Source: Piromyces finnis finn | Lineage: Eukaryota > Fungi > Neocallimastigomycota | NCBI GenBank assembly: GCA_002104945.1 | Contig: MCFH01000014.1 | Coordinates: 372,001 to 436,000 of the forward strand | Direction of reading: 5' to 3' | Length of the DNA: 64,000 bases | Part shown: piece by piece, positions 1-64,000 of the stretch | Layout of the letters: the number at the start of each line of letters is the position of its first letter | Position numbering within the stretch: position 1 is the first letter of the stretch | Notes under the pieces: generated by a model | What the model saw: the letters and a program-made list of their open reading frames with translations, nothing else | What the model was told of the DNA's origin: nothing | The model's database searches: none | Position numbers and translations under genes: made by a program

Positions 1-865
1 TTTAAATTTTATAAAAATGTTTTTATTAAAATTGCAAAATGTTATTAATCCTATAAAAATATACAAGAAGTAATTAAAAAATATTCAAATTTTCTCTCTT
101 TTTCTTTTTTTATTACTAAATATATAAATATAAAAGAAATAAATAAAATATATTTTTATTATAAAATTGTATTAGGTATACTATATTTTATAAATTGAAC
201 TATTTATTTTGATATGAAACATAGCTACAAATTAGTCCTATTTAAAATAATTTTTATTATTTAAAATATGTAATTTCATATTTAAAAATTTATATTAAAT
301 ATTTTATAATAATAATATAATAATTGATATATATTATAATATATTATTTATATATTAATTACAAAATATATTTACATATTTAATTATTTAATTATATTCT
401 TAAATATTAATATATATTAGTATTTATTTATTCCTATATTCATTATTAAATGTATAGTTACATTTTATTGTAATACTTATTTGTATTACATTATTTTTAC
501 TTTTATAGTAATATTTCTTTTAAAAATACTGTAAAATATATTATATTATATCCTATTTAATAATTATTCATATATTATTCATATATTACATTTTATAATT
601 GATATTCAATTATATTTAATTATAGGAATTTTATAATATAAAGATATTCATGAAAAATAATTAATAATAAAAGAAAGATTTAATATTTAATAATAAAATA
701 TAATAATTAAATAAGTGAAATTATTAGTAAGATAATTATAATAGTAAAATATTTTCACATAATATAATAAATTATAAATAAACTAATATTAAATGACTAC
801 AACATAAAAGAAACATATATAAGTTTGTATATCATTTATTAATTTCTATGTTAAATTTTATTTTT

Positions 866-987
866 AACATTAAATCAATTTACGTAATACGATAATTGGT
901 TAAAAAGGTACATTATATATAAATGTACATTATTAAACATTAAATCAATTTACGTAATACGATAGTTGGTTAAAAAGGTACATTATA
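866..987. repeat. Tandem duplication, ~52-bp unit at 70-bp period
   Basis: aacattaaatcaatttacgtaatacgata(a/g)ttggttaaaaaggtacattata occurs at 866-917 and 936-987 with one mismatch. Confidence 0.9.
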
Positions 988-1756
988 GTATTTAACATCA
1001 GCTTATATCTTTAATTTTATATATCCCATTGTTACTACTTATTGTGTATATTACATTATACAAAATTTATTCCATTTTATAATATATAATGTAATTTTAT
1101 ATAAAAATAAAAATATAAGTAATGCATGTTATATTAATTTATTTTTCAGTTTACATAGTTTACATGTATAATTTTAAAGTTACATCATATAGTTAATTTT
1201 ATTTTCGGTTTTAATATATTAAATATTGTTCGGTAATATGTCTTTTTTTTTTTTTTTATGATGAAGTTTTATATAAAAATATTATATAATTACTAATGGA
1301 AATAGAATGTGTAGAAGATATAAGATTTGTATTTGTAATATCAAAAAGTTTAATATAAGCTTTTTTCAATGATGCCTTCAAGTTCAAAATAATTGAACTT
1401 TATGCAAATTTAAATTTAATTTAGTATTTAATATAAATAAACAATAAAATGTAATCATTTTTTTTTATTTTCTATATATCATTACTTTTCATATTTGTAT
1501 AAATTAAGGAAATCATTTTTATTATTATAATAATTAAAAACTATAACCATTTTTATTATACTACATATAGAAATAACTATAAATTTAGTTCAAGAAAATG
1601 ATTTCCTTTCGCATCTTATAGGACTAGCTGATAATATTTAATGAATTTTTGAACTATTTCTGAATAAAACTTTTATCGATAAAACCTAAATAAATTAGTA
1701 TTTATTAACTTCAAAATTAATAAAATACTACTGTATTAGTAGAGGTATTTTCCAAA

Positions 1757-1978
<222 letters not shown>

Positions 1979-2207
1979 TATCATAATGTTTTAAAATAAA
2001 AAAAAATTATTCTATTTCATTTCATTTATTGTATAGTCCAAAATCTATAAAAGGTGGGGTAAAAAGTAGCCTTAAATATCTTTTTCTTTTTTTCTTTTTT
2101 TCTTTTTTTTAAAAAAAAAAAAAAATCAATACCAATAGGAATACAATTATTGATGCGAATATCCAGTCATTTATATAAAAAAAAATATTTGTTTTCTTTC
2201 AATTTTC

Positions 2208-2209
<2 letters not shown>

Positions 2210-2243
<34 letters not shown>

Positions 2244-5200
2244 CTAGGAAAAGGATACAAATCTTTTATTTATTTATTTAATTTGTGATTTTACATATTG
2301 ATATAATAAATAATAAATAAAAATAATAAAATATATATAAATAAAAATATAAATATAAAATAATATAAAATAATTATTTAAGTTGCATAAAAGTTCAATG
2401 AACTCTGTAATTTGTACTGTGTGGGATTGGTCCCTACCTAATAAATTAAATGAAATAAAAAAGAAAAGTAACATCAGGTATGATAGTGTGGTGTCCACTA
2501 AACTCTCCCTTGAGTTCATAATGTTTTCATTCGAAGAAATACTAACATTGAACCCTGTGTACGGAACACTGAGAATGTTCCTTTGCCATATCAATACGAC
2601 GTCGGCGCTCTTAATTACGCTAGGTGTCTTACTAAATCTATCAAAAAGTAGCTTCATAGAGCTACTAATTATAGAAATTGTTTTAGTAAGAAAAGCCGCG
2701 AGACCCTCTACCTATGGAACATGAGACCCCAATAAACTGTAAAGCTGTTCATTCAAATGTCTTTATTCCGCCTTATCGATTTGTAGCTCATCATAAGCTA
2801 AAGTTCCACCAAGAAGGAACGTAAAAATATAGTTATAAATTGTTTTTCTTACTTCCATTTCAGGGAGTAAGTATGTGATGAATTGATTCTTATATTTATT
2901 GTAAAAAAAGGGTAAAAGATCGTCAAGAAAGCAAAGTGAAGAAGTTCTGTATTCAGAGAATGCAGAACATTCTAATATCCAATGGTAAAAAGATTGTTCG
3001 TCATATCCGCAACATGGACAGACAAGAGGGCAGTCAGGAGTAACTCTATTACTGGCAATAGCAATTCGGGTAGTGTATTCATAACTGCATCGAATACGAA
3101 TAATCCAGATAATTCCTAAATTTAAGTGAGGTTTGTTGAGACCGATAGGCATTAGGCGATTTGAATTAAGGAATTTGTTGTTAGTATATCTGAGGGCTTT
3201 ACTTCCATTATTTAGGCTACTATTATTCCAATAATATTCTCTAATATCTTTAGTACTTTTAATATTTATTTCCATAAGCTTCTTATGAAGTGAACAAGAT
3301 TCTTTGGCCCAAGAGTAATGAGACATGGGAGGAATAGATCAGACGAGATCTTTAATAATACAATTTGATTTTCTCCATTTAACAAAGCATTTCACTTGTT
3401 GCGCAGCACAAATACCTGAAAGGGTAGGAATCTTCATATCTCTTGTAAGGGCATACAGACTAATAAATGAATTTCGTTCAAAAACAAAATCTTTGTTATT
3501 AAGACTTTTATTGTGGAAGCTATTGACACTCCATAAAACAGCAGTATTGATAAGAGATTGGACTCTTCTAGTTCTATTTTTGTTGGAACCAAGTAAAGGA
3601 GCATAATAAGAGACTTTGCTTAAAATATAGGAATGAATATTACTATATTTTTTAAGCCAATAGGAACACAGTTGTTAGTGAGGAAGCTCTTAAAAGAGAA
3701 TAAAGATTTCTGAACTTTTTTGTACATATTAGACAAAATAGGAGTCAGAGAAAGTTTTTCGTCGAATGGGATTCCAAGATAAGTATAGCAAGAAACCTTT
3801 GGAATCGAGTATATACTGATGTAAAATGTTGGGTCGACATAACTAAGGGATCTATTAAAGTTGATAGGCTTAACAACAATAGTTGCACATTTATTTATTC
3901 CGAAAGGCATTTCATTTAAATTAGCCCAATCAAGGACTAGATTGAGCATCTTTTGAAGGTTCTTCTTGCTAGGAGCAATCAGAACAACGTCATCGGCGAA
4001 AAGGCCACCACAGCAACATTTATTTCCTAAGCTAACTCCAAGCCTTTCACATTTACTTAAAATATCATTGATGAAGAGATTAAATAGAATAGGAGAAAGA
4101 GGACATCCTTGTCTTACACCACGATTGATAGGGAATTCATTAGAAAGCATATCCAAGAAACGTGCACGAGCTTTTGAGGTAGAGTAGAGATTATTGAGAA
4201 AATCAAAACACTTACTACGTATACCTAATTTATATAGCTTTGTAAGGATATTAAGAATAGGAACTGAGTCGTATGCTTTTTTAAGGTCTAGAAAAGCAAC
4301 ATAAGTGGCGTTTCCTTTAAATTTTCTTCTTTGACAGATTTCTCTATGGAAATAAATAAGCTAATGCATTCTTCTTTAATGCGAAAACCAAATTGCTCAG
4401 GTCTTATAAAATTATGAGAAAGAGCATACTTTGAAATTCTATCAGTTACAATTTTTGAAATGATTTTATGACCTACGTTGATGAGAGAAATACCACGATA
4501 ATTATTGCAATCTGAAAGATCGCCTTTCTTTGAAAAAGAAACAATGGAAGCAGAGTTCCATTTCAAAGGAAAGGATCCATTCCAAATTTTATTGAAAATT
4601 AATTTAAGACAATTTCCGGCAGACTTATGTTCTTTTTCCAGTTCTTCATTACAAAAGAAAGCTTTGAAGAATTCAATTGGGATACCATCGGGACCTGGAG
4701 CCTTATTATTCTTCATTGACAGAACAATATTTCTAATTTCCTCAATAGAAATGGGATCATTAATATCCCATGCTATTTGATTGATATGATTGAATTGGAA
4801 GACTCTCTCCCAGTAACTCCGATTTAAGCTATGATTTGTAACATCAGATGCAAGATTTTCATAATGTTCAGCCCGACGTTTTAATTGTTCTTGAGGAGTA
4901 AATAAATCCTTGCCATTCTTGTCCTTAAGAGTTGAAACATGAGAGGATGAATAACTTGGTCTGGCAAGTTTTTTAAGGCCTTTCCAACCTTGTCTAAAGC
5001 TTTTATCAATAAAATGTTTACCGATAGAAACAATATTAGCTTTATAGAGATTGGATCTGAATTTACTCTTAACCTTTTTGATAGTATTACATAAATTTTG
5101 GTATATGGAGAACTGGTTAAGATAATTATCCATGTCAACACAATCTGAAAGGGGTTTAATATTTTTGTAAGCCATAGAACTTTAGGATTAGCACGTCTAT

Positions 5201-6181
5201 GTACTGGTTTATAGTTCGGTAGGCATGGGGAGGAAATTGCATTACCGCAGAGGAATTGGCTGTTACCTACTTCTTGACGGCAGACACATACAGGTTTGAA
5301 AACAGAAATGAGGTATAAAACACCGTCCTTTTTCTCAGGGTTCCAACCATTGATGTTCCAGCAAGTACATAAATTGAAAAAGGAAGCATTAGAACTTAAG
5401 TGACTAAAATAGAAATCGTCAGAAAGTGGACCAGTAGTGGATTTGATAGATCGTTTGTTTTTGTATGATCTATTGTTTTTTAGGCATATCAGTGAATTTC
5501 CAAGATATTTTACTAGAGATAGGGAGTTTTTTAGAAAGTGAGTATATAAGTAACATGACTTTAAGCGGACATTTTCCATTGACTTTTAGAATGAAATAAG
5601 TACCGAGTGATTGTGAATATTTTTTGGTAAGGGATTGAAGAATATCATTGAAAGGTTGAATGTCCTTTAAAAGAAATTCCATTAGTCATTGTTTTGACCG
5701 TGAACTAAGATCATGGATAAAAATTAGGTATGATTTATTGGAGTTAGATCCGAAGAAACGAAGACCACGACTTAAGGTAGGTACAGTACAATTGGTATTG
5801 TTCATTTTGAAAGAACTTATTATAACAATAGATTTTAATAAATTGAAGAATTGAATATATTGATATAAATAAGATAAAGAAATAAAATACTTAGTAGAAT
5901 ATAAATAATATTAGTAAAGACGGATATATTATATAGCTAGTGGATTATTTGTCAAACAATATTTTAAAGTTTTATAATTGGAAAAGTAGTTAAGTTGTTG
6001 AAGAGCTTAGTTCTAACTCTTCTGAAGACTTTGAATGGGAAAATAAATTTTGAATATCTATCACTTTGAATTTCTGTGTTATAACTGTATTTTGAAAGCT
6101 TTTTATATTTATAAGATTTGTATTATTTATTGAATGATTATTGTATTGTGTTGGTTCTGATTGTTGGATTTGAACATTCAT
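2210..6181 (-). mobile_element. Decayed L1-like non-LTR retrotransposon; 5' boundary uncertain
   Basis: Minus-strand order: APE start (WNINGW, 5343-5360), RT (APGPDGIP, NYRGISL, GVRQGCPLSPILF, FADD), C-terminal CPCC...HWILEC zinc knuckle, a GC-richer 3' region, then a 31-nt T run at 2210-2240 (poly-A on minus). No target-site duplication found. Confidence 0.88.
2763..5579 (-). pseudogene. LINE pol (truncated APE - RT - CCHC), disrupted
   Basis: Split over ORFs 4881..5579, 4288..5175, 3620..4156 and 2763..3326 by frameshifts and stops; canonical RT motifs visible. Confidence 0.92.
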
Positions 6182-7473
6182 TAAGGTTATTTATGTTGGA
6201 AGGTAGAGAGATAATAAGAGTTAAAAGTTGTTAAATCAAAATATAATGGAAAAAAGATGAAGAATTTTGGATAAACATAATATTTATAATATAAAAAATA
6301 GAATACTCGATTTTCCAGGATTGAAGCTTTGATAACAAAAAATGTTAAAAAAAAAAAAAAAAAGGAGTTAATATTTACCATAAGAGTCCATAATAAACTT
6401 AATAAAATTATACAAACATATAAATATACATAATATAAAGTATAAAAAATATATATATATAGAAAAGAGATAGAGAAAGTATACAAAAGAATGTTAGTAG
6501 AAAAGAGATTCCTTGGAAAATCTAGAGTTTCAGAAAATAAAAATAAAAAAGATATTACTAGAATCATATAAAATCATAAAAAAAAAAAAAAAAAAAGCAG
6601 CGCCCCTCGAAAAAATAAAAATAAAAATAGAAAAATAAAAATATTAAAATATGATTATAGTAATGAAAGCCGCACCCCACAACGAAACCCAAGAATAAAT
6701 GAAAGGAATAACAAACTAACTGAAAAAACAAAACTCTCTGACTAATCAACATATAAAAAGTAGAATGGAATAAATGAACAAAGAGAATAAGTAATAAACT
6801 AGAATAACAAAATGTCTATGAAAGCTAAAAATAAAAAGAAATCAAAAATATTCAAAATCAGTATTTAATACTACCGAATCAAACAATATTAAGTTAAATA
6901 TTATTAAAGGTTGTAAAAAAAAAAAAAAAGACTTTTTTTTTATTATTATGATTTTATTTATTAATTTATTTGCAAAAGAAAAATAATGAATTTATATAAT
7001 AATATATAATTGCAATTGTGAATTTTTTTTTTTTTTTTTTTTTTTGTGTTTTTTTTTTTGTTTTATATTTTTTTTTTGTTTTATATTTTTTTTACGTTTT
7101 ATGTGTTTTTTTTTTTTCTGTTATTTTCTTTAGACTTGAAAAAATGAAATATTTTTTTAAAAAAAGAAATATCTTAAATATATAAATTCTTTTAAAAAAA
7201 TAATAAATTATGTTGTTTTATGAGAAAAAAAAAAATTTTTTTTTTTTCTTAATATGGTTTAAAGTACTATTATTAAAATACATGCTTTTTTATATATATG
7301 TTCTTTTAAACTTTTTTGTTCAGTGTAAAAATTCTTTTTCTTAAAATATACTTTTAAATAATAGAATATTAAATAAATTTTCTTTTATTTTAAATCACAT
7401 TTATATTATTTATGTAAATTGAATGAATACGACTTAAAATGTATAGGTATGTCTTTCTTTCTTATGAGAGAGT

Positions 7474-10400
7474 TTAACGAGTACCTAAGATATCATCAAT
7501 TTTCTAAAGTAATAAATATAAACAAAAAAAAAAAATTAAGTCATTGGTATAAAATATTAAAGGGAAATTAAAAAGTGAAAAGAAAAAAAAAAAAAAAAAC
7601 TTACCAAGATCATTCTAACAGTTTCAGTAGCTAATTCTAAGGCACTAGTAGAAACTAATAATGGTTGAACAACATTTTCTTCTAAAATATTTGAAATAGT
7701 ACCCTTCTTAATATTTATACCGGCAGTCTTTTCACCGGTCATATGTCTGTTTCTAAGTTCTGTAACAATAGAAACTGGGTTTAAACCAGCGTTTTCAGCT
7801 AATGTAGTTGGAATAATTTCTAAGGCTTCAGCAAAAGCAGTAGTACAGTAGGCATCCATACCAGTTAAAGTCTTGGCGTATTCCATTAAACGTTGAGAAA
7901 CTTCAATTTCTGGAGCACCACCACCAGCAATTAAAGCTCTATTTTTTAAAAAGAATAATGTTTAAATTTTTGAAAAGGAAAAATATTTAAATTATTATTA
8001 TATAATGTTTACACTAATGATAACAAATTATTATATAATTATTAAAAAAATTTTTTCTAACCTCTTCTTAACTAAGCATCTAATGACACAAAGAGCATCA
8101 TGAAGAGAACGTTCAGCTTCTTCTAAAACTAAAGCGTTAGCACCACGAACTAAAACGGAAATAGTTTTACCTGGGTTCTTAACACCTGTAACCTTAACGA
8201 TATGAGCACCGTTGGTAGTAACTTCTTCAACAACGTTAGCATAACCAAGCTTATCTTCAGTAAAGGATTCAATATCAGCAATTGGTTTACAACCAAGAGT
8301 CTAATAATTATTAATATTTGAAATTTATCATAAAAAATAAAGATATTTGAATTTATCAAAAGAGAACGATTAGATTAAATTATTTTGATATGAATACTAT
8401 ATGCTTGTTAAAACATAAATTTAATTAATTTTACCTTGCAAATAAATTCAACTTCGTCTCTTTCAATATCCTTAACAACCATAATCTTAAGCTTAGAAAG
8501 GAAGTGAAGGGAAAGATCATTAACAGCATCTCTTAAAATAGACTTTTGAATTAAAATACAGTTACAACCAGACTTCTTGATCTTCTTACACATATTTAAT
8601 AAATATTGTCTTTCTTCCTTTAAAATCTTATCCATTTGACGGTAATCGTTAACAACAATTTGGTTATCCATCTATAAAATTCCAGAATAAAAAATCATTT
8701 TATCGTTGTTAAATATTACAATGAAGATGAGTAATTTTATATTTTATAAATTTATATACAAAATATATACAAAATATTATTTATTATATGTAAAAAGATA
8801 TTTTTTGATTAATAAATAATAAGAATAATACAACTCTATATTAACTTTTTAATTATTATAATAATTTATAATTTCCAATAAAAAATAATAATTACATCTG
8901 GCTTTGGTGGGGATAATTGGAATTGAACTAAAGCAATCTTAGCCTTTTCAACTCTAGTTGGACCACCAGCACTCTTAATAGCATTTTGAGTTAAGATTAA
9001 ACCTTCACATAATTCGGTATCATCGATAGTACCACCAACCTTCTTAACAAGACGAATATCACGTAAATCAACATTGTTTTCAATTTTTGGGTCAATAACC
9101 TTAGTAACAGCATCAACAGCAATTGGAGCTAATAAGTTAGAGTATTGAGAAACAATCTTTTACGATTTTTAATAAAAATAAAATTTATGAAAAATAATGA
9201 TGTTAATTAATATGAAGATAAATAAATTTAATTTTGTAAATATATCTACCTTTGAGTTTAAGGAAGTAGTAGCACTCTTTAATAATGATTGTCTATCATC
9301 AAGATCAACTTTAATAGACATATCAGTTAAGAATTCAATAGCCTTGGAAGCAGATTTTTGGAAAGAATCAGCAATAGTAGTTGGGTGAATACCTTTTTTT
9401 ACATTATTATAATATATTATTAAAAATTTATAAATACTTTTAATCATAAAAAAAAAGAACAGAAAACTTTGCAAGAACTTGATACTATACCTTTATTTAA
9501 AAGTTTTTCAGTAGCATTTAAAATACTACCAGCTAAAACAACAACTGAAGTAGTACCATCACCAGCTTCAATATCTTGAGCAGCAGATAAATCAACTAAC
9601 TGTAATGCATATCAAATATAACATAAATTATTTTTTAAAATATTTAAAATTTAAATTGAATTATTAATTATTTGATTATCTATTAAATTTATGTTAATAA
9701 TTAAATTGCTTTACCATCTTAGCAGCTGGGTGCATGACAGAAATGTGTTTTAAGATAGTGGCACCATCATTAGTAATAACAGTTTCACCATTAGCAGTTT
9801 GGATCTTTTAATTTAAAAAATATGAATATTTAAATGATTTCATTATAAATTGTAAATTATAAAAATAAAAAAATAATTTGAAATTAATGCTTACCATTTT
9901 ATCCATACCCTTTGGACCTAAACTGGTACGAATAGCATCAGCAACAGCTATTAAAATTTAAAATAAAAAAACATAATATTAATTAACATTTTAATTCAAT
10001 TTAATATGTATTATAAAAATGGAATGATCTTTTGATTAAATATTAAAAAAAAAACTATTTAATTTTTTAATGGGTAAGTATATTATAAAATCAAATTTTA
10101 AACTTTAAATTGATATATATTTGTATAAATGTATTGAAAATATATATTCTATTTATAAGATTTCTTCTTTTTTGAAATTCCCAATATTTATTTGATGGAT
10201 GACAATTAATTGTAAAATTCATTGAATTCAAAATATCATGATTATTTTTATAAATAATAGGTAATACTATTATTTAAAATATAAATATTGTTCTCCTCTG
10301 AAATTATTATTCATACTTTAATTGAAAAAAAAAAAAATTATTGAAAATTTTATATAATTTATTTAATATTTTCAATAACTTAATTAAATATGATAGTATT

Positions 10401-10708
10401 TTCATTTACTGTATATAAAATTATTCCATTTTTCTAATTTTTTTTCTTTATTTTTCATTCATTCTTTTAATTGGTATTATTAGGATCACCTATTTACATG
10501 ACATTCTTATTTATAAGTAATCCATCTTTTTATTCTTTTTTTTTTTTTTTGAAAAATTATTAATAGATCCTTTTTTTTTTTAATGCTTAAAATACTAACA
10601 TTTAGCTGCAATAATGTTACTGTATCTAACTTCTGTTGGTTTTTCCTTATCGGAAAAAGCACGATTTTTTGAGGCGGAGGAAGTAGCTGCTGGCTTAGCG
10701 TCAACCAT
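7474..10708 (-). CDS. CCT4: Chaperonin CCT/TRiC subunit delta (multi-exon)
   Basis: Spliced reading [54 protein letters not shown], then GDGTTSVV and [19 protein letters not shown], ending [14 protein letters not shown]; GT-AG introns checked at both ends. Confidence 0.96.
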
Positions 10709-13190
10709 GATGTATTATTGATTATTAATTTAGTCTATTAAAAATAATTATACAATTTTACGAATTATTAAATAAATCTTTTAAATCATAAAAAAAAAAA
10801 AAAAGAAAAGAAAAGAAATTAATATCAAAATTAAAATCTTATTAACACTTTTATATTTATTTGTTAATTATAAATAATGTATAATTAAAAGATTACTACT
10901 TTTATATATGTATATATATAAATAAATAATTAATATTCGACTTTCTCTTTAAAACTAAAGGTGTTAAAAAAAAAAAATAAAATTTATTATATATATTTAT
11001 TAATATATTTTTAATATATTAATTAATATCTTAGAATGTATACATTTTTACAAAAAATTATTTAATTTTTATATTTCTATTACGATCTTCTTTCTTTCTT
11101 TTTTTGATTATATATAACAAGGTATCGTATTTTTAATAATATACTTTCTTATTTTGGGTATTAGTATATAGATGTAATTAGTAATTATTATTTTGTTATT
11201 ATATTTTAAGATGAACCTTTTTTTCAATACACACACAACACAATTTATAATTTACAATACAATAAAATTCAATAGATAAAATTTATTATTTTATAAAAAA
11301 TGGATGTAATTACTTTTCCAATAATAAAAATAATATATTATTATATATTTATATATAAAAATAATTAAGTTTCCAATAAAATTAATAAATTAATGAATTT
11401 TAATTAAATTCACTGGATCACACATTTTTCAATAATTTCTTACTTTTTCTACTACTTATTAAAAGAAAAAAAAATATTTTTTATAATATATTTATGTTTT
11501 TTTTACATAAATATATGTAAATTATAATTAAAGGTTAGTTTTTCTACAAAAGGTTATAAAAAAGTGTTGATATCAAGACCTTTAAACATTCCTAACAGCA
11601 TCATATGAAGTTGTATTATTTTAAATTATTTATGAAGATGTTATTCAGAATTTAACATCATATTATTAATAATAAAAAAAACGTATATTTAAATGAATAA
11701 ATATCATTGCCTTTTAATACTATTTATACTATAAAATATTAAAAATTATTTCTTTTTTTAAAAAAAATAATAATAAAAAGAATTAAAATTATAATATTAA
11801 TTATATTATAATGCAATTGAATTGTGATAAAAGAGTTTAAGAATAAAAATAAATATTAGAAAGTGCCATATTTAATTTTATAAAGACATAATTCACATTG
11901 TTTATTGTTTAGGTATATAATTTATATGTAATTGAAAATATTCATATTAATAAATATTATATATTAACATTAATACTAATAACTTTATGTTACTAATAAC
12001 AGAATATAGAATAATATAAGCAGCAACAACAAACACAGTAGTATCAGCAACAACAACATAACTATAACTATAATAATAATAATAATAATAATTAGAATAA
12101 TAATAATAATGATACTAAGTAATATGTATTATTACTAAAAAAGTAAATTTTAGGCCAATCATATTAATAATAATATTAAGAATAATTATTTATTATTGGT
12201 TATATACTATTATATATACCATCCATCAATTCAATTCAGATAATTAATTAAAATAATTAATTACTTTAAAAAAGAACATTCAATTTATTTCAAATATCTT
12301 CTTTTAGGTTTTTTTTTTTTTGGTGTAAGGGTGTATTAATGGTTTTTTCAATTTTCTAAAGGGTTTATATAATTATTAATAATTATTGTCAATGAGTACA
12401 ACCCCAACCACCACTACTACTACTCTGACTCTACTTGTATTTTGATATTTAAGATTTTTTTTTTTATATCATTAATGTATATAACAAGCCACATATAATG
12501 CTGATACAAACAATTAATATAATAGAGCCACAATATGTTTACATTATTTAATTTTAGATAATATTTAATATTATTTAAGAAATGTTTTTTTTTTTTTGAA
12601 AGTTTATATAGTTTATTGATATTTTAAGTATATGAAATATTCAATGATTTCACTTAACTTCTTTCACTGAACTTTAAGGAAATAATAGTGTAAAGTTAAC
12701 TATTTTTGTTTAAATGATTATTTTTATTAAATTTATAATTAACCTAAGGAAAAAGAATATTTATATTTTATATAATATATATAATATATCCCAATATATT
12801 TTATATTTATTAATATATCAAATAATAATAAAGAACTATTGTTTAAATTAAAAAATAAGCTTCATACTTTATAATATATTCAAATACATTATTTATATTA
12901 AATGTAAAATTACTTGTATAAATAATGTATCATAATAATAATTAAAATTTTATTTTTAATGGCTAAATAAAAACTATCTTGCGATTATTCATATATTAAA
13001 ATATATATTTATCTCCATATATTAACTTTATTAATATTATTTATTGATTAAATAATATAATAATAAAATTTCATTTTTGTTAATAATCTTAATATTTCTT
13101 TAATAATAAATAAAAGGAAATAATTTTATAATTTTTTTTTTTTTACTAAATTAAAATAAAAATCTAAATTATATTAATAAAAAAATAAAA

Positions 13191-14718
13191 ATGTTCATTT
13201 TTAGTTGGTTTCGCGATATTTTAAGTTCCTTGGGTAAGAGAAACCAAGAATTCAAAATATTACTATAAAGATAGATTAAGGGAGAAATCAAAAAAAAAAA
13301 AAAAGGGAAAAAAAATTACGAAGAAAAATATAAATTATTCAAAATCATCAATATTTTCCTAGAAAAGAATTTAGTGAATAAAAAAGAACAGAGATATTTT
13401 AATTTAAATTGGATGTTTAATTGACCAGTAGGATTTAATAATAAATAATAAAGATAAAGAGATTTGTGAAAACAATAATTTTAATACAGAAAATCGAAAA
13501 TATATAATATTGGCTTAAAAAAGTTTAACTAAAAAAAAAAGAAATAAATAATCAGAGTAAAAAAAAATAGAGTAATATTTTAGAGAATATCATAAAAAAA
13601 AGGGATTATTTAAATAAATAAACAGTAGAAAAGTAAATTGTTTATTAATAAGTAAACAAAATAATAAAGAAAGAAAAAATATAGAGTCTTTTAAAATATA
13701 CAAAATAAATAAATAAATAAATAAATAAAATTTTAAAGATCATTATAGAATATTATAATATATAAATATATGAAAATGATTATAAAATGATATTTTAATA
13801 GAAATAAATATATATGTATTTTTTTGTATTAAAAAATTAAATGAAAAAATATATTTTAAAATTTCTCATTAATACTAATCATATAAAAATAAAAAAATAT
13901 TAAAATAACGACAAAAAGGTCTTTACAACAAGAACGCTAAGATTCTTTTCTTAGGTTTAGATAATGCTGGTAAGACCACTTTACTTCACATGCTTAAAAA
14001 TGATAGATTATCTGTCTTACAACCAACTCTTCACCCAAGTAAGTATTAAGATATTATATAAAATTAAAACTTTAGAGTTTATATTTATATATTTGTTTTT
14101 TAATAAAATAGCTTCTGAAGAATTAGCCATTGACAACATCAAGTTCACTACTTATGATCTTGGAGGTCACCAACAGGCTCGTCGTCTTTGGAAAGATTAC
14201 TTCCCAGAAGTTGATGGTATTGTCTACCTTGTTGATTGTGCCGATCGTGAAAGATTAATGGAATCCAAGGCTGAATTAGATGTAATTAAAATAAATAAAT
14301 ATAAAATATTTAATATTAATTAGATATAAAATATAATATTAATGATTATTTTTATTATATTATACAACAATTAATAATTATAAATTAGGCTCTTCTTACT
14401 ATTGAAGAATTATTAAAGGTTCCATTCCTTATTCTTGGTAACAAGATTGATGCTCCATACGCTTGTTCTGAAGATGAATTAAGAATGAGTTTAGGTTTAC
14501 ACCAAACTACCGGAAAGGTAAAAAATTTTTTTTGATTTTTAAAAAATAATTATATATTTTCAACTAAAATTTGTTTTAAAAATATATTTTCGATTTAATA
14601 AAAACAGGGTAAGGTTCAATTAAAGGATATCCGTCCAATTGAAATCTTTATGTGTTCAGTTGTTATGAGACAAGGTTATGGTGAAGGTTTCAAGTGGTTA
14701 GCTCAATACATTGATTAG
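13191..14718 (+). CDS. SAR1: Small GTPase Sar1 (COPII), multi-exon
   Basis: [15 protein letters not shown] / [26 protein letters not shown] / [15 protein letters not shown] / ILGNKID / [21 protein letters not shown]; first intron ~685 bp. Confidence 0.97.
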
Positions 14719-15450
14719 ATTAGACAATAGGAAACTTTTAATATATCCATAAATAATCCAATATAAAAATATACAATATCAATTCATGATAAATTAATAT
14801 AAATTACAATTTCTTTTTATAAAAAAAAAAGAAAAGAAAAAACAAAAAAAGAAACGTTTAAAACTAAAAAATAATATTAAAAAAATCATAAAATTTCAAA
14901 AATAAAATATATATATATATACAATTTTATATAAAAACAAAAACTGGATATTACGCTTTTTTAAATTATAATTTTTATTAAATTTAAGAAATTTATAATA
15001 AAAAATAAAATAACAATAACAATAACAATAATAATAATAAAATAAACAAAATCGAGATAATATAAATTTGGTAGTCTTTTAATTTTATAGTTTATATTTA
15101 TATATGATGATGAAAGAACTAGTTTGTTATTTACTTATGGAAGATTTTAATGGAAAATGTATATAAAATAGTTTAATAGATTTAAAAATATGTTATGTGT
15201 ACATAATTTCAATCATTCGTTATAAAAGGGAAAAAAAGTGAAAAAGGGATATTTGGGATAATAATAAAAAAAAATGTACGCAAGAGTTAAAATAAAAAAC
15301 AATTTTATTTTGTTTTAGTTGTAATGTTTTATTTTTTTTTTTTTTTTAACATATAGGTATAGATAGTTAGATTTGAAGTTGTGAAGGAAACATAGGATGA
15401 AAATTAAAATATGAAATACAGAATGAAAATATTTAAGTTTTTTTTTAAAT

Positions 15451-15593
15451 AATGAATGAATGAATGAATAAATCAATAAATAAATAAATAAATCAATAAA
15501 TAAATAAATAAATAAATAAATCAATAAATAAATAAATAAATAAATAAATCAATCAATCAATCAATCAATAAATAAATAAATAAATAAATAAAT
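15451..15593. repeat. Compound tetranucleotide repeat (AATG/AATA/AATC)n
   Basis: Visible array; explains the spurious ORF 15315..15524. Confidence 0.9.
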
Positions 15594-15922
15594 AATATAT
15601 ATTAAATAAAAATTTATTAATTTTTAAACTTTAAAACTATTTATTTTTTTAATTTAATTAAAAAAAAATAGTTTTATTAGAACATTTTACAAATACACAT
15701 ATATATATTTTATTTTTATTATGTATCATTAATATGAATTAATATAAAATTACTATAGGAGTAGATAGAAAGATAATTTAATGATGCTATATTTTAAAAA
15801 TATAAATAAAAGCAATAATTAATTTATCTCTTATTATAATATTATTAATTTATAATAATGTTATTAAATAATTGAAATATTTAAAAGGAAAGAGATAGTA
15901 TATACATTAATATTTATGAAAA

Positions 15923-22504
<6,582 letters not shown>

Positions 22505-22727
22505 ATATTTTTGTATTATTAAAAATTGTATTCTTTATTATTATTTATTTAAACTATCATCATTAAATATTAAGTTACTAGTGATAATTTTTTTGTATAA
22601 TATGTAATTAGACGCTAATTATAAATAAAGATAAATGAAATTAGGAAAACAAAAAAATTTTTTGAGTTTAATTATCAGACTATTAAAAATAAGTTTATAA
22701 ATAAATGAACATCATTAATTAATTAAT

Positions 22728-22730
22728 TAA

Positions 22731-22781
<51 letters not shown>

Positions 22782-22784
22782 ATA
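22728..22784. repeat. (TAAA)n repeat
   Basis: Visible array between the convergent gene ends. Confidence 0.85.
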
Positions 22785-22945
22785 GATAACTATATTATAT
22801 AAAATAAAAATAAAATGAAATAAATAATAATAATATTGAAAAATAACATAGTTATGAGGTATTATTTAATATAAATATTTATATGTTTAATTTTTTTATA
22901 ACCTTATTATTATATTATTAAAACTATCTTCTAATTGAGAGAAAA

Positions 22946-25900
22946 TTATTCTTTATATTTAAATTTTTCATAAAGAAAGTTACGAAGGGCTGAAGTTTCT
23001 AGTCGATTCTCTTCAATTTTTTGATTTTCTTTTTCCTTTTTATTTTGACTGGAAGATGAAAGTGTTTTTCGTTTAATATTTTTCTTTTTATTAATTTTTG
23101 GTGCAACATAAGCCTCTATTTTTTTTTTTTTATTTTATTAACGTTAGTTAAACGGTTTAAAGATTTAAGTTTATAATAAAATTTATCTATCTATATATAA
23201 AATAAAATATAATATTTACTTGACGCTTTAACTGAGCTATTAAGATTATATGAAGGCAAGGAACTCATAAGAGACTATTATAATTAAATTATTATTATAA
23301 AAATAAATGATATACTCTTGCAATAATCATATTTATACTTTGGTATTTTTTTTTTTTTTTTTTTGACCTACCTGTGTTAATATTTGATTTGCTGATTTAT
23401 TTTTAATTTCAATATTTTTATTATAGGCAAACTTTTCTCTTAATATTAAATTAATATTTTTATTAGATTGATTATTATTTACTTTCTCAGAATGGGAAGT
23501 ATTTTGCTTATTTTCTTCTGAAAAACTTTCTTTTTTCATAACGTTTCTATTTTGTGAATTAGCGTTAATGTTTGTTAAATCTTCACGTTTACGCTTAAGA
23601 CTATTAGTGTTGAAACTATTAAGCATTTGACTAATATTGATTGTTGATGTACAACAATTATTAGTATGATTTGAATCATCACTATTGGTATCATCATTAT
23701 TTGAAGAATGATTTTGGGTTGTGGATGATTGGGTATTTGCTATTTTATTTTCACTATCTGCTTTTTTTGGATATACTTCGAAAACTTCTGGTAATATATC
23801 ATCTTCATTGTCTGATTTTGAGAATGTATCAAAAATATTAAGAAAAGATGAATTACTAGAAAAACTACCACCTTTATCATCGTCATAAAGGTAAGATATT
23901 GAATGTGAATGAATTTGGTTAGAATTATTAGAGGAATTTGATTTTTTATCTTCACTTTCATTTTCAATATTACTATTTTTATTATTACTACTATTATTGT
24001 TATTATCATTATTGATATTGTTTTTTTGACCAATGCACACTTGAACATTAGATTCTTCGTTGTTTTCATTTGATTTATTGTTACTTTCATTTTCACTATC
24101 ACTTATGTAAACAGGTTCTGGCTCATCTACAATCATTTTATTATTCTCATTATTCATTGATTCTATATTATCAACTTCTTGATCACTAAATTTCCTAGAA
24201 AAGTATGGACTTATATCTGAAACAGAAGCTGATTTCTTTAATAAAATATTATTTCTATTAAATAAAGATTTTAATTTACTTTTAGTGTCGTTTTTAATGT
24301 TTTGATTTAAATTTGATGACGCTCTTTCATTATTTTGATTAATTATATTTTCAATAGTTTTATCTGCTATTGAATTATTAGAAAAACTTGATTCAGGTAC
24401 AATGCTTTGCATTAAACTATTATTAACTCTTTGAATATTTAAAGGGTTATTCTCTTCCGTATCACTGTCTTGAATGTCGTCTATAATTATTCCATTATCA
24501 AGTGTTTTCTTTTCTTCCATAATACTTGTTAAATTATTTTTCATACTTGATTCATTATTATTCACTATATTTTTTTGCTTTTCAACTACATCTGCATTAT
24601 TATTTGAAGAATCAAAAACTTTTTTTAATTCTATTATATTTTTTTGCTTTTCAACTACATCTGCATTATTATTTAAAGAATCAAACAAACTTTTCAAGTT
24701 CTTTTTTTGATAGTTCGTAATTAGTTCTTGTCTATTATTACATTTAACGACTGGATAAGAGGTATGTCTATTAAGTTTTGGTGTGGTTGAACAACTTTTT
24801 TGTTTATTTGATAAAAAGTAATTTGAAATACTATTATTTGGTATAGATTGACTTTTGCTTTTATTTTTATTATTTTTATTAGAAGTAGTTTTAATATTAT
24901 TTTCCTTACTTTTTTCTTTATTACTTAATGGATTACCAGTATCCATTGTAGTGTTTTTTGTTGTTGATCTATGCTTTGAAAAAGAGTTATTTTTTGAGAA
25001 AAAGTTTTCTATTATTTTTACCTTTACATTTGAATTGTCGTTTTTTATTGGTTTTACACTTTTACTATTTATATTTTGTGAACATACTTTTTGTTTTGGT
25101 GTATCGTTTTTTATATTATCATCGGAGATATTACCATCAATATTATTATTTATTATTGATGAATTTTTTTTATTATTTTTATTAATGTTATTATCATCAT
25201 TATTATCATTAGTGTCCATATTATTATCTCTATTATTATTATTATTATTATTATGCAATGAGGTATCATTTAAGCAATTACTCTTAATATTTTCATTTTG
25301 ATTTATATTACTATTATCATTTTCATTATCACTTGAATTGAGAATTTCATCAATAACTATTGATTCATTTAGATTGATATTGCTTATTTCATTACTATAA
25401 TTATTATTTATATTAATTTCAATATCACTTGAGTTTGCTATATCATCAACATTATCAATAATCGATATTTCTGTAATGTTATTTTTTACAACTTCTTGTA
25501 TATGATATGACTTAGGTTTCTCTGGTAAATTATTATTGTTATTTTCATTACTTTTCTGAAACAATCTAATTAAGGAACTATTGTTTTTTTTTTGATTTCC
25601 ATTATTTAATGCATTTGTTAAAAAGTCACTTTTATTATAGTTCATTGTTACTTTAAATTGACTTGGTCGAAATAATTTATTAGCTTTTAAAGGTTCATTT
25701 TTAATATCTTTATTATTTGATGATTCTTCTGAATTGAATTGGTTTAATAATTCTTTGTAATGCGGATCAACTAATTCATTTGAATTTGGTTCCTTTGTTA
25801 GTGGGTTTAAATCACCTTTTGCAACACCTTCTGCTATTTCTTTTTCTAATAATCTATATATTTGATATTAAAAAATTAAAAAATAATATATAGTATAATA

Positions 25901-26784
25901 ATTAAGTTATATTGATATTAAACATTAATTAAGGATAAGTTACAACAAAGAAAATTAATATAGAAATGAAAAAAAAAAACTCTTTGATATAAAAATTATT
26001 AAATTATAATTATTTAATATTTAATAAAGGATACGGTCCTATGTATTCCATATCTTCTATGTTTAATTCATCTGGTATTGGATTTAATGTTACTAATTCG
26101 TTTTTAATAGGATCAAAAACTCTTTGGTATAAAAATGTTTTATCAGCTTCTATAAATTGTTGTTCATAATCTGGTGGAACTTTTAAATCGTAACGTTGCT
26201 TAATTTCAAATAATATCTAATAGTTTTTTTTTTTTTTTAAAAACATTATATCGAATAGAAATCTTTTGTTAAAATTATTATTTTTATATATAAAAAAAGT
26301 ATATTTGAACTTACATTTTTAATATATCTTTTTTGTTTTACTAGATTGTATGCCTTTTTAATACCTATTTTTGGAATGTTAGGTAAATAGTCGCATCCTG
26401 ATAAAATACACATATGACGAAACATTTCATCATTCCAACCATTTAAATCTATTCCTCTACACATTTTAAATCTATCTCTACATATTTCTGAACCTGTTCC
26501 TTCTTTCGTCCATTTATATATAACCTAACAAAAATATAATTTATAATTTAATTATTAATTAAGATAATATAAAGTTTATTCATTTTTTTAATGAAAATAT
26601 TTACTCTTTTACATCCGAAAACTAATAAATCTGAATCCTCAGTGATGATTGCTTGAATTACTCCTATTTTTTCTAAATATGCTAATTGAGCATCAGCTTC
26701 ATAAGGAGCTACTACAAAATCTATTTTCATTTTTCTTAATTCCTGTCAAAGAAATTAAATGAATGATTATAAATAATATTTATA

Positions 26785-26821
<37 letters not shown>

Positions 26822-27581
26822 TGAATTGTAATATAATATATATAATTATGCAATTACTTTAATTAATTGATATGCCATATAAGGTGTAACATCAACACTT
26901 TTTCTAAAGCAATCATTTGCTTTACTTTTTTGGCCCAATTTTAAATATTCAAAACCTTTTTCTCTATTTTCATTTCTTAAACTAATTAAAATAATATACA
27001 TTTAAATATATCATTAATTTATTTAATAATGTACATTTAAGCATTAACTCTTTTAATAAAAATTTAATAATTTTCTAGATAATTAGCTATAAAAAAAAAG
27101 TTTTCTTTTACTCATTTCTATTTTTTTCAGTTCCTCCTTTTTTTGGTAATAAACCACCATCGAAAACTAAATATGGTTTTATATTAAAAAATTGTAGAAA
27201 TTTAATTTGATTTACACAGTAGTTTATATATCTGAAGGCGGGGAACAAATATATATAATTGTGAAATATATTGTTATTAATAAATATACATTAAAACATT
27301 AGATACTAAATATTTTATATCAATTAAAACAATATTTCTGATAAATACTTTGTTGTTCTCTTATTTTGAAAAATATCAAGTATACAGCTATATGAACCTA
27401 AATTTAAAAGGATATAAATGAAAATTGCTTAGCATAATTTCATAATAATTAAATTTTTATTTATTTTACCTTTATGTAACCACACATATGCATCAATTCC
27501 AACAGTTTGATTTCTTAAATCTTCAACTGTTATATTTCTTTCTGCACCATTCAAGACAGGCAATAATCCTTTAATTCCCAT
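22946..27581 (-). CDS. EXO1: Exonuclease 1 (XPG/Rad2 family), multi-exon, long disordered C-terminus
   Basis: [38 protein letters not shown]; [10 protein letters not shown]; [14 protein letters not shown]; [10 protein letters not shown]; [20 protein letters not shown]; last exon ends [13 protein letters not shown]. Confidence 0.94.
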
Positions 27582-28283
27582 AATACACCAGAAAATTCAC
27601 AATTATTAAGATTTGAAATTCCTCTATTAATTAATTATAATTTTATAATTATTTTAAATTTTTCATTCATATAAATGAAATTTCTTTGATATATGTTGTT
27701 TTAATTTATAGAATATAAATAAATATATTTCTGAATATAATGAATTATTGTTATCCAAATATTAAATTATATACTGAAATGTCTTGTTATTAAATTTAAA
27801 AATTATTATTTTTTATATTAAGTTAAAATTAGTGAAATTTGAAATGCAATTTAATAGAAATTTCGAGATAAATTTCTTTTAATTAATTTGATATTTCATT
27901 ATTTTATAGATTTTAAAATAAAATTCGTTATATATATATATTGTATATTATGGTTGTTGTTAATTATATTCTATACTACAAACTCTTTAACTTTTTATTT
28001 ATAAAATTGTTATAAATTGTATATTAAGTAAAAATGCTAATTTTTAAAAAGATATTAAATGTTAAACTGTTTTAATCATATTTTTTTTGAAAATTTTCAA
28101 TTTATTTTGAAAACATATATTATAATATATAATAATATATTAATATTCAAATAAAATTAATTGGTTATATATATTATGTGTATATATTTTTATAATAATT
28201 GTTGTCCATATTATTTCTATTTTCACCAAATATTCTTTAATTTTTAATTTATTTTTTTGTAAAAGCTTATTCTTATATTAAAT

Positions 28284-28289
28284 CACGTG
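28284..28289. promoter_or_regulatory. CACGTG E-box (candidate bHLH/Cbf1-type site) in the EXO1-CCT7 divergent region
   Basis: tcacgtg in an otherwise nearly GC-free stretch. Confidence 0.3.
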
Positions 28290-29778
28290 TAATCATGATC
28301 ATTTATGATATTACACATATATATTTACATAAATATTCTTTTTATACATATTCTAGTTACATTTGTTATTTGTGTAATACAACTTTTTTATACATTAATT
28401 TGTTTATTGGTGTTTTTTAAACCAATCACCATGTAATATTCTTTATTAACTGTTACAATAGTATTAAAAAATGTAGAAAATGTTTATATTAATAATGAGA
28501 TGAAAGAGTTACTTTGAATTGAAAAAACACAATATTAGCTGTATGCTTTTATTTATAAGTTTTAAGTTGTATGAAAATATATTTTTATGAATTGTTAAAT
28601 TTATCTGTTTTTTATTAATTATTAATAAAAGTATATAAATATCAAAAATGTCAAATCATAAATTAAATATAAAAGAATTAATTAAAATATTAAAATTATA
28701 GTATGGGCTACTAAATGTAAAGTTAATGTTTTATATAAGTAGTAAATTTTGAATTTTTCTAGGCTAAAATACTGTATGCTTTCTATTTTCTAGGCTAATG
28801 TTAGCTTACCTTTTTTTCTTTTGTAGTTATCAAAATAAAATTTTAAATTTAGTTTTATGGGCCAACAACTTTTAATTTAATCCAATTGAAATAATGATAA
28901 TTAAATTAATTTAATCTTAATATTCCTTATTTTTCTATTACATTTTATATATTTTTTAATATATTAAATTATATTGTAATTTATATATTATATAATATAA
29001 TTAACAAAAATAATATTCATTTTTTTTATATATTATTTTTTTTTCTAAGAAAAAATTCTTTTCTTTTCCTTACCTAAATTTATATACTTTAATAGTATTG
29101 CTATTATAGAGGTTAATATAAGAAAGCATTAATTTTACTAATTTATTATGATTTAGTAAATTCATATGGTGAAAACAATTTGTATATTTTTTCTTTATAA
29201 AAGATACTGGAAATAATAATATTAAAAATATTTAGTAATAGGCTACATTAGTATAAGATGATATACCATTTCATTAAGATTAATAATACATTTAATATTT
29301 CAATTGAAATAAAATCACCTAAAAATTATGCTATTTTTTATTATTAATTATAAAGTAAAATAGAAATAATAGTTTTGCTATTAATAATAATTGTTCAAAG
29401 AAGAACCATTAAATTATTAAACTTTAACAATACTTTAATTATTATATGAATTATAATCAATTTATCATTTATATTTACTAATCTCTTTTTTTTTTATTTT
29501 TAATTTAATTCTCTTATTTCTTCTATTTACTTATATATATTCTATTTTTCCAAACTTCATATTTCAACTGAACCTTTATTCGGATACTTTTCAATTTATT
29601 GGAAATCAAATAATTATTAAATTTTAACATCCATAATTGTAGTTATAAATAATTCAACATGAATTCATTAATGGTAAATATTAAAATATTTTTTACAAGA
29701 TGGATTTTATAGTATAATTTCAATAATAAATAAATAAAATCAATTAAAACGAATTCAGTTAAATCAAGAGTATTAAAC

Positions 29779-32738
29779 ATGTTTCAACAAAGATGTATTT
29801 ATGTATTAAAAAAAAAAAAAAAGAAAATTAAAGATATATAATTAAAAGAAAAAAAGTTCAATATTGTAAAAAAAATAGTATTCAAAATATTGAAATGCTA
29901 AAGTCAATATAATATTATTATTTAGATTCGTTATTCTTTTTTTCTTTCTTTCTTTTTTTTTTTTTCAGATTACTTAAAAGAATAATATAATTAAATCAAT
30001 AAATAAATTATGAGTAAAGAATTATTAATTTTCTATTTGAAAACCATTAAAATGATAGTGAAAAAAATGGAAAATGTTTATAAAAATTATATATAAAGTC
30101 TTGTTACATATTAAATTATAGAGAAATGTACTGATCAAATACTTCATTCTAATTTCTTTTATAGCAACCACAAATTATTCTTTTAAGAGAAGGTACTGAC
30201 ACTTCTCAAGGTAAAGGTCAACTTTTATCTAACATCAATGCTTGTATCGCTATTGCTGATACCATCAGAACCACTCTTGGTCCAAGAGGAATGGATAAAC
30301 TTATTGTTGATTCCAGAGGTTTGTAATAAAATAATGAATGAATATAATAGAATTAAAAATTATAAATTCATGTTAGAATAAAACCAACTTAATACATTAT
30401 ATGCGAATTTACAAGATTAAATAATTTAAAAGTTATATTGATAAATTATTGATTGAAAATCAAAACTGTTTTTTTTTTAAATTTTAGGAAAGGTTACCAT
30501 TTCAAATGATGGTGCTACCATTTTAAAGTTATTAGATATTGTTCACCCAGCTGGTAAAGTTTTAGTTGATATTGCTAGATCTCAAGATGCTGAAGTAATT
30601 ATTGTTAAAGTTTTTTAAAAATTTATAAAAAGTTAATTAGATACATATTTTAACATGTATATAATATAATGAATTAAGGTTGGTGATGGTACCACTAGTG
30701 TTTCTTTATTTGCTGCTGAACTTTTAAAGGAAATTAAATCATACATTGAAGAAGGTGTTTCTCCACAAGTTATTATTAAGGGTTTCCGTAAGGCTTCTCA
30801 ATTAGTAAGTATATTTTAAATAAATATTTTTTATTATTTTAAAAAAAAAATAAATAAAAACAAGAATGTTTTATATTAAATATTTATTATATTAAAATTT
30901 AAAATAAAATAAAAAAGGCTATCAACAAGGTTAAGGAATTAGCTGTCCCAATTGAAAAGAGTAATCCAGATGAATTCCGTGAAATCTTAGAAAAGTGTGC
31001 TTCTACTGCTTTATCATCAAAGTTAGTTCACTCTCAAAAGGATTTCTTCAAGAAGATGGTTGTTGATGCTGTCTTAAGTTTAGATCAAGAAGAATTAAAC
31101 GAAAAAATGATTGGTATTAAAAAAATTCCAGGTGGTGCCATGCAAGTATGTATTATATATCATTATTATTATTTTTTAATTTATTTATTTATTAATGCTG
31201 TTTAATTGTATGTATTAATGTTAATTATTTTGTTTTTTTTTTTAAAAAAAAATATTTAAAAACTGAATATAATTCGAAATAAATAGGATTCTCTTCTTGT
31301 TGAAGGTGTTGCTTTTAAAAAGACTTTCTCATATGCTGGTTTTGAACAACAACCAAAGAGTTTCAAGAACCCAAAGATTTTATCATTAAATGTTGAATTA
31401 GAATTAAAGGCTGAAAGAGATAATGCTGAAGTTAGAGTAGAAAAAGTTAAGGTAAAATAAAATAAAAATATTATAATATATAATATATAATGGATAATTA
31501 AAATTTATTTATTAATAAAATAATTATTAAAATGACATATATTTACAAAATATTAAAAGGAATACCAAGCTATTGTCGATGCTGAATGGAAGATTATTTA
31601 TGATAAATTAGAAAAGATTGTTGCTACTGGTGCCAAGATTGTTCTTTCTCGTCTTCCAATTGGTGATTTAGCTACTCAATACTTCGCTGATCGTGATATT
31701 TTCTGTGCTGGTCGTGTATTAAATGAAGATTTAAGTCGTGTTATTAAGGCTGTTGGTGGTCAAGTTCAATCTTCTGTTAATGACATTAAGCCAGAACATT
31801 TAGGTTCTTGTGAATATTTCGAAGAACGTCAAATTGGTGGTGAACGTTTCAACATTTTCCAAGGTTGTCCAAACAGTAAGACTTGTACTTTAGTTCTTCG
31901 TGGTGGTGCCGAACAATTCATTGAAGAAGTTGAACGTAGTCTTCACGATGCTATTATGGTTGTTCGTAGAGCTATTAAGTCTAAGACCATTGTTGCTGGT
32001 GGTGGTGCTACTGAAGTATGTATAAATATATAAGTAGTAAAATTTATTAGTTAACATCGTTTTAATTATATATGTATATATATCTTCTATTATAATTTTA
32101 TTCTAAATAATTTTAGATGGAAGTTTCAAGATATTTACGTGAATACTCCAGAACCATTGAAGGAAAACAACAATTAATTATTGCTGCTTTTGCTAAGGCT
32201 TTAGAAGTTATTCCACGTCAAATTGCTGATAACGCCGGTTTTGATGCTACTGATATTCTTAACAAATTACGTCAAAAGCACGCTACTGGTAATTTTTTTT
32301 TATTAATATATAAATATTTTATTTTGTAATGAATTTGTTTAAAATATCAGCATAACTTATTCATTTTTTATATTTAAATTTTGTTTTATTCAATATTTTG
32401 AAACATTTGAAATACTTATTAATGAATTTTATAAATATAATATATATATGACAATAATTCAAAATATTTGAAACTCTCATAAAAATATAGATGGAAACCA
32501 ATGGTTTGGTGTTGATATTAACAGCGAATCAATCTCAAATAACTATGACAACTTTGTTTGGGAACCAGCTCTTGTTAAAATTAATATTCTCTCTGCTTCT
32601 ACTGAAGCTGCTAACCTTATCTTAAGTGTTGATGAAACTGTTAGAAACCCACAAAGTGAAAAACCAGACGCTGCTGCTAATGCTCGTGCTCGTGGTGCTA
32701 TGATGGCTGCTAGAGGAAGAGGTGTTACTAGACGTTAG
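29779..32738 (+). CDS. CCT7: Chaperonin CCT/TRiC subunit eta (multi-exon; first exon uncertain, clear coding from 30165)
   Basis: [46 protein letters not shown]; VGDGTTSV; [14 protein letters not shown]; ends ARGRGVTRR*. Confidence 0.95.
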
Positions 32739-33486
32739 ATGTTTTTATTTTAGCCATTATATTATATATTTATTATTTATATTTCCAAACATTATTTTTT
32801 CACCTTTTCATGTTATCTCCAATAAAATCAAGTAATATAAAAGGAAAAAACAAATTGAGGAAAGAAATAACAACAGAAAAAAAGATAACCTCTCTATAAA
32901 TAACAACGAAATACAATAAAATATTATAATAAACAGGAATCGAAAAAAACTTCCAAAAAAAAAAAAATTTAAAAAAAAAAAAGAACCAAGATTTTTTTAT
33001 TAATTCATAAGTTATATTTAATAATTCTATAATTTATATATATATAAAAGCAACCATTTTTTGAAATATTCTTATAGTCATAATAGCTTTTAAATAATTA
33101 TATATAAAAAATATTAAAAAAAAAAAACATTTTTTTTTTATCTATATTTATAAATAATAAATTAAAAGATAAATTTAAGCAAATAATTAAAAAATAAAAA
33201 AAAAAAAAAATCTAATAAAAAATTAATAAAAAAAAAAAAAAAATAATATAATATATTTTTTTCTTAAAATTTTTATTAACCGTTAAAAATATTTCTGTGT
33301 GTTTTGTTTCCATTTTTTTTTTTTTTTTTTTTTAGATTTTTTTATATAGTTATTTATTTTTATATACAGATATTCAAACTTTTTATATAGATATGTAATA
33401 TTATAATTATTATGTATAAAAAATTTATGATATTTATAAATTCATATATATATTTATATTTATTAAAATAAAAAAAAGAAATGATT

Positions 33487-36400
33487 TTATTTTAGTCTTA
33501 TTAATAACTCATTAAATATCCATCGTCCTTCTTTTCCACCGTTAGTATTAAAGTTTCCTTGAACTAAATCCTTATTAATTAAAAATTCTAATTTATTGAT
33601 AAAGAGAGAATGCTTCGATTTCCATAAACTATACAATTCATCAATAGTATCTTTATCAATACGTTTACCAAACACCATATGATAACAGAATTTTTCTATA
33701 ATATTGAATATGTTATTTAATAGATTTTGAATCGGTTCAGCTGCGGAAAGAAGGAAACAACGATAGAGAATACATTTAAGGTAGTCATGATGAAGAAGGT
33801 AAAGGCCTTCAAAATTATATTCGATTTTTAATCCATGATAATTATGGGTTTTAGGTGCTGTTGCAGATAATAAATCATTATTCAATATTTCATAACTAGT
33901 AGAATGTTGAAGATTAGCTTTTGAGGTCTTTTTATGTGAGGATCTAAGAGACGTTGTTGATCGAATAGATCTTGTTTTATGATTAGAAGAATTGGAGGAT
34001 TTGAAAGATGAATTTTTTTCTTTACTTTTTGTGGAATACAAACTATAATTATCATTACTTGATTTTCTTTCGCTGCTATCTTGCGCCATTTCATTCTCAA
34101 TCTCACTACTATTAGCATCATCGCTCTTACTATCACTATCACTATCATCGTCATCATCATCATCATCATCATCAGGTTGATGATATTGATTACAAAATTC
34201 TTCAATATCAAGTACACAATCCATAAATTGTTGCCATGTTTGTTTTATAGCAATTTCATGAATGTAGTATGAAAATTGTTTTACAAAGTTTATGACTTCC
34301 ATTCTAAATTTTATTATAAGAGGGTAATTTAATACTTGTTGTCTTCCTTTGCCTGACCTTTTGGATAAATGAAAAACATTATTGAGCTGATCAACACAAT
34401 TTTGAAGAGCTAATAATTTTAGTAGGAAGGCCATAATTCTATTATATTTTTTAAGAATGGATGAAGTAATTTGAATATTGAGAGGGTATTTGGGTGTATA
34501 ATTTAAACTAAGAAAATCAAATCTTGATAAATCTATAAAATATATATTAAAAAATTTGTTAATTATATTAAATTTATTAAAATATTATTAATTTTTTTTT
34601 TTTTCATAAAAGTTATATATATATATTCTCTTATTTATATACACTAATTCTTAATAAGATAAAAATCTGAATAATAATAATAAAAAAAAAAACTTACTAT
34701 CACTGGTAACTTTATTATTATTTGTGAATATAAAGTTTGCTGTTGAAGAAATCAAACTATTATCATTTAAATTGTTTACTATTAAATTAAAATTGAGTTT
34801 CAATGGATTATTGATTTTCAAAACATTAATACCGTTTCTTGAATCAAAAAGAATATCTTTTAATTGACATACATAATTACCATCATTCATTAGATAAAAG
34901 GATGATAGTAATTTCAATTGTTGAACAAATTCTAGATTGACCATAAAATAATTCATTACAGAAAAATCAATTATTTCATTTTGTTTATTAATAGCATGAA
35001 TTACAGTATGTTCAAATATAGATGAAAATGGAGCACTAATTTCATAGCTTTCATTTAATGAAAAATTTAATGAAGAATTCGAAGAATTGAGTGGTTGTTG
35101 TTTTTTTTGTTGCTGATCTTGGTGTAATTTTACTTGAAAACTATTTATTTGTTTAGCATTATTTAAATAATTATTCATAAGAATAATATTAGAAAAGTCA
35201 AAATTATCAAAGTTATATTTGAATAATTTTAATTCATTAGTATTGATGTTTTCATCAATAATCTTGGGTATAAATTTTAATAAGGAATCTTTTGCATTTT
35301 GTTTTGCTTTTTTAGTGATTTCTGAATCATTTAGAATATCTTCATTATTATAATTTTGTGCTGTTTCTTTAGTTCTTTTTTCAAATTTTTTAGAAAACTT
35401 ATCATCTGTAGTAGAATGATTTACTGATATTTGATCATTAAATAAATTTAGAGATTGATTTAAGGAATAACCCAAAGAGCTTTCTTCTGGTTCAGAGTAA
35501 TCTTCAATCATCGAAATTTCATCACCACTATCTGTTGTAAATATATTTAACTTGTGTAAATTTTGATAACTTTTTGTTTTTTCAAGTTTTGGTTTTAAAA
35601 TGCCACCACCACCACCACCACCAATACTATTATTTTCTTTTTTTAATTTTGAACTAGTAATACTATTATTACTATTATTACTAACATTAAATTGTAATTT
35701 TTTACTTGACGTTTCAATCCCTAATTTTTGACTATTAATATTAATGTTACTATCTTTTGAAAGAGTATCTTTGTTGACGGAATCATATTCAATGTAATTA
35801 CTTTTTAGAGTACCATCATTATTCACTTCACTTTGATTTGTAGGGATACTAAATGGTTGAGTATTTATATTATTTAAAAGATCATCGTTTGAAAAGATGG
35901 AAGATGTCATTAAATTACCAAAAATACCTGTAGATTTTTTAAATCCAAAATATAAATTAAATGGATTTTTAATTTCTGGTTGAGATGGTGGAGGTTGTGG
36001 TGATGATGACAATTGGAATGGGGAAAGTGATAATAATGGATTAAAAGTGGTATTACCATTACTTAAGTTATTAATGTGATTATTATTTATTGTTGGTTGA
36101 GTGGATTTATGATAATCTTTTAACTTAAATTCACCATGATCATCCAAGGCAATACTTATAGTATCTACATTATCATTAAGATATTCAGTATTCATTGATG
36201 ATGGATTATTATCAGATGAAATAATTATTTTAGCTTCCTTATCTTTTTTTATTTCCGTTGATTTAATTTTATCATTAACATTTTCATTATTTACAGATGT
36301 TGATGGATCATCTTTGTTATTATTTATTTTATGAACTGAATCTACACTATCATTATTTTCCCTTATTATTATTTCTGAATTTGTATTATTGGTATTTTTA

Positions 36401-39400
36401 TTGTGTTCTACATTTGATAATACATGACTTAAATTGTTTTGAGATTCACTTTTTAACATAATATTTTCTGTAACCTGATTGATAATACTTTCTTGATCAA
36501 CTCTATTATTAAGTATTTGAGATTGTTTCAAGGAATTATTAGTATCAGTATTATGACGATTATGATTATTATTTTTATTATCATCATTATCATCTATTTT
36601 GTTTGAATTTATTGAATTCTCATCCGATATCCATTTACGTTTATTTCCATGATCATATTCTGAAAAATGTGCCTCTTGTGTTTTATCAGATGACATTTTA
36701 TATTCTAAATCTTTCATTTTAGCTTCATATTCTCTTTTCATTTCTTTTGAAAGTAAATTGATGGCATCTTGTTTAAGTTGTTCTTCATTTTCTTCTTCAT
36801 CTTTTATTTTTTGAAGTTTTTCATTTTCTTGTTCTTTCTTTTTTTGCTTTAAAATTTGCATATTCTTAAAAATTGCGATAAAGATAAATGAAGTAAAAAA
36901 AAAAATATATATTTATAAAAATAAAAAATTAAAAGAAAAAAAAATTAAATGATTAATAAATTAACGATTATCAATAAATTAAATTATTAGTGATATTTAA
37001 TATAGTTTACCTTTAATTCATTATAATACTTTTGTTTTTCTTTTTGCTTTGAAAGATTTTGTTGAAGTTTACTTTCTCTTCTTGTATGTAATCTTTGTTT
37101 TTCCTATTTTTTTTTTATTTTAATAAATAATTATTTTTAATTTATTAATCATTTATCATTTCAACTATTTAATTTAAAAAATAATCCCTATATATTTATA
37201 AAGATGGATAGATTGTAAATTAAAAGTGAATATAAAATCTATTTTTTTTTGAAAATTTACTTTTTTGTCTTCACTTAACATTTCTAATTTTTTTTGTTCT
37301 TCCAATCTTTTCTTTTCATTTTTTATGTTAGTGGTCATAATATGTATATTATTTTTTATCTCTGTTTCATAGATATTTAGTGACTGGTGTAATTTTTCTA
37401 TATTATTTTCATTAAATATCCAGTATATAAATGTTTTTGATTCTTTATAATTATAAAATAAGGGATGATCCGGACAGCATTCTTTTAACAATCTTAAACA
37501 TTTTCCAGAATGGAATAATTTTTCAGCAAGTTTTTCTGGTATAAAACTGGGTATTTGAATATTTATATCAATCTATTATAATATATATATAATTATTATT
37601 ATTATTATTATTATTGTACAAAATAAAATTATTTGATTTTAAATTATTTAATATCTTTAATATTATTAAAAATTTATTATAATTTTTTTTAGTATTTTTT
37701 TTTTTTTACCTGCCATTCATGTGTCCAAAATTGATCACCATTTTTAGACTCTTCTTCCGAAATTGAAGTGGATGTTTGTTTTTCGGATGGGGAGAGAGGT
37801 TCTATGTAGTGAATATAAAATTCATGATGATAATCATTTAAAGAGTAAAATTCATTATCACTTAAATTATCTAAACCAATCCACATTTTAATCCAATTAA
37901 AATAGAGTTCACTAGAATCTTTTAATAATGAATATATCACATATTTAAATAAAGTTTCTCTATAGGTCATTAAATTAGAAGAAAAATCGTAGATACAAGC
38001 GTTTTCATATAAAATAGAAAGTAATTGTGGTGATTTTATTTTTAAGGATTTAAAATCATCGGATGCCTATTTTTTAATTTTAATTATTAATATAAATATT
38101 TATTTTAAATGCAATGCTTTACCAAAAACTATTTTATTTATATAATAATGAAATAATATTATTTTTGACATACATTACATGCACAAAGGCGAGATAACAT
38201 ATTGATTTGATATATAAATTGCTTTAAAACATTATTTAATTCAAGAATATGAATTTTTTCAATGAGTTTAGAATTCATTAATCCAATAATACAGGCTCTT
38301 ACAAAAGAGAGGTAGGATGCCAAAGAATGTGAAAATGATATACCAATTAAACCATATATTCTTTTTTTTTTTATAGACAGGATTATTAAAAGAAAGACAA
38401 TAATAATTTTTAATACAGCATTAAAAAAAAAAAGAGTTTATTCTTTTAGCCATTACTATTAATATGTACATATATTAAATATTATAATATAAATATATTT
38501 ACTCTGGATTTGACTGATATATTTTTGTTAGTTTCTCTAATCTTTTAAAATTTGTTCCCATATCCAAGTAAGTTTGTATATATTTCGATAGACTTTGACC
38601 GTCACACCCAACAATTCTTAAATATTGAATTTTAATATTTTTTATTGAAAATTGTTCTTTTGAGGTATCATAGATAAAATTTCGTGATGATATACCAACA
38701 ACCATATTTAATATATCCTTTTTATCATCATCAAGATATTAAAAAAAAAAAAAAGTTAAAATGTTATAGATAAAAAAAAAATACTTTAATAATAACAGTA
38801 TTAATATTAATATTAATAGTTATTACTTTAATAAGATCTTTTTCTTCCACAATCTTATTATATTGTCCATAAGAATATTGATGATTGTAGTACCTTTTTT
38901 ATTCGTTATTATTTAATATTTAAAAATACTATTAGCTATTTATTTACTTTTTAATATTAATTTTATTATTGAAATGAAATTTTTTAAAAATGGTTTCTCT
39001 CTCTCTCTCTCTCTATTTACATACAATTGATAAACTTCTTCATATAAACTCAAATTCACTTCTGATAGATATGGCGATTGAAAAGGTATTCCATTATCAT
39101 AGGAGTAAACTTTATTATCTTTATCTTTTAAATCCCAATTATTTGATTTTGACTAATATATTTAAAAGTGTTTTATATTAATATTAATAAATACTTTAAA
39201 ACATATATATATATATTATATTTATAAAAAGATAAATTCATTTACAGTTAAAAATGCTTTTTTCTTTGGAATTTGATTCCATAATTGGTAATTATTACCA
39301 CTTTTATAAGCCTCCTTGTGTTCATTTTTCGGTTTATCCTTTTCTATATTATCATTGTAATTAGTATTTTTTTTAAAAGTAGTTGAAAAATTTTGAATGT

Positions 39401-39825
39401 TATTGAAGGTATTGGAAGATGTTGTTTTTAAACGATAATTATTTTTATTTGTATAAGGAAAAGATAAAATAGAAACAAAATCTGTTGGTTCTCGAGGAAG
39501 ACTTGGAAAATAAAGATGCGTGTTTTCTAAATCGTTATTAACTAAATATAATTATGTATTATAAATTGTGCCAATACATATATAAAATATTTTAAAAAGA
39601 ATTTTTTTAATAAAATAAACGTTTTAATTTCTATTTTTTTTTCTTTCTTTCTTTCTTTCTTTCTTTTTTTTTTTTTATCTATTTTAATATATATATATAT
39701 ATTCAATTACTTTCAAATTCACCAAAATATGAATGCTTTTCATTTTCATTTTTTATTTTTGAGAGAATTTCTAACAAATAGTAAGTAACCATGAAAACAA
39801 TTTATGTTAGTATATTTGAAATTTT

Positions 39826-39865
<40 letters not shown>

Positions 39866-40051
39866 CTTTAAAAATTGTAATTGCCAATAATAACTACCAT
39901 ATGAAGAAATATGATTTAATTCATTATTTTTCACATCAGGAATGTTTTCGAATAAATAATTTGGGTAATAATTATAGTATGAATTTTTTTCTTCTTTTAA
40001 TTCTTTGACCGTTTTTCTTTCATTATTATGTAAAAAAATTTCATTTGACAT
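33487..40051 (-). CDS. Gamma-tubulin complex component, GCP6-like (Spc97/Spc98 family); 5' end uncertain
   Basis: PSFIPEKLAEKLFHSGKCLRLLKECCPDHPL resembles the GCP6 GRIP1 segment; a coiled-coil and large low-complexity insert follow; GRIP2 pieces include SFYLMNDG, LNYTPKYPLNIQIT, KFRMEVINFVKQFSYYIHE and HHDYLKCILYRCFL. Confidence 0.8.
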
Positions 40052-41172
40052 TTTTGAAATTTATTTAAAAAAAAAAAAAATTCTCTTTTGATTCTTCTTT
40101 TTCTCTTTATTATCTCTTTTATTATAAAACTCACACCAGTGTATTTAAAATTTTGTATTTACTAATTATATATTGTTATATTTTAATATTTCTTTAAATT
40201 AGGTTAAAAAAATATTTATATATATAAATTGTGTCAAAAAGGAAATTAATAAAATTTCTGAAATTTCAACTATATTGTTTTTATGGGTATATTATATTTT
40301 AATATCTTGATATTATAAGTATGAAATTTAAAGTTTTTTTATAAAAAAAATAAAAAGAAAAATGTCAATCTGAAGATTAAAAATGCATTTCAAAAAAGTT
40401 ATTTTTAAAAAAAAAATGAAAAAAATAGAAAAAATCAAATTTTTTAAATTAATTCAAAAATTTTAATTTTTAATATGTATTAAAACATTTATAATTAAAT
40501 TTTTTTTTCTATTATCATTAAAAAAAAAAAAAGACATTTTTTCATAAACAATTTTACTCAAAAGTTATATATAAGAAAAAGAAGATGATGTTATTAACTA
40601 TTAGAATGAAATAAATAATTAAAATAAGATCAATATATAGGTATATAGATCAATTATAACTTTATTATTAGTTTATAAAAACAAAGTTACATAAGAATAA
40701 GAATATAAAAAAATCTCAAATAAAAAAAAAAAATTAACCCAATGTTAAGTAAAAAAAAAAAAAAACGAATTATAATTTCAATTATATCTTATAATTATTG
40801 TCTCTACTAGAATGAAATATTAATTATTTTTTTATATTTTAAAACAAAAAAAGTAGTTTTTTTTTTTTTTTTTTTACTTTACAAAAATAAGGAAAAAAAA
40901 AAGTGAATAATTTATATAATTAAAATTTGTGTAACCTATAAATTTTTTTTTTTTTTTAATTATTTTTATTTATATTATTGATAGAATAAATAAAAAATAC
41001 AACAATTAAAAGAAATTATTGATATATTGTTAAAATAACTTTATAATAACTTTATGAAATATATAATTCTTGCTTTTTTTTTTTTTTAAAAAAAAAAGAT
41101 AGTATATTAAAATTAAAAAATTAAAAATATATAAATTTTTTCCCTCTCCATTTTTTTTAATTTGCTCATCAT

Positions 41173-43721
41173 TTATCCTTGTAATATTTTCATTAGTTTT
41201 TCATGAGTTATAGGTTGGATTTCAATATAGTCAAGAAGTTTTACATTACCCTTGGTAATTATGGAATGATACCATTTAAAATTGAATTCATTAGCAACTT
41301 GTTCAGATCTCAATCTAATCCATTCTTTTAATCCCCATAAATTGAAATTGCTATGTTCATCTTCAATTTCACTATCAAAATCAGCAACACTAAAATTTTT
41401 TCCATTTTCTCCAATATGAAGATTATTTAATTTAGTAATCCATTCCATTTCTGGTCTTAATCTTTCAGCTAAAGTATCAATCTATTTATTGTAAATAGAA
41501 TTATTAATATATATATTTTATATTTTATTATTTTATAAATGTTATTATATTAAATATTACCTTATGATTCATTGTTACTGGGTTGAAAATATATTTAACA
41601 ATATTAATTAAGTATTCTTCAAACATTCCTTTGGTATAACCACTTTCAAGGAATTTAGTAATAGCAATACGATAATTAGAATCCTTGTCATAAATTCCCC
41701 ACATACGATCAACTAAAGTATTGTAGGATTCAGATGGAAATTTTTCCTCATATTCATTAACCTTGGAATTAATATGACTACCAAAAGTGTAAAGTGGTTT
41801 ATTTTCAAAGAAATAGTGTTTAATATATTTATTTGTGTGGGTACCTTCGTCAGTAATACGTTTTTCAATATTAATTTCAAGTGGATTACTGTATATAACA
41901 TAATTATTTAATAACATCCAATAAGAATTCCAATTTCCAGTTAAATATTGTACCTATTATATAGGTTTAATTTTTTTTTAAAAAAAAAAAATGAATAGGT
42001 TGAGTGTTAAATTTAAAAAACAAAATTAATTATAATTTCTATTATTATATTAAGTATTAATGATAAAAAAAATTCTTAATAACAATAACAATTATAATAA
42101 CAAAAAAAAAAACTTACAGCTAAAGATTTTAAAAATATTGGAATATCGAACCATTTTTTATTGAAAGCGCTAAGTTGTTCTAAATCATTTACATCTAAAT
42201 CATGAAGAGCTTTAGACAATCCATGTAAACCTTCTATTGCATTAAATTTTTTATAATCTTTAACTATCTTAAATTCATTATATAAAGTGGATGGTTTAGC
42301 TCCTTCAGTATAATAGAAATCAGATTTTGGGGAACCTAATATAATTGAACCAATGTTATTAGTACTATTTTTGTTAAATAAATTTATAAATCCTAAGAAA
42401 TGACTAATCATAAAATCTTCAGAAGTAGTATCTTCTTGTAAGATATAAAGTCCTCTTCCATTACCATTACCATCATATACTCTACATGGAACAGTTTTAG
42501 CAGATGGGTTTTCGATAGCTTGTAATATATCACTATAAATTAATTGATGCATTAAAGATGGATCAGTTTCAGTAGTACTAAAGAATAAAGTTTTTGTACC
42601 AAATAATCCTTGACCATCCAACTTTAATTTAAACGAAAAATTGTTATATTTTAAATCTCTACTTTCAGCTTCAATATTCTTTATATATATATATATATAT
42701 ATATTTAATTATTATAAAGAATTTAATTTTTTTTGTTATAATTGAATTTAAAATAAATTATTGAAATATGAAATATAAAAAAAGTTGTAAACATAATTAT
42801 ATTCATTATTATTAATAATATAATAAAAAAAAAATAGAATATAGGTAATAAAAATAATGTAATAAAATAAATAAAATTTAATAGAGTTATTAATATCTAT
42901 TTAATTACTTTTAATCTATATAAAACTAAAATAATATTAGTATATTAGTATAACTACCTGAAAGACGTGAATTGAATCTTTAAGGAAAACAGTTACTTTT
43001 TTCAATATGGTAGAATTACCAGATTTGAAAAAGGAACCATTAACATCATCAATAATAACAGTAGGAATGTAAGATCCATCAAATATTGATGATCTTTCCC
43101 CATTTTTTAACCATCTTCTTCTTATTGGGAAACCAAATTGAGGAATATTTTTTATTGTTATCTTTCTACCATATAATTCATTATAAGTAGTTGTTGTTGA
43201 TTTTGGTAATTTTCTTTCAAACTCTTCATGTATATCATCAACAATATAATGATATCTTGATTATATACATTTTTTTCAATAAAAGTAGATTATATGAAAT
43301 TTTATTGATATTATATATATAAAAAATAAAAAAAATAATTAATAATTATTATTTATAAAAGTTAAGACTAAATCGAAAAATATTAAAAAATAGTTTTTTT
43401 TTTTTCTTATAATAAAAATTTTATACTATTACTACAAATAACAAATATAATAATTTATTAAAAAAATTTTTTTTTTATTTTATATTTTATATTTGGGTAA
43501 TAATACTTTATATCTTCATCGTTTGATACATCTTCTAATATGATTGTATACAATGGAATGGATAAATCTGGTTTTACCATTTTATATTTTAAACCTTCAA
43601 CATCTAAATATACATTAAGAGCTTTAAAGGCAATGACATTAAATGTAACATCTCTACCATATACAATGGATATCCACCTCAATAGACATCCAAATAATAT
43701 AAAACTATCATATAATTTCAT
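41173..43721 (-). CDS. Secreted CotH-family protein (multi-exon), kinase motifs degenerate, no dockerin
   Basis: Signal peptide then RDVTFNVIAF; FERKLPKSTTTTYNELYGRKITIKNIPQFG; DPSLMHQLIYSDILQAIENP; GLYILQED; YLTGNWNSYW; IVKYIFNPVT; WGLKEWIRLRSE. Confidence 0.85.
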
Positions 43722-45051
43722 TTTATTTATTTTTTTTTAATAAATATCGTTCAATATATATATAATATATTTAAAAACAATAATATTAAGAAAGAAAAAA
43801 AAAAGTTTAAAAATATTAAAATAAAAAAATTAAAAAAATTTTTTTTTTCTTTTTTTTCTTTTTTTAAAAAAAAAGGATAATTTTTTAAAATAATAAATAA
43901 ATGAAAAATAATAATAATAATAATAACTTTCAAAAGAAAAATAGATAGATCAAGTTATTTAAAGTTAATTATTATTATTATTTTTTTTTTTTGATAAGCA
44001 ATTTATTTTACCAATTCAATTGAATTATTAGAATTTTTATAATTATATGATTTAAAGGGAACTGGGAGAAAAATTATACTTCACAAAGTACCAGCCAGTT
44101 TAATTATATTTGGTAATAAATAAAATTTTAAATTTAAATTGAACTTTAATTATGGTATAAAAGAAAATCATGACGATAATGTCATTAATATCATTAATAG
44201 TATGTAGTATATCCCAATAGACAATCATTTCTTTTATTGTTATTATTAATTGCAATTGTAATTTAAATTCTCCCCTTTAGTTCTTTATGGAAAACTCTTA
44301 TCATGTTTTTTTTTATCAAATATATATATATATATTATTTTGCTTCTACGATCATCCTAGAGTATTTTTATTGTTACAACCCTTCCTATTCAAACTTTTT
44401 TTTATTTTATTTTTTTTATTAGTAATGGACCATAAATATTTAGGATTTTCTTTTAACATATTGCACTAATTTTCATAACTTTTTTTTTTTTTATATTTTT
44501 ATTTTTATTATAAATATTGTTTTTAAAAAAAGAGGGTTTTAAATACTTATATAAACTATAATACATATTTTTATTTCATTAATATTAATTTTTATTATTT
44601 TTTTTTACTTTATTTTTCTTTTAAAAATAAAAATTTTTTTCCTAATAAAATAAAAATATTATATATAAAATTTACATTTTTTTTATTTTTTTTTTTTTAA
44701 TTAAAAAAAATTATTATAATTACTTTTTGTGTTTAAAAGTAATAAATTTCTTAAGATGTAAAAATAAACTTTTTTATTAGTTTATTTATGATACAAATTT
44801 ATTAGGTGTATTTTGTAATATTTTTTTATATCTATGGAATTGAAAAATAAAAATATATTTTTAATATATTTTCTTTATTCTATATTTTTTTTGTAGTTGT
44901 TATTATTATTTTAATTTATATATTATTATTTATGATTATTGATGTATTTAAATATATTTTAGTTTCTTGTATTTTTTTTCATAATCATAACTTTCACTTG
45001 AATATTCTCAAAATTTCAATTTATGTCCGCGTTTAATAATTTGTTAGTTGT

Positions 45052-47606
45052 TTATAAATTTAATTGTTCTTTGAATAATTCTTGAGCGTTACTGTTGACA
45101 AGATCAGCAGCACTCTTAATACCACACCATCCTCCAGCTGGTCTGGTAGCATCGTTTTCATACTTTTCTTCGTATCCGATAACACCATTTTCGAGGATGT
45201 AATCTAATTTATCAGATTCACAGCATGGTAAACCAAAGTCTTCAGCCCAGCATTTCTTGTTCTTAATAATACCACACCATTCCTTTGTGTCCTTAGTAAC
45301 ACCCCACCATCCACTTTCATCAATGTATTCAACAATACTTTCACCATTGTTACAGCATCTGTAACCAAGTTCTTCACTCCAACAAACCTTTTCTTCTTCT
45401 TCTTCAATAGCTTCAGCATTAGTAGCCCAAGCAAGAGGTGGATTTAACTTAATAGTCTTAGCTTCTGAGTCGCCCTTTTCAAAGCTAACCCAAGCAACTA
45501 AACGATCCTTACCTCTCTTTTCGAAAGCAATTTTGCTTTCATTCTTGTTCTTGTAAGCATTTTGTGGAAGAGTAATTGGAATCTTACAATCCTTTTCAAT
45601 AGACTTTGGTGAAATCTTAATAGCAGTAACATAATCACCTTCAATAACAGCAGACTTTTCAATATCACAGTAAGTAATTCTGTTGTATCTATCAAGATAT
45701 AATTGGGCTTGATCATCAAGCTTTAATGAAGTAACTGGCCAGTTTACAAATTTGGTGTATTTTTCAAGAACAGCATTACTCCATTTTTGAAGTAAACTTT
45801 CCTTTTCTTCAAGATCGTGACTACGAAGGTTAATTTGATGGAATTGGTGAGCTTCATTTCTTAAGCTTACCATTAAGTTAAGAGTACGGTCAACTTCATT
45901 GTTAATGAATCTTTCCCAAGTTGATTCACCAATTTCATCTTCGTATATAAGGTTGTAAATGTAAGTGTTTTCTTCAACAGTACTACTAGTGTAGTAAACT
46001 TCAGTTGGAGTACGTGGAATAATTGGGAATCCTTCATAGTTGCTGCTTTCCATTGTAGTAAAGAATGGTAAGTATGGGTTTTCTTGGTTAATAAGAGTTG
46101 GACGAGATAAATCACCAGTACCAGATTCAATACCGTACTTCTTAAAAACGTTGAGAGCATCAGCATTTCTTAAACCAGAAATTTGTGGAGTAACAATAGA
46201 TTTTCCGGAATAGTATGGTTTGTCATAGATATTTAAAAGCTTAGCCATTTCAATGTTAGTTTTGATTTCATTTTCAACATCAAAAGTAGTAGCTTCATCT
46301 AAGTTTTCGTGAGTAAAAGTGTGAGAAGACCAGAAGAAATTCTTACTGTTTTCTTCTTTATCGAAATAGGCAAATAAACTATCATTTTCAAGGAATTCCT
46401 TATCATATGAAAGAGTGTAGTTACCTTCTGGCCATCTGCTAACACCCTTTCCTGGAACTTTAACGTATTCAATATCACAATATCTTTCACCATCAACTTG
46501 AAGAGCAATAGCTGGATTAATGACAGCAAGAACACCATTACCATTGAATGCAATTTCACATTTAATAGATGAACCTTCTGGAAGCTTGTTAACAACAGTT
46601 TCTTGCCAGTTCTTTAAAATTTCGAAATCTTCAACAGTAGAACGGTAAGAGTTGTAGGTACTTTCTAATTCATTGGTTTCGTAATTTAAGAGACCAGTGG
46701 AAAGGAAAACATCATCGATATGTGGAGTAAAAGTAACACGTCTTTCACCAGCATATAATGAACGGGTAACCCATGAAATCCATAAGTGATTTAACATAAC
46801 ACTGTTAATAGACCAATCACCAAATGCAATATAGAAAGATAATCTTTCACCATCATCATTTTTAATGTAGGCAGCAACAACAGATTCTTCCTTAATTTCT
46901 TCATTTGGCTTTAAAGTAATGATTGGGGTTGCAATTTTATCATTTTCAATCTTACCTGGAACATGGTATAAACTATTAAGATAGTAAAATAAAATTTTTT
47001 ATTTAAAATAAAATTTATAATTTAATAATTTATTACAAACAAGTATACTCTATAATATTTTTTTAAATATACTTACCCTCTAGTATCAAGAGTAGCTGTA
47101 GATTTAACACCAGCTTCATTGAATATGGATTTAGCAACATCATTATCAGCCATAACCATTTCTTGAGTACTAGAAACACCCCAAATACTTGGATCAAAAA
47201 TAGATGTACCGAAATTAATACTTGGAGTATCATCAAGAGCTACAATTCTTACACCATATTTCTTTTGGTATTCATAAAGATAATCCCATTGCTTACTAGT
47301 TAAAATACTGTTCCATAATCCAGTATCTTCGAAATAAACTGTAAGATCACCATTACCAAGGACAACACCATAGTATTTTGGTTGGTTATCTTCAGTGTAT
47401 AATGGTAAGTCACCTTTAAGTGGGTTTTTATAATTGTATTCTAAATAATCATATTCAATGGAGTATGATTGAAGTGATTTTATTATTGAATCTGGGAAAC
47501 TTGTGGACAAAACTAAAAGTTTCATTCCAAGTTGGACTTCTGTTGCAAGACATCCAACAATAAAAGTAATAAAAGTTAACAAAATAGATTTATTTATAAA
47601 GTTCAT
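45052..47606 (-). CDS. Secreted Agd3/CE18-like polysaccharide deacetylase with two C-terminal fungal dockerins
   Basis: Signal peptide MNFINKSILLTFITFIVGCLA; one intron near 46975-47075 (RG/LYHVPG); YAGERRVTFTPHIDDVFL, FFWSSHTFTHENL, IVTPQISGL, IIPRTPTEVYY, AHQFHQINL; then two CW..xGYxCC...WCGI modules. Confidence 0.85.
45118..45384 (-). other. Tandem non-catalytic dockerin (CBM10-like) domains
   Basis: CWSEELGYRCC...WWGV..TKEWCGI (45268-45384) and CWAEDFGLPCC...GGWCGI (45118-45252). Confidence 0.85.
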
Positions 47607-50519
47607 TTTGATTTTTATTTTAATTAACAAGGAAATAAATATGTTATTTTTTGTATTTTATTTTTTTTTTTTTTTTTGATTTATTTGTGTTGAATTTTTT
47701 TTTTTTTTTTGTTAATAAATAATTGTTATATATATATATTATTTTATATTATATTATTGTTGTATTATAGTAATAGTATATTATAAATACTAAAACTATT
47801 CTTTTTATTAATACACAATAAGTAATTATAATGTCAACTTTTTTTTTAAAAAAATAAAAAAAAAGAAATTTATATATATAATTTAACAAAATTTTAAAAG
47901 TTTAAAATATGTTGAGAAATACTGCTTCTTTTATATGAATATTAATTTTTATATTCAATGATATATAAAATTAATAAATAATAAAATAAAGAAAAAAAAG
48001 CTTATTTATTAAGGAAGATTAGTGTTATTAAAAAAGTATATATATTTAACCCTATATACCATGTTATTTATTGATAATAAATTTAAGGATTAAGTAGAAT
48101 AGAAACGTTTAAAAGAAATAGTATATATCAATAATAAATTAATAATATAAATATTATTCTATTCTAATATATAATAATTTAATACAATAATAAATAAATT
48201 AAACAAGAGAATACGAAAAAACAAAAGAATTATTAAAATATAATGAATATAATAGGAAATTTTAATTTATTTTATAATAAATTAAATTAAATAATAAAAT
48301 ATTAATTTAGGTTATACAAAAATATAAATGAAAAAATTAATGTAATTTAATATATTTGAATATATTTATTTAATATATATTCATATATTATTCAAACATT
48401 TAAATTCTGAGATTTACAATATTAAATAGTATTAAAGTTTATATATATGAAATAAATTTCAACCTAAATAATATATTTTTTAATTATAAATCAATATAAA
48501 TCAATGAAATAAATAATTTCTACAATATATAAATAATATATAAAATCGAAAAAGATAATTAAATTTATAATATTAATATATTAGTTAATTAATAAATATA
48601 TAATTTCAATATAAAACAATAAAATTAGTATATTAATATCATTTCATTTTCAATATAAAATTTAATAAATTAATTTTTTTAAAGATATTGAAATAAACTT
48701 TTATTAATATATTATTATACAAAGAAATAAATTAAATTTTTATAATAAAATAATAACAATAAATTAAATATATTAATAAATTAATACATATAATAAACTA
48801 ATAATAATTTACATAGCATAATATTAATAAACAATAGTAAAGATAATCATTCTAAATTTTTTATACTATGGATTCAAGCGGGTTTCAATAGGCATGGTAA
48901 AATTATACTACCATTTTTAAATATTTCCTTAACGAAATGGCAAAGTCGATGTATTGGAATTTAATATTTAAGTATTTATTTTTTTTTCATTATTCATCCA
49001 TTTATATTTAAAATTAATTCATTATTTATTCGCTATATGGTAAAGATTAAAATAAGTCCTAGTGTATTAATAAACTTTTAACAAAGAATATCTTATCATA
49101 TGTATTAATTCTATTATAATTATAATGAATGGATATGCTATTCCTATTATTGCTGTTGCTATATAGAGTTCATTAATTGTATATATACTTTTCTTTTATT
49201 ATAAAGATTATTAGAAAGGGCTACTTTTTTAGTGGTAAAAAATAACAACAACTAAAATTGCTTAACATTTCTTCTTACTAATTTTTACTTCTTACAGCAA
49301 CAATAAGCAATAAAATTTTAATTTAAAGTACAATATATAAAGTTAATGTATTGGCATCTATTGAAATATATTAAATAATATAAAAACACAAGAACAATAT
49401 TTCATGCTTTGGAATGTTGAACGGAAGGTGTGTGTAGCGAAAGAATTAATAAAAGTAGAATAATTTTACTATTATATTATATTGAAAATAATAATAATTA
49501 AAGTTTAATTTTAAATTAAAAATAAATTTTATTTTATATAAAATAAATTAAAATTTTATATTAAATCAAAATATTCTTCAAAAAAAAATGAATGATTTTT
49601 TTTAAAAAAATGAAAAAGTAAAATTTCTATTTAATTTTTATATATTAATTTACGGCAAAAAAAAACCAAAAAAAAAAAAAAGACAAAAGTTTGCCATAAC
49701 AAAAATATATTTTATAAAAGAGAAACTCATTTAGTTTCTAATAATAATAATAATAGAGTTTTATGTTAACTAAATAAAAATAAAAAGATTATCTGAATAT
49801 TTTTAATCCCTATTTTATATTTTATTAATATGACATCATAATACATTCAAAATAATTAAAGTTTACTTTTTATCAAAATTCATGGCTTTTTCTTTCTATA
49901 CATTTTTTGTTTGTACAACAATAAAAAATACTATTTTCCTAACCTTTTAAATGCCTCCATTTTATATACCTCTATTTTTTTATTAATTAAAATTTTTTTG
50001 AATAACAATAATTATACCTGTGTTACCTAAATTATTATCCAATAATAAACAAGAAAAAAAAAAAGTAAATTGAAGAAATTTATATATATTTAAAAAAGTT
50101 CGATAATTTATTTGGAAGGTCGTTAATATATATTTCATTTGTAGGCCTAAAGTAACACTTTTTAATCAACACAATAGAAATAATAATAAATAAAATAATT
50201 GTTTATACTTATTTAATATAAATTCCTCTTGTGTTTTTAAAAAGAAGCTGATAATTTATAATTTCATTGATTTATCCTTTTTTTTTTTTTTGGATTTTTA
50301 TTATATAAATAGAGTTTCTATATTCTTAACACTTCTTTTCTTTTATATTCACTATTTTCATCACAAAATTCATAACTGAAGAAGTTACTATCAGTAGAAC
50401 AATGATAAGTATTTATTATTATTTATGTATACTTCATGTACTTATGCATTACTAATTAATTTAATCCAATATTGGATCATATGAAATCACTTTATTATAA
50501 ATTATTACATAGTTAGTTC

Positions 50520-51800
50520 TGCAATTTTTTTTTCTGTTCAATATTAATAAAAGATTTTTTCTTCGTATCAGCAAAAACAGATGGCATCAGAAAATTAATT
50601 ATTATTATTATTAATAATCAAATTTATAGTATAACTGAAAACTTTTCAGTAGAATTTATAAGAGAAATTGAAGGTAATTTCCATTTAATATTGGATTGCA
50701 AATTTATTAATAATACTTTTATCCCTTTTGATATTTTATACCGTGAATTGGATTTAAGAAGTTACTCTTACAAAGAAAGAATAAACATTCTTAATTCTTT
50801 AGATTACCTTAAATTTGAAAAATTATAGTTAAAAAAGTTATAAAATGCTGTAAAATTTTTTTCAAGATATTCAAACATTTGTATCATCGGAATTAGAAAA
50901 TACCACACCAAACGATGGTATTGTCATAACCAGCGGAGCATCAACCTATTTTGAAAATGCTAAAGCTTATAAAATTAAAACTATTTACACAGTAGATATC
51001 GAGTTTAATGGACGCTATTTTTTAGCTAGGGAGCATAGAATGAATATATCTTTTAAATTTATCAGTAGAAAAATATAAAAATATATGTATAATAAGTTTA
51101 AAGTACAAAATCACAAAACTACAAACCCTATTGAAAAGTATTATTATAGAAAGAAAATAGAAATTATAGAAGGCGTACCATGCAACAAAAAAGTAGTTAA
51201 ATATTATCATATTAAAAATAAAAAAATAAATTTTATTATAGAGTATGATTTAGATAATAAAAAATATATTAATTTTTGCAAAGATAAAATCAAATAGCAT
51301 AAAAATATTTAATAGTGTTTTATTGGTTTCCTATCAAAAAATCAATATTGATATTTTTTCACCTAAATCCAATGTTTTAATGCGTAAATACCACAATATA
51401 ATAAAACAAAATATTTTAAATGAATTTAGAGGAACTTTATTAGATATCGGTACAGGCAATGGTGGTGATATACACAAGTGGAATCATTTCCCGTAAGATC
51501 GTTTGTGTTGAACCAAACCATGAAAAATTAAAAATTTAAATAAAAGAATTTCAAATTCAGAAATTAAAAATAGAATCAAAATTATCCCGAATAATATTCA
51601 AGAAGAGATGTTAAATGATCATTTTGATATTACCACATGTTTTTTTGCATTAAATGGTATGTCTTATACCGACATAGCATAAACGATAAAAAATATCAAA
51701 AATTGTATAAGAAAAACATTTATTGAATTATTTTTCGATTCTTCAATTTAGTGAAAATATAACTTCAACATCACTAATTTATCGAAAATGTATTATTAAT
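50520..51800 (+). pseudogene. Virus-type mRNA capping enzyme (guanylyltransferase + guanine-N7 methyltransferase)
   Basis: FVSAKTDGIRK (KTDG 50574-50585), LILDCK, FIPFDIL, RINIL, PNDGIVI (50914), YKIKTIYTVD (50968-50997), FCKDK, then MRKYHNIIK (51380), LLDIGTGNGGDIHKW (DIGTGNGGD 51443-51469), IVCVEPN, FDITTCFFALN. Several stops and frameshifts. Confidence 0.9.
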
Positions 51801-52321
51801 GAAAATAATAAAATTATAAATACAACCGATAAATTATCATTAACCTATCTGTTAAGTTGCCTTAGATATACGTATGGTGAATGCGATAATATAATGTATG
51901 TAAATATTCTTCTTTTCTTAAAGGCATTGAATTTTCAAATAATATTCCTTAAAGAAAAAAGAAAGACAATTAAGGAAAATATAGTAAAATATATAATTAT
52001 TATTACTTTTATAATTATTATAATTATTTTTATTATTATAATCATTATTATTTCATCATTTATAATATTTAAGATTTATTTCAATAAAAGGATTTATATA
52101 AAGATTTTTATTATTTAAAACATATATATATATATATATTAAAAAGAAAATGTAAAAAAAAAAAGAAATCTTTAGAAAATATAATAAAATAAATTAAAAA
52201 GATTATTTAATATTAAAAGTACCAATTTAAATTCAAAGGGTAAATCAAATAAAAAAGTGAAGTTAAATTTCAATTCAAGTATACGTTTTCATTTGGGAAT
52301 TAATAGTTCACTGTTGTTAAG

Positions 52322-53010
52322 ATGTATGAATTAATTCATACTTTCGATTTCAGTGAAAACCCTGAACTGAAAAATAAAATATTGAAAATATTTCTCAAAA
52401 ATATACCTGTTTTACCCATAAATATGAGACTTTCAATTATGGATTTCAACAATATCATAATTCATAATAGTATAACATCCATGTATATAAGACTGTTAGA
52501 TTTAAATCATCAGTTTCAAAGTAACACCAATATTATTTCGTATGGTGGATATGGATTAAAAGTATTCAATCTATATAAAAAAATTCTTGGAATTTATAGT
52601 TCCACCGATACTACGGAAAATTCTGATAAAAATTTTATTAAACAAAGATTATCGGGAAAAACGGATTTTTAAAAGTATGTGTATAGTCAAAAGACAAAAT
52701 TTTTGTCTTAGTAGTGTTATTGTGCCAAATATAAATATTCCCTTGGATAAAATATTGATATCAAAAAAATTTATAGATCAATTAATTCCCCATGGATATA
52801 AGCCAAATGACTATGTAATTATTAATAGACAACCTACACTCCAAACTACTTCTATATTATCTGTTCGCTCCTTTCTAGCAGTCGGACCATCCAAATTAAT
52901 CCTCTAATAGCCAGCGTTTTTCAAGCTGATTTTGACGAGAATGAAATGAATTTTTTTGGCTGCTGGGAGAAGAATCTAAAAAAGAATTAATCCTGTTGTT
53001 TTCATGCTAT
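52322..53010 (+). pseudogene. Reduced multisubunit RNA polymerase largest-subunit (beta-prime/Rpb1-type) fragment
   Basis: IPVLPINMRLS (region B), KQRLSGKT / KRQNFCLSSVIVPN (region C), YVIINRQPTLQTTSI, then after a frameshift TIQINPLIASVFQADFDENEMN (52922-52951; decayed NADFDGDEMN) and LGEESKKEL. Confidence 0.9.
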
Positions 53011-53543
53011 TTAGTGCAAAAGCCATTTCGGTTCGAAAGTTCATTAACTAAATTAAATCGTTGGTGGTAGAAGTTCCACATCCTATTTATGAATACAATG
53101 AATTTAAAAATTCTAAATGTTTTTGCAAGGCCCGAGAACTTGCTTGTGAACTTGACTTTACTATTCAATGGTAGTAAAATTATATTCATTTTATTTATTT
53201 CACGATATTAAAATCATTTTAAAAGATAGGATTCTATTATATTAAATATATATAATTACAGATAAATTATATAAAGTTTATTTATGTATAATATATATGT
53301 ATAATCTCTTTCTATATCATTTTTAATTCATAACGTTCAATACAAGATGTATTAATTCTACATTTTAAGTTTAATGAAATTTAAAATTTAAAAATTATAA
53401 AAATTTTTATTGATTAAAAATCATTAAAATTTAAAATTTAGAAAGTTTGAGATTGATAAATCGAAAATAATTCTCAATAGTAGTACCATTCTTTTTTATT
53501 AAATAATTTATACTAAGCTGAGCTTTTACAATTGTTTTAATTC

Positions 53544-53694
<151 letters not shown>

Positions 53695-54446
53695 AATATC
53701 AATAATTAAACAATTAAATAAAAATTTTTAATAATAACAATATTATTTAATAAAATGTTTGAATTTTTTTATCTAAGAACCAAATTGTTTAATTATTTTA
53801 AATAATTTCTACTTCTTACAAAGATTGATATAAAAATTATTTATTATTATTATTAATTAATAAAAGTTAACTATATCATATTTTCTTTAATAGTATATTA
53901 TATAACTTATTAATATAAGTAGCACAAAATATTGTCCACCATTATATTAATTTAATTAAAATTTATATTTAAAAATATATTTATATTAAATTTTTTATAA
54001 ATATTTTAAAACTTTATAAATAATTATTATTACTTTTTATTTATTATTAATTTAAATAATTAAATAATAATAAATTAAGGTAAATAGATTTATAATGTCT
54101 TTTTTTTTTTATTTTTCCTTTATTTTAATTAAATAATATTAATTAAGGTTACTGTAGTACAAATCATATCCAAATTATGGAAAATTTTTGGTAATTTAAT
54201 TCAATAATATTTTCCTTTATATATAATAAATTTGTTAAACAAAAATTTTTTAAAAAATATGTTATTATTAAATTCCTTTTTTTTAAAAAAAAATAAAACA
54301 AACTATTGAATTAAACAATTAAATATTTTATAATTGTTTGATCACTTTATATATTTAATATATATTTTATTTATTATATATTTTTATTTTATATTATTTA
54401 TTTTATAATATTTATTTTATGTTTTTATTTATTTTTGTAATATCAG

Positions 54447-55024
54447 TAACTCCCTTACATATAGCCTTATTTTTTTATAATAAAGATATTATAGATATAT
54501 AAATTAGGTATGGAGCTAAGATAAATATAAGAAATAGCATAGGAGCTACGCCAATACTTAAATTATGTGAGGTTTATTGGTATGATAATATTAATATGGA
54601 AGAAGTTTTAAAATTATTTATTAATTATGGTACTAATATTTATATAAAGGATAACGATAAAAACACCGCATTATATTATGCTGTTAGAGGATTTAAAGAA
54701 AAGGCAATAGACTATTTATTGAAAAATAATTTTGATGTTAATATGCAAAATATCAATGGTGATACACCATTACATATGGCTTGTAAAGATATAAGGGGTG
54801 ATGGAGAAATGATGCAATATTTAGTAGAAAGAGGAGCGGATGTCAACATAATCAATAATAAAAGTGAGACTCCCTTGTTTTGTTTATGTAACTGTACTTA
54901 TAAAGATGAAGGTATGCCATTATTAGTAGAAAGTGGAGCAGATATAAATATAGCAAATAATAAAGGTGAAACACCATTGTTAATATCTTGTAAATATGGA
55001 AAAGAAGATTTATCTAAGAAATAA
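54447..55024 (+). pseudogene. Ankyrin-repeat gene, probably disrupted
   Basis: TPLHIAL, GATPIL, NTALYYA, GDTPLHMAC, ETPLF, GETPLLISC; in-frame TAA at 54500-54502 and an abrupt stop mid-repeat at 55024. Confidence 0.75.
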
Positions 55025-55557
55025 AAAATTAAATGCTGATACAGCAAAACGGTATAATGCAGATAAATCATTTTTTGATAATAAAACTAGAGAAGAATAT
55101 TTAAAAAAGAATTCTGAAAATTATGAAAACTTTAGAAATAATTATGATCAATAATAATTGCAAAATTTATCAGAAGAAAGCAAAACAAAAATAATTATAA
55201 AAGAATATATTAATAGTAATATAGAAGATTATAAGGAATATAGTTACTTGATCATTTATTTGAAGAGTGTAAAAATTATAAAAATATGGATGAGGACAGT
55301 AGAAATAGTAAACCAAAAAAAGAATATGAAAAAACAATTAAACCTAAAGTCCTTAAAGAAAATATTAAAAGCTAATTAGATATTAAAATGTCAAGCTTGG
55401 AATAAATAATTAAAGTTATTAAAAATTATAAATTGAGTAATGAAATAAAAAAAGCAAAATAAAGTAGAATTTGAAATCATTGGAAATTTAGCATCACAAA
55501 ATTTGATAGAAAAAATATATGCTGTTAATATGTATGATGGAACTACAGAACAAGCGC

Positions 55558-55603
55558 AACATTATAAATTTGCAACATTATAAATGTGCAAATTTATAAT
55601 GTT
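55558..55603. repeat. Perfect 17-bp inverted repeat with 12-nt spacer
   Basis: aacattataaatttgca (55558-55574) and tgcaaatttataatgtt (55587-55603). Confidence 0.9.
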
Positions 55604-56590
55604 ACAAGAATTCAAATTATTTATCACATGAATAGATTAAAGATATATTTAAATACGACATCGATGATATGATAGGAATATGTAATGATTTATTAGATCG
55701 TCATAGATAAATTCACTGTCTTTTCTTTTTATCATTTTAAAAAAGTTTCTTTTTTGTTATAGATTATGAATGGTTTTGTATATAACATTCTTTCTTTTAT
55801 GGAAATGAATTAATATAACTTTTGGATCTTAGTAACCTATTTACTATATAGAAATATGCTGGAACTATTTTATTTTGAGTATTGTTTTTTGTAATGGATT
55901 ATATGTATTACTATACATTATAATTATTATTTAAAAATAATTAATATTCTTTTTAAAGGTAAATGTGGGATGTATTGTATGATTTAAAATAAATGAATGA
56001 TAATGAAACTAAATAAAATTTAAAATGAAATTTAGTGTTTTTTTTCTTCTTGCTACTGATTTATTATTTTTTATTATTTTACTTTAAAAGTTTAAAGATA
56101 ATAGCATAAACTATCTTTTTTTTTAATTCAACAATATAATAAAAGAAAAGGTATGATTTACTTTAATATTTAAATCCTTTTTTTTTTTTTTTTTACTTTA
56201 ATATATTATTTCAATTTATTATAAACAATTGAAATGAACAAAATTTCTGTTTAAATTAATCCATTTTTAATACTAAAAAATAAATGTAACCAAAATTTAA
56301 AGTTTTAAGACTTTCATTTATAAAATAAAAAGTACATATATTATTATTATATTCTAATATATATTATAATTTATTAATTGAATAGATTTAAAATAATTAC
56401 CATTTACAACATTTACAATAACTACTTTATTATAAAATCAATCAAGATATATTTATAATAATAAAAGGTTCTCATTAAAGAAATTGTATTTTTTAATATA
56501 TATATATATATTTATTTCTTAGTTTCTAATTATAATTATCATTATCTATATTGTAATGATTATTGCTATATTGCTATTGTTGTCATTATT

Positions 56591-59446
<2,856 letters not shown>

Positions 59447-60848
59447 TCTATATTACTGTTTTATTTGGTATATATATCTATATATATAAATTATTTTGGG
59501 AGGGGGGTTCTAAAAAAAAAAAAAACTAATTAAAAATAGACAAAAAAACACAATCTAATAGATTTTAAATGTAGTTAAAAGTATGATATTTTTCTATAAA
59601 AAAATATTTATTATTTAAGTTAAACCTTTTATCTTTTTTTCTAAGAAACTTTTTTTAAAAAAAACAATCAAATATAATTATATGAATAATAGGTATATAA
59701 ATATATATCTAAAATACATCTAACAATGTTTTTAATCATAACAGATCAACCAATTGATATAATTAACATTTGACTCTGAAATACTAATTATTTTCAATGC
59801 AACGATTGATTATAAGAAAGAAGGTAAAAAGTTAATTTATTATTAAAAAAAGTCAATTATCCTTAATTAAATAAATCATGATATTTAAAATGTATCCAAA
59901 ATTTTTTATAATTTCATTATCCTTAATTTTTAATGGTTTTCTGTAAATTAGTTATTTTTATAGAAAAGTGAAAAAAAAAAAAAAAAAATATCTTTTAAAG
60001 TTCAAGTTGATTACCTTTAATTTGTATCATTTTTAAAAATTATTGATTTTAATGGTAATGAGTTCAGAATGATTTAAACTATGACTTTTTTTTTTCCCTT
60101 AATATTTTATAAAAAAAAAAAAAAAGCATTAACATATATTATATAAAATAAAAAGATGTGTAGGTGTACATTTTATACTTTTTTATCTTTTACTAATCAT
60201 AAAAATTAAATTTATTTTTTTGTCTTTCACACTAAAAAAAAAAAGAGGATCTAATTTATATTTTTATAAATATTTAAACTTTTAAAATTGTACATGAAAT
60301 ATGATAAAATAAAGAATAATAAAAACTATTATAAAGTATATATATATTTTTTCTATTATTTGTTTTTATCCTATATATAAAAAAAAAAAGTTTTATAAAT
60401 GTAAAATTTTGATAATGATAATAAAAAAATTATGAATCCTATTAAATATAGTGTATATTTTTATATTTATTTAAATTATATATATAAAAGAATACAATTC
60501 TTTTTATTATTATTATTTTTATTATTATCTTTTTCGGTATAACAGCTTATTTTTTATGAATACTAAAGGTTAAATAGCATTCTGTTAATTATGAATAATG
60601 AATATTAAATATAATCTTAAATATATATATATATGAAAATATAAAGAATTTTATATTTTTAAAATCTATGAATTTCTATGATTCATTTCTATTATTAAAA
60701 AGAATGAAGTATATTATAACAATAAAAATTATATATTTGCTTTGTTTTATATTATTTAATAAATAATGATTTTTCTTTTATTTTTTTTTTTTACTTTTTT
60801 TGTTTCTTTAGAAGAATTTTTTTTGTTCAGAAAAAAAAAAAGAAAAAA

Positions 60849-62158
60849 CTATATTACAACACAGAAATTATTCCGTGATACTCCATCATTTAATAATACT
60901 TTTGGAAATTTTGGTTTTGCTTTTTGAATCTTTTGAATATTAATATCCTTTATCTTCCGGAATAGGTAATAAACTAATTTTCTGGAAACATGTGAAGTCA
61001 CTAGGGTAAAACCTAAATAATCCAAAATCTTTTTAAAATGTTCATCTGTACAATATCTTGAATTATTAACACAAGGATTTGGTAAAACAATGAATAATAA
61101 ACCATTTTTTACTAAAAATTTATTTGCTCTTGCTATCATAATGCCTATTCATTAATTTTTTGTTTGTTTGTTTATTTGTTGTTTTAAAAGAATTTCATAC
61201 ATTGATGAAATGTTAATTTTTGTAAAATACATATTATATATCAGTATTAATAATTAAATTATTATTACTTAATATAAATAAAAATTTATATTAAAATTTA
61301 TATATTCCTATGTATATGTAATTTTAATAAATACCTCTTTTTTTATTATCTCCTACAAAATTAATAACAAGGGATAAACATAAAATTTGATATTTTTCTG
61401 CAGGAATTGGGTATTCAAAAAAGTCTGCTTTTTCTACTAAAGAATCTTGTGGGTTTAAATCTATTGCTTTTGCCTTTATCCATTTACCTTCTTTACTATA
61501 ATTTGAACCTGAAACAGCTCCAATATCTAATAATGAATATGTTTTTGACTATTTATAATATGGGAATTTTATTTAAGTGCAAAATTAATTAAATAAAAAA
61601 AAAAAGAAATTAAATTAAAAATGTGAAATTCATTTTTCATAAATTTTGAATTCAATTCGTATATATACATATATATATTAAAATATAATTATTTGAATTA
61701 TTTTCATTAGAAATATATATATATTTTAATTCATTTATATATATAAATGAATTAATATTTTTATGCCATTATACTATTAATATTATACATACATTAGAGG
61801 GTTTTCCTGCTATATAATTATCATCATTTTCAAATTCAGTTGGTTTTTTTAACGATAATAGTTGCTTAATAAACCATTTAGAAGAATCTCCACCACGACG
61901 TTTATCTTGACCTAAAAGACTAGCCTTTTGATAGGCATCTAATCCACCCATATGTTCTATCGTTTTTTCTATTTCATTTAATCTTTCAATAACCTCAGAG
62001 TTTTGTGGTTGTTGTTTCAACCTTTCTTTTTCTTTATTTAATACATGAAATTTTGATATCAATGCTTGTGAAAATTGATGAGTTTTCTTTTTACGAATAG
62101 TTTTATTATTGGTAGTAGCTACCACTGGTTTTGGTAATCTTTTTCTTTTCAGCGTCAT
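60849..62158 (-). CDS. BMT2: 25S rRNA adenine-N1 methyltransferase Bmt2 (three exons)
   Basis: LISKFHVL; MGGLDAYQKASLLGQDKRRGGDSSKWF; LLDIGAVS; IDLNPQ; ADFF; LCLSLVINFVG; LPNPCVNNSRY. Confidence 0.9.
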
Positions 62159-62237
62159 TTATATTTTTCTTTTTAACGGGTAATATTAAGTTAAAAAAAA
62201 AAAAAAAAATTAAATAATCTTTTCATGGTTTTGATCA

Positions 62238-62243
62238 CACGTG
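62238..62243. promoter_or_regulatory. CACGTG E-box ~80 bp upstream of the BMT2 ATG
   Basis: cacacgtgat in AT-rich promoter DNA. Confidence 0.35.
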
Positions 62244-62771
62244 ATAAAATTTAATTATGTAGCATATTCATTTATTTATGTTGGTTTAAATTATATAGTA
62301 TAAGGTGAAAGAAAGAAAAAAAAAAAAAGTAGTTAATAATAAAATGCTAAAAGTTAATTTATGATTAATAAATTGGTTTTTAGAGGGGAAACATTGATAT
62401 AAAAAATATAATAGTTATCATCAATAAGTTAAATTTCATTAATTACTATTTTTTTTTTAATTTAAATATATTTGTAAAACTTTTTTATTAATAATTATTA
62501 TTAATATTATTTTCTTCATAAAAGTCGAAGAATAATGGTAAAATACATTGAAAGTAAAAAAAAAAAATAGAAAAACAATTATTATATAGAAAAGAAAAGT
62601 ATAAATATATCAATATCAATAGATTAATTAACATAATAATATTAATTTTTTTTTAAATATTTAAAAAAAAAGTTTTTAACACAAAACAATAATATTAGTT
62701 TCATTAATAAAAAATAAAAAAAATAAAAAAGAGACTTCAAAAATTGAAAAAAATATATATATATATATAAT

Positions 62772-63731
62772 TTATGGTAAATAAGCATAATTTACAGTAC
62801 TACATTTCCATTCTTCAGATTTTGTAGTATCTATTTCATCTTTTTCATTTATTGTTGATGACATTGGAGGAGGAGAAGATACTAATATAGTGGAATCTAA
62901 AAGACTACTATTAGAATGAAACAATTTTGTATTTTTCAAATTATTAAAATCTAAACTAGTATAAGTGTTTGAAAGGGTCATTTGAAAACTATTACGGTAG
63001 CTATCATTACTTTTGTTATCCTCATCTTCTTGAATAGAATAAGTTCTGGTATATTCAAGGATTTTTAAAGGAGTATAATTATAATTGGAATAATAAACTT
63101 TTTCGGCATCCAATAATAACAAACAGAAATTATCTACCATTTCTTTTTGTAAATCTTCCATAGCTAAGGATACGGATTCATAATGTTCTTTTTGTTGATC
63201 TTCCTTTTTGATTTTCTGACATATTTCACAATCGGAATGATAACAATCATTATTATTACTATTATGATAATGACTACTCTTTTTTTTTAATGATTTTGAA
63301 CTTGGGTCCGGTACATGACAGTGATAACGTTTATGAGAACGATGACAGTATGGTTTAAACTCTAAATACTTTGATATATTGATTTCGTCTTGTTCATCCT
63401 TATTTATTGAACTAAAATTATTATAATCGTCCGAGGCCTCATTACCAACAACATGATTATCCTTTTCATTTTTTTGAATAAATTTATTTTTGTTTAGGTT
63501 ATGGTAATTTAAATAGTCATCAATTATTATATTTCTGGGATTAATAGATAAATAATTTTCATCTTCTCTTTCATTATCAAAATATTGTTTTGAATTCGTA
63601 GAAGTAGAATTTTCTTTTTGAATTTTATCTTTCTTTACTGTTTCCTTTTTTTCTTTTTTAAATCTATTTGGTATACCGGTATGAATTGGTAGAATATATT
63701 CTTTCCATTGACTTAGCCTTTCTTTTTCCAT
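62772..63731 (-). CDS. Hypothetical protein exon (probably part of a gene continuing upstream)
   Basis: 319-aa open frame that stays open upstream to a cag acceptor near 63808; no family recognised. Confidence 0.6.
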   Translation of the reverse strand: MEKERLSQWKEYILPIHTGIPNRFKKEKKETVKKDKIQKENSTSTNSKQYFDNEREDENYLSINPRNIIIDDYLNYHNLNKNKFIQKNEKDNHVVGNEASDDYNNFSSINKDEQDEINISKYLEFKPYCHRSHKRYHCHVPDPSSKSLKKKSSHYHNSNNNDCYHSDCEICQKIKKEDQQKEHYESVSLAMEDLQKEMVDNFCLLLLDAEKVYYSNYNYTPLKILEYTRTYSIQEDEDNKSNDSYRNSFQMTLSNTYTSLDFNNLKNTKLFHSNSSLLDSTILVSSPPPMSSTINEKDEIDTTKSEEWKCSTVNYAYLP

Positions 63732-64000
63732 GTTATACCCGAATTTTGAAAATATTTTATTTTTATAATTTGCTCTTGTGTAAATTAAACTGTTGGGTGA
63801 ACTAACTGATAGTTAGATAATAATTGTATTAGTATTAATATGATTTTTATGATTATAATTATTTAAATAAAATAGATATAATAAATCATGTCATCATGTA
63901 ATAATAATATATTAAACTATTAAACCCTACTTATATATAATTTTCCTAATAAACGATATATTTCATGAGTTATGGGTAAAAACCTACAAAATTTAAATAG

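Follow-up and report, generated by a model that had tools for sequence, protein, structure and literature searches.

Three broken genes in a gut-fungal contig

What kind of element left a capping enzyme and an RNA polymerase, both broken, in the DNA of an anaerobic gut fungus? The window analysed here, a 64-kb stretch of DNA carrying fungal genes, contains at 50544-53174 on the + strand three co-oriented, intronless pseudogene pieces: a capping enzyme, the N-terminal half of the largest RNA polymerase subunit (RP1n) and a uracil-DNA glycosylase (UDG). The first-pass annotation had described two co-oriented, intronless pseudogenes for capping and transcription, a description borne out by frameshift-tolerant alignment, Pfam and motifs. 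It had placed them about 0.5 kb apart, which we measure as 294 bp, and its two-gene cassette, right as to both members, missed the third gene, the UDG.

50544..51911, + strand: mRNA capping enzyme pseudogene with GTase, OB and N7-MTase parts (alignment of relatives, weak Pfam matches)
51912..52205, no strand: AT-rich spacer of 294 bp, GC 10.9%, resembling the right flank
52206..52989, + strand: RP1n pseudogene, N-half of the RNA polymerase largest subunit (Pfam, alignment of relatives)
52995..53174, + strand: UDG pseudogene, C-terminus (alignment to relatives)

The capping-enzyme piece aligns with residues 300-748 of an intact 810-aa relative (P0027) at 78% identity, with 8 frameshifts and 1 stop. 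The motifs KTDG, DGIVI, YKIK and DIGTGNGGD can still be read, and the weak Pfam matches are to mRNA_cap_enzyme and mRNA_G-N7_MeTrfase; the N-terminal triphosphatase region and the last 62 aa have been deleted from this copy. Intact relatives (810–832 aa) fuse the guanylyltransferase to the methyltransferase behind a predicted triphosphatase and are colinear over their full length with the capping enzymes of giant viruses. Judging by motifs and this colinearity, the parent protein would be a three-domain viral capping enzyme. Its best matches in IMG/VR were giant-virus MAG contigs, and the plasmid collection gave no capping-enzyme match. An AlphaFold model from a 4-row alignment was unusable (pLDDT 35.5).

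The RP1n piece covers residues 111-372 of a protein of ~720 aa, with 4 frameshifts and 2 stops, and is 83% identical to the 726-aa P0004 and 88% to P0003. It retains NRQPTL, while the catalytic DFDGD reads DFDEN; Pfam recognises RNA_pol_Rpb1_2 (E=1.1e-6). Against 5.8 billion proteins, the two genes gave matches well beyond what chance would produce (E=5e-71 and 5e-36). Intact RP1n relatives have Rpb1 domains 1-5 and end ~60-78 aa past the bridge-helix motif; one of them, P0005, has Rpb1_1 with a zinc-clamp CxxC..CxGH motif at aa 41 and no Rpb2 domain. These proteins point to an RPB1 split into RP1n and RP1c, the latter lying outside the window. Intact RP1n is in itself a small protein, at 712–748 aa.

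The UDG piece, joined directly behind RP1n, corresponds to residues 149-207 with the native stop and 1 internal stop, and is 86% identical to a P. finnis 'DNA glycosylase'. Pfam and PDB searches returned no match for the 60-aa piece itself; intact P0225 and P0226 had no Pfam match at E 0.1 and did match in the PDB search.

Junctions and decay of the block

The spacer takes the place of the expected capping-enzyme C-terminus, the DNA between the genes and RP1n codons 1-110, and the joining of RP1n to UDG is likewise a deletion. Both internal junctions are bridged by short-read contigs identical to the window, one with 0 differences over 51879-52072 across the left spacer junction and another over 52885-53092 across the RP1n/UDG junction. 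Contigs with 0 differences also run through the two frameshifts near 51289 and 52952, the altered DFDEN motif and the stop in UDG; as they span these breaks, some of the breaks are real and not assembly errors. The junction-bridging contigs have depths of 144–173, similar to those of the run's other AT-rich contigs. Copies 90–96% identical and free of several of the breaks occur at ~4x the depth of the window-identical contigs, a depth that is per contig and gives no copy number, and a deeper contig departs from the window at 52206 and continues for 150 bases. Outer junctions to host DNA were absent among the contig pieces listed, with 1,698 further pieces beyond these.

Of 34 codons at which the window and the deeper copies differ, eleven do so synonymously, against a fraction of 0.27 expected under neutrality. 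The 34 stem from 200 listed differences, of which the 40 with the best support were taken, 5 of the 39 typed ones being excluded for sharing a codon with another difference. At intact loci, dN/dS was 0.11–0.33 in five of six pairs, the remaining pair being identical.

The block as a probable fundsalphavirus relic

The first-pass annotation took the element to be uncharacterised in gut fungi, yet the family was described in 2020 by Gong, Zhang and Han as fundsalphaviruses, Pithovirus-related endogenous Nucleocytoviricota of five gut-fungal species that carry a family-B polymerase (PolB) and a D5 primase-helicase (PMC7017919). Three P. finnis copies were mapped there as UDG-RP1n-AdoMet_MTase-RPB2...D5-POL-RP1c, with a different gene order in Neocallimastix copies. 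Read backwards, the P. finnis maps, compared here for order alone, match the methyltransferase-RP1n-UDG order of the window, where the SAM methyltransferase and UDG indeed lie beside RP1n. The closest named relatives are P. finnis proteins (83–88% identity), and all nine of the 23 RP1n matches that carry an organism name come from gut fungi. Named RP1n relatives lie on pieces of 168,386, 127,315, 246,453 and 68,043 bp, the sizes of MCFH01000083.1, MCFH01000089.1, MCFH01000069.1 and KZ151082.1, a tie by equal size and not by sequence. These four scaffolds were mapped with RP1n and POL and placed under fundsalphaviruses in the RPB1 tree (PMC7017919), and the window genes appear to be orthologous to the genes they carry.

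The window block is thus one more decayed copy of the element reported in 2020, sharing host group, endogenous state and partial decay with the P. finnis type. It differs in having no DNA polymerase gene, the probe used in that report, so the 2020 screen would have missed it. The group-defining PolB lies outside the window, and its grouping with Pithovirus is taken from PMC7017919. That report names the third gene only as a SAM methyltransferase, whereas the intact protein is a capping enzyme of 810–832 aa with a guanylyltransferase and a predicted triphosphatase.

ESM clusters nearest to RP1n were mostly from Nucleocytoviricota. Gut-fungal RP1n fell in a 30-row clade of compact RP1n proteins (FastTree support 100). 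Among its members are an IMG/VR contig carrying D5, a capping enzyme and DUF5757, and proteins of Sphagnum, Gaertneriomyces, Boothiomyces and Geranomyces. A Physcomitrium patens 'virus' with RP1n, RP1c, RPB2 and UDG has been found nested in the fundsalphaviruses (PMC7017919). Although the moss and chytrid elements share the clade, gut-fungal RP1n is only ~27% identical to one compact relative and sits on a long branch (1.2–1.4 changes per site). The trees, from which 10 of 143 representatives shorter than 600 aa were dropped, were made with FastTree, have long branches and lack named rows for Pithovirus, poxviruses, VLEs and host Rpb1, so the Pithovirus placement is that of PMC7017919. The Mycodnaviridae (PMC13533422) are also Nucleocytoviricota integrated in zoosporic fungi, with a capping enzyme, D5 and PolB, but are ~350 kb in size, encode capsids and fall near Imitervirales/Algavirales; earlier fungal EVEs are termed distinct clades in that work, and gut fungi are not named. 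Egoviruses and polinton-like viruses were dropped as candidates, the available part of their descriptions containing no fungal or RNAP link.

Intact copies, which the first-pass annotation had proposed to seek, do exist in gut-fungal assemblies and metagenomes as full-length RP1n and capping-enzyme relatives. Four of 96 RP1n matches in JGI metagenomes were confirmed, all on gene-sized contigs (1.9–2.6 kb) with no neighbours. None of four pattern matches in IMG/VR was confirmed, and GTDB yielded only archaeal A' at 21–26% identity. The intact relatives thus entered the comparison as proteins and gene-sized contigs.

Origin of the block

The block is very probably a deleted, decayed and non-functional remnant of the capping enzyme-RP1n-UDG region of a Piromyces-type fundsalphavirus, a Pithovirus-related member of the Nucleocytoviricota, and is likely to have integrated into the nuclear DNA of the gut fungus. 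Its identity, gene order, breaks and internal junctions are direct observations; the route of integration and the lifestyle of the parent we infer. From the gene set in PMC7017919 and activities known for these families, the parent is predicted to have used a split polymerase of its own (RP1n, RP1c and RPB2) for transcription in the cytoplasm, to have capped the mRNA with a single triphosphatase-guanylyltransferase-methyltransferase protein and to have replicated through PolB, D5 and UDG. A single copy, or a long piece of one, likely entered the chromosome. Two deletions inside it and the loss of both ends would then have left 2.6 kb with the gene order unchanged, and this remnant presumably decayed about neutrally.

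Instead of such a deletion, the block could have been patched from separate viral fragments at one double-strand break, in the manner of NUMTs. Each of the three pieces is truncated inside its gene, the spacer has a host-like composition, and we found no further pieces of the capping enzyme, RP1n or UDG in the 64-kb window, all of which would fit; random patching would not, however, favour an order (and, inside the window, an orientation) conserved with respect to the P. finnis-type maps, and we consider this route unlikely. The identity of the element is unchanged under either route.

Far less probable, and largely refuted, is that the nucleus of a gut fungus captured a cytoplasmic linear plasmid of pGKL2 type (a helper VLE), the type of element favoured in the first-pass annotation. 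Helper VLEs do carry both a capping enzyme (Orf3/YKP3) and a reduced multisubunit polymerase (Orf6-7/YKP6-7; PMC6211774, PMC13348850), are AT-rich and live in fungi, including Mucoromycota, Zoopagomycota and perhaps one chytrid (PMC13348850), and their beta' is split after the bridge helix, behind beta'a15 (PMC6211774), as RP1n appears to be. A three-domain capping enzyme is common to VLEs and NCLDVs and so does not discriminate between them. The polymerase does: in pGKL2 Orf6, beta and beta' are fused and most of the clamp is missing (PMC6211774), whereas intact RP1n stands alone, with a clamp and no Rpb2 domain. VLEs also have a protein-primed polymerase and terminal repeats, in contrast to the UDG of the block (the word 'uracil' is absent from PMC6211774) and the PolB and D5 that adjoin relatives of its genes (PMC7017919). 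Around the block, whose own ends are lost, we found no terminal inverted repeat that was convincing. Among zoosporic phyla, a VLE is reported only in Kappamyces and gut fungi are never named (PMC13348850). The appeal to the compactness of both genes fails because each is cut at both ends and owes its shortness mostly to deletion.

Just as improbable are decayed genes of the host itself (Ceg1, Abd1, Rpb1, Ung1) or a chimeric assembly that took in a free virus. In the PDB the RP1n profile does match cellular Rpb1 best, and automatic naming calls some chytrid relatives RPB1, but the fused three-domain capping enzyme, the lack of introns, the many copies per genome and a split RP1n of 720 aa (against 1,733–1,752 aa for fungal Rpb1 chains in PDB) refute host origin on predicted architecture, and the breaks and junctions recur in short-read contigs at ordinary depth. 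The view of the block as fossil genes of a virus-like element with cytoplasmic-type transcription stands.

A possible living element and its significance

Thirteen full-length RP1n copies, twelve of them named Neocallimastix, are 97.1–99.9% identical with DFDGD intact, and the longest contig with intact RP1n, as with the intact capping enzyme, is 42,490 bp. No gut-fungal row appears in the MCP and A32 trees of PMC7017919, and MCPs are given for other phyla only in PMC13533422. The abundance of nearly identical intact copies, with no capsid gene on record from gut fungi, suggests that the element is small and possibly still active. Together with the deeper copies free of several of the breaks and a zymocin-alpha-like chitinase drawn on a Zancudomyces copy (PMC7017919), these data led us to a tentative and rather doubtful reading, taken as a whole: the fundsalphavirus may be a living, minimal (~30–45 kb), capsid-less Nucleocytoviricota derivative that persists plasmid-like in rumen fungi, repeatedly seeds the chromosome and retains a polymerase and capping enzyme of its own as well as PolB and D5. 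With its split polymerase and its chitin-binding cargo, it would then parallel the transcription machinery of yeast killer plasmids or be where that machinery came from. The same data would also be explained by an ordinary virus whose capsid has diverged and which integrated several times in the recent past.

Fundsalphaviruses have seen little follow-up since the 2020 report. The window adds that polymerase-free relics of them exist and, as a small gain in annotation, that their 'SAM methyltransferase' is a whole capping enzyme. Were the element indeed free and capsid-less, culturable rumen fungi would harbour a replicon derived from a DNA virus. It could then connect giant viruses with fungal killer plasmids and might serve as a vector in fungi for which genetic tools are lacking.

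A decayed block of viral genes

The 64 kb window is AT-rich eukaryotic DNA with genes split by introns, and it includes an Agd3-like secreted deacetylase (CBM87 and CE domains, C-terminal CBM10 dockerin; 45052-47657, -) that is likely a cellulosome component. Split genes, dockerin gene and AT-richness together fit an anaerobic gut fungus. Frameshift-aware alignment to intact database proteins (P numbers) gave the limits, frameshifts and stops of three virus-derived pseudogene pieces:

50544-51911 (+), capping enzyme: aa 300-748 of the 810-aa P0027, 78% identity, 8 frameshifts, 1 stop
294 bp, spacer between capping enzyme and RP1n: 10.9% GC
52206-52989 (+), RP1n (N-half of a split RNA polymerase largest subunit): aa 111-372 of the 726-aa P0004, 83% identity, 4 frameshifts, 2 stops
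52995-53174 (+), uracil-DNA glycosylase (UDG): aa 149-207 of the 207-aa P0226, 86% identity, 1 stop

The first-pass annotation had recognized two co-oriented pseudogenes, a capping enzyme and a beta-prime-type RNA polymerase, and both indeed lie on the forward strand with frameshifts and stops, although 294 bp apart and not about 0.5 kb. The RP1n piece, 88% identical to P0003, has DFDGD changed to DFDEN and is joined directly to the UDG piece, with no spacer. GC is 22–33% in the genes versus 11–17% in the flanks of the block. A search of the 64 kb with profiles of the three families turned up no additional piece. No working enzyme can be made from the relic.

Identity of the element

Endogenous NCLDVs related to Pithovirus have been described as 'fundsalphaviruses' (Gong, Zhang and Han 2020, PMC7017919), with polymerase copies in Neocallimastix californiae (26), Piromyces finnis (6), Anaeromyces robustus (4), Piromyces sp. 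E2 (4) and Pecoramyces (1). Their common genes are D5, SNF2 helicase, SAM methyltransferase, RPB2, RPB5 and an RPB1 split into RP1n and RP1c. Maps of MCFH01000083.1 (168,386 bp, one copy) and MCFH01000089.1 (127,315 bp, two copies) read UDG-RP1n-AdoMet_MTase-RPB2...D5-POL-RP1c (Fig. S2 therein), the gene order of our block reversed, when compared by order and not by orientation. The RP1n matches P0003, P0004, P0024 and P0007 lie on sequences of 168,386, 127,315, 246,453 and 68,043 bp, the sizes of four scaffolds mapped there, all of which appear in its RPB1 tree. Equal scaffold sizes and named species, rather than scaffold DNA, are our main ground for assigning the block to the fundsalphaviruses. 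What had been taken for an unknown element thus has relatives matching those of PMC7017919 in species, scaffold size and gene order, and the block is very probably a further, decayed copy of an already described kind.

An ankyrin-repeat ORF fragment lies 1.3 kb behind the UDG piece (54503-55024, +); Ank_2 and ChtBD1 are drawn beyond UDG in one P. finnis copy in the maps of PMC7017919. Elsewhere in the window is a broken LINE (non-LTR) reverse transcriptase (2385-4228, -), 71–80% identical to P0220. In that metagenome protein, the C-terminus of the element's UDG is fused to a LINE of this family, so an insertion of this LINE into a different copy of the element is likely.

Intact relatives

As the first-pass annotation had proposed looking for, full-length RP1n and capping proteins exist in gut fungi and metagenomes. 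The RP1n piece matched 23 proteins among 796 candidates; the nine with an organism name are all from gut fungi (Piromyces finnis, Piromyces sp. E2, Neocallimastix, Orpsp1), the others from metagenomes. Full-length relatives (712–748 aa) have Rpb1 domains 1–5, an N-terminal zinc-clamp motif and QADFDGDE, stop about 60–78 aa past the bridge helix and lack an Rpb2 domain. One cluster has 75 members, of which the 13 full-length ones compared (12 named Neocallimastix, spread over many contigs) share 97.1–99.9% identity with DFDGD intact. Four RP1n loci from metagenomes (L001-L004) are gene-sized contigs of 1.9–2.6 kb, barely longer than the ORF, as would fit assembled transcripts.

Among 467 candidates, three matched the capping piece. 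Two are full length (810 and 832 aa) and colinear end to end with capping enzymes of giant-virus MAGs; shared ExE-type motifs at both ends of the N-terminal domain may mark a tunnel triphosphatase. For the UDG piece, 11 of 12 candidates matched at 78–86%, one being a named DNA glycosylase of P. finnis, and an intact relative matches E. coli UNG (E=5e-22). Intact UDGs (P0222, P0225, P0226) have GDKPY/GDIPY and HPI versus GQDPY and HPS in E. coli UNG. Judging from sequence, these proteins may differ in glycosylase activity or, by analogy with poxvirus D4, may act in replication as a factor.

Decay and origin of the block

In the sequencing run X1, possibly the window's own source, contigs with no difference to the window (depth 144–173) span, among the pieces shown, the capping-spacer and RP1n-UDG junctions and two frameshifts, the outer junctions not being among them. 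The mosaic is thus real in short reads. Other contigs, about 90–96% alike, reach 595–694 (depth per tool, not copy number) and differ in length at several frameshift sites; one extends beyond the RP1n break of the window, by 150 bases on the upstream side. This better-preserved form, some four times deeper, could reflect either a free element at low copy number or several nuclear copies that are nearly identical. Synonymous changes make up 11 of the 34 codons touched among the best 40 of 200 differences, the neutral expectation being a fraction of 0.27, whereas dN/dS is 0.11–0.33 in five of six pairs of the intact L001-L004.

Most likely, a copy of a virus-derived element entered the chromosome, where its two ends and two stretches of its interior were lost and the remainder decayed. 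That separate fragments were instead patched together at one break seems unlikely. From its gene set, the parent element would have combined cytoplasmic transcription with PolB/D5 replication.

In a literature search mainly of papers outside subscription, the name fundsalphavirus was found only in PMC7017919, and no study treated these elements as active or capsid-less. Gut-fungal rows are absent from the MCP and A32 trees in the available part of PMC7017919. A search of 2,543 genomes reported MCPs from other phyla (PMC13533422); its accessible text does not name gut fungi, and its PolB tree may include fundsalphavirus-type elements. A term search of the accessible text of PMC12247965 likewise did not find gut fungi named. 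Further literature was consulted in passages (10.1101/2024.03.23.586382, 10.64898/2026.06.19.733378, 10.64898/2026.10.13.758929, PMC12142844). A divergent capsid gene could have escaped MCP searches, and an active, capsid-less gut-fungal element is a possibility that we hold doubtful.

Comparison with cytoplasmic linear plasmids

The compactness of the genes had been read as favoring a nuclear capture of a plasmid of the pGKL2 type, the helper among the cytoplasmic virus-like elements (VLEs) of yeasts and fungi. One point in its favor is that VLEs and the RP1n-type element share a beta' split after the bridge helix, which also occurs in some archaea. Orf6, the pGKL2 polymerase subunit, is described as a unique beta-beta' fusion without beta'a1-a10 (PMC6211774), whereas intact RP1n keeps the clamp and carries no beta part. 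VLEs have been extended to Mucoromycota and Zoopagomycota, but in the accessible text none is reported from zoosporic phyla apart from one Kappamyces contig, and gut fungi are not named (PMC13348850). We regard a plasmid origin as highly improbable.

Zymocin-alpha-like chitinase and chitin-binding cargo is typical of killer VLEs. ChtBD1 genes are drawn in fundsalphavirus copies of Zancudomyces (LSSK01000604.1) and Neocallimastix, and LysM with a zymocin-alpha-like GH18 chitinase in one copy (PMC7017919 Fig. S2).

Phylogeny and wider relatives

A first FastTree phylogeny (10 gut-fungal rows with 133 of 143 other representatives) placed the gut rows in a single clade (support 100) within a 34-row group (95), mostly proteins of 620–810 aa and including named Sphagnum, Gaertneriomyces, Boothiomyces and Geranomyces proteins. 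A second tree (116 rows) united gut and compact rows (30 rows, support 100), separate from six archaeal and most IMG/VR rows; both trees have long branches, and no row in either carries the name of a Pithovirus, a poxvirus, a VLE or a host Rpb1. The 30-row clade holds one IMG/VR contig with genes for D5, DUF2738, a capping enzyme and DUF5757. The three best ESM Atlas clusters are 79–100% viral, mostly Nucleocytoviricota (881–989 aa); the best PDB matches for RP1n are cellular Rpb1, which counts against a viral placement, as do the long branches and the choice of named rows.

The compact clade (P0075, P0079, P0089, P0115, unnamed relatives of 620–810 aa, and locus L165 80-12247) spans chytrids (Gaertneriomyces, Boothiomyces, Geranomyces), Sphagnum and metagenomes, with some members auto-annotated as host RPB1. 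These proteins are likely further endogenous relatives, additional to the 2020 list as it stands in the available part of PMC7017919.

Follow-up and report, generated by a model that had tools for sequence, protein, structure and literature searches.

A probable giant-virus-like scrap in Piromyces finnis: a truncated, frameshifted poxvirus-D1-like capping pseudogene beside a broken Rpb1-N gene

The closest described systems are the endogenous 'fundsalphaviruses', found when fungal genomes were screened with PolB (Gong, Zhang & Han 2020, Virus Evol 6:veaa008; PMC7017919). According to the available parts of that paper, they occur in Neocallimastix californiae, Piromyces finnis, Anaeromyces robustus, Piromyces sp. 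E2, and Pecoramyces, and their PolB groups with that of Pithovirus. Their common genes are listed as PolB, D5, a D6/D11-like helicase, 'SAM/AdoMet_MTases', RPB2, RPB5, RP1n, and RP1c; the gene orders given there include UDG-RP1n-AdoMet_MTases-RPB2-D5-POL-RP1c, and RP1n adjoins AdoMet_MTases in the elements of P. finnis and N. californiae. The word 'capping' occurs neither in the main text nor in the supplement of the paper (PMC7017919). It was also the single source in which the literature search found the term 'fundsalphavirus', and searches for work tying Neocallimastigomycota or anaerobic gut fungi to Nucleocytoviricota or NCLDV gave nothing relevant. Anaerobic fungi go unmentioned in the available parts of a preprint on an egovirus (10.1101/2024.03.23.586382) and of a paper on Mycodnaviridae (PMC13533422).

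The locus described here lies in a window (the whole stretch of DNA that was analysed, 64 kb long) of ordinary fungal nuclear genes, many of them intron-split. Host genes in it include two CCT chaperonins, an Arf GTPase, gamma-tubulin complex components, Bmt2, and a RING protein; the whole window is AT-rich (G+C about 12-32%), and no tRNA genes were found in its 64 kb. Two broken genes, adjacent, on one strand, and together 2.4 kb long, sit between an ankyrin ORF (54503-55024) and an Agd3-like gene (45052-47657) whose CBM_10 dockerin is of a sort characteristic of anaerobic gut fungi; Piromyces finnis is the source of the named proteins closest to this region. With a probability of about 0.9, the stretch from 50544 to about 51985 is a truncated and frameshifted poxvirus-D1-like capping pseudogene beside a broken Rpb1-N gene, the pair being a decayed scrap of a giant-virus-like element of the 'fundsalphavirus' type. 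The features of the window that matter here are as follows.

2274-5585, minus strand: retrotransposon remnant, reverse transcriptase spread over several frames (RVT_1, E 9e-26)
7560-9492, minus strand, and 30903-32735, plus strand: two different intron-split CCT/TCP-1 chaperonin genes
42076-42708: CotH-like ORF
45052-47657, minus strand: two ORFs that encode an Agd3-like deacetylase (CBM87, CE domain, C-terminal domain) bearing a CBM_10 fungal dockerin
50544-51288, plus strand: guanylyltransferase part (nucleotidyltransferase and OB domain) of the capping pseudogene, corresponding to residues 300-538 of the intact protein P0030
51289-51985, plus strand: cap N7-methyltransferase part of the same pseudogene, corresponding to P0030 residues 539 to about 772
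51986-52205: AT-rich low-complexity spacer of 220 bases with TTA-type repeats, matching neither P0030 nor P0005
52206-52989, plus strand: Rpb1-like N-terminal-half pseudogene fragment ('RP1n'), corresponding to residues 111-370 of the 717 of P0005

P0030 is an uninterrupted protein of 810 residues and an intact relative of the capping relic. Its tblastn matches in the window have E-values of 9.4e-82, 1.3e-70, and 3e-23 over 50544-51911, and the first relic piece by itself finds three proteins, P0030 among them, at 74-87% identity (E 1e-34 to 7e-37); chance could by no means produce such agreement. A frameshift-aware alignment, which places 50544 to about 51985 on P0030 residues 300 to about 772, gives an identity of 72% (352 of 487 aligned residues). 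Five frameshifts cross the guanylyltransferase part (50823, 50855, 51052, 51113, and 51286) and four the methyltransferase part (51491, 51528, 51743, and 51981); together with one in-frame stop at 51680, these nine shifts of 1-2 bases are the disablements of a gene that an earlier note on this DNA had already taken to be broken. The ORF track hides the gene because its pieces fall in different frames, in agreement with the description of it in that note as almost invisible there. The match begins abruptly at residue 300 of 810, residues 1-299 of P0030 having no counterpart in the relic; the last 40 or so residues are absent as well, and the match is weak past about 51911. In the interval given earlier, 50520-51800, the end of the methyltransferase has to be moved to about 51911-51985. 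A triphosphatase part, which the note had failed to recognise upstream, was not found in read-through six-frame Pfam scans of 47700-50543 either. The capping relic retains the guanylyltransferase and cap N7-methyltransferase parts only. One further tblastn match of P0030, at 25513-23411 (19% identity), is compositional, falls in a low-complexity ORF of 844 residues, and was set aside; this ORF is one of several long ORFs (409, 475, 370, and 844 residues) without a Pfam match in 16924-25867.

All motifs named previously lie on the plus strand in the order and at the places reported. The nucleotidyltransferase series comprises motif I KTDG (50574-50585), motif III ILDCK (D at 50694, K at 50700), motif IIIa FIPFDIL (50718-50738), motif IV DGIVI (from 50914), motif V KIK..TVD (50971-50997), and a motif VI-like CKDK (about 51277-51289). 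About 30 codons on follow MRKYHN (51380-51397), the SAM-site LLDIGTGNGGDIHKW (51437-51481), VCVEPN in another frame, and FDITTCFFAL. Each of these motifs maps to an invariant or nearly invariant column of the family of intact relatives. Among the 130 family-invariant residues that the relic covers, 13 are altered, including motif III E351K (50700) and motif VI R535C (about 51277); the motif I lysine is retained. Of the motif residues conserved at 90% or more in 38 sequences, the relic keeps all except E351K, and the motif VI arginine that it has exchanged for Cys is invariant in the 17-sequence family alignment. Single pieces of the relic match PF01331 (E 0.0048, 50517-50825) and PF03291 (E 0.0051, 51254-51493) in Pfam. 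Against the PDB their matches are weak but concordant, to a capping enzyme (E 0.04) and to cap methyltransferases (E 0.6-1.6); the piece 50854-51294 found no match there.

The neighbouring relic corresponds to P0005, an Rpb1-N-terminal polymerase subunit of 717 residues, with which it shares 205 of 256 residues (80%). It is interrupted by four frameshifts (52242, 52664, 52875, and 52952) and three stops (52250, 52301, and 52304), and the metal-binding catalytic QADFDGDEMN has become QADFDENEMN. RNA_pol_Rpb1_2 is matched twice in Pfam (E 1.1e-6 and 3.6e-4), and the best of 29 relatives, named Piromyces finnis, is 90% identical. Both relics are predicted to be without activity. The spacer between them occupies the place of the missing capping-gene end, the intergenic DNA, and about 110 initial polymerase codons, likely as the result of a deletion. 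A TTA-rich tract at 51961-52086, within this spacer, is like one further downstream, where a long (TTA)n run at 53537-53700 ends in (GTT)8 and yields ORFs of poly-I/L/Y or poly-N, depending on the strand.

The authenticity of the breaks has to be considered. The capping gene could be intact in the organism if the frameshifts were long-read assembly errors in A/T runs, and several shifts do stand beside A or T homopolymers (e.g., 50823, 50855, 51528, and 52952). Those at 51491 and 52875, however, lie outside homopolymers, the stops at 51680, 52301, and 52304 arise by substitution, and E351K, R535C, and DFDEN alter catalytic residues. Such errors would also have to account for the loss of 300 N-terminal and about 40 C-terminal codons in a window in which long host ORFs are uninterrupted. 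Short contigs of public runs that match with zero differences span both truncation points (5' at 50054-50563, 3' at 52885-53092) as well as the five shifts at 50823, 50855, 51286, 51981, and 52952, with the qualification that one of these runs may be the window's own assembly sample, so that its exact contigs may not be independent. Assembly error is accordingly a very improbable source of the breaks. Paralogous contigs with the same organism label differ from the window by 3.5-7% and carry letters missing from it at 50857, 51048, 51529, 51745, 52662/52664, and 52875; in-frame paralogues therefore coexist with the broken copy, and since their DNA is 93-96.5% identical to it, the relic is not ancient.

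A live host gene of viral origin, split by introns so that its exons mimic frame-shifted pieces, would look similar at first sight, as host genes in the window have short exons in different frames (e.g., the chaperonins at 7560-9492 and 30903-32735). The coding match runs on unbroken through every frame change, which therefore is no intron: 1-2 bases are involved every time, and not an insert of 50-200 bases. Stops inside the aligned coding sequence, and the lack of both the start and the end of the gene, make this explanation hardly credible. Reading TGA as W, an alternative genetic code, failed to open the frames of the relic and was rejected. The decayed state of the gene is also visible in a FastTree phylogeny of 43 rows (none dropped; only columns occupied in at least half of them retained). 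P0030, two P. finnis proteins, and the window copy together form a clade of four (support 100), in which the window copy has the longest end branch (0.19 vs 0.09-0.11), as expected after loss of constraint.

The identity of the enzyme was derived from the intact family, which has 36 members (P0030 and 35 relatives) of about 460-950 residues. Their sources, besides metagenomes, are P. finnis, Anaeromyces robustus, Neocallimastix californiae, N. lanati, and N. 'constans', and all three genera have the family in multiple copies. To judge from Pfam matches to 17 fungal members, Pfam by itself is ambiguous and makes no capping-enzyme call: a generic methyltransferase is found in 17/17, DNA_ligase_A_M in 9/17, mRNA_cap_C in 8/17, and PF01331 in 0/17. 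Four distant relatives (P0068-P0071, 888-1064 residues) carry PF01331, PF03919, and PF03291, and hhalign relates the family to them with a probability of 99.85% (E 9.1e-31, residues 299-664). A profile combining the family with these four retrieves capping guanylyltransferases (E 6.6e-13 to 1.4e-5) and cap N7-methyltransferases (about 1e-5) from the PDB, and DNA ligases only at E 0.38; the strong matches depend on the inclusion of the four, as a fungal-only profile yields weak methyltransferase matches only (E 0.004-0.03). The alternative that the earlier note had allowed for, namely that profiles would assign the pieces to a ligase and an unrelated methyltransferase, is hence disfavoured overall: Pfam by itself is ambiguous, but the combined profile and the structural comparison both indicate a capping enzyme. 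Residues conserved at 90% or more in 38 sequences are K310, D312, G313, R315, D349, E351, F360, D361, D422, G423, K441, K443, and D449.

The structural comparison used an AlphaFold model of P0030 built from 38 sequences (pLDDT 76.4, pTM 0.68), which replaced a poor earlier model from 17 sequences (pLDDT 50.8). In Foldseek, the nine best matches of the model are vaccinia D1 chains (E 2.6e-26 to 1.1e-23, about 1000 columns), and the best match after these has an E-value of 6e-12. In VIA-align, the methyltransferase domain is closest to cap methyltransferases, with Z-scores of 22.9 for Ecm1 (rmsd 2.6, 217 aligned), 21.6 for Abd1, 21.3 for the C-terminal domain of pNP868R, 21.2 for the D1 methyltransferase, and 21-22 for that of RNMT, against at most 18.7 for generic methyltransferases; human guanylyltransferase scores 20.2 vs 17.5 for DNA ligase. 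In the ESM Atlas, the neighbours (0.94-0.99) of both proteins belong to Nucleocytoviricota: capping enzymes in the case of P0030 and Rpb1 in that of P0005. These comparisons show the intact family to be a D1-like multidomain capping enzyme with a fold of three domains and uphold the first description of the gene as a virus-type fused guanylyltransferase-methyltransferase.

Intact members start with a domain of about 300 residues that contains a near-invariant FELEFRL and the conserved D227, E238, and N244. It has no profile match, neither in Pfam (17 members) nor in hhalign against the distant relatives. In the P0030 model its pLDDT is about 55-79, and the alignment with D1 starts at residue 5-8. 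The conserved motif pair FELEFRL / FEID resembles that of triphosphate-tunnel enzymes, and on the model, which is of moderate confidence in this part, the domain is predicted to be a triphosphate-tunnel triphosphatase as in D1. In the intact enzyme, this domain would take the gamma-phosphate off the viral transcript, GMP would be bound covalently by Lys310 of KTDG and passed on to the RNA, and the C-terminal domain would methylate guanine N7 last. The enzyme would serve the RNA polymerase of the element itself.

The two relics can be equated with RP1n and AdoMet_MTases of the fundsalphavirus type because P. finnis hits lie on contigs of the published lengths and the relics show the same adjacency: P0001, P0004/P0031, and P0029 are found on contigs of the sizes given in the available parts of the fundsalphavirus paper (168386, 127315, and 246453 bp; PMC7017919). 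The D1-like capping identity is a refinement of a gene published as a SAM-dependent methyltransferase (PMC7017919). Since the published 'SAM-methyltransferase' is a D1-type capping enzyme beside an RNA polymerase, the elements encode a unit of cytoplasmic-style transcription and capping. The assignment to such an element rests on the two genes and their adjacency, as no other element gene (PolB, D5, RPB2, UDG, helicase) was found in the 64-kb window. No viral family was revealed in the flanks (47700-50543, 52990-54503, 39000-45052, and 55000-60851) by read-through Pfam scans in six frames, whose sensitivity is so low that the CotH gene of the window was missed by such a scan. The fragment is probably the remnant of a larger insertion that was later deleted down to 2.4 kb. 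Nearby, the ankyrin-repeat ORF at 54437-55024 (plus strand; Ank_2, E 4e-45) contains an in-frame TAA at 54500-54502 across which the repeat runs on upstream (..TPLHIALFFYNKDIIDI, stop, IRYGAKIN..). It may be another damaged gene, and it could be part of the insertion; one of the P. finnis elements in the available part of the published data has an Ank_2 gene within a few genes of its RP1n (Gong et al. 2020, PMC7017919).

A rival to the giant-virus-like element as the source is a cytoplasmic linear plasmid that lacks a capsid (the 'virus-like element' of the yeast pGKL2 type). The pGKL2 capping enzyme is not known to have a methyltransferase domain, which counts against a plasmid, as does the methyltransferase fused to the fungal capping enzyme in the manner of D1. 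No inverted repeats flank the relic, and a search for terminal or long repeats bounding it returned low-complexity matches only. In favour of a plasmid are the contigs of about 42.4 kb on which close intact relatives lie. Linear plasmids also have genes for a capping enzyme, a helicase, and RNA polymerase that derive from nucleocytoviruses, and early-diverging fungi have been suggested to carry such plasmids, one contig from a chytrid among them (PMC13348850, as far as the available text goes). The gene lists in the available parts of the fundsalphavirus paper include no linked capsid gene (PMC7017919), which would suit a plasmid too. The elements around the two genes, however, are described there as holding D5 primase-helicase, UDG, separate RPB2, RPB5, and split RPB1, besides the Pithovirus-grouped PolB, a gene set unlike that of the plasmids (PMC7017919). 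A linear plasmid is thus an unlikely source, and the scrap is better read as giant-virus-like.

Relatives of the two genes were also sought in contig collections. Searches of viral contigs, made with two pieces of the window and with both protein alignments (capping, polymerase), gave no relatives, and neither did a scan of prokaryote genome contigs. The metagenome scan gave four contigs of 1.9-2.6 kb (L001-L004), each with the polymerase gene alone, which is complete in L002 and L003 but, in L001 and L004, lacks its 5' end because the contig stops there. Their G+C content (28-32%) is well above that around the relic (about 20%; 18-27% over 40-64 kb), and no poly(A) tail was seen on any of them; they may be transcripts or short assemblies.

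The intact relatives are of wider interest than the locus itself, which is of little weight as a dead 2.4-kb fossil of an already known viral kind. The longest contigs of seven proteins at least 90% identical to P0030 measure 42490, 42473, 42416, 42384, 39579, 28339, and 27066 bases, those of 42384-42490 bases coming from several assemblies, and P0005 is likewise on a contig of 42490 bases. In another lineage, the capping proteins are exactly 820 residues long in 11/13 cases, and the polymerase proteins 734 residues in 9/11 and 735 in 2/11. The 820-residue capping and 734-residue polymerase clusters have contig sizes in common (23104, 19518, 16908, 15595, and 15169 bases), which hints at a discrete element with conserved linkage of the two genes. 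Among Neocallimastix copies, the divergence in the FastTree phylogeny is 0-0.03 changes per site. The number of intact copies, their near-identity, and the recurrence of contigs of about 42.4 kb raise the question of whether gut fungi carry an active small relative of giant viruses. A tentative and rather doubtful answer is that the close intact relatives form a replicon or mobile element of about 42 kb, with a D1-like capping enzyme and a split RNA polymerase, which is possibly a capsid-less descendant of a giant virus and still active. If true, a miniature giant-virus descendant of gut fungi would still be active in herbivore guts. The recurring contigs of about 42.4 kb could equally be integrated copies assembled between the same repeats.

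Compared with the fundsalphavirus elements, the locus shares the host group (Piromyces, Anaeromyces, Neocallimastix) and, according to the available parts of the description, the premature stops and frameshifts (PMC7017919). It differs in that the window copy is a 2.4-kb scrap without their PolB probe gene.

With vaccinia D1 (PDB ID: 4CKB, 4CKC, 4CKE, and chain O of 8P0J), intact P0030 shares the domain order and a near-full-length fold, residues 8-807 of the model aligning with 5-844 of the chain (VIA-align, Z 21.3), as well as the lysine-containing motif I KTDG. Sequence identity between D1 and P0030 is only 12-17%, however, and the window copy is broken and devoid of the first domain. Cellular and chlorella-virus enzymes likewise have KTDG as their motif I, so that KTDG alone is not viral.

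ASFV pNP868R and the giant-virus enzymes (P0068-P0071) likewise fuse guanylyltransferase and N7-methyltransferase and have the motifs LMRKYHN, LLDIGSGxGGDxxKW, and VEPN in common with the fungal family. The fungal family is shorter (about 800-950 residues), and its N-terminal 300 residues remain unaligned to the giant-virus-like proteins in hhalign. The cellular fungal enzymes Cet1, Ceg1, and Abd1 have the same catalytic folds (Ceg1, E 1.5e-9; Pce1, E 6.6e-13; Abd1, Z 21.6). They are separate polypeptides, whereas the gut-fungus enzyme is a single fused chain, whose genes occur in multiple copies and in linkage with viral polymerase genes.

What the first reader, a model, noticed from the sequence alone, without database searches (positions are those of the whole stretch)
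52322..53010. Stripped-down RNA polymerase beta-prime with a mutated catalytic motif
Seen: regions B, C and D in order, but only ~15 aa separate the region C tail (DKILI) from the NRQP segment, versus roughly 70 aa in cellular Rpb1 (my estimate from memory). The active-site loop reads QADFDENEMN instead of NADFDGDEMN. Established: yeast linear-plasmid RNAPs are the classic minimal multisubunit polymerases. Inference: a dead copy of a miniaturised RNAP, possibly from an undescribed clade.
Basis: partly seen in the sequence, partly recalled or inferred. Interest (0 to 1): 0.8.

Follow-up and report, generated by a model that had tools for sequence, protein, structure and literature searches.

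The report
Dead giant-virus RNA polymerase fragment
This is a broken, truncated leftover of a virus-derived RNA polymerase gene in the nuclear genome of the anaerobic gut fungus Piromyces finnis; it belongs to a family of giant-virus-like insertions already reported from this fungus, so it is a fairly ordinary molecular fossil of an unusually compact polymerase.

Summary
The + strand at 52.2-53.0 kb carries regions B, C and D of a beta-prime/Rpb1-type polymerase (Pfam PF00623, E 8.7e-7). The gap between region C and the NRQP segment is short, and the catalytic loop reads DFDEN instead of DFDGD.

The window is Piromyces finnis scaffold MCFH01000014.1. The fragment is 90-92% identical in DNA to an intact 721-codon paralogue elsewhere in that genome, but covers only codons ~111-374. 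By my alignment it has six frameshifting indels and two stops, and it lacks both ends. It is a pseudogene.

The short spacer and the Q before ADFD are family traits, not damage. Every intact relative has both. About 20 further protein clusters of 660-745 aa share the short spacer: 35-54 residues against 88-100 in canonical enzymes. They come from chytrids, Sphagnum moss and gene-dense virus-like metagenome contigs.

Intact relatives start with beta-prime region A, not a beta part. They sit near PolB, D5, an SNF2 helicase and Rpb2 pieces. That matches the endogenous NCLDV-like "fundsalphavirus" elements of Gong et al. 2020, not a yeast-plasmid Orf6 fusion and not a host Pol I/II/III copy. A decayed viral capping-enzyme gene lies just upstream.

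The parts
52206..52988 (+). Remnant of the N-terminal gene of a split viral-type RNA polymerase largest subunit (beta-prime-N / RP1n). It corresponds to about codons 111-374 of a 721-codon intact paralogue. It is broken by six frameshifting indels and two stops, lacks the 5' end, has lost the 3' two-thirds, and its catalytic loop is altered at two positions.
   Evidence: Pfam PF00623; blastn 90-92% to L003; tblastn with intact relatives; alignment A1
50517..51736 (+). Decayed mRNA capping enzyme gene (guanylyltransferase with the KxDG motif, followed by a cap N7-methyltransferase), of the same viral lineage.
   Evidence: Weak Pfam hits to PF01331 and PF03291. The best PDB hits are capping enzymes and cap methyltransferases. 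Collinear tblastn matches to the 648-aa gene next to beta-prime-N in virus-like contig L008 (E 1.7e-4, 0.024, 1.2e-11) and to the 693-aa gene of L010
52989..53172 (+). Last ~61 codons of the gene that follows the polymerase gene in the paralogous locus L003 (205/216 aa, no known family).
   Evidence: blastn 90.7% to L003 12990-13172; tblastn 87% identity, E 1.7e-29
54503..55021 (+). Ankyrin-repeat open reading piece. It is a neighbour; similar ankyrin genes flank the paralogous block in L003. Host or viral origin was not decided.
   Evidence: Pfam Ank families, E 1e-26; tblastn to the L003 ankyrin genes

Best explanation
The region is a non-functional fossil of a virus-derived gene in the nuclear genome of Piromyces finnis. 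It descends from the N-terminal gene (RP1n) of a split, unusually compact largest RNA polymerase subunit. That gene is carried by NCLDV-like elements that have integrated many times in anaerobic gut fungi. In an intact element this ~720-aa protein would supply the zinc clamp core, the catalytic aspartate loop and the bridge helix. It would work with a separate Rpb2-like subunit, a separate C-terminal piece and a fused GTase-MTase capping enzyme to transcribe and cap the element's own genes; this step is inferred from the family. The window copy cannot do this. It keeps only about codons 111-374, has six frameshifting indels and two stops, lost the rest to truncation and one ~2.4-kb deletion relative to its closest paralogue, and has lost the third metal-binding aspartate. 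The short spacer and the Q before ADFD are inherited family traits. The decayed capping-enzyme gene next to it shows that a multi-gene block of the element was inserted, or copied within the genome, and then eroded.
For: Host identity: the 116-aa piece is a called gene on P. finnis GCA_002104945.1 MCFH01000014.1; host-type genes in the window include a fungal dockerin CBM_10; no tRNA or rRNA. Family: word search found 23 relatives, all from Neocallimastigomycota genomes or metagenomes, and two close fragments. Intact 721-codon paralogue with Pfam Rpb1 domains 1-5. Decay: coverage of nt 331-1121 of 2163, six frameshifting indels, two stops; no Rpb1_3-5 part anywhere in the window; the homology then jumps to the tail of the next gene. 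Family traits: 7 of 8 relatives read QADFDGDEMN and all have the same spacer. Compact clade beyond gut fungi. Element context: L006 has beta-prime-N, Rpb2_6/7, D5_N and DNA_pol_B; L004 has an SNF2 helicase. This is the gene set of Gong et al. 2020, who list P. finnis as a host. Virus-like contigs L008 and L010 carry a compact beta-prime-N with PolB, UDG, XPG and TFIIS. The best viral structural matches are metagenomic pithovirus-like RNAP subunits.
Against: The window itself holds no PolB, D5, Rpb2, helicase or capsid gene, so assignment to the element rests on paralogous loci. Affinity to a named NCLDV order is weak: about 20% identity to the best BFVD hits, and my rough NJ tree does not resolve deep nodes. 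I did not look for the RP1c partner. The first piece is annotated as a 116-aa protein in public databases, and I did not check expression.
Confidence: 0.9

Rival explanations
1. It is a fragment of an integrated yeast-type cytoplasmic linear plasmid (VLE, pGKL2 Orf6 type) polymerase, that is, a beta/beta-prime fusion.
For: It is compact, AT-rich, ends after the bridge helix like Orf6, and has a capping enzyme gene next door, as on pGKL2 (PMC6211774). VLE-like contigs have been reported in a chytrid (PMC13348850).
Against: Intact paralogues start with beta-prime region A, a zinc motif and a Pfam Rpb1_1 match, with no beta part, whereas the VLE enzyme lacks most of the clamp. Rpb2 is a separate gene in L006. 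The linked DNA polymerases are PF03104/PF00136, next to a D5-like primase-helicase. No beta remnant was found upstream in the window. I could not fetch Orf6 itself for a direct alignment.
Confidence: 0.03
2. It is a decayed duplicate of a host nuclear polymerase gene (Rpa1, Rpb1 or Rpc1) with a copy-specific deletion.
For: The best sequence matches among solved structures are Pol II Rpb1 and archaeal A'.
Against: Single pieces match yeast Pol I only at E 0.24. Identity to cellular enzymes is about 20%. The short spacer is present in every relative, including intact ones. Intact relatives are 717-724 aa and stop after the bridge helix. Neighbours in paralogous loci are viral hallmark genes.
Confidence: 0.02
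3. The remnant, or its annotated 116-aa piece, has been co-opted by the host as a small protein or RNA.
For: A gene model exists for the first piece in the public annotation.
Against: Codon changes against the intact paralogue are about as often nonsynonymous (29) as synonymous (26), and come with six frameshifts and two stops. No family or structure hit for the piece alone. The piece is an arbitrary slice of a clamp domain.
Confidence: 0.04

Closest known systems
Endogenous NCLDV-like elements of fungi ('fundsalphavirus'), Gong, Zhang & Han 2020, Virus Evol (PMC7017919)
   Same: Same host species list, which includes P. finnis. Same gene set in paralogous loci (PolB, D5, SNF2 helicase, methyltransferase, Rpb2, and RNAP subunit 1 split into N- and C-terminal genes). 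Same state of decay with stops and frameshifts. Moss relatives, and affinity to pithovirus-like viruses.
   Different: That study probed with PolB and described flanking genes. This locus has no PolB and is a stray polymerase and capping-enzyme block. As far as the text I read goes, the compactness of RP1n (short spacer, ~720 aa) is not discussed there.
Split Rpb1 of pithovirus-like and marseillevirus-like giant viruses (BFVD entries such as Pithovirus LCPAC104 RNAP subunit, 905 aa)
   Same: Best structural matches (E 2.6e-42). The largest subunit is a separate N-terminal polypeptide that ends near the bridge helix.
   Different: Only about 20% identity, and the targets are 830-1380 aa against 717 aa. 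The family here lacks about 57-60 residues between region C and NRQP.
Archaeal RNA polymerase subunit A' (Rpo1N)
   Same: Same split point after the bridge helix. Top PDB matches by fold and near-top by sequence.
   Different: A' is 880-907 aa and keeps the canonical spacer. No phylogenetic link is implied.
Yeast VLE polymerase pGKL2 Orf6/Orf7 (PMC6211774)
   Same: A miniaturised multisubunit-type polymerase, with beta-prime divided after the bridge helix and a partner capping enzyme.
   Different: Orf6 is a beta/beta-prime fusion that lacks most of the clamp. This family is a stand-alone beta-prime-N with a clamp and zinc motif, and a separate Rpb2.

Membership tests
Multisubunit RNA polymerase largest subunit (beta-prime / Rpb1 / A') | Active-site domain (Pfam PF00623) with the NRQP segment and the aspartate loop | tested here: met
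   Window pieces score E 8.7e-7 (above the gathering score) and 3.6e-4
Multisubunit RNA polymerase largest subunit (beta-prime / Rpb1 / A') | Three metal-binding aspartates in the DFDGD loop | tested here: not met
   The window copy reads DFDEN. Seven of eight relatives keep DFDGD. So it is a member by descent, not by function.
Multisubunit RNA polymerase largest subunit (beta-prime / Rpb1 / A') | Domains 1, 3, 4, 5 (clamp, pore, funnel, bridge helix) | tested here: not met
   Absent from the window. Present in intact paralogue L003.
Fungal endogenous NCLDV-like elements (Gong et al. 2020) | RNAP subunit 1 split into separate N- and C-terminal genes | tested here: inconclusive
   The N-terminal gene ends after the bridge helix in intact relatives. 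I did not look for the C-terminal gene.
Fungal endogenous NCLDV-like elements (Gong et al. 2020) | Linkage to PolB, D5 primase-helicase, SNF2 helicase, Rpb2 and a methyltransferase | tested here: met
   Met in paralogous loci L006 and L004. In the window itself only the capping GTase-MTase remnant is linked.
Fungal endogenous NCLDV-like elements (Gong et al. 2020) | Resides in nuclear contigs of Neocallimastigomycota, including P. finnis, with stops and frameshifts | tested here: met
   930-kb P. finnis scaffold; break counts; paper text
Fungal endogenous NCLDV-like elements (Gong et al. 2020) | Groups with NCLDV polymerases in phylogeny | tested here: inconclusive
   The best BFVD folds are pithovirus-like, but at ~20% identity. 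The rough NJ tree is unresolved below the family.
Yeast VLE polymerase (pGKL2 Orf6 type) | Beta and beta-prime fused in one polypeptide | tested here: not met
   Intact relatives start with beta-prime region A. Rpb2 pieces are a separate gene. Nothing beta-like lies upstream in the window.
Yeast VLE polymerase (pGKL2 Orf6 type) | Most of the clamp (beta-prime a1-a10) missing | tested here: not met
   Zinc motif and Pfam Rpb1_1 match in L003, P0019 and P0026. The definition is from PMC6211774.
Host Pol I/II/III largest subunit | Close similarity and canonical spacing | tested here: not met
   E 0.24 to Rpa190 for a single piece. Spacer 38 against 88-100.

The most novel reading that the evidence does not exclude
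The intact paralogues could belong to a recently or still active, compact NCLDV-like virus lineage of anaerobic gut fungi. The evidence is 721-724-codon open frames in 20%-GC DNA, dN/dS about 0.14, and two 99%-identical copies in a palindrome. The dock-less, split ~720-aa largest subunit, shared with chytrid, moss and metagenome relatives, would then mark a distinct miniaturised polymerase grade between ordinary giant-virus polymerases and the minimal yeast-plasmid enzyme.
Probability: 0.2. Interest if true: 0.6.

Novelty: new member of a known kind. Interest (0 to 1): 0.3.

Why it matters
The locus is one more eroded copy of a virus-derived gene family already reported from this fungus. It corrects a public annotation: a 116-aa 'protein' there is a pseudogene slice. 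It also shows that viral blocks in P. finnis are scattered beyond the PolB-linked sites used to find them. The by-product is more useful. The family's intact members, with about 20 related clusters from chytrids, moss and virus-like contigs, share a largest subunit that is about 170-190 residues shorter than archaeal A' or pithovirus-like homologues. It lacks the segment between region C and NRQP. That is a clean structural marker for tracing this viral lineage and for asking how such polymerases start transcription.

Tried and rejected
- Organelle or bacterial origin: rejected. No tRNA, rRNA or Rfam hit, and eukaryotic host genes are present.
- Scan of IMG/VR viral contigs with the central piece: no relative.
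- PDB search with the single pieces: only marginal hits.
- Region A remnant or beta remnant at 51.7-52.2 kb: nothing credible.
- First structure prediction from 7 sequences: unusable, pLDDT 40. The second, from 44 sequences, was good, pLDDT 81.
- NJ tree to test monophyly of the compact group: unresolved, 21% support.
- Supplementary tables of Gong et al.: not held, so I could not check whether this scaffold is on their list.
- The Mycodnaviridae paper does not mention gut fungi or this polymerase.
Poxvirus, iridovirus and ASFV entries appeared only as low-ranked named hits of the fold search and I did not fetch them.
- I made no read-through, joined or consensus version of the broken gene; the pieces were searched apart.

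Full report
**What is there.** The window is about 20% G+C and has no tRNA, rRNA or Rfam match. It carries eukaryotic genes, among them an Agd3-type deacetylase with a fungal dockerin (CBM_10) and a gamma-tubulin complex component. The 116-aa open piece at the start of the finding is a called gene on Piromyces finnis GCA_002104945.1, scaffold MCFH01000014.1 (930,273 bp). So this is nuclear DNA of an anaerobic gut fungus.

**The observation.** Two of the three open pieces match Pfam RNA_pol_Rpb1_2, with E 8.7e-7 (above the curated cut-off) and E 3.6e-4. The catalytic loop reads QADFDENEMN. About 21 residues lie between the region C tail and NRQP.

**Relatives.**
- Single pieces find only marginal matches among solved structures; the best is yeast Rpa190 at E 0.24. 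They find nothing in IMG/VR.
- The word search found two fragments at 69-79% identity. Searching with the neighbouring 345-aa gene of one of them found 23 relatives. All come from Neocallimastigomycota genomes (P. finnis in at least six gene models, Piromyces sp. E2, Orpinomyces, Neocallimastix, Anaeromyces) or from metagenome contigs.
- One P. finnis locus, L003 on MCFH01000062.1, holds an intact 721-codon frame. It has beta-prime region A with its zinc motif, regions B-F, and a stop shortly after the bridge helix. Pfam finds Rpb1 domains 1 to 5 in it.
- In the alignment, seven of eight relatives read QADFDGDEMN and all carry the same short spacer.
- The Q and the spacer are therefore family traits. 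Only the G-to-E change and the loss of the third aspartate are specific to the window copy.

**State of the window copy.**
- At DNA level, window 52206-52988 is 90-92% identical to L003 and corresponds to nt 331-1121 of the 2163-nt frame.
- Against that paralogue I count six frameshifting indels and two stops in the reference frame. Of 256 comparable codons, 26 changed synonymously and 29 nonsynonymously.
- The first ~110 codons have no counterpart.
- Nothing in the window matches domains 3-5.
- Directly after the remnant, homology resumes in the last ~61 codons of the gene that follows the polymerase in L003. This implies one deletion of about 2.4 kb relative to the paralogue.
- The copy is a pseudogene fragment, not a stripped-down working enzyme.

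**What family it comes from.**
- A profile of intact relatives searched against 1.84 billion representatives found the gut-fungus family first. Next came about 20 clusters of 660-745-aa proteins that match in one uninterrupted stretch.
- Named members of those clusters come from the moss Sphagnum troendelagicum and the chytrids Gaertneriomyces, Geranomyces and Boothiomyces. The rest are from metagenome or read-archive contigs.
- The distance from the RSVI motif of region C to NRQP is 35-54 residues in this group and 88-100 in most canonical hits.
- Against solved structures the profile matches Pol II Rpb1 (E 4e-41) and archaeal A' (E 6e-39). It skips about 57-60 of their residues between region C and NRQP. 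From memory of the Pol II domain map this is the dock domain; I did not test that.
- A model of a 717-aa family member (pLDDT 81) matches archaeal Rpo1N and Pol II Rpb1 best in the PDB. Among viral models it matches metagenomic pithovirus-like polymerase subunits best, at about 20% identity.
- A rough neighbour-joining tree supports the gut-fungus family (100%) but nothing deeper.

**Element context.**
- In P. finnis locus L006 the polymerase gene lies with Rpb2 domain 6/7 pieces, a D5-like primase-helicase and a family B DNA polymerase (PF03104/PF00136). In L004 it lies near an SNF2 helicase.
- This is the gene set that Gong, Zhang and Han (2020, PMC7017919) describe for endogenous 'fundsalphavirus' elements, including RNAP subunit 1 split into N- and C-terminal genes. 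P. finnis is among their hosts, pithovirus is the nearest known virus, and moss sequences fall inside the group.
- Two gene-dense metagenome contigs carry an intact compact beta-prime-N with PolB, UDG, an XPG-type nuclease and TFIIS.
- In one of them the next gene is a 648-aa GTase-MTase capping enzyme.
- Three open pieces upstream in the window (50517-51736, + strand) match that gene collinearly, with E 1.7e-4, 0.024 and 1.2e-11. They carry the KxDG nucleotidyl-transferase motif and a cap-methyltransferase SAM motif.
- The window therefore holds an eroded two-to-three-gene block of such an element. It holds no PolB, D5, Rpb2 or helicase.

**Rivals.**
- The yeast-plasmid Orf6 idea fails on architecture. 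Orf6 is a beta/beta-prime fusion that lacks most of the clamp (PMC6211774). This family is a stand-alone beta-prime-N with a clamp and zinc motif and a separate Rpb2.
- A host Pol I/II/III pseudogene fails on similarity, spacing, length and neighbours.
- Co-option of the annotated 116-aa slice has nothing in its favour except the gene call.

**Mechanism.**
- Shown: descent from the family, the decay, and the altered catalytic loop.
- Inferred from the family: in an intact element the ~720-aa protein provides the catalytic aspartate loop and bridge helix. It acts with Rpb2-like and C-terminal subunits and the capping enzyme to express the element's genes.
- Speculative: the missing spacer segment suggests a different way of engaging initiation factors.

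**Side observations.**
- L003 is a palindrome with ~9-kb arms, 95-100% alike, each arm holding an intact polymerase frame.
- Two intact P. finnis paralogues differ with dN/dS about 0.14 and dS about 1.7. They diverged under purifying selection, most simply as viruses before separate insertions.

I made no read-through, joined, consensus or repaired version of any gene. Pieces were searched apart, and only counts were taken from the alignment across frameshifts. I did not type or fetch Orf6, pox or other named viral comparators; they were seen only as named hits. However, the output of my script and my notebook entries give bounds of open pieces and of the junction with the next gene, and these imply where some breaks lie. 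I have not repeated those here and have deleted nothing.

**Verdict.** The 'dead copy of a miniaturised polymerase' reading is right. The plasmid link and the 'undescribed clade' are not supported. Novelty: a new member of a known kind. Interest is low to moderate (0.3).

Noticed in passing
window 50517-51736 (+): Decayed fused GTase-MTase mRNA capping enzyme gene of the same viral lineage. It is collinear with the capping gene that sits next to the polymerase gene in virus-like contig L008. In the window it lies upstream of the polymerase remnant; in L008 it lies downstream.
   Followed up: partly
L003 1-21662 (P. finnis MCFH01000062.1, 204791-226452): Large palindrome with arms of about 9 kb, 95-100% complementary. 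Each arm carries an intact 721-codon polymerase frame, a 205-aa gene, a chitin-binding gene and an ankyrin gene. It may be a real inverted duplication or an assembly effect.
   Followed up: partly
L003 6798-8960 (-) versus L004 9536-11707 (+): Two intact paralogues in one genome differ with dN/dS about 0.14 (dS about 1.7). Frames of more than 720 codons are kept open in ~20% G+C DNA. This suggests recent insertion or continued selection.
   Followed up: partly
L008, L009, L010 (ERZ27258666, ERZ27258652, ERR11554255): Gene-dense contigs with an intact compact beta-prime-N, PolB, UDG, an XPG nuclease, TFIIS and a capping enzyme. They look like free or recently inserted genomes of the compact-polymerase lineage. 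Host and sample type were not examined.
   Followed up: no
window 52322-52669 (+): This slice of the pseudogene is carried as a 116-aa protein in NCBI, UniRef and EukProt. It is an annotation artefact.
   Followed up: yes
window 4288-5172 (-): Open frame with a weak reverse-transcriptase match (PF00078, E 3e-5), probably a retroelement remnant. The surrounding 2-6 kb has higher G+C (~30%).
   Followed up: no
window 53434-53727 and 56560-56830: Long simple repeats that read as poly-Asn, poly-Ile or poly-Leu depending on frame. The first lies between the viral remnant and the ankyrin piece.
   Followed up: no
window 23333-25645 (-) and 34651-36861 (-): Two long open frames (770 and 736 aa) with no Pfam family at E <= 0.01. 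They were not studied further.
   Followed up: no
window 1-2000: Extremely low G+C (12%).
   Followed up: no
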